A stretch of 22,380 bases of DNA from Promethearchaeota archaeon (GTDB lineage: Archaea > Asgardarchaeota > Thorarchaeia > Thorarchaeales > Thorarchaeaceae), in the NCBI GenBank assembly GCA_048939765.1, contig JBHLPF010000019.1:3754-26133 (forward strand). Direction: 5' to 3'. Numbering within the stretch: position 1 is the stretch's first letter; each line of letters starts with the position of its first letter. The position numbers were made by a program, and so were the translations under genes. Below the pieces are notes generated by a model. It made no database searches and was not told the DNA's origin. It saw only the letters and a list, made by a program, of their open reading frames with translations. Of the stretch, positions 1-22,380 are shown piece after piece.

Positions 1-1955
1 AACAAGCCTTCATATTGCTCAGCCCAGAAATCAAACAAGTGATGAGGGCTTTCATCATCCAGTCCAATCTCACGCAATGAGAACTTGACATCGATTGGCG
101 CATTCCCCAGATTGAATACTCCCAGAACCGCCCATCTTCCCATGGGGGTTTCTAGAGGGAGGGCAAATAGACTCGGATGGGTTTCAATCAATGAGTCCAG
201 TGCAACTGCGCTCTTCGGATAGACTGGGAGGAGCTTGTCAAACATATGAAGTCGCTCTTCTGAGAGTTCCGCTACATTGTCACTCATAAGGAGCAGTCCC
301 CCACTGAGTGCAATAGCCGTCATCCAGAGACGCAATTCTTCCAGTGTGGTGTTGGTGTCTTCATGGCGCAGCATTAAGCAGTCCGGGTCATTCTTCCACC
401 ATCGGTCATGCATAAACGCCCGTGTCAGTGTATTGACGGCTGCAGGATACATGCCCAAGCCACCTTCCTCCTCTTCGCTTTCATAGATCCACACCGGCCC
501 GATGTCAGCGCCAATTCTCATCCCATTGACAATTCCTACGCACGGTCCCAAGGGTGCTCCACAACCCAGAATGAATGAGTCACCAACAGCCTTTCGAATT
601 GCCTCAATGCCCTGTCTAATGGCTTGGGCACGAGTCATAAAGAGGTTCTGACGGTGCCCTTCTATTGCAGCATCATAAAGGAAGTCGATTTTGAAGTATT
701 CATATCCATCAGCCCGCAGACGCTTGAAGGTCTTCTCCAAGAATGATATCACCTCAGAGTTAGTGAGATCAAGGGCATAATAGTCGCCAAGCCAGAGAGG
801 ATTCTGTCCTGCCACTTTTGGCTTGCCTTCGTCATCTTTCACAAACCAATCGGGATTCTTTCTGAAGAGATTGGAATGCTGAGAGGCAATGAATGGCGCG
901 GTCCAGATTCCAGCCCGATATCCTGATTTGTTGATGAAATCTACGAGAGCGCTCAGACCTTTGGTGAACTTGTCATTGGGCTTCCAATCACCTATGAGCC
1001 TCTGGTATCCATCATCCAATTGGATCCATTCAATCTCCTTGCCAAATCTCTCAACGAGCAAATTCGTGTTTGATTCCATCTCACCTTCATCAATCAGTGT
1101 GTAGTAGTAGTACCAGCTACACCAGCCTGTAGGGACATTGTGCCAGGAGATCGCGTTCATTGTCTTCCCGACCAATTCTGCGTATTGAGTTAGGTCAGCG
1201 AGACCATCCTCACCAACATACACCACAAGCTCTTCAGAGGCTAGACTCTGACCTTTGGGGACAATCACTCGGTCTCCAAGTGAGGATGCAGCAACTCCCG
1301 CAAGTCGGTTTGCCTCTCTATCTCGTCCCTTTAGAGTGATTTCGCAAAACTGGTCGGCCATTGTTGAGAATCCAAGGGTTAGGGCACTTCTAGTCTTGAT
1401 ATTGGTTAGCACACTGAAGAAGTGGCTTTTGTTTTCTCCCGAATCCAAGGCCAGCGCATGACTAAGATCCCAAGACTGGAAACCATTCCTGAAGTACCTA
1501 AGGTCCTGAGCATTCCAACCTGTGAAGATACTTGACTCAGCCTCTATGTCGACTAGAAGCGGACTGAACATTAGCACACGCGTGTCATTGGACTTGTTCC
1601 CGAACATCACAAGGCAACTATAGCCTCTTTGAACTCTGTTCATGCTGAATCTCACATTGAGTTCTGCCCTCTTGTCAGAATCAACAAGCTTCAGGACCAC
1701 AATCTTGCCATTACCTCTTTCATCGCTGTAATCCAGTGAACTTACAGACCTGTAAGTCATCTTTCTGGAGTCTAGAATCTGGCTCTCCGTCCGTACTTGC
1801 ACGTAGGCATTCGAGAAGTACTTGGTCTGCCCAGCAATTGAGGATAAGGAGAATGTGCCTAGGTGGATGTTGAATTTGAGGATTACCACATCATTGCTCA
1901 AGCTGATTGTATCCTCACCGATCTCAAGCTTGCAGAATTGGTGATCCTTCTCCAA
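1..1955 (-). CDS. Alpha-galactosidase, glycoside hydrolase family 36 (3' end runs off the window)
   Basis: Manual minus-strand translation from TTG at 1955 (GGAGG 8 nt upstream, in-frame TAG directly before); the same frame is read at the window edge. Motifs YFRNGFQSW, PTGWCSWYYYY, IQLDDGYQ, GIWTAPF, YALDLTN, YFKIDFLY (nucleophile Asp), ILGCGAP, MRIGADI. Missing from the ORF track because the stop is outside the window. Confidence 0.9.
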   Translation of the reverse strand, partial: MEKDHQFCKLEIGEDTISLSNDVVILKFNIHLGTFSLSSIAGQTKYFSNAYVQVRTESQILDSRKMTYRSVSSLDYSDERGNGKIVVLKLVDSDKRAELNVRFSMNRVQRGYSCLVMFGNKSNDTRVLMFSPLLVDIEAESSIFTGWNAQDLRYFRNGFQSWDLSHALALDSGENKSHFFSVLTNIKTRSALTLGFSTMADQFCEITLKGRDREANRLAGVAASSLGDRVIVPKGQSLASEELVVYVGEDGLADLTQYAELVGKTMNAISWHNVPTGWCSWYYYYTLIDEGEMESNTNLLVERFGKEIEWIQLDDGYQRLIGDWKPNDKFTKGLSALVDFINKSGYRAGIWTAPFIASQHSNLFRKNPDWFVKDDEGKPKVAGQNPLWLGDYYALDLTNSEVISFLEKTFKRLRADGYEYFKIDFLYDAAIEGHRQNLFMTRAQAIRQGIEAIRKAVGDSFILGCGAPLGPCVGIVNGMRIGADIGPVWIYESEEEEGGLGMYPAAVNTLTRAFMHDRWWKNDPDCLMLRHEDTNTTLEELRLWMTAIALSGGLLLMSDNVAELSEERLHMFDKLLPVYPKSAVALDSLIETHPSLFALPLETPMGRWAVLGVFNLGNAPIDVKFSLREIGLDDESPHHLFDFWAEQYEGL

Positions 1956-2020
1956 CTATACTGCCTCCGAGGCTGTGTGTCCAAGGCTCTTCCCTCTTAA
2001 TATTTGCCCGAAGGATTTGG

Positions 2021-2166
2021 CTCTGGGTAAATGTGGTTCAGAGAGTGATATTATGTCCAAGGGAGGTCGTGGAGCTCCTTCCTGTGCACTCAGGCTCCGT
2101 AGGGGCTAGCATGGCCCATGAAGAGCACACCTGATCCTTTTAGGTGTGATGAATCCTACGATGAGC
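2021..2166 (+). ncRNA. Candidate structured small RNA with box C/D-like motifs
   Basis: Several nested stems found by eye (see findings), ATGAAGA/CTGA/GTGATGA/ATGA boxes, and an AT-rich TATA-like element at ~1997-2005. No family recognised; strand uncertain. Confidence 0.35.
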
Positions 2167-2173
2167 GATCAAC

Positions 2174-2800
2174 TCATCCCTCCGATTCTCGTTTTGGTTT
2201 TTCATCACTTTCAATGGCAGCTCTTGTTGCTGTGAGCCGATCTCGAGCAACATGAATCCATTGATTGACCCACCTCTCAAGGGTTGGGTCGAGCTTTATA
2301 GCCGCCTCAGCACATGCTATAGCCCTCTCATCATCCCCCTCAATAAAGTGGGCATTGGCTGTGTTGTAGAATGCCTCTGCGTAGTTTGGGCGAATCGCCA
2401 CTGCTCGAGTATACGCTTCGATTGCGTTCGCCGGATCAGCCAGTCGTGAGAAGGTGTTGCCAAGATTGTTCCATGCTTCCGCATCTTCAGGGTCAATTCG
2501 GAGAGCTTCTTCATAGCACTCCTTGGCACCTTCAAAGTCTGCGATATCATAAAGAACCGTAGCTTTGTTGAACCATATATCAAAGATCCAGTTATCGATA
2601 GCGAGAGCCTCGTCGTATGCCTCGATGGCTTCTTCATTCTTGCCAGAATGCGATAGCGCGATTCCTAGGTTATACCATCCCTCTATGGAATCAGGACTCC
2701 TCTTCAGGAAATCTCGAAGGACGGAAATTGCATCATCGTAAAGATCTGCTTCAATTAAGCCCACGGCTCGAGCAATTTGACTCTCTGTGTCCTCTGCCAT
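2174..2800 (-). CDS. Tetratricopeptide repeat protein
   Basis: Tandem 34-aa TPR units (WYNLGIAL..., WFNKATVL..., AWNNLGNTF..., AFYNTANAH...). Confidence 0.92.
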   Translation of the reverse strand: MAEDTESQIARAVGLIEADLYDDAISVLRDFLKRSPDSIEGWYNLGIALSHSGKNEEAIEAYDEALAIDNWIFDIWFNKATVLYDIADFEGAKECYEEALRIDPEDAEAWNNLGNTFSRLADPANAIEAYTRAVAIRPNYAEAFYNTANAHFIEGDDERAIACAEAAIKLDPTLERWVNQWIHVARDRLTATRAAIESDEKPKRESEG

Positions 2801-2815
2801 TTTGCTATCGACCCG

Positions 2816-3250
2816 TCATTCCTTTGACTTGCCGGCCATCATTCTAGCTACTATTGTGAGTATGATGGCAGCTCCATTCATGGTCATCGCCATTCCAGTG
2901 AACCAGGTAACAGTCGCGTCCAAGCCTGATGTGTAAAGTGTCTGGCCTACACTAATGATTAAACCAAAGATGCCCATTCCAGCTCCAGTACCAATCAGAA
3001 ACTTCCCAAGGTGCAGCCGCTCTATTGTTAGAAGAAATCCGCCAATCAAGACAATGTTCCCTCCCAAAGAAGCAAGAATTCCAAGGGCCTGCCGCACTAA
3101 TTCAATTGTCGGCAAGTAAGGCTGAAGCTCCGGTATTGATGCTGCAACCTCAGCAATTGTGCCAAAGATTCCGATATTTCCCACAGCACCTGAAATGATC
3201 AGCATGACGCCGGCTGCAACGCATAATAGCCAAGGAATCTTATTTCGCAT
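2816..3250 (-). CDS. Hypothetical Gly-rich integral membrane protein (~4 TM)
   Basis: 144-aa ORF with four hydrophobic Gly-rich segments, closely spaced and co-oriented with neighbours. Confidence 0.8.
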   Translation of the reverse strand: MRNKIPWLLCVAAGVMLIISGAVGNIGIFGTIAEVAASIPELQPYLPTIELVRQALGILASLGGNIVLIGGFLLTIERLHLGKFLIGTGAGMGIFGLIISVGQTLYTSGLDATVTWFTGMAMTMNGAAIILTIVARMMAGKSKE

Positions 3251-3290
3251 TTCAGCACCAATTCGTCAAAGCCTCTACTGACCTATATTT

Positions 3291-4145
3291 CTATTCAAAT
3301 GAATCAAAAGAGATTCTCTTGCTTCTTCGCCTGTCGAATGCCGCTATTTCCTTCATTCCGCACTTCCTCAAAAGCTCTAGCGCATTTGAGATTCCGGCTC
3401 CAACTTCAGAGGGGTGATGTGCGTCTGATCCTACGATGACCGCATTAATCCTTCTCTCACATAGAGCCTCAACAATCACTCTCTCCGGCATAGGTTCTAG
3501 AGAGCCTCTACGAATCGAAGATGTATTGATTTCATATCCGACTCCCTGTGCTTTCATTATCCTGCAGAGTTCATCTATATGTGGCTTCCAGAGAGAATGA
3601 ATCTCAGGTCCGAAGAACTCCTCACCATACCGACGGTATATATCGAGATGGCCTAGGGCGTCGAAGATGCCAGTTTTGAGCATATCTTTGATTACATTGA
3701 AGTAAATATTGCCAACCTGCTCCATTCCGTATTTCTTGAATATCTCGAATGCCTCTTCTTTCAATGAGATTGCCTTGTGATCAATGAGATGCACTGAACC
3801 AATCACAAGATCAAACTCGGTTTCATGAAATGCATCCGGAAGGTCCTCAAGGACTCCTGGATACATATCTACCTCCACTCCTAGACGAACATTGAGTCCT
3901 TTGTGAGCGTATTCATCTCCAAGATTTCTGATATGATTACTATAGTCCTCGACCCAACTTGAATCGTGGACACTGACCCTTTCTCCCCTTACCATCACAT
4001 AGCTGTCGTCCCTCATTGGATCCGAGTCTAGGTGTGTAGTGAAGCAAATCTCTCGCAATCCCCTATCCAATGCTGCTCTACAGAACTCATCTAGTGTGCC
4101 CTCTGCATCAGCGGAATAAGCCGGGTGGATATGATAATCCATCAT
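3291..4145 (-). CDS. PHP-family histidinol-phosphatase (HisJ/HisK type)
   Basis: DYHIH, FTTH, GVEVD, IGSVH, GHLD, EINTS and GSDAH PHP metal-binding motifs. Confidence 0.88.
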   Translation of the reverse strand: MMDYHIHPAYSADAEGTLDEFCRAALDRGLREICFTTHLDSDPMRDDSYVMVRGERVSVHDSSWVEDYSNHIRNLGDEYAHKGLNVRLGVEVDMYPGVLEDLPDAFHETEFDLVIGSVHLIDHKAISLKEEAFEIFKKYGMEQVGNIYFNVIKDMLKTGIFDALGHLDIYRRYGEEFFGPEIHSLWKPHIDELCRIMKAQGVGYEINTSSIRRGSLEPMPERVIVEALCERRINAVIVGSDAHHPSEVGAGISNALELLRKCGMKEIAAFDRRRSKRISFDSFE

Positions 4146-4210
4146 GGGATTCTGGGATTTGCTTGACCAGTATATGATGTTGACTAATGTGCCATCAGTG
4201 TACTACTCAT

Positions 4211-5443
4211 CTACTGCGTAGCAACTGGATCCAATGATATCGGTGCATCCCCCTTTGCTGTCTTCTTCTCTCTCAAGAGGAGGGAGAAGATGGTAGCCAG
4301 AAGGGTTGTCAAAACCAAAAACATGACAGACGCCTGAAGTCCGAAAACATCGCCAATCCAGCCAAAGAGTATAGGTGAGAGCGCGCCTGGAATCGCACCT
4401 ATAGAGAAGAGAATTCCAAATGCCAATCCTTGCTTTTCTCGAGGAGTCACTTCTGTCTGAAATGCAGTATTTGGTGGTACGCCCAGAAAGAAGAAGAATC
4501 CAAACCCAACAAGCACTAAGAGAAGAGAGATCTGATCCAAAGGCGCATTGAGAAGGAACAAGAGCGGCGTTGATACAGCAGTTGATAGAATCAGGAAGGG
4601 AACGCGCCTTCCAGTCCGATCCGAAATTGGGGCTGAAACGATTTCACCAACAATGCCAGCGACCAGCATAATTGTAGTAAAGTAGCCTGCAATGATAGGA
4701 TCGTAATGATAATGGCTCGCCACAAGATACAGAGGCATCAGTAATGTTGTACAGCGAAACGACATTCCTCTGAATCCTGCGATGACTGTAATAATTGCAA
4801 AGTTGCGAGTCCATCCGTCTTCTCCATCATCTTTTTCTCGTTCCACATTTTGCAGGGATGGCTCTTTCTTCGCGTACCTCATGAGGAGAACCACAGGTAT
4901 GAAGAATGCAAATCCAATCATTGCAAGAACGACAAACGATTCTCTCCAGCCTCCAACCAGGACCAGTAGTGAAACTCCAAGAAAGGGGATGATCGCCATG
5001 CCAACAAGGCCGCCCATTGCTTGGAAACCTGTAGCCATAGCTCGCGAAGACTTTGGGAATTTCTCAGTCAAAACCGGAAAGACGCTGGGATGGTAGCCTG
5101 CCGCTGCCAGTCCCAGGATAAGCATTGTCGCAGTCAGGAAAAGAAATGTTGTGGCGAGACTTGAAACAAGCACAATTACTGCGGTTATTATAATGCTGGC
5201 GGGAATGAAGATGTTTCTCCATCCCTTGTCACCAAGATATCCAACAAGCAGATGTGATGTTGTCATTGTCACAATTGAGGCACTTGTGATTATCCCTGCT
5301 TCAGTCAAAGTAAGTGCAAGCTCATCTCTGATTATTGGCAAGAAGGGTGAGAGCATACCAGTATAGATGTGGTTCATGAAATGCGTCAAAGTGCATGCTA
5401 TTAGAACAGCATACGATGCCTTTGTGACTCTTGACAACTCCAT
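4211..5443 (-). CDS. MFS transporter (12 TM)
   Basis: Motif A-like GYLGDKGWR and SDRTGRR, two 6-TM halves; RBS GGAAGTGA before ATG. Confidence 0.92.
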   Translation of the reverse strand: MELSRVTKASYAVLIACTLTHFMNHIYTGMLSPFLPIIRDELALTLTEAGIITSASIVTMTTSHLLVGYLGDKGWRNIFIPASIIITAVIVLVSSLATTFLFLTATMLILGLAAAGYHPSVFPVLTEKFPKSSRAMATGFQAMGGLVGMAIIPFLGVSLLVLVGGWRESFVVLAMIGFAFFIPVVLLMRYAKKEPSLQNVEREKDDGEDGWTRNFAIITVIAGFRGMSFRCTTLLMPLYLVASHYHYDPIIAGYFTTIMLVAGIVGEIVSAPISDRTGRRVPFLILSTAVSTPLLFLLNAPLDQISLLLVLVGFGFFFFLGVPPNTAFQTEVTPREKQGLAFGILFSIGAIPGALSPILFGWIGDVFGLQASVMFLVLTTLLATIFSLLLREKKTAKGDAPISLDPVATQ

Positions 5444-5513
5444 AACTCACTTCCGCTTGCTTCAGCAAGTGGCGACGTGACTCCCAGTTAAGCCTACTGA
5501 TGACGGACACGAC

Positions 5514-6227
5514 CTATGGTAGGATTGTCTTTCTATGAAGTGCAGTGGCAACTAGAGCTGCACTTGCTCCTATTTTGAAGAGCTCGCGTAAATCATCACG
5601 GTTTCTGACTCCACCCCCTGCAATCACTCGCATTGTGGAGTTGCTGCATATCTTAACAAGTCCATCATGGATTGGCCCCTTTCCCGTCCCGACAAGGTTC
5701 AATTCAAGGACTATTAGATTTCGAATTCCATGTTCTTCCAGTATGTAGGCCACCGTGAGAGGATCCTTCCCGCCGAATTCTTGACACGCACTCAAGGTCT
5801 TTCCATTCATCAAGTCTAGAGATCCTATAATCGAATCCCCATGCATCTGTTGAATCTCTACAAGATCTTCCAGTGAAGCAAGAGTTTCAGTTGCTACAAT
5901 TGCCTGCTGAATCCCCATCCGAAGAAGGTTATCAATATCATTTGCAGTCCTTGCTCCACCATCAAGTAGAATCTCTAGGTCTGTGGATTCAGCGATATTC
6001 GAGATGAGCGAGAAATTGTCACCAATGCCCCTTATAGCATCAAGGTCTGCGATATAGACTCTATCAACACCAAAGACTTGCTTGAATGCGATGGCAACAT
6101 CGATTGGGTTAGATCCATCCACAATACTGCTCTCGATTGGTCTATACTCATTTCTCCTGCCTTGAATTCCGTGGACTACCTGTCCCCTCATGATGTCCAT
6201 TACAGGGATTATCTCGGCTTGACCCAT
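5514..6227 (-). CDS. HisA/HisF-related TIM-barrel protein of the type associated with C1-cofactor gene clusters
   Basis: IIPVMDI..GQVVHG..G.R..YRPI, YIADLDAI, LDGG, VATETL, GSLDL, AGGGVR, ALVATALH; divergent from mfnD. Confidence 0.85.
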   Translation of the reverse strand: MGQAEIIPVMDIMRGQVVHGIQGRRNEYRPIESSIVDGSNPIDVAIAFKQVFGVDRVYIADLDAIRGIGDNFSLISNIAESTDLEILLDGGARTANDIDNLLRMGIQQAIVATETLASLEDLVEIQQMHGDSIIGSLDLMNGKTLSACQEFGGKDPLTVAYILEEHGIRNLIVLELNLVGTGKGPIHDGLVKICSNSTMRVIAGGGVRNRDDLRELFKIGASAALVATALHRKTILP

Positions 6228-6296
6228 GATTCTCGCTTTCTTTTCAAATCTGTAAGAGTCTTATAGGTTGCTGACAATGGACTGACTGGGTCGGAA

Positions 6297-7532
6297 ATGC
6301 AAATATTCCTCTATGAGCACATATCAGGAGGTGGACTGGCGAGCGAGGATTTGTCGCTGAGCTTTGCTGCACAAGGATTTGCAATGCTCTGCACAATGGC
6401 CCGGAGTCTTAACCACGCTGGACACGACGTTTCATTCTGCTATGATGCCAGAATACACGAAGAACTGCTTCCTAGAGGAAATCAGAAGAAACGTGTATCA
6501 GATGAATCGAGTTGGGAAGCGGCAATAAGGGACCTCTCGGACAGCGCGGACCTGGGGCTCGTTATTGCTCCAGAGGATGACGGTATTCTTGTGGAGGTTC
6601 TTAAGTCAATCAGAGCCAGAGGATTGGATGTTGTAAGTCCTGAAACCGAAACCGTTGCATTCTGTTCTGATAAAATCAATACTGCGAATCTCTTTGAGGA
6701 ACTTGCAATTCCTGGTCCAAAGATGATATTCGGGACAATTCATGATATCCTAAACGACAGTCAGGAATTGAAATTCCCTGTTGTCATCAAACCTGCCATC
6801 TCATCAGGCGCGACGTGTACCTTTATTGCGCATGATACGGGTGCTCTTATGGAGCTGGCACATAGGCCTGAGATGGAGAACCGAGTCGCATCGTTTATCC
6901 TTCAAGAATATATTGACGGTGATCAAGGTAGCGTGTCACTTCTTACAGGCAACGGTAAGTCGTCAGTTATTTCTGTGAATCGCCAGAATGTGTCTTTGGG
7001 TACATCTGATTCAAATCCAGGGTATCATGGCGGGGAGTGCCCCTTTGAACATCCAGCAGCCAGGAAGGCTGCAGCCTACTCGCGAAAGATATGCGAGGCG
7101 CTGACAGGTCTGCGAGGCTATGTGGGAATCGATTTTGTCTTCCATGGAAAGGAAGCTTATCCTATCGAGATTAACCCTAGGCTCACTGTATCCTCGATTG
7201 GCCTCGAACGAACTATTGGACCAAAAGGGCTAGCAAGCATCATAAAGTGTGATTCAGGTTCGCTTCCGAGGCAGTCGAAACCAAATGGATTCGCCATCTT
7301 TGAGGAATACATCGACATGAAACTGATTCCTATCTCATTGCACCATGTCGATGACTACGCAAGAGTCATGGTGATCCCTGGTGTATCGAGCCCGCCCATT
7401 CCATTGACAAATGACAACACAGTTGTTCGACCCTATTTATGCGGATGGGGTCAGACTAGAGACAAGGCTAGGGATGATCTCAGCGCGATAGAACTTAGCA
7501 TCAACACCCGGATTGAGGGGATTTCTGTTTGA
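6297..7532 (+). CDS. mfnD: Tyramine--L-glutamate ligase (ATP-grasp), methanofuran biosynthesis
   Basis: N-terminal IFLYEHISGGG and G.AML, VIAPEDDG, SDK, VIKP, QEYIDG..GSVS, SVNRQ, GYVGIDFV, IEINPRLT; first gene of a run with mfnF and mfnE. Confidence 0.8.
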   Translation: MQIFLYEHISGGGLASEDLSLSFAAQGFAMLCTMARSLNHAGHDVSFCYDARIHEELLPRGNQKKRVSDESSWEAAIRDLSDSADLGLVIAPEDDGILVEVLKSIRARGLDVVSPETETVAFCSDKINTANLFEELAIPGPKMIFGTIHDILNDSQELKFPVVIKPAISSGATCTFIAHDTGALMELAHRPEMENRVASFILQEYIDGDQGSVSLLTGNGKSSVISVNRQNVSLGTSDSNPGYHGGECPFEHPAARKAAAYSRKICEALTGLRGYVGIDFVFHGKEAYPIEINPRLTVSSIGLERTIGPKGLASIIKCDSGSLPRQSKPNGFAIFEEYIDMKLIPISLHHVDDYARVMVIPGVSSPPIPLTNDNTVVRPYLCGWGQTRDKARDDLSAIELSINTRIEGISV

Positions 7533-8581
7533 GAGTAGTTGGTTTAGACATTGGAGGAGCTAACCTCAAGGGATGCGGTCTCACACTGGATGACGAAGGA
7601 ATTCCTGGCGACCTTGTTTTTTGCTCGAAGAGCTTCCCAATCTGGCAACGTGAAAGAATCGATCTCTGGAATCTCATTGCCGATACAGTATATGAATTGG
7701 CTGACGCATCTGAAACACCTGAACTCGTATCAGTGGTCATGACTGCAGAATTATCCGATACTTTCAAGACTAAACGAGAGGGAGTTACGGCCATTGCACA
7801 GGGAGTTCATCGGACCCTTAGAAACATCCCCATTATATTTCCTGATATAAACCTGGAACTCCTTGAACTTGAGGAAGTCCTGAACGACCCGCTACGAGTG
7901 GCTGCGGCTAACTGGCCAGTCCTTGCATGGACAGTAGGTCGTGGAGTTCCTGATTGTACTCTCATCGATGTGGGATCTACGACCACCGACATAATTCCAA
8001 TCAGAGATGGTCTTCCTCTTACGCGCGGCCGAAACGATACAAATCGCCTTATGAGCGGCGAATTGGTGTATACAGGAGCTCTAAGGACAAATCTTTCAGC
8101 TATACTGCGTGAGGTTGAGCTAGACGGTGTGACCTGTCGTGTTTCCTCAGAGTATTTTGCTACAAGTGCAGATGTTCATCTAGTACTCGGCCATATTACT
8201 AAGGACCAATACTCCAATGACACAGCAGACGGTCGGGGAAAATCTGTAGAAGAGTGCAAAGCTCGTCTAGCTAGGATTGTATGTGGCGATATTGAAACAG
8301 TGCCTGAGGATCAGATTGTCGATATTGCTCGACAAGCATGGACTCAGCAGCTCAAGGACATTGCTAGCGGAGTTCTTCAGGTCTGTGCCATGTACGGTCT
8401 TGAGTTCGCTGAGCAGATCTTTGTCTTCTCAGGGGTGGGCGCCGTTTTTCTGGCCCGCAGCGCCTTGGCATCCTTTGATATAAAGGAAAGCAGATACCTC
8501 CAAGACATTCTTGGACCGGAGGGTGCCAATTCTGCGACAGCTTTTGCTGCAGCCCTCTATGCAGCTAGGAATTGGAAGTGA
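7529..8581 (+). CDS. mfnF: MfnF, hydantoinase A-like enzyme coupling the furan moiety to gamma-glutamyltyramine
   Basis: GLDIGGANLK, VMTAELSD.F..K.EGV, AAANW, IDVGSTTTDIIPI, GELVYTG..RT, SSEYFATSAD, RLARIVCGD; 4-nt overlap with mfnD. Confidence 0.88.
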   Translation: MRVVGLDIGGANLKGCGLTLDDEGIPGDLVFCSKSFPIWQRERIDLWNLIADTVYELADASETPELVSVVMTAELSDTFKTKREGVTAIAQGVHRTLRNIPIIFPDINLELLELEEVLNDPLRVAAANWPVLAWTVGRGVPDCTLIDVGSTTTDIIPIRDGLPLTRGRNDTNRLMSGELVYTGALRTNLSAILREVELDGVTCRVSSEYFATSADVHLVLGHITKDQYSNDTADGRGKSVEECKARLARIVCGDIETVPEDQIVDIARQAWTQQLKDIASGVLQVCAMYGLEFAEQIFVFSGVGAVFLARSALASFDIKESRYLQDILGPEGANSATAFAAALYAARNWK

Positions 8582-8585
8582 TGCT

Positions 8586-9221
8586 TTGAAAGTAGTCGTC
8601 AAGGTGGGCGGAAGCGTGATGAATTATCCTTACGAGCTGAGGGAAATTCTGAAGGCCATCTCCATCTACAGTGAAAGACACAGTATGCTCGTCGTACCTG
8701 GAGGAGGAGCTTTTGCTAACACTGTCAGATACTATCATACGCGGAAGTTTCTCTCTGACTCAGCTGCTCACTGGCTTGCGATAAAATGTATGGGTCTCAC
8801 TGGCGCCATTCTGGCTGATATGCAATCAATACTGAGTATCTATTCTGGGGTAGATGCCTTGGAGAGATGGGCCGATGGGCAGAGTTTCATAATTCAGCCC
8901 TATGAACTGCTGAAATTCCATGACCGATTGCCACATAGCTGGGATGTCACAAGTGACTCGATAGCCTATTGGATAGGAATAGAGGGTGATGCAGATGTTG
9001 TCATCTTCCTAAAGAGTGTCAATCCTTTTGCAAAGTGGTTCACAGTAGTTCAATCAGAAACAGAGCCGGTTAAACCTAAGAGTTTTGAATATCTGGTCGA
9101 AAAAGCCATCATTGATCCTTACATGGTCTATCTTCAATCCAAATTCCAGGGCTATTTCTATGTCATGAATGGTCTATGGCCTGAGAATCTTGCAGCGATT
9201 CTTGATGTGCCAGAACAATAG
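8586..9221 (+). CDS. mfnE: MfnE, [5-(aminomethyl)furan-3-yl]methyl phosphate kinase (amino-acid-kinase fold)
   Basis: VVKVGGS, VVPGGGAFAN.VR, AHWLAI..M, LPHSWDVTSDSIA. Start moved to TTG 8586 (in frame, RBS GGAAGTGA over the mfnF stop) from 8511. Confidence 0.85.
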   Translation: MKVVVKVGGSVMNYPYELREILKAISIYSERHSMLVVPGGGAFANTVRYYHTRKFLSDSAAHWLAIKCMGLTGAILADMQSILSIYSGVDALERWADGQSFIIQPYELLKFHDRLPHSWDVTSDSIAYWIGIEGDADVVIFLKSVNPFAKWFTVVQSETEPVKPKSFEYLVEKAIIDPYMVYLQSKFQGYFYVMNGLWPENLAAILDVPEQ

Positions 9222-9222
9222 A

Positions 9223-9939
9223 TTATGCATCTTTGAGAATTGACTTGAGTTCTCTGACTAGTTCTGCGTCCACTCTTCCACCTGTTCTATCCCCTCCCGG
9301 AAGAGCGGCAGTTCTGACACCTATGATGTCAGGTTTGAGGCCAGCTGCGGTCTTGAAGGATTCGCCTGCTAACGATCCAGCTAGTGCTACCTCAAGGCCA
9401 TTCTCCCTAGCTTTTTCAATATATGTAACAACATTGTCCTCTGGCATGAAAACGAATAGGTCTCGACCATCCTTTATTGCAGTGTCGACCATTACAATTT
9501 CCACGCCGGCAGAATGTGCGATATCGGGAAGCAGCATTGGGTCCATAGTCCCTGCACGCAGATGATCTCCATAGAGCGCGGCAACTGCCTTGCTCTTGCA
9601 ATCAAAGTCCCCAAGTGTATCAACGACATTTGTCAAAATGTAGACTGCATCCTCCTCCTTTGACACACCATGAAGCCCGATTTTTACGTAGTCTGCACCT
9701 GCTTGTGCAGCGCCCAGAGCAGCTTGTGCAATTGTGCCTGGGAGATTCGGAACATCGCCGAGAGCCGCACTTACAGGAATGGTCCTCTCTACAACCTCTC
9801 TGATCTTCCGTATCATTGCTGGAGATGCTGCTCCAAGAGACCCCTCAAACGGGTTCTTGACATCAATAATGTCCGCCCCTCCCTTTACTGCCTCCAGAGC
9901 GTCCAGCTCATCTGTTGGACTCACGAGAAGCTTTGCCAT
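9223..9939 (-). CDS. mfnB: MfnB, (5-formylfuran-3-yl)methyl phosphate synthase
   Basis: KLLVSP, GGADIIDVKNP.EGSLGA, VSAALGD, ADYVKIG, MVDTAIKDG, ALAGSL, PDIIGVR. ATG 9939 preferred; GTG 9957 possible. Confidence 0.92.
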   Translation of the reverse strand: MAKLLVSPTDELDALEAVKGGADIIDVKNPFEGSLGAASPAMIRKIREVVERTIPVSAALGDVPNLPGTIAQAALGAAQAGADYVKIGLHGVSKEEDAVYILTNVVDTLGDFDCKSKAVAALYGDHLRAGTMDPMLLPDIAHSAGVEIVMVDTAIKDGRDLFVFMPEDNVVTYIEKARENGLEVALAGSLAGESFKTAAGLKPDIIGVRTAALPGGDRTGGRVDAELVRELKSILKDA

Positions 9940-10052
9940 ATTGGACACAGTATCCACTCTGGAAACGCTACTAATGACTGCTCCGATTTATGAATTCCAT
10001 GTTATATGGAGAGGTTATCTCTCTCAAGCAGACTAATGCATTAATCCCTGAC

Positions 10053-10442
10053 TCAGTCATCTTGCGAATAATAAAGAGCAGATTTGTCCTTGTACTTTCT
10101 TGCACAATTCTGACAGGTTATCATGCCGTTCTCGTCTAGCATATCTTCACGAAGGAGATAGAACGCCCCGCAATGGGGGCATTTTGTGCGAGGTACGTCC
10201 GCATACTTCGCTTCTATAGAATCTCGAATGTCCAAAACGGCAAGTTCACAGGCGTCGCACTTGAGACCAGTAAGTTTGGACTCTAGGAGTCGTGCATTAG
10301 AGCCATCCATGGTCAATAATTTCGCTTCAACATCCTCCACCCAGAACATGAAGTTTCTTCCTCCCACAACAATAAATCCCTCACTCATTGCTCTACCGCA
10401 GTACGGGCATGTATTACTTTGGATAGATGGACTAATTCCCAT
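10053..10442 (-). CDS. Double zinc-ribbon protein
   Basis: Four CxxC pairs: CPYC...CDAC and CPHC...CQNC. Confidence 0.8.
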   Translation of the reverse strand: MGISPSIQSNTCPYCGRAMSEGFIVVGGRNFMFWVEDVEAKLLTMDGSNARLLESKLTGLKCDACELAVLDIRDSIEAKYADVPRTKCPHCGAFYLLREDMLDENGMITCQNCARKYKDKSALYYSQDD

Positions 10443-10504
10443 ATGAGGACTCAGACATGAGACAAAATAAATGGAGCACTTAAGAAGAATCGCTGATCCA
10501 GTAG

Positions 10505-10617
10505 GAGAAAAAGCGGTGTCGGGAAGCTGATGACTCAGGATTAACCCGGGCCATCAGCAGTATCCGACTTTTCAACTTGGTCTTGCCCAAGTTGCCGACT
10601 CGGTAGTGTTTTTGGTA
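10505..10617 (-). ncRNA. Candidate structured small RNA or leader
   Basis: Perfect 8-bp and 7-bp stems plus a 5-bp stem; minus-strand TTTAAAAG about 25 nt upstream and a U5 tract at the 3' end. No family recognised. Confidence 0.4.
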
Positions 10618-10695
10618 TGGAACATAAGCAGCCTCTTCTTTTAAACTCCTGAAATCGAGCAATCAAGGTGTCGAGGAACACACTTAGATGAGCTC

Positions 10696-12669
10696 TCAGA
10701 GTAAACCTACGAGCCATTGCACTATTCTCAAACAGAGTCTGTCATTGGATGTTGAACCATACTCTCCATTGATACCCCAATTGTCCATGAAATAGTTGGT
10801 GCCAGTTACGACAAGTCTTCCCCCGCCCGCATCCTCTGACACGCTCAGCAGGTCATTGCTGCCATATCTGCCAAGAGTTGTCGCGCCTGCAGGTTCAATG
10901 ACTGCTGCCCCAAGATAATCGAAGCTCCCAACACCTGATGTAATTGTATGCGCAAACACCTGAGTTGCCTCGACTGGATTGTTCCCATCAGAAACAAGGG
11001 TGAAACTGAGAGAGTATCCTGTCCAATCGATGAAGTCATTGAGCTTGGCAACATCCAATGATGCATTTGACAGTCCAGTGACAAAGAGCCCTCCGCCTGA
11101 GTCATAATAGTCTTGGTAGGCCTGCTTGGTGTCTTGTGCAAATGGCATTGAGAATGTCACACTATCTAATGGATCAGTTTCGTTGTCGTCCCAGACAAAT
11201 GGATCGAGAAGTACAACTGCGTCAAACAACTGCAGATAGGACAGGGTGGTCTGAGATTCATCTCTGATTTCGGTGACCGAGATGTCATTTTGTGTTAGCT
11301 CTTTATAGAAATCTCTGAACTGCCCGTATGTTGTATCCATCCACCAAGTTGTGAAACTGATGTCAAATGCAACTCGGGCTAATGCAGCAGAAGCCCCAAA
11401 CTGAACATCAAGAGCCGTGCTTCCAAAGTCATCCGAAGTGAACTCGATTGTTGCCTGATAGCTTGATAAACCTGAGTCTGGCACATAGATATTCAGTGCA
11501 ACGTAGCCAGTCTGGTTGATGGTCACTTGTCCAGGCATGTCGAAGACGCCGAGAGCATTTGCAGTGATATCTATGTTGAATGTTGTATAGCCTGCAGTGA
11601 GCAGATTTATGTCGAAAGTGTAGTTGTCTCCATAGAACAGCCTCTCGAAGTCAAGAGGGAGTGTCCTTGGATGGGCATATGAGATTGCAGGGAGGCCCCC
11701 TTGAACAAGCGTTGACAACATGAGGGCTTTCGAGGCTTCGAGATTCAATTTTCCGGCACCAACAATGTATTCCGGGTGCTCAAGAGGATCAGCTCCTTTC
11801 ATTAAGGCGGTCATGATAGCGCCTGGCGTATATGTGACGTTATTCTTAATACTGTAGGCCATAAGCTCCGCAGCCGCTGCAGCTACTCTTGGTGAGGCGA
11901 AACTGGTGCCAAAGTAACGTGAGTTGCCAACATCAAAGTATCCTGGAGCGCATAGGTCTGGCTTCATATATCTCGATGACGTAGGTCCATAGCTTGTATA
12001 ATCTGCAGGCGCACCAAAGATGTCTAGTCCACCTACAGAGAGGACGTATTCAAATACCCCTGGAGAGTTAATCGTGTTGCCAGCAAGTCCATTGTCCCCT
12101 TCGTTTCCGGCTGCCGCTACAACTACAACCCCGTGATTAAACGCATACTCGGCTGCCTGCTCAATTGGATCACCAACCCCTGGCGTTGCACCAAGGCTTA
12201 GATTAATCACACTGCAGTTCTGGTCTACCGCCCAGTATATCGCTGCAATGACCCCTGCAGAAGTGGCTGTTCCTGTGCTTGCTAGGACTTTTGCATTGAC
12301 TATCATTGCATTTGCGCTATTGGCGGCAACTGCCTTCGCTACAATAGTTCCATGTTGGTTCCCATCAGGTGTTGAATCACTAACATCCGTTTCAGCCAAG
12401 GGGTATCCATATCGAGGCAATACAAAGCTCCGTTCTGCCACTATTCTCCCCTCAATCGTCAGATCACTATCAATTCCAGAATCGATTATTGCCACCCTGA
12501 TAGGCTCTTCCGGACCGGGAAATAGCCCGACATTGGGTAGAAGCAGGAATAGGCCGCCAGACGCAATAATCATAACAATTATCATGAGTGCGATGATTTT
12601 CAAGCTGCTAGATTTCTTCTCAGGCCGAGGTTCATAATAGGGATAAGGCGAGTCGATGTATTCAAACAT
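10696..12669 (-). CDS. Membrane-anchored S8 subtilase with site-1-protease-like C-terminal domains
   Basis: Catalytic D (AIIDSG), H (HGT), oxyanion N (AAGN) and S (GTSFASP); N-terminal KK plus hydrophobic anchor. Start placed at ATG 12669 (MFEYIDSP); the longer ORF-track N-terminus overlaps the ATPase start and looks non-coding. Confidence 0.88.
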   Translation of the reverse strand: MFEYIDSPYPYYEPRPEKKSSSLKIIALMIIVMIIASGGLFLLLPNVGLFPGPEEPIRVAIIDSGIDSDLTIEGRIVAERSFVLPRYGYPLAETDVSDSTPDGNQHGTIVAKAVAANSANAMIVNAKVLASTGTATSAGVIAAIYWAVDQNCSVINLSLGATPGVGDPIEQAAEYAFNHGVVVVAAAGNEGDNGLAGNTINSPGVFEYVLSVGGLDIFGAPADYTSYGPTSSRYMKPDLCAPGYFDVGNSRYFGTSFASPRVAAAAAELMAYSIKNNVTYTPGAIMTALMKGADPLEHPEYIVGAGKLNLEASKALMLSTLVQGGLPAISYAHPRTLPLDFERLFYGDNYTFDINLLTAGYTTFNIDITANALGVFDMPGQVTINQTGYVALNIYVPDSGLSSYQATIEFTSDDFGSTALDVQFGASAALARVAFDISFTTWWMDTTYGQFRDFYKELTQNDISVTEIRDESQTTLSYLQLFDAVVLLDPFVWDDNETDPLDSVTFSMPFAQDTKQAYQDYYDSGGGLFVTGLSNASLDVAKLNDFIDWTGYSLSFTLVSDGNNPVEATQVFAHTITSGVGSFDYLGAAVIEPAGATTLGRYGSNDLLSVSEDAGGGRLVVTGTNYFMDNWGINGEYGSTSNDRLCLRIVQWLVGLL

Positions 12670-12885
12670 AGCGTGCACCAGCGCCGTCTGTTTCGGCTCA
12701 GACTCTTTAGCAGATGAACCTATCGGCAACGGTATTGTTGCAGAGTATCCAGGGAACATCTTGAAAATCTTCGGAAGGAGTGTGCATCCATGGCGAAATA
12801 TAATGCATTGATGATGGAGCTGTAGGGCACAAGTTGATTTATCTGCACACTCTCCATTTGCCCAACAGCAACAAGAGGGACTTTG

Positions 12886-15834
12886 ATGACCGCGGACACT
12901 GCCCAAGAGACTGCTGTTCAACCGCGCAATCTTTACCACTCTATGCCTCTTCCTGCAGTCTTGGAGGATCTAGATGTAGATCCTGATAAGGGCCTCCATA
13001 AACGCGCAGTCAAGTCCCGACTGGAGCAATTTGGTCCAAACGAGCTCCCGAAAATACGAGGGTCGTTTTGGCAGGTATATCTTGCTCCTATTCTTAATTG
13101 GCTCATTACCATATACATCATCAGCTCATTTGCTTTGATTATCCTTGCATACATGTTTCCCTCCCCTGAGAACCAACTTGGACAGGCCATGGTATGGTTG
13201 GGCATCGTCATAGTGAATGCATTGGTGGCCATATTTCAGCAGTATCGTGCACAGAAAAAGCTGGAAGCATTGGAAAAGCTTTCATTGGGTGAAGCTCGCG
13301 TGCTTCGGAATGGCTCAGAGATGAACATTGCTCCAACTGAAATTGTCCCGGGTGATATCATCATCCTTGAGCAGGGTGACAAGATACCGGCTGATGCTAG
13401 AATTCTGCAATGCTCGAATCTTACTACTAACGAAGCATCCCTCACTGGTGAAAGCGTGCCAGTGATAAAGAGCCCGGGCGCTGAAGCTGCAGAAGATGCC
13501 CCATTGACAGACATGCACAACATGGTGTTCTTCGGGACATTCGTCGCGACTGGATCTGCAAAGGTCGTGACTACAACGACGGGCGGTGGAACTGAAATCG
13601 GAAAGATTCAGGGTACGCTAGGTGAATTGAACACAGGGGATATTCCACTGCGGAAGAAGGTCAATCTTCTTGCAAAGTATCTTGGAATCGCGGCTATTAT
13701 CTTGATGGCCACTTCTGTACTCTGGCAGCTCTTCATACAGCCATTATTACTGGGTGAGGAACCTCCAATCTTCTTTGCTCCGGGATTCCAAGAAATGATG
13801 GAGATTATTGCAGGTAGAATTACCGCTGGAATAACTCGAGCTATGACCATCATGCCAATCAACATTCCTCTCTTGACGACCATTGTTCTTCTGACAGGCG
13901 TTCTTGCTATGGCGAAGAAGGGTGTTATCATCAGAGACCTCTCAGCAGTCGAGAGTCTAGGTCGAGTAAGTGTGATTTGCTCGGACAAGACAGGGACACT
14001 CACACGAAATCAAATGGTTGTAAAGTATTGTTGGGACACTGAGTCCCTCTATACTGTAACAGGTGATGGCTACAATCCTGAGGGTGAGATCTACAAGGTC
14101 GGTGATTCTACAACCAACTCTGATGAGCAGTCACTTGTTTCTGAAGTTGCGGCGTGGCCCCATCTGCTTGATCTTATAACTTGCGGCGGCATCAATAATG
14201 ATGCTGAGATTGCTCTTAAAGAGATACCAGACCAAGGGACGATATGGGAGCCCCTCGGAGACCCTACTGACGCAGCCCTGCTAACGCTCTTTCGAAAGAG
14301 CGGTGTGGATGAGCAGCTTGTCCGTGAGCGCTACAAGGTGGTAGAGGAGTTTCCATTTGAGTCTGAACTGAAGAGAATGTCCCGAATATGCCAGGATGGT
14401 GCCAAATTCGTTTCCTATACAAAGGGGGCAACGGAGGTCCTACTCCCAAGATGCAAAACCATCGGGAATGGCAAGAAGCTGGCCTCATTCACTCCTGAAG
14501 CGCAAAAGAGAGTAAAGCATCTTGTCGATGGTTACGCAACGAGAGGATACAGAGTCATATCCCTGGCTAAGAAGAGAATGGATGCTCTACCTCCTGAGAA
14601 AGGCGCTCGGGAGGTTGTAGAGAGCGACCTAACGTACCTTGGCTTTGCATGCATAGTGGACCCTCCAAGAGATGGTGTAAAGCATGCCGTTGAAGAATGC
14701 CACAGTGCAGGTATCAACGTTGTCATGATAACCGGCGACTCTGCAGCCACGGCAAAGACCATTGCCGAAGACCTCGGCATCTATAGACAAAACTCTCTGG
14801 TTGTTGAGGGGCAAGATGTCGATGATGTCAAGGATGAGGACTTCCCGCGTGTCAATGTATTTGCCCGTGTAAATCCTGAGCACAAACAGATCATTGTTGA
14901 ACGTTACCAGGATCAAAAGCGGGTCGTCGCTATGACTGGAGATGGCGTCAATGACTCACTCGCTTTAGCGATGAGCGACGCGGGAATCGCGATGGGCATT
15001 ACAGGTACTGATGTGGCCAAAGAGGCTGCTGATCTAGTGATCACAGATGACAGTTTCGCTTCGATAGTCACAGGAGTCCATGAAGGAAGGGGTCTTTTCC
15101 AGAAGATCAGGATGATGATCTACTTCTACATTGCCATCAACCTGTTCGAGAGTGTCCTGTTCTTTGGTGCCCTTTTCATTCTGCCCGCCGTCATCGTCAT
15201 GCTGACTACATGGCAGAGCCTCTACCTGGTTGTGACCACGCATTCGTTTCCAGGACTAGCTTTGGTATTCGACAAGACCTCACCTAGGGCTATGGAAGAG
15301 AAACCAAGAGATAGCGAAGAAATCATTCCAAAACCGCTGGCGAAGTTCATGGCATTGAATGTGGTTTTGATGATATTTGGAGCAGCTATGGTATACATGC
15401 TCACCCTGACTGGATGGTGGGGCATAATCACTGTTGTCCCGGAGAATCTCACTGGCTTCTACGGTTCTACTGGTTTTGCAGAAGCCGTAACATTAGAAGC
15501 AGCAAAAGCGGCTGTTATGATGCTATCAGTGATCCTCCTTGTTGAGAGCACTATTGTCCTAAGTATCCGCAGAATCAACATGGGTATTGAGAAGAGTCTC
15601 CGCGAACCAGGTACCTATCGATATGCAATCTTTCTGGGCTTAATCTATCTGGCACACTACTTGTTGATGTATGTTCCACTAGCCCAGGAGATTCTCTACC
15701 CGTATGGCCTCAACTTCTACTTCATGCCGCTCACAATCATTGACTGGCTGATTGTTCTCCTGTTCTCACTTCCAGCAATCGTTGGGGTTGAACTCTACAA
15801 GCGTCGGTTGAGAAAGAAAGGAGTCAATCTCTGA
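12886..15834 (+). CDS. P-type ATPase, type IIA-like scaffold with non-canonical transport site
   Basis: PGD, PAD, TGES, DKTGTLT, GDPTD, KGATE, DPPR, MITGD, FARVNPEHK, TGDGVND; ~10 TM; RBS GAGGGA before ATG 12886 (TTG 12883 possible). Confidence 0.95.
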   Translation: MTADTAQETAVQPRNLYHSMPLPAVLEDLDVDPDKGLHKRAVKSRLEQFGPNELPKIRGSFWQVYLAPILNWLITIYIISSFALIILAYMFPSPENQLGQAMVWLGIVIVNALVAIFQQYRAQKKLEALEKLSLGEARVLRNGSEMNIAPTEIVPGDIIILEQGDKIPADARILQCSNLTTNEASLTGESVPVIKSPGAEAAEDAPLTDMHNMVFFGTFVATGSAKVVTTTTGGGTEIGKIQGTLGELNTGDIPLRKKVNLLAKYLGIAAIILMATSVLWQLFIQPLLLGEEPPIFFAPGFQEMMEIIAGRITAGITRAMTIMPINIPLLTTIVLLTGVLAMAKKGVIIRDLSAVESLGRVSVICSDKTGTLTRNQMVVKYCWDTESLYTVTGDGYNPEGEIYKVGDSTTNSDEQSLVSEVAAWPHLLDLITCGGINNDAEIALKEIPDQGTIWEPLGDPTDAALLTLFRKSGVDEQLVRERYKVVEEFPFESELKRMSRICQDGAKFVSYTKGATEVLLPRCKTIGNGKKLASFTPEAQKRVKHLVDGYATRGYRVISLAKKRMDALPPEKGAREVVESDLTYLGFACIVDPPRDGVKHAVEECHSAGINVVMITGDSAATAKTIAEDLGIYRQNSLVVEGQDVDDVKDEDFPRVNVFARVNPEHKQIIVERYQDQKRVVAMTGDGVNDSLALAMSDAGIAMGITGTDVAKEAADLVITDDSFASIVTGVHEGRGLFQKIRMMIYFYIAINLFESVLFFGALFILPAVIVMLTTWQSLYLVVTTHSFPGLALVFDKTSPRAMEEKPRDSEEIIPKPLAKFMALNVVLMIFGAAMVYMLTLTGWWGIITVVPENLTGFYGSTGFAEAVTLEAAKAAVMMLSVILLVESTIVLSIRRINMGIEKSLREPGTYRYAIFLGLIYLAHYLLMYVPLAQEILYPYGLNFYFMPLTIIDWLIVLLFSLPAIVGVELYKRRLRKKGVNL

Positions 15835-15928
15835 AAGCGCTTGGTATCATCCTAATCCTTACATCCAGTCTGTTGTACCACAGGACATATTTGGAGTGGT
15901 TATCTTCTCACTCAGAGGAGGTTCCAAA

Positions 15929-16366
15929 ATGGGTTTCAAAGTCGTAACAAAGAAGATGATTGATGCTCCCACCGAAGCAACAGTCCTTGTACCTGATAAG
16001 CCAGATGACTACTTTGGCATTCTTCTCAAATACGTTCCAGTTCCTGTGATTGCTGGATACAAATTGATCGAGGAGATGTTTGTTGCAGCAGGACGGACCG
16101 GAGAGATGCCTCTGGTGTATCTATTGTTCCTTGTTATAACTCCCCTCGCAGTGGCGGGCATTACCAAAGAAGAGAGCCCGCTAGACATGGAACATCTAAA
16201 GTCCATTAAGGTTCAGATTGTAATGGCTACTCTGGGATTCATTATATGGACCCTGGTGATGAGCACATGGATAGCCTTCGACCCCTTATGGGGTACTGTA
16301 TTCCTTGTACTCTTCACGGTTGGTGCTCCAGCAGTGGGCAAGGGACTGTATGAGAAGGGACTATAG
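15929..16366 (+). CDS. Hypothetical 4-TM membrane protein
   Basis: GGAGG RBS before ATG 15929; four hydrophobic segments; motifs DDYFGILLKYVP and QIVMATLGFIIW. Confidence 0.78.
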   Translation: MGFKVVTKKMIDAPTEATVLVPDKPDDYFGILLKYVPVPVIAGYKLIEEMFVAAGRTGEMPLVYLLFLVITPLAVAGITKEESPLDMEHLKSIKVQIVMATLGFIIWTLVMSTWIAFDPLWGTVFLVLFTVGAPAVGKGLYEKGL

Positions 16367-16507
16367 TATCCTTGTTCCATGGCCCCCATGTTTGTTTCCT
16401 GAGTTAAACAGATTAGACTATATACATGGATATACGCTGCTAATTCTCTTATATACAACCCATATATATCCGGCTTACGCTCTCTGAAAACGGAGTTCTG
16501 ATTTACA

Positions 16508-17362
16508 TTGGTAAGAAAGACTACACATGGAATCCGCTTAATGAAGAAGAAGGGCAAGAAGATAGTGATGCTCACAGCTTATGACACACCATCTGCACAG
16601 ATTCTGAGTGAATGTGGAGTGGACATGATTCTGGTTGGTGATTCAGTCGGCAACAGCATGCTAGGATATGAAACCACTATTCCAGTCACTCTTGAAGATG
16701 TGATCCATCACTCTGCTGCGGTATCACGCGCAAAACCAGACTGTCTCATTGTGGGTGATATGCCCTTCATGAGCTATAAGGTGAGCGTGGAGCAAGCCCT
16801 TGAAAACTGCGCACGCATGCTGCAGGAGGGCGGGGCTGAAGCAGTCAAGATAGAGGGCGCAGGAAGGGTGGTTGACATTGTTCGAGCTGTGGTGGATTCT
16901 GGAATTCCAGTAATGGGACATATCGGATTGACTCCCCAGTCTATCTATCAAGTGGGAGGCTATCGAGTTCAAGGACGTACTGCCAAGCAGACCAAGGAGA
17001 TGGTCAAGCAGGCTCAGGCGCTTGAGGATGCTGGGGCTTTCTCAATTGTGATCGAACTTGCGCCTTCAGAAACCGCTAAAGTGATTACGGAAGCAATAGG
17101 CATCCCAACGATCGGGATTGGTGCAGGCCCATACTGTGACGGACAAGTTCTTGTTCTGCCCGATATGCTCGGACTGTTTCAAGACTTCAAGCCGAAGTTC
17201 GTGAAGAGATATGCAAACATCCGCGAGGTCATCGAAAATGCCGTGAAGGAGTATTCCTCAGAGGTGCGTGAAGGCACGTTTCCAGATGCCGATTACAGTT
17301 TCGAGATGACTGAGGAGGAAACCGGGCGTCTATATGGCAGAACAAAACCAGAACAGGACTAA
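16508..17362 (+). CDS. panB: 3-methyl-2-oxobutanoate hydroxymethyltransferase
   Basis: MLTAYD, LVGDS, VGDMPFMSY, AVKIEG, MGHIGLTPQ, PTIGIGAG..CDGQVLV, PKFVKRY. Confidence 0.96.
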   Translation: MVRKTTHGIRLMKKKGKKIVMLTAYDTPSAQILSECGVDMILVGDSVGNSMLGYETTIPVTLEDVIHHSAAVSRAKPDCLIVGDMPFMSYKVSVEQALENCARMLQEGGAEAVKIEGAGRVVDIVRAVVDSGIPVMGHIGLTPQSIYQVGGYRVQGRTAKQTKEMVKQAQALEDAGAFSIVIELAPSETAKVITEAIGIPTIGIGAGPYCDGQVLVLPDMLGLFQDFKPKFVKRYANIREVIENAVKEYSSEVREGTFPDADYSFEMTEEETGRLYGRTKPEQD

Positions 17363-17424
17363 GCCTAGTATCCACTCAAGAAATCCAGTTGTGGAGCTGG
17401 TCTTGCTCCCGTGAAAAAGTAGGA

Positions 17425-17634
17425 TTATTCTTCCTTCTCAATGACGTCATTCAGCGCCTCGACGAGCTTGTCGGGATCGATGCCATGGGCTTGGGCACCC
17501 TGCTCGATGTTTTCGAACCTGGCTACTGCACAGCCGTAGCAGTGTAGTCCCCACTCCATGAATGTCCCTGCGGTCTCAGGCCACTTCATGACCACTTCGC
17601 CAATTGTCATTTCCTTTGTGATAGCTTCCGCCAT
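17425..17634 (-). CDS. DUF1858-type small CxxC domain protein
   Basis: ITKEMTIGEVV..WPET...F...GLHCYGC....FE.IEQGA.AHGID; GGTGA RBS before ATG 17634. Confidence 0.85.
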   Translation of the reverse strand: MAEAITKEMTIGEVVMKWPETAGTFMEWGLHCYGCAVARFENIEQGAQAHGIDPDKLVEALNDVIEKEE

Positions 17635-17695
17635 TATCTCTTCACCATCGTTAATCGATGTACATATTGAACCCATTTTTCCGTGCTTATATGCT

Positions 17696-18679
17696 TTAGG
17701 ATACATCACTCTCTCCAATGATGTATTTGTGTCCTACACTACCTTCCACATACTCACTTGGCATTTCTGCACTCATCATATGGCGAGCTCGCCATCCAGT
17801 GCAGTGGCATGGCACCAAGAGCTTTGGATGAATCTCCTTCATCATCTCGACGGTTTTTCGCATTGTGTCTTTCGTCACCCCTCTTGCCAGATGGAATCCA
17901 CCAATCACTGCATGAACCAGATCTATTCCTGTAAGCCGTTGAGCTTCACGGATGATATTGATTATCCCAGCATGAGAACATCCCGAGATGACGACAAGCC
18001 CTTTGCCTTTCACATTGGCGACGAGGCTTACATCATCCCTCACAGCAGCATCATCTTGCCATCTGTCATCCAGGAACACCTTGTGCCCTTCCATGCCTTT
18101 CTCATGAATGGTCATACGCGGGACTTCACCAGTTCTTAGGAGCGTTCCGTTTTCTAATAGAATTGGTTCGGCGCTGCTGATGACATTTCCATCCACTTGT
18201 GCTATCTCGTCTGCGGACGGCATTGGATCAAGCTCAATGATTCTTGACCCTTCAGGCTTCTTCACTTCGAAGCCTTTCTTGTAGAACATCCACGGATGCA
18301 CATACACTGGGAGGCCTTTCCCGCCTATGTTTCTAATCGTCCAGAGAAGTCCTCCGAAGTGATCAAAATGTCCATGGGACATCACGATAGCATCAACCTC
18401 TTCCAGCTTCAACCCTAATGCGGCAACGTTATTCTCCATATTTCGAGGATTTTCGGCAGTATCGTAGAGGACTGTGTAGGTTTCATTGTTCAATTTTGTT
18501 CGCAAATGAAGACTCAGGCCGCAGCCAGCTATCAGGTATGGTCTGTCCTCTTCCTCCTCTTCTTGAATCCATTTGAAATACCGCTGCACATCTCTCCTTT
18601 CGGGATCTGTCCAAGCCGAGTAACTGTTGTCCACGACAGCTATGACTTCAAGTGAATCAATCTGGCGAAGCCCATCCAA
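17696..18679 (-). CDS. MBL-fold metallo-hydrolase (COG1237, MJ0301-like family)
   Basis: VVDN, GLS, LYDT, SHGHFDHFGG, RDD, SGCSHAG, IGGFH, PCHCTG; RBS GGAGGAGTGA. Confidence 0.88.
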   Translation of the reverse strand: MDGLRQIDSLEVIAVVDNSYSAWTDPERRDVQRYFKWIQEEEEEDRPYLIAGCGLSLHLRTKLNNETYTVLYDTAENPRNMENNVAALGLKLEEVDAIVMSHGHFDHFGGLLWTIRNIGGKGLPVYVHPWMFYKKGFEVKKPEGSRIIELDPMPSADEIAQVDGNVISSAEPILLENGTLLRTGEVPRMTIHEKGMEGHKVFLDDRWQDDAAVRDDVSLVANVKGKGLVVISGCSHAGIINIIREAQRLTGIDLVHAVIGGFHLARGVTKDTMRKTVEMMKEIHPKLLVPCHCTGWRARHMMSAEMPSEYVEGSVGHKYIIGESDVS

Positions 18680-18702
18680 CTGTTTTCACTCCTCCCTCAG
18701 CC

Positions 18703-19125
18703 TTAGAGCACCATATTGTCGAGACCCTTGTCTTTCAATACATCGGGCCATATCGCAAAGAGTGGCTTAATCTGAGAAACAAGCCCTATCGCCTTGGTGA
18801 GTGGGCCGTCGATTTTCACCTGGCCCCTAGCTAGTGCAATGGCGGTGTTCAGCTTGCCTTGCCAGAACTTGTTTGTAGTTTCAGACTTGCTCCATACTTT
18901 GAGTTCCGGCTCATCCGTGGCATCCCAGAGCAGGCGACCTACCTTTCCATCTGGCCCTGGGTTCTTGAAGTCGATTGTGGGATGCGCTTCGGGTTCTTCA
19001 ATGTCGAATCTAACCGTTACGCCCTGTTTAGCCATTTTGGCCATGACTTCTTCTACGCCTTGGCACCGTGACCAAAACTCCTCGAACACATCCTTTAGTT
19101 GTTCCGTACTCTCAAAACCTGGCAT
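18703..19125 (-). CDS. SCP2 sterol/lipid-binding domain protein
   Basis: FWQGKLN..IALARGQVKIDG C-terminal SCP2 signature; start at ATG 19125 with AGGTGG RBS. Confidence 0.82.
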   Translation of the reverse strand: MPGFESTEQLKDVFEEFWSRCQGVEEVMAKMAKQGVTVRFDIEEPEAHPTIDFKNPGPDGKVGRLLWDATDEPELKVWSKSETTNKFWQGKLNTAIALARGQVKIDGPLTKAIGLVSQIKPLFAIWPDVLKDKGLDNMVL

Positions 19126-19192
19126 CTCATTACCACCTGCTTTGAAGCAACAGAGCATTATCCGATAGAAGTCTTTTGGAACTTCCATTTGG

Positions 19193-20494
19193 CTAGTTGA
19201 AACGAAGGTACTTCGATATCTCCCAAGGTGTCACTCCTGAAACGCCAGGGTTTCCAGTCGCCTCAACATAATCTGCCCATTCTGCAGTTCTCATTTTGAC
19301 AATCATATCTACCAGACTCTTGCCCAACGCATCAACAATGACTTCATCGCGCTGAAGCCTCTCAAGGGCCTCACCAAGACTGCCTGGGAGGGACTTGGTT
19401 TCAGTTGCTGTCTTGTATAGGTTCTCCCTAGTCGGTTCTGGCGGAGTCAATCCTCTCTCGATTCCATCCAGCCCCGCCGCAAGAGTTGCTGCAATAGCTA
19501 AATGCGAACTGCATAATGGATCTGGGCATCTGAATTCGATTCTAGCCTTCACATCAGACCCATTGTATTGTGGGACTCTGATCATTGTAGACCTGTTTCT
19601 TGGGCCCCATGCAATCTTTGTTGGAGCTTCATACCCGGGAGTTAGCCTCTTGAATGAGTTCACCGAGGGGGCAACTATCGCAGCAAGTGCTTCAGCATGT
19701 TCAAGGACTCCGGCTACATAGCTTCCTGCTAATTCAGATACTTCTCCTGATTTGCTACTTGAGAATAGGTTTATTCCTTCATCAACACTCCATAGACTCT
19801 GATGAAGATGCATGCCGCTCCCATTCATACTACTGAATGGCTTTGGCATGAATGTTGCAATTGCTCCAATTTCATGTGCCATCTCTGCAATAAGAAGTCT
19901 GGCTAGCATTATGTTATCGGCTGCATTAATAGCGCTACCAAATCTGAGCCCCACCTCGTGCTGCCCTGCCGCCACTTCATGGTGATGGGTTGTTGTAGAT
20001 ATGCCGATAGAGCCTAATGCCTTGGCCACTCTTCTTCTAAACTGCAAACCTCCATCAGTGGGAAGGGTTGAGAAATAGCCACCTCCATCCCCGGGTACTA
20101 TTGCGCCTCGCCCGTTTTCCATGACTAGAAAGAACTCGAGTTCTGAACCAACTCTCAACTCAAATCCGGCTTCCCTAGCTGAATCAGTGATTTTAGTAAG
20201 CACGCTAGAAGGATCTCTTGGGTGGGGGTCTCCGGGTGCCCGGAAAACCCCGCAAACCAAGACCGCCACATCTTTTTCCCAAGGAAGAGTAATTGGGCGA
20301 GATGATCGTGGTTTCAATAGGAGATCAGAGCTATTGACCGACGCATATCCAGGGACTGAGGAGCCGTCGAAGTAGACGCCATTCTTCATGACGTCATCAT
20401 AGTCCTCGAATGCAATTTCGATGCTCTTCGTGGCTCCCAAGACTGTACTGAACAGCAGCCTCAGGAAGTCTGGTCGGTCGTGTGTTTCTCGCAT
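19193..20494 (-). CDS. glnA: Glutamine synthetase type I
   Basis: FDGSS, ELEFFL, GGYF, HHEVAAGQHE, FMPKP, NGSGMHLHQS, KRLTPGYEAP, NRS..IRVP, RIEFRCPDP. Start at ATG 20494, about 25 nt below a CTTATA box, so probably leaderless. Confidence 0.9.
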   Translation of the reverse strand: MRETHDRPDFLRLLFSTVLGATKSIEIAFEDYDDVMKNGVYFDGSSVPGYASVNSSDLLLKPRSSRPITLPWEKDVAVLVCGVFRAPGDPHPRDPSSVLTKITDSAREAGFELRVGSELEFFLVMENGRGAIVPGDGGGYFSTLPTDGGLQFRRRVAKALGSIGISTTTHHHEVAAGQHEVGLRFGSAINAADNIMLARLLIAEMAHEIGAIATFMPKPFSSMNGSGMHLHQSLWSVDEGINLFSSSKSGEVSELAGSYVAGVLEHAEALAAIVAPSVNSFKRLTPGYEAPTKIAWGPRNRSTMIRVPQYNGSDVKARIEFRCPDPLCSSHLAIAATLAAGLDGIERGLTPPEPTRENLYKTATETKSLPGSLGEALERLQRDEVIVDALGKSLVDMIVKMRTAEWADYVEATGNPGVSGVTPWEISKYLRFN

Positions 20495-20499
20495 TTTAT

Positions 20500-20524
20500 C
20501 TTTAGAGCTAAAGGTCAGTATAAG
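20500..20524 (-). promoter_or_regulatory. glnA promoter: TATA box plus palindromic operator
   Basis: Minus strand GGAAAT-C-CTTATA, then CTTTAG-N2-CTAAAG (20500-20513) just before the ATG. Confidence 0.5.
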
Positions 20525-20576
20525 GATTTCCGGCAGAAAGCAGAAAGTATTTCTACATTCTTCCACATAATCCAGA

Positions 20577-20627
20577 ATATCCGAAGAACTTACGGAATTG
20601 ATGCGCATGTCCGAAGGAATTACGGAA
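20577..20627. repeat. Two 21-bp direct repeats (TCCG-N9-CGGA cores) 30 bp apart; putative Lrp operators
   Basis: ATATCCGAAGAACTTACGGAA (20577-20597) and ATGTCCGAAGGAATTACGGAA (20607-20627), 18/21 identical. Confidence 0.65.
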
Positions 20628-21110
20628 AAGATTGATAAGACGGATGTGAAAATACTCGACCTTCTTCAACATGATGGCCGGATGAGTGTGTCGGATATTT
20701 CCAAGAACGTTGGCAAGGGAATCTCCACAGTCCACGCACGCATCGGGAATCTAAGGAAGAGAGGAATCATTGACCATTTCACAGCTGTCCTGAATCCTGC
20801 GAAACTTGGCCGTCCAACCTTGGCTCTCATCCTCATCACTATCCGCTACAGAGTCCCGGGAAGTAGAAAGGTCATATCTCAACGCGAGTTCTGTGAAGAA
20901 ATAGCTCAGCATCCATTCGTGCAAGAGGTTCATGTTCTCAGTGGAGAGTTTGATGTACTCTTAAAGGTAAGAGCCAAGGATGTTCAGGAGATGAACAGTT
21001 TCATTGTTGACTCGCTTCGCGAGATGCCTGCAGTTGATCGGACTCTTACGATGTTCGCCATGGACACTTATCTTGACACTCTGATGCTTAGAAATATCCA
21101 GAAAAAGTGA
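20607..21110 (+). CDS. Lrp/AsnC family transcriptional regulator
   Basis: IDKTD.KIL..LQ.DGR.S...IS, STVH.RI..L...GII wHTH; V.EVH.LSGEFDVLLKV RAM domain. Start among 20598/20601/20607. Confidence 0.95.
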   Translation: MSEGITEKIDKTDVKILDLLQHDGRMSVSDISKNVGKGISTVHARIGNLRKRGIIDHFTAVLNPAKLGRPTLALILITIRYRVPGSRKVISQREFCEEIAQHPFVQEVHVLSGEFDVLLKVRAKDVQEMNSFIVDSLREMPAVDRTLTMFAMDTYLDTLMLRNIQKK

Positions 21111-21167
21111 ATGTACGATAATGGGGAATAATGTACAGAGATGGGCAGCTTTAAATAGAGAAGCTGC
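21110..21167 (+). promoter_or_regulatory. trpB2 leader promoter with TATA box, flanking inverted repeat and TGTAC repeats
   Basis: TTTAAATA 21150-21157; GCAGCTT (21145-21151) / AAGCTGC (21161-21167); AATGTAC repeated at 21110 and 21130. Confidence 0.55.
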
Positions 21168-21202
21168 ACGCAATGGATAACCCTTTCCAAGGTTGTGAAA
21201 CG

Positions 21203-21253
21203 ATGAGTGTGCGTTATTACCAATGGTTCATGGGCCGAGAGAGGCCCACTTAG
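21203..21253 (+). CDS. Putative leader peptide MSVRYYQWFMGRERPT (16 aa)
   Basis: GGTTGTGA RBS-like element 4 nt before the ATG; TAG TAA double stop; aromatic codon cluster; lies between a TATA box and trpB2. Confidence 0.55.
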   Translation: MSVRYYQWFMGRERPT

Positions 21254-21293
21254 TAACTATTCCATATATCGCACATTCAACGCCAGCACCGAC

Positions 21294-21300
21294 TTTTTTT
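21294..21300 (+). terminator. T7 tract in the trpB2 leader, putative conditional terminator
   Basis: Seven consecutive T 40 nt after the leader-peptide stop and about 90-100 nt before trpB2; oligo-T tracts are archaeal termination signals. Confidence 0.5.
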
Positions 21301-21403
21301 CCTGGAATTGTTGACTTGCAGTCTTTCAGACTGTGTCAGCTGCTTCCTCCCCCATGTCAGAGGAGAGGGCCTTTTGATATAACCAATTATGGAGAGATCA
21401 GAA

Positions 21404-22380
21404 TTGACTAGTAAAGTAAGTAGAATCCTGTTGGACCTAGATGAAGTACCAACCCATTACGTCAACATTCTGCCTCACCTCAAAGAGCCACTGGCCCCTC
21501 CCCTGAATCCAGGCACAGGAGAACCAATCGGTCCTGAAGCATTGATGGCTATCTTTGCTGTTGAGTGTGTGAAGCAGGAAGTGACGATGGAAAAAACAGT
21601 GCCAATACCTGATGAAGTCCGGGAGGCCTACATGATGTACGGTCGGCCCACTCCGCTTCAGAGAGCAGTTGGTCTTGAGACCGCTCTAAACACCCCAGCG
21701 CGTATCTATTACAAACGTGAAGACGTGTCGCCCACTGGTAGCCACAAGCTCAACACGGCGTTAGCACAGGCCTACTATGCACGAAACGAGGGTGTTTCCA
21801 GATATGCTACTGAAACTGGTGCAGGTCAATGGGGAAGTGCAGTATCTCTATCATGCGCTCACTTCGGGCTCAAGGCAATGGTCTACATGGTGCGAGTAAG
21901 CTTGGAGCAGAAAGGGTACCGTGGTACCCTGATGCGTTCCTATGGCGCAGAGATAGTCCCGAGTCCATCCGATAAGACGGAATTTGGTAGAAAGATAAGG
22001 TCCGAGAAACCAGATCATCCTGGAACACTGGGCATCGCGATTAGCGAAGCACTTGAAGATGCTGCAACCAATAATGACACGAAATACACGATAGGGTCCG
22101 TTCTGAACCATGTCCTGCTTCATCAGTCAGTCATCGGACAAGAAACAATCATTCAACTCGAAAAAGACGATCAGACGCCTGATGCTATCATTGGTTGCGT
22201 GGGAGGCGGTAGCAACTTCGCTGGTATAGCATATCCCTTCATTGCAGACGGTCGATTTGAGTCGACAGAGTTCATAGGTGTCGAGCCAACTGCCTGTCCT
22301 TCCATGACAAAGGGGGAATACAAGTATGACTTCGGTGACACTGCAGGAATGACCCCCATGATCAAGATGTACAGCTTGGG
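21404..22380 (+). CDS. trpB2: Tryptophan synthase beta chain, TrpB2 type (3' end runs off the window)
   Basis: Manual translation: [56 protein letters not shown] (PLP Lys), [49 protein letters not shown]. Start is TTG 21404 (GGAG RBS) or ATG 21389. Confidence 0.94.

Follow-up and report, generated by a model that had tools for sequence, protein, structure and literature searches.

A candidate subfamily of P-type ATPases in Asgard archaea with a rebuilt transport site

Introduction

P-type ATPases are grouped into families according to their transport sites, and so far every new site has come with a new substrate or mechanism. P4 lipid flippases are marked by DGET in their A-domain and by PISL in TM4, while P3A H+-ATPases read PIAMP or PVGLP in TM4; to our knowledge, a hydrophobic residue after the TM4 proline is not unique to P4. 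The proton acceptor of P3A pumps is an aspartate in TM6, which is controlled by an arginine in TM5 (PMC10654040). For the TM6 histidine of Co/Zn/Cd pumps, two roles have been proposed, one as a ligand of the metal and one as a built-in counter-ion (PMC8880997). The P6 family (the Mycobacterium CtpE family), proposed by Palmgren in 2023, is prokaryotic and resembles the Ca2+ pumps; it owes its separate rank to forming a distinct clade and to lacking the otherwise omnipresent TM6 aspartate (PMC10654040). This specialist review expects further prokaryotic P-type families, names CtpE (P6) and CtpH/CtpI as the sole candidates, and is silent on Asgard archaea (PMC10654040).

In an Asgard transportome paper, the P-type pumps were lumped together as putative Ca2+ ATPases. 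Here we describe a P-type ATPase encoded in a 22,380-nucleotide stretch of a Promethearchaeota contig (hereafter, the window), to which an earlier note, made from the sequence alone, had drawn attention because of its altered TM4 and TM6. Our literature search returned no paper describing its family and none with PINIP in this sense.

Gene and catalytic core

The pump gene is a single open frame whose likely start codon is the ATG at 12886, directly preceded by a TTG at 12883 (Table 1). Pfam detects the domains Cation_ATPase_N, E1-E2_ATPase, Cation_ATPase, Hydrolase and Cation_ATPase_C, and PF00690 and PF00689 both score above their cut-offs. The protein belongs to the P-type ATPase (HAD-IC) superfamily, with all of the motifs present and a TIGR01494 score of 268.9 bits (cut-off 62.3). 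The cytoplasmic motifs TGES (within LTGES, residues 186–190), DKTGT and TGDGVND lie where the earlier note had placed them. This catalytic machinery, including the N-domain, is intact and is conserved in the subfamily. An AF2 model of the pump has a pLDDT of 81.9 and a pTM of 0.74.

Table 1. Features of the pump gene, with coordinates in the window.
Feature	Position	Strand	Basis and remarks
Complete P-type ATPase gene (P0001), 982 aa	12886..15834, stop codon included	+	Translation
A-domain dephosphorylation motif TGES, residues 187–190	13444..13455	+	Translation; G188 and E189 invariant in clade alignment
TM4 P324-I-N-I-P328, in the unwound part of TM4, in place of PEGLP	13855..13869	+	Alignment; I325 = SERCA E309, N326 = G310
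Phosphorylation motif DKTGT, residues 367–371, catalytic Asp D367	13984..13998	+	D367, K368, G370 and T371 invariant in clade
Hinge motif TGDGVND, residues 684–690	14935..14955	+	Translation and clade alignment
TM5 N752-L-F-E755 (within I751-N-L-F-E755) = SERCA N768/E771, site I ligands kept	15139..15150	+	Clade N 36/40, E 40/40
TM6 V782-V-T-T-H786-S-F	15229..15249	+	V782 = SERCA N796 (site II ligand lost), H786 = SERCA D800
TM8 E887 (L-L-V-E887) = SERCA E908, site I ligand kept	15544..15546	+	Clade E 38/40

Transport-site residues

Residues of the transport site were compared in a MAFFT alignment of 143 sequences; SERCA numbers are those that we take to apply from the SERCA1a motifs. The classical pumps have Glu opposite I325 (101/103), Gly opposite N326 (96/103), Asn opposite V782 (99/103) and N752 (99/103), Asp opposite H786 (95/103) and Glu opposite E755 (94/103), while their TM8 column contains mostly Gln or Glu (54 and 40 of 103, respectively). 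Among representatives of the clade, which are clusters at 50% identity, the first TM4 proline is invariant (39/39) and is followed by I, F, L, V or W, then by Asn in 36 and by the second proline in 34 of the 39. Position 782 is hydrophobic, and His786 (codon 15241–15243, within T784-T-H786-S-F-P) is present in 39/40. A HMMER alignment to Listeria LMCA1 likewise sets PINI opposite PEAL and TTHSFP opposite VNDSLP. These two alignments uphold the substitutions proposed earlier by hand (E309 to I, G310 to N, N796 to V and D800 to H, with N768, E771 and E908 kept). In the AF2 model, the TM4 helix is broken at residues 323–326, i.e. it is unwound at PINIP.

Two further details of the earlier note proved less general. 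The extra arginine in TM4 (Arg318) does exist, but it is found in just 4 of 39 representatives and is specific to the Thor lineage. The position equivalent to T799 is a threonine in the pump, as had been noted, but it varies across the clade (V in 10, A in 9, T in 8 and S in 5).

The site II signature of the P2A Ca2+-ATPases, i.e. the TM4 Glu of PEGL and the TM6 Asn and Asp, is thus represented here by I325, V782 and H786. As judged from these columns, Ca2+ site II is destroyed, with the TM4 Glu and the TM6 Asn changed to hydrophobic residues across the whole subfamily. The SERCA site I residues Asn752, Glu755 and Glu887 are retained, the TM6 Asp that the two sites share is replaced by the almost invariant His786, and TM4 has gained a conserved Asn326. 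In addition, several acids in the entry funnel on the cytoplasmic side of Ca2+ pumps have neutral replacements (Gln119 for SERCA Glu109; Asn71; Gln100), and Pro68 is found where SERCA has Gln56. By homology to the SERCA positions, the side chains of Asn326, Asn752, Glu755, His786 and Glu887 may converge on one conserved, site-I-like pocket. In one representative, P0146, the histidine is lost together with Asn326 and Glu887, as expected if these residues act as one unit.

Conservation and distribution

The earlier note had argued against decay or sequencing error, and had named PEGLP in close orthologues as the mark of a private mutation. All 121 close homologues have PINIP instead, and the motif is retained in orthologues down to 34% identity; a private mutation or sequencing error is ruled out by these close homologues and the distant orthologues. 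The rebuilt site is kept in Asgard orthologues at 42–50% identity, in ∼40 clusters and in 78 genome loci. Since it recurs in every orthologue examined, the transport-site pattern is far beyond chance. The subfamily signature consists of P-hydrophobic-N-hydrophobic-P in TM4, N..E in TM5, H-x-hydrophobic-P in TM6 and a TM8 Glu, all of which are present in the pump. Of the two residues whose conservation the earlier note had proposed to test, the histidine is conserved across the clade and the arginine is not.

Matches were found in 239 of 301 Asgard genomes. The hosts are nearly all Asgard archaea; Korarchaeota and one Dehalogenimonas are also represented. The family includes paralogous subclades that keep the motif, and the two paralogous subtypes that many Loki-type genomes encode might differ in the ion they carry. 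The source genome also encodes two classical paralogues, which have PEGL and the TM6 Asp. This coexistence in one genome suggests that the PINIP pump adds a function instead of replacing one.

In phylogenetic trees, the clade forms one branch among the classical PEGLP pumps, with a support of 100 in both FastTree and IQ-TREE and stem lengths of 0.39 and 0.31, respectively. The taxa were drawn from outside the eukaryotic SERCA, P4 and P5, CtpE and P3A groups. While the subfamily is defined by its motif, the tree drew on ∼900 other columns. The ∼40 clusters that share the site and the support for their branch agree with the earlier proposal of an uncharacterised subfamily. When E. coli MgtA was used as the root, the clade was nested among the classical pumps, but with poor backbone support. 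The state of the clade is likely derived, with site II lost on its stem, because PEGL and the TM6 Asp are found in MgtA and in all of the classical pumps sampled; the backbone support is too poor to choose between an origin within the Ca2+ pumps and an old sister branch.

Family placement and fold

The NCBIfam models of type IIA score highest for the clade, with 395–514 bits in five members scanned one by one (a scan of all 38 gave best E-values alone). These scores are below the cut-offs of 703 and 798, whereas classical pumps reach 650–823 bits; the six classical comparators cluster near the cut-offs, and three of them exceed one. For the pump itself, the SERCA-type model TIGR01116 gives 414.3 bits (cut-off 703.4) and the PMR1-type model TIGR01522 gives 445.7 bits (cut-off 798.3). 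Heavy-metal models reach 240 bits, under their cut-off.

The best sequence matches in the PDB are LMCA1, SPCA1 and SERCA (E-values of 5e-114 to 1e-105). SERCA and SPCA1 are also the top Foldseek matches, with TM-scores of 0.7–0.8, and the 49 best entries of the fold listing all belong to the P2 pumps (SERCA, SPCA1, LMCA1, Na,K- and H,K-ATPases). A type II architecture is indicated by PF00690 and PF00689, by the IIA, IID, IIB and IIC models, which rank first, and by the fold matches to SERCA and SPCA1. We consider it reasonably probable that the gene product is a working P-type ATPase of this architecture, from a distinct, uncharacterised subfamily widespread in Asgard archaea, and that it pumps a small cation through a single site; this grading applies to the two statements jointly.

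Genomic neighbourhood

Neighbouring genes were clustered by BLASTP in two sets of loci, 15 spanning about 19 kb each and 78 spanning at most 8 kb, and no operon partner conserved across the clade was found in either set. Synteny is conserved in the Thor family alone, with a divergent subtilase upstream and PanB downstream. In two sublineages, 10 loci have an Oxidored_molyb protein encoded close to the pump. A small downstream ORF (15896–16366) was considered as an accessory subunit and rejected, as it has no Pfam family and is absent from the 14 more distant loci that were clustered, a set that lies outside the closest relatives (L002–L004). No riboswitch was found upstream of the pump gene, and neither the neighbours nor the upstream region gave a hint specific to a substrate.

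Proposed function and alternatives

The membrane core retains two almost invariant buried Glu residues, a His and two Asn residues, the signature of a cation site and not of a lipid groove. The pump probably moves a small cation other than Ca2+. In the proposed cycle, one small cation from the cytoplasm would bind in the single site-I-like pocket, which would offer two carboxylates, one imidazole and two carboxamides. The cation would be occluded upon phosphorylation of Asp367 and released outside in the E2P state.

Our best guess for the substrate is either a divalent transition metal or H+, the latter with the histidine as a built-in counter-ion. A transition metal such as Mn2+, Fe2+, Co2+ or Ni2+ is possible, though by no means favoured outright. 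Cu-type and Zn-type P1B pumps are already encoded in the source genome, and no metal-binding extension was noticed in the pump; both points weigh against the proposed reading. The neutralised entry funnel would be a poor fit to a divalent metal and would better suit H+ or a monovalent ion. As a substrate, H+ has a lesser chance, Na+ or K+ is more doubtful still, and Ca2+ or Mg2+ seems unlikely, as does anything other than a cation.

Of the alternatives to such a pump, an electrogenic H+ pump convergent with P3A has some limited plausibility. A Glu/His pair would then take the role of Asp684/Arg655, the acceptor and counter-ion of P3A, and the P-I-x-hydrophobic-P of TM4 would be like the PIAMP of plant pumps. 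The hydrophobic residue after the TM4 proline in the absence of Glu, the neutralised funnel, and a histidine that, beside conserved carboxylates, could tune their pKa are consistent with this reading, for which the P3A mechanism, a TM6 Asp under the control of a TM5 Arg, has been described (PMC10654040). However, the P3A model TIGR01647 gives 319.9 bits for the pump and 299–346 bits for the clade (cut-off 615.5), under the scores of IIA, IID, IIB and IIC. The missing residue is the TM6 Asp, the very acceptor of P3A, its place being taken by His, and a conserved Arg is absent from TM5. A proton site would also need fewer residues than two Asn and two Glu.

The protein could instead still be a Ca2+ (or Mn2+/Mg2+) pump like P2A that uses the site-I-like pocket alone, a mirror of PMCA, SPCA and LMCA1, which use site II alone. 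Ca2+ pumps are its best matches in sequence, profile and fold, the ligands equivalent to N768, E771 and E908 are retained, and databases annotate it as a Ca2+-transporting ATPase. The annotations of the family are automatic, however, and the scores are under every NCBIfam cut-off for Ca2+ pumps. Imidazole is a poor ligand for Ca2+ and Mg2+. In 39/40 clade members, the residue common to both Ca2+ sites (D800) is a histidine, ill-suited to these ions, and classical PEGLP pumps for Ca2+ are kept in the same genomes. The earlier view that this is not a Ca2+ pump holds for a SERCA-type pump of two Ca2+ ions, which the loss of site II makes unlikely; transport of Ca2+ or Mg2+ through one site keeps a small share of the probability.

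The earlier note had favoured a lipid, anion or organic substrate, in a pump possibly intermediate to or convergent with the P4 flippases. In this reading, the TM4 Ile would act as a gate for a lipid head group, an anion or an organic molecule, and the family would be related to or convergent with the eukaryotic P4 (or P5) ATPases. The Ile after the TM4 proline, as in PISL, the loss of site II, the neutralised funnel and the Asgard host would fit such a pump. P4 and P5 are held to be restricted to eukaryotes and to have no prokaryotic relatives, so that any precursor would look unusual (PMC10654040). A flippase relative in Asgard archaea would be striking, if true, but most of the evidence points the other way, and we regard this reading as quite improbable. 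The A-domain has LTGES, PINIP shares the Ile alone with PISL, and TM4 does not read PP(E/A)LP as in P5. Profile scores are essentially no better than those of ordinary Ca2+ pumps and far under the cut-offs: for P4 (TIGR01652, cut-off 431.25), the pump has 105.4 bits and the clade 86–123, against 69–103 for PEGLP pumps; for P5 (TIGR01657, cut-off 618.25), the corresponding values are 224.9, 197–240 and 220–275 bits. The fold matches listed are all cation pumps of the P2 type, a lipid groove would not need the conserved pair of buried Glu residues, the His and the pair of Asn residues at canonical ion-site positions, and no lipid-metabolism neighbour is conserved. CDC50 (PF03381), the beta-subunit that most P4A pumps require, has no match in the source genome (88.5% complete), which weighs little, as the control set, which contained no eukaryote, gave no match anywhere. 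On the profile comparison with classical pumps and the fold matches listed, we reject a P4/P5 intermediate; the conserved Glu/His/Asn core points to a cation site, and a prokaryotic precursor of the eukaryotic lipid flippases finds no support here.

A dead transport site, in a decaying paralogue or in a non-transporting ATPase or sensor, would account for the lost canonical ligands and for P0146, which also lacks the His, Asn and TM8 Glu, but it is very improbable given an ORF that is intact in 239/301 Asgard genomes (42–100% identity over the full length), a single internal stop (TAG, in G250) among roughly 150 matches listed in one search and none in another homologue search, near-invariant catalytic motifs and new site residues, and diversified paralogous subclades that retain the motif.

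The preferred reading is a single-site pump for a small cation. It is a tentative possibility that the clade is a P-type ATPase family in its own right, comparable in rank to P6, of early Asgard origin and with a substrate or mechanism new to the P2 scaffold. It might then include, for example, the first transition-metal pump of P2 architecture, or a TM6 His acting as a built-in counter-ion. The subfamily, whose site combines two Glu residues with one His and two Asn residues, occurs in about four of five sampled Asgard genomes. The identity of its ion would inform our view of how the archaea most closely related to eukaryotes maintain their ion balance, and would show whether a TM6 His can serve as a ligand or counter-ion on a P2 scaffold.

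Comparison with known systems

The likeness to P4 flippases (ATP8A1, Drs2p) is confined to the Ile after the TM4 proline and to TM4 and TM6 having no acidic ligands. These enzymes have DGET and PISL, the Asgard pump has TGES and PINIP, and the listing of the 49 best fold matches contains no P4 structure. With the P3A pumps (AHA2, Pma1), which work with a single site and carry a built-in counter-charge, it shares a TM4 that has a hydrophobic residue and no Glu after the proline, but the TM6 Asp and the TM5 Arg are both absent from the Asgard pump.

The P1B-4 pumps (sCoaT, CzcP, CtpD; SPC in TM4 and HEGxT in TM6) also have a conserved TM6 His beside a carboxylate and move one ion per cycle. They differ in having eight helices and a P1B core, while the Asgard family has no TM4 Cys. 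A likeness between the two sites would be convergent, an analogy and not a homology. P6/CtpE resembles the Asgard family as a prokaryotic, Ca2+-pump-like family in which the TM6 Asp is replaced (PMC10654040). By its published description, however, CtpE is bacterial, imports Ca2+, and has PEGL in TM4 and Ile at the TM6 Asp position, whereas the Asgard family has PxNxP (PINIP in the pump), a TM6 His and archaeal hosts.

The P2A pumps (Listeria LMCA1, 6zhf/6zhh/9euq; human SPCA1, 8iwp/7yag; SERCA1/2) share with the Asgard family the ten-helix architecture, the N- and C-terminal cation-ATPase domains, and the TGES, DKTGT and TGDGVND motifs; of SERCA site I, the Asgard family has kept N..E in TM5 and the Glu in TM8. 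The Asgard family differs from them in having PxNxP for PEGLP, a hydrophobic residue for the TM6 Asn, His for the TM6 Asp and a neutralised entry funnel, in scoring under every curated equivalog cut-off, and in forming a separate, long-stemmed branch. LMCA1, SPCA and PMCA have kept site II and lost site I, and the Asgard family has done the reverse.

The rebuilt transport site

The 982-residue protein P0001, encoded by a Thorarchaeota MAG, is a type II P-type ATPase whose rebuilt transport site, presumably its only one, contains a histidine. It has the full set of five Pfam domains of type II pumps. In the HMMER alignment to Listeria LMCA1, PINI lies opposite PEAL and TTHSFP opposite VNDSLP. 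In a 143-sequence alignment, the columns of I325, N326, V782 and H786 are filled by Glu (101/103), Gly (96/103), Asn (99/103) and Asp (95/103), respectively, in the classical pumps (type II PEGLP pumps with Asn and Asp in TM6), and N752, E755 and E887 occupy columns of SERCA site I ligands. Because the translation and both alignments agree, the coordinates and residue equivalences read from the sequence in the earlier note are correct. Two details hold only in part: the extra TM4 arginine is present in P0001 (Arg318) but in only 4 of 39 representatives of the Asgard clade that shares the rebuilt site, and the T799 equivalent, described as kept, is Thr785 in P0001 but variable across the clade.

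Features of the pump gene, its neighbors and related loci
Feature	Location	Strand	Remarks
P-type ATPase gene (P0001)	window 12886-15834	+	single open frame, 982 codons
Cytoplasmic motifs LTGES, DKTGT, TGDGVND	window	+	from translation
TM4 MPINIP, P324-P328	window 13855-13869	+	from translation
TM5 INLFES	window	+	from translation
TM6 VVTTHSFP, His786 codon	window 15241-15243	+	from translation
TM8 LLVEST	window	+	from translation
Subtilase (Peptidase_S8)	window 10696-12939	-	divergent from pump; listed GTG start overlaps pump start codon
156-aa hydrophobic ORF	window 15896-16366	+	62 bp downstream of pump, before panB
Downstream Thor-family cluster	window 17696-21110		synteny conserved
Oxidored_molyb protein	L035 7329-7913; L062 2814-3386; L074 4960-5532		also L085, L090 and five more loci
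655-aa ORF	L027 6083-8050; L029 6107-8071		abuts 3' end of pump gene; two Thor-family genomes
Tandem paralogues	G032:C89 (L033) 3105-5975 and 6998-9898		∼1 kb apart
Dehalogenimonas sp. XYDCF pump	CP139473 (L126) 1815-4778		full-length member; PINIP, TTAHAIP

Conservation and phylogeny

PINIP is found in 121/121 homologues with 66–100% identity, ruling out a private mutation among close orthologues with PEGLP. Orthologues from other Asgard families (42–50% identity) carry P-(I/L/F)-(N/T)-(I/L)-P in TM4 plus the TM6 His. Searched exhaustively with HMMER, 1.84 billion representatives yielded ∼40 clusters with the rebuilt site; below ∼500 bits, the matches changed abruptly to classical PEGLP...N..D pumps. 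The TM4 and His signature singled out earlier is well conserved in these clusters (TM4 Pro 39/39 and Asn326 36/39; TM6 His 39/40), as are the TM5 Asn (36/40) and Glu (40/40) and the TM8 Glu (38/40). The clade forms one side of a branch whose support is 100 with FastTree (143 rows, stem 0.39) as well as with IQ-TREE (80 rows, stem 0.31); its membership was set by motif, and the trees draw on ∼900 other columns. These sequences indicate that the rebuilt site is a family trait and no accident.

The sole representative lacking the TM6 His, P0146, has MPVSIP as its TM4 motif, ITQFAP as its TM6 motif and Gln at the TM8 Glu position. Its joint loss of the equivalents of His786, Asn326 and Glu887, with the TM5 Glu retained, fits cooperating residues.

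We found no paper describing the motif or the clade. Asgard archaea go unmentioned in a 2023 review of the P-type ATPase families, which expects further ones among prokaryotes (PMC10654040).

Fold and relation to flippases

Type IIA models score highest for every clade member, followed by IID, IIB and IIC, with values well under the curated cut-offs of these models (for P0001, 446 versus 798 and 414 versus 703); the classical pumps found in that search score 650–823. The flippase link proposed in the earlier note is not supported. On the P4 model (cut-off 431), clade members score 86–123 bits and classical pumps 69–103; on the P5 model (cut-off 618), the ranges are 197–240 and 220–275. Thus, the clade shows no closer relation to P4 or P5 than Ca2+ pumps in general do. 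P4 flippases have DGET in the A-domain, whereas P0001 has TGES. Modeled with AlphaFold2 from the clade alignment (pLDDT 81.9, pTM 0.74), the protein has ten TM helices, and TM4 is unwound precisely at residues 323–326. The best 49 PDB fold matches listed comprise SERCA, SPCA1, LMCA1, and Na,K- and H,K-ATPases, with no P4 structure among them. CDC50 gave no match in a search whose control was incapable of giving a signal.

Distribution

One genome from each prokaryotic species was screened with a degenerate DNA pattern encoding PIN(I/L/F)PLLTT(I/V)(I/V)L, which matched at least 116 stretches. The 80 listed comprise 78 true members and two chance matches in short ORFs. Nearly all listed members carry Asgard names (Thor, Prometh/Loki, Heimdall, Hod, Hermod, Odin, Atabeyarchaeum, Asgardarchaeum, Harpocratesius), and every readable TM5/TM6 has N/S..E and His. 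Among Asgard genomes at least 80% complete, 239/301 have a match (E≤1e-150); presence is family-wide in 65/70, 87/92 and 25/27 genomes, and several small-genome families lack the pump.

Three non-Asgard occurrences were found. Besides a Korarchaeota cluster, a full-length member lies in the chromosome of a Dehalogenimonas (Chloroflexota); since this bacterial copy is 54% identical to Asgard members, it was likely acquired by lateral transfer. The third, on an 'Aerophobetes' MAG contig (NJBP01000013, L060), is probably misbinned, being 97% identical to a Promethearchaeota contig.

Two copies are usual in one large Asgard family (f9). The tandem copies in G032 differ in their sites (PFNLP...GIVHSLP and PLNIP...ITLHMFP), which hints that the f9 paralogues may be subfunctionalized, perhaps for different ions. 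Besides P0001, the window's genome has two classical PEGL pumps that retain the TM6 Asp, together with one Cu-type and one Zn-type P1B pump.

Genomic neighborhood

No conserved neighbor was found across the clade at the compared loci, and an Rfam search gave no elements upstream of the pump. In the Thor family, the pump gene is flanked by a divergent subtilase on one side and panB on the other. Since subtilase orthologues have ∼655 residues versus 747 in the window, the true start is probably ∼90 codons further in, leaving a ∼200-bp intergenic region. The 156-aa ORF has no Pfam family and gave no match at the 14 more distant loci clustered; it may encode a small membrane protein specific to the lineage, or be no gene at all. 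We take the genes of the downstream Thor-family cluster, from their translations, to encode a metallo-beta-lactamase-fold protein, a small 161-aa protein, a glutamine synthetase-like protein and, in a divergent gene, a 170-aa protein resembling an Lrp/AsnC-type regulator.

At 10 loci from two sublineages, a cytoplasmic protein with an Oxidored_molyb (molybdopterin-binding) domain (∼190 aa, without signal peptide) is encoded adjoining or near the pump on the same strand; its gene precedes the pump in one sublineage and follows it in the other. The 655-aa ORF has a weak match to an E3 UFM1-ligase domain (25.7 bits, E 1e-5).

Putative function

In SERCA, site I is formed by N768, E771, T799, D800 and E908, and site II by E309, N796, D800 and TM4 carbonyls. 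Because both side chains specific to site II are hydrophobic in the clade alignment, site II is lost. The site I side chains N768, E771 and E908 are retained nearly without exception, the Asp common to both sites is replaced by His, and a new Asn appears in the unwound part of TM4. Acids of the cytoplasmic entry funnel are neutralized (Gln119 for SERCA Glu109, Asn71, Gln100), and SERCA Gln56 is replaced by Pro68.

Two buried carboxylates, an imidazole and two carboxamides thus lie at canonical ion-site positions, conserved across >60% sequence divergence. Such a set makes sense for a cation site and does not match the needs of a lipid groove; the lipid, anion or organic substrate suggested earlier is not supported. 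The accompanying statement that P0001 is not a Ca2+ pump fares better: Ca2+ is unlikely, given that the clade lacks the Asp shared by both Ca2+ sites and that its genomes encode classical Ca2+ pumps as well. A divalent transition metal ranks first, as a tentative candidate; H+ comes second and seems rather improbable, and Na+/K+, third, is more doubtful still.

A single cation would enter from the cytoplasm and bind the site I-like pocket in E1; Asp367 would then be phosphorylated, and the ion let go outside in E2P. In P1B-4 Co/Zn/Cd pumps, a TM6 His has been proposed to act as a metal ligand and as a built-in counter-ion (PMC8880997), exactly the two roles put forward for the His here. Loss of the TM6 Asp also characterizes a Ca-pump-like bacterial family recently given family rank as P6 (PMC10654040); in the Asgard clade, this Asp is replaced by His.

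Follow-up and report, generated by a model that had tools for sequence, protein, structure and literature searches.

Leader-peptide control of biosynthetic genes is known from bacteria, where enterobacterial trpL (Rfam RF00513) and other leader-peptide attenuators share a short, SD-led ORF that contains codons for the end product, lies within RNA pairings that its translation disrupts and precedes a biosynthetic gene. Also, a ribosome held on a leader ORF can raise downstream translation without a terminator, as in the ermC and cat leaders and the cysteine-responsive short ORFs of mycobacteria (bioRxiv 10.1101/834739). Further, in ATGA-type coupling, the stop codon of one ORF lies a few bases from the start of the next (PMC12548453). 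In eukaryotes, the uORF relays of GCN4 and ATF4 consist of two upstream ORFs whose amino-acid-dependent use decides the translation of the main ORF.

Archaeal control by Trp was described in 2019 as little known apart from TrpY, and the same paper names only DNA-binding regulators (TrpY and Tar) for it (PMC6737238). TrpY, as cited there, represses the trp genes and trpB2 in Methanothermobacter, an instance of archaeal Trp control of the gene considered here. Full-text literature on archaeal leader peptides, attenuation, uORFs and termination yielded no published case of leader-peptide control in archaea, such sensing being described, in the papers covered, for bacteria only. This agrees with a first-pass annotation of the present DNA, which had called peptide attenuators barely documented in archaea.

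Here we describe the 225-nt 5′ leader of trpB2 in an Asgard archaeon of the Thorarchaeota, analysed within a window of 22,380 nucleotides (the whole stretch of DNA under study). Judged from its sequence and that of its relatives, this leader is most likely a control element read by ribosomes, in which two overlapping ORFs set in a closed RNA fold would gauge the supply of Trp.

Gene setting and distribution of the leader

The leader lies between the gene of an Lrp/AsnC regulator and trpB2 (Table 1). As far as the assembly (88.5% complete) shows, trpB2 is a stand-alone Trp gene: trpA, trpE and trpC were not found in this assembly, and the same searches matched 14 of 14 control genomes. The description of trpB2 as stand-alone in the first-pass annotation is thereby borne out, and the gene is marked as the sole Trp gene found in an otherwise Trp-dependent organism.

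Sequence comparison indicates that the leader is conserved upstream of trpB2 within one Thorarchaeota family, with one copy per trpB2 gene. The comparison set comprised the trpB2 upstream regions of 17 relatives (genus and family) that are alignable over the leader. A covariance model of the 82-nt leader core (R1) found one credible copy in its own genome, the second match being at chance level (E = 0.42); the leader is therefore neither a repeated element nor a general sRNA. In a sample of 151 Asgard genomes, R1 matched 16 of the 26 other genomes of the same family and gave a single weak match outside it (24.7 bits, E = 0.003). The latter, which has neither the P3 hairpin nor a trpB2 gene nearby, was read as a chance match and not as a true leader. 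Similarly, a scan with a 28-nt core pattern (one genome per prokaryotic species) returned 15 archaeal matches, all situated 165–193 nt before trpB2, and as many bacterial matches as expected by chance. Every leader copy found precedes trpB2, the gene for making the amino acid that would be sensed, and in one genome with two trpB2 paralogues a leader stands in front of each. The Thorarchaeota that carry the leader are uncultured organisms.

The promoter of the leader is conserved as well. The TATA box that the first-pass annotation had placed at 21150–57 is present, and relatives have a TATA-like box that is likewise found at −39 relative to the model start. Directly before it, at a fixed distance in the relatives, stand TGTACA-type boxes, two or three in number, whose positions on the same scale are about −78, −68 and −58. 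They are phased 10 or 20 bp apart and recur in nearly all lineages. The boxes in the present genome are candidate transcription-factor sites; their sequence, TGTACA, is presumably the TRP-box (TrpY) consensus. From the conserved boxes and the TATA box, the transcript would start near 21180, where base pairing in the leader begins; usual archaeal spacing suggests a start near 21178–21181. The first-pass annotation had also raised the possibility that a TATA-like element at about 21372 provides trpB2 with a promoter of its own. This element does exist within the genus, but it is conserved there only and lies inside an open frame of the leader (ORF2, below). The conserved SD of trpB2 and the conserved upstream promoter argue for a long leader rather than an internal promoter.

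The start of trpB2 is more likely TTG 21404–06 than ATG 21389. The latter position reads ACG in one close relative, and other relatives have ATG at the position of the TTG. In addition, a GGAG- or GGTG-type box is found 6–9 nt before the trpB2 start in all relatives, represented here by GGAGAG (21391–96). ATG 21389 was dropped on these grounds, and the gene model is corrected so that trpB2 probably begins at TTG 21404. The anti-SD sequence behind the SD calls is one that we assume from general archaeal knowledge, the 16S gene, sought for the 3′ end of its rRNA, being absent from this assembly.

Table 1. Positions, in the window, of the trpB2 leader elements and flanking features.
Feature	Positions	Strand	Remarks
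Lrp/AsnC regulator gene	20598–21110	same strand as trpB2	flanks the leader upstream
Two tandem 20-bp units, candidate factor sites	21110–21149	.	a TGTACA-type box in each (21112–17, 21132–37); directly upstream of the TATA box
TATA box of leader promoter, TTTAAATA	21150–21157	+	from sequence
P1, 5′ arm	21181–21188	+	closes the whole leader domain; pairs with 21362–69
SD-like box of uORF1, GGTTGTGA	21191–21198	+	5 nt before ATG
P2, 5′ strand	21201–21217	+	holds uORF1 start codon and first codons; pairs with 21266–82
uORF1	21203–21253	+	16 codons; ATG 21203, Trp = codon 8 (TGG 21224–26), TAG 21251–53; from sequence and relatives
Near-invariant heptamer CCAATGG	21220–21226	+	Gln and Trp (TGG 21224–26) of uORF1; ATG of ORF2 (21223–25) one base to the left
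ORF2	21223–21411	+	62 codons; −1 frame of uORF1; TAG 21409–11 over trpB2 codons 2–3
P3 hairpin	21232–21247	+	5 nt after the Trp codon; stem 21232–36 with 21243–47; from covariation
P2b and P2, 3′ strands	21261–21282	+	P2b 21261–65 (with 21223–27, including the Trp codon); P2 21266–82
Pyrimidine tract with T7 run	21291–21303	+	C/U-rich but no T run in other genera; inside ORF2
T7 tract	21294–21300	+	peculiar to this genome
P4 hairpin	21310–21340	+	conserved in the genus only; inside ORF2
P1, 3′ arm	21362–21369	+	inside ORF2; about 35 nt before trpB2
SD of trpB2, GGAGAG	21391–21396	+	7 nt before the TTG start
trpB2 (PLP-dependent tryptophan synthase beta, type 2; PALP family)	21404–22380	+	TTG start; continues past the window end

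A short ORF with a conserved Trp codon

The first-pass annotation had pointed to an SD-like box and a 16-codon ORF (21203–21253) with one Trp codon, set within a folded leader. The box and the ORF (uORF1) are in place, and both the ORF and the fold are conserved in relatives. Alignment of the trpB2 upstream regions for a conserved short ORF with a Trp codon gave an SD-led start in 24 of the 25 distinct leaders, with ATG or GTG lying in frame 5–10 nt after the SD-like box. The start codon is an in-frame ATG at −21, −24 or −27 from TGG in 22 leaders and GTG in two, and has been lost in one. Out-of-frame ATGs are scarce in the leaders, and most of them hit a stop at once.

The position of the start codon is informative with respect to what is being maintained. 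In this genus a conserved motif upstream of the Trp codon, GAGCGTG, yields Ser-Val-Arg, whereas another group reads Arg-Ala-Cys from it, because the two differ by 2 nt in its spacing from TGG. The ATG moves accordingly: it is found at offset 2, 5 or 8 where the spacing between GAGCGTG and TGG is 12, and at offset 7 where the spacing is 10, always in frame. Because the ATG tracks the frame of TGG despite indels, translation through the Trp codon is under selection and the N-terminal peptide is not. This frame shift of GAGCGTG with a moving ATG is the strongest point in the sequences for uORF1 being kept as an ORF.

At least one Trp codon is always kept. There is one in the 16 codons here and there are one to three in relatives (two or three in several lineages), at positions where the ORF2 start and P3 also constrain the bases; where the first TGG has become TGT, the second TGG remains. 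The four aromatic codons in five on which the first-pass annotation had remarked are found in this genome, but relatives read Cys, Ile, Asn or Ser there.

The end of uORF1 had been likened to that of TnaC, with an arrangement of Trp, Arg-Pro and stop. As a TnaC-like arrest peptide, the nascent uORF1 product would bind free Trp in the exit tunnel and block release at the stop codon, a reading that the single conserved Trp and a Pro found two residues before the stop in most lineages would suit. This Pro, however, is not the last residue and is replaced by Ala through a compensated change in the hairpin stem. Further, the two residues that follow Trp vary freely, and the spacing from Trp to the stop is not kept: three lineages have the stop displaced by +4 to +6 codons, and a fourth has it a single codon past Trp. 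The likeness to TnaC is contradicted by these changes, and we consider an arrest peptide extremely improbable.

An overlapping frame that ends at the trpB2 start

The bases of the Trp codon also take part in the start of a second frame, ORF2, which went unnoticed in the first-pass annotation. Its stop lies in TTGACTAG, at the trpB2 start, and ATGA or TTGA overlaps occur in several relatives. The frame is open for 57–75 codons in 24 of 26 leaders and stops at −14 to +5 nt from the trpB2 start in 19 of the 26. In 18 of 19 lineages it is free of stops across the leader, and the other two frames hold 0–5 stops each, a single case being free of them; shuffled sequences put the chance of an open frame at 0.07–0.24 per leader.

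The peptide encoded by this frame shows no comparable conservation. Beyond residue 15, identity is 22% and alignment scores are like those of shuffles, and the first 15 residues overlap the RNA core. ORF2 as a genuine small protein was therefore rejected, the peptide being unconserved, and the frame seems to serve only for delivering ribosomes. Its codon content has one distinctive property: only three TGG codons fall in the ORF2 frame, compared with 12 and 18 in the other two frames and 11.4 expected (p = 0.002, a value that, like the other p-values given here, is optimistic because the lineages compared are related).

Constraint on the ORF2 start is also seen inside uORF1. The Gln codon before Trp is CAA and never CAG, because the ATG of ORF2 needs its A; the one exception is a genome with CAC, in which a TTG two codons later, overlapping the second TGG, is available as an ORF2 start. 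The base that follows the ATG is G in 24 of the 24 leaders with an ATG. In the one lineage that lacks the uORF1 ATG, ORF2 is also cut short.

Ribosomes could in principle enter ORF2 without a new start, by −1 frameshifting at a hungry UGG, and the product would then be the first seven residues of uORF1 fused to ORF2. The surroundings resemble a dnaX-type layout in that an SD-like motif (the conserved GAGCGTG) lies 9–11 nt upstream of an invariant heptamer, which is followed by a 5-nt spacer and the stable, covarying hairpin P3. Also, ORF2 has no clear SD of its own, a feature that favours frameshifting and counts against the relay described below. The heptamer, C CAA TGG, is nevertheless not a slippery X XXY YYZ sequence, and the Gln tRNA would mispair at the middle position after a slip. 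In addition, a slip would have no use for the A of the ATG, which is nevertheless invariant, and a TTG start appears two codons downstream where that A has been lost. On these sequence features, a −1 shift at UGG is less likely than a new start at the ORF2 ATG, and we regard it as improbable.

With a start on the Trp codon and an end at the trpB2 start, ORF2 shifts the likely mechanism from attenuation by hairpin and terminator to a translational relay, in which ribosomes that enter ORF2 would be carried to trpB2.

RNA fold of the leader

The leader RNA (21175–21405) is predicted to fold with −78.2 kcal/mol, compared with −56.4 ± 4.5 kcal/mol for 200 dinucleotide shuffles (z = −4.81; 0 of 200 as good). 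Within the genus, the consensus of helices P1, P2, P2b and P3 is 97.4% paired. P3 alone is 99.3% paired, with C-G replaced by U-A in 12 rows and G-C by C-G in one. Across genera, P3 and P2b together contain 25 double-change cells compared with 7.9 in shuffles (0 of 500 reach this number), and slid controls collapse.

P1 and P2 cannot be aligned across genera. MAFFT with RNAalifold recovered only P3 at this distance, because indels misalign P1 and P2, and was replaced by duplex predictions for each lineage and a partner-permutation test. At corresponding places, every lineage carries a complementary pair of arms, often of 10–13 bp and with quite different sequences, and pairing is stronger within a lineage than with partners taken from other lineages (permutation p = 5e-5 for P1 and 2e-4 for P2). 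In several other genera, P1 extends over the SD-like box of uORF1. From the positions of the helices, the folded leader would bury the uORF1 SD (by P1, in several genera), its start codon (by P2) and the Trp codon (by P2b).

Most of the pairings listed in the first-pass annotation were found again. The 10-bp pairing of 21204–13 with 21270–79 forms part of the conserved P2, the hairpin after the Trp codon (arms 21231–36 and 21243–48) is the covarying P3, and the long hairpin at 21310–40 is P4, kept within the genus only. In contrast, the helix proposed between 21213–19 and 21251–57 fails: its pairing amounts to 73.8%, 9–11 of 12 relatives break two of the seven pairs, and it does no better than shuffled partners. 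The closing helix P1 was absent from that list.

A third covarying pairing was sought over all pairs of leader segments, of which F-G (0.015), D-F (0.023) and C-F (0.026) came closest, and none survived correction for 21 tests. Similarly, when the footprint of a ribosome at the Trp or the stop codon was forced open in equilibrium partition-function folding, the accessibility of the trpB2 SD remained unchanged in most lineages, and the 3′ tail folded alone gave no consistent pairing with the SD. The lack of a third pairing and of a switch in SD accessibility count against the relay.

These results bear on the model of the first-pass annotation, in which transcription would be attenuated in the classical way: stalling at Trp or aromatic codons would set the choice of hairpin and thereby termination at the T7 tract. 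Oligo-T acts as a terminator for archaeal RNA polymerase, the tract is indeed present in this genome at 21294–300, about 40 nt past the uORF1 stop, and a C/U-rich tract recurs at its position. However, relatives read TTGTTTT, TTGTTCT or CTTCTTCT there; only two of the 26 distinct leaders have five or more T in a row at that place, and in six not even a T4 occurs anywhere. The tract also lies within the conserved ORF2, the aromatic run is unconserved, and no covarying alternative pairing was found. A scan for bacterial-type promoters and terminators returned no terminator-like site. Termination decided at T7 thus appears very improbable.

A relay could also operate without Trp sensing. The Trp codon would then be a by-product of the ORF2 ATG followed by G, and the signal would come from a factor at the TGTACA boxes or from a ligand or protein that stabilizes P1 and P2 and so gates the uORF1 SD in the manner of a riboswitch. 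The G after the ATG is needed for P2b, where it pairs, so that the lone Trp codon of the present leader could have this origin; the second and third Trp codons of relatives fall in the stem of P3. The leader's closed domain of several helices, with its covarying stems and invariant bases, does look like an aptamer, and the conserved promoter boxes could carry a Trp response. However, an Rfam scan of 20900–21600 with E-values up to 10 matched no family (Trp_leader included), which speaks against a riboswitch-like element. A relay of this kind gives no reason for the depletion of Trp codons in ORF2, and loss of the ATG still leaves at least one Trp codon in place. G, U and C would all be permitted after the ATG, yet only G occurs in the 24 leaders with an ATG. 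Further, trpB2 leaders elsewhere in the Asgard archaea (two Odin-type loci) have a uORF with four Trp codons in ten. We therefore consider a relay without Trp sensing unlikely.

Proposed mechanism

In the relay with Trp sensing, which we prefer, the first ribosome would load on uORF1 during leader synthesis, as soon as uORF1 emerges. With charged tRNA-Trp present, this ribosome would reach the uORF1 TAG and depart, and the RNA would then close (P2, P2b and P3, followed by P1), with both leader starts buried and trpB2 translation at a basal level only. The untranslated leader may also be exposed to premature termination, to which the C/U tract (T7 here) could contribute. When Trp is short, the ribosome would wait with UGG in its A site, 7–9 codons into uORF1, and translation would restart on the overlapping ATG. 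A ribosome reading the Trp-poor ORF2 would then pass P2, the pyrimidine tract, P4 and P1, terminate on the trpB2 start and reinitiate there, and trpB2, taken here as an indole-salvaging enzyme, would go up under Trp shortage.

That a starved ribosome at UGG hands over to ORF2, and that ORF2 carries ribosomes to trpB2, has in our judgement about an even chance of being correct; the mode of the hand-over and the sign of the control are what we infer. The depletion of Trp codons in ORF2 is the main argument for a rise of trpB2 on Trp shortage. A ribosome stalled at UGG would cover the ORF2 ATG, and for the hand-over the short peptidyl-tRNA would therefore have to drop off, or the ribosome be rescued and split, before a local restart. 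If this holds, the leader would represent a new sensing mode, in which a UGG-starved ribosome, 7–9 codons into its ORF, yields through drop-off or rescue to a start two bases away, so that stalling triggers reinitiation without terminator hairpins. We advance this tentatively, at somewhat less than an even chance.

The same footprint can be read in the opposite sense. A ribosome with UGG in its A site covers 21223–25, and the simple prediction is that it blocks the ORF2 ATG. In that case trpB2 would be translated only when Trp is plentiful, by ribosomes that finish uORF1 and reinitiate 28 nt upstream, and the gene would be inducible in the manner of the tna operon. What a lone TrpB2 does in an organism in which the other pathway genes were not found is only presumed, which leaves room for such control. 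However, the depletion of Trp codons is sensible only if ORF2 is read during Trp shortage, backward reinitiation would have to outrun the refolding of P2b and P3, and a Trp-making enzyme is expected to go up in starvation. Induction by Trp is thus rather improbable.

If the relay with Trp sensing is correct, leader-peptide control would be shown for the first time in archaea, and in the lineage closest to eukaryotes. Such a relay would mean that coupled transcription and translation are used for gene control in archaea too, and would show how archaea resolve stalled ribosomes and use them again. The layout of two ORFs is compact, and single synonymous changes separate the role of the Trp codon from that of the second start.

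Comparison with known systems

The leader shares with trpL and other bacterial attenuators the features listed at the outset and differs from trpL in several respects. Its host is an archaeon, and it contains one Trp codon (one to three in the family) rather than a tandem run. Also, it has no conserved terminator hairpin or U tract and matches neither RF00513 nor any other Rfam family, and its sensing codon is also the starting point of a second ORF, which would be coupled to the gene under control. Because there is no terminator/antiterminator pair, no U tract and no Rfam homology, the leader is not a member of the trpL-type attenuators.

In the ermC, cat and mycobacterial leaders, the stalled ribosome melts one hairpin and frees the downstream SD, whereas folding models give no such effect here and a 62-codon relay ORF spans the 150 nt between sensor and gene. 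Compared with ATGA-type coupling, where the stop and start are as close as those of ORF2 and trpB2, the upstream partner here is not a gene and its peptide is unconserved. TrpY is a DNA-binding repressor that may act at this locus too, at the TGTACA boxes of 21110–49, but it leaves the leader ORFs and the fold unexplained. The eukaryotic relays of GCN4 and ATF4 depend on scanning and delayed reinitiation and sense eIF2 phosphorylation, whereas the present leader has SD-led or overlapping starts and would take a hungry codon as its cue. By analogy, the sensor of the trpB2 leader would work like that of a bacterial leader-peptide attenuator, and its output resembles translational coupling.

Leader frames and the start of trpB2

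At its canonical place, in the window and in relatives alike, the stop codon of uORF1 (the 16-codon leader ORF) is always TAG and never TAA or TGA, and it sits inside a conserved GTYTAG. Neither the frame of ORF2 (the 62-codon second frame that opens over the uORF1 Trp codon) nor any of the helices found calls for this choice. Farther downstream, within 21389-21406, the trpB2 start is likely the TTG and not the upstream ATG chosen by the ORF finder. Beside this start are stops in two frames, a TGA and a TAG, both within the octamer TTGACTAG; the other octamer stop is used in one relative, which carries a 1-nt insertion.

Features of the leader region and its neighbourhood (window coordinates)
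Feature	Position	Strand	Remark
Glutamine synthetase	19193-20608	-	divergent from the Lrp/AsnC-family regulator gene
Lrp/AsnC-family regulator gene	20598-21110	+	3' end 40 nt upstream of the TATA box
Two tandem 20-bp units	21110-21149		each a TGTACA-type box then ATGGG; directly 5' of the TATA box
uORF1 stop (TAG)	21251-21253
ATG chosen by the ORF finder	21389		less likely trpB2 start
TTG	21404		likely trpB2 start

Variant leaders in relatives

One related genome carries two trpB2 paralogues on the same contig, 10.8 kb apart, with a leader before each (loci L167 and L170). Both have His (CAC) in place of the Gln codon, by which the ORF2 ATG is lost, and in one of them the first Trp codon has become Cys, while the second Trp codon and the TTG overlapping it are kept. 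The high-GC lineage (L050/L166) retains the RNA core, with the uORF1 ATG changed to ACG, a TAG two codons past the Trp and an ORF2 stop 85 nt upstream of trpB2; this leader appears to be in decay or to have been rewired.

The Odin-type genomes L020 and L021 have a uORF approximately 60-110 nt upstream of trpB2, with four Trp in its last ten codons; it terminates at TAG, and T6 tracts come next. Their -1 frame, in which a TTG overlaps a Trp codon, is open until approximately 22 nt short of the trpB2 start. Farther upstream there is a separate short ORF, which begins Met-Pro-Trp and is enclosed by a hairpin.

Genomic context and possible DNA-level control

The trpA, trpE and trpC genes were not detected in the window's own genome (an 88.5%-complete assembly), and the organism may therefore need outside Trp or indole. 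A second match to the covariance model of the leader core in this genome (contig C48:31101-31180; 17 bits, E = 0.42) is at chance level.

The Lrp/AsnC gene adjoins the leader in only part of the genus (L001-L008), so the regulator is not an obligate partner of the leader. In almost every lineage, two or three TGTACA-type boxes with 10 or 20 bp phasing lie upstream of the leader promoter. Because these boxes resemble the 'TRP box' of TrpY in Methanothermobacter, the leader may be overlaid by a further, DNA-binding level of Trp control.
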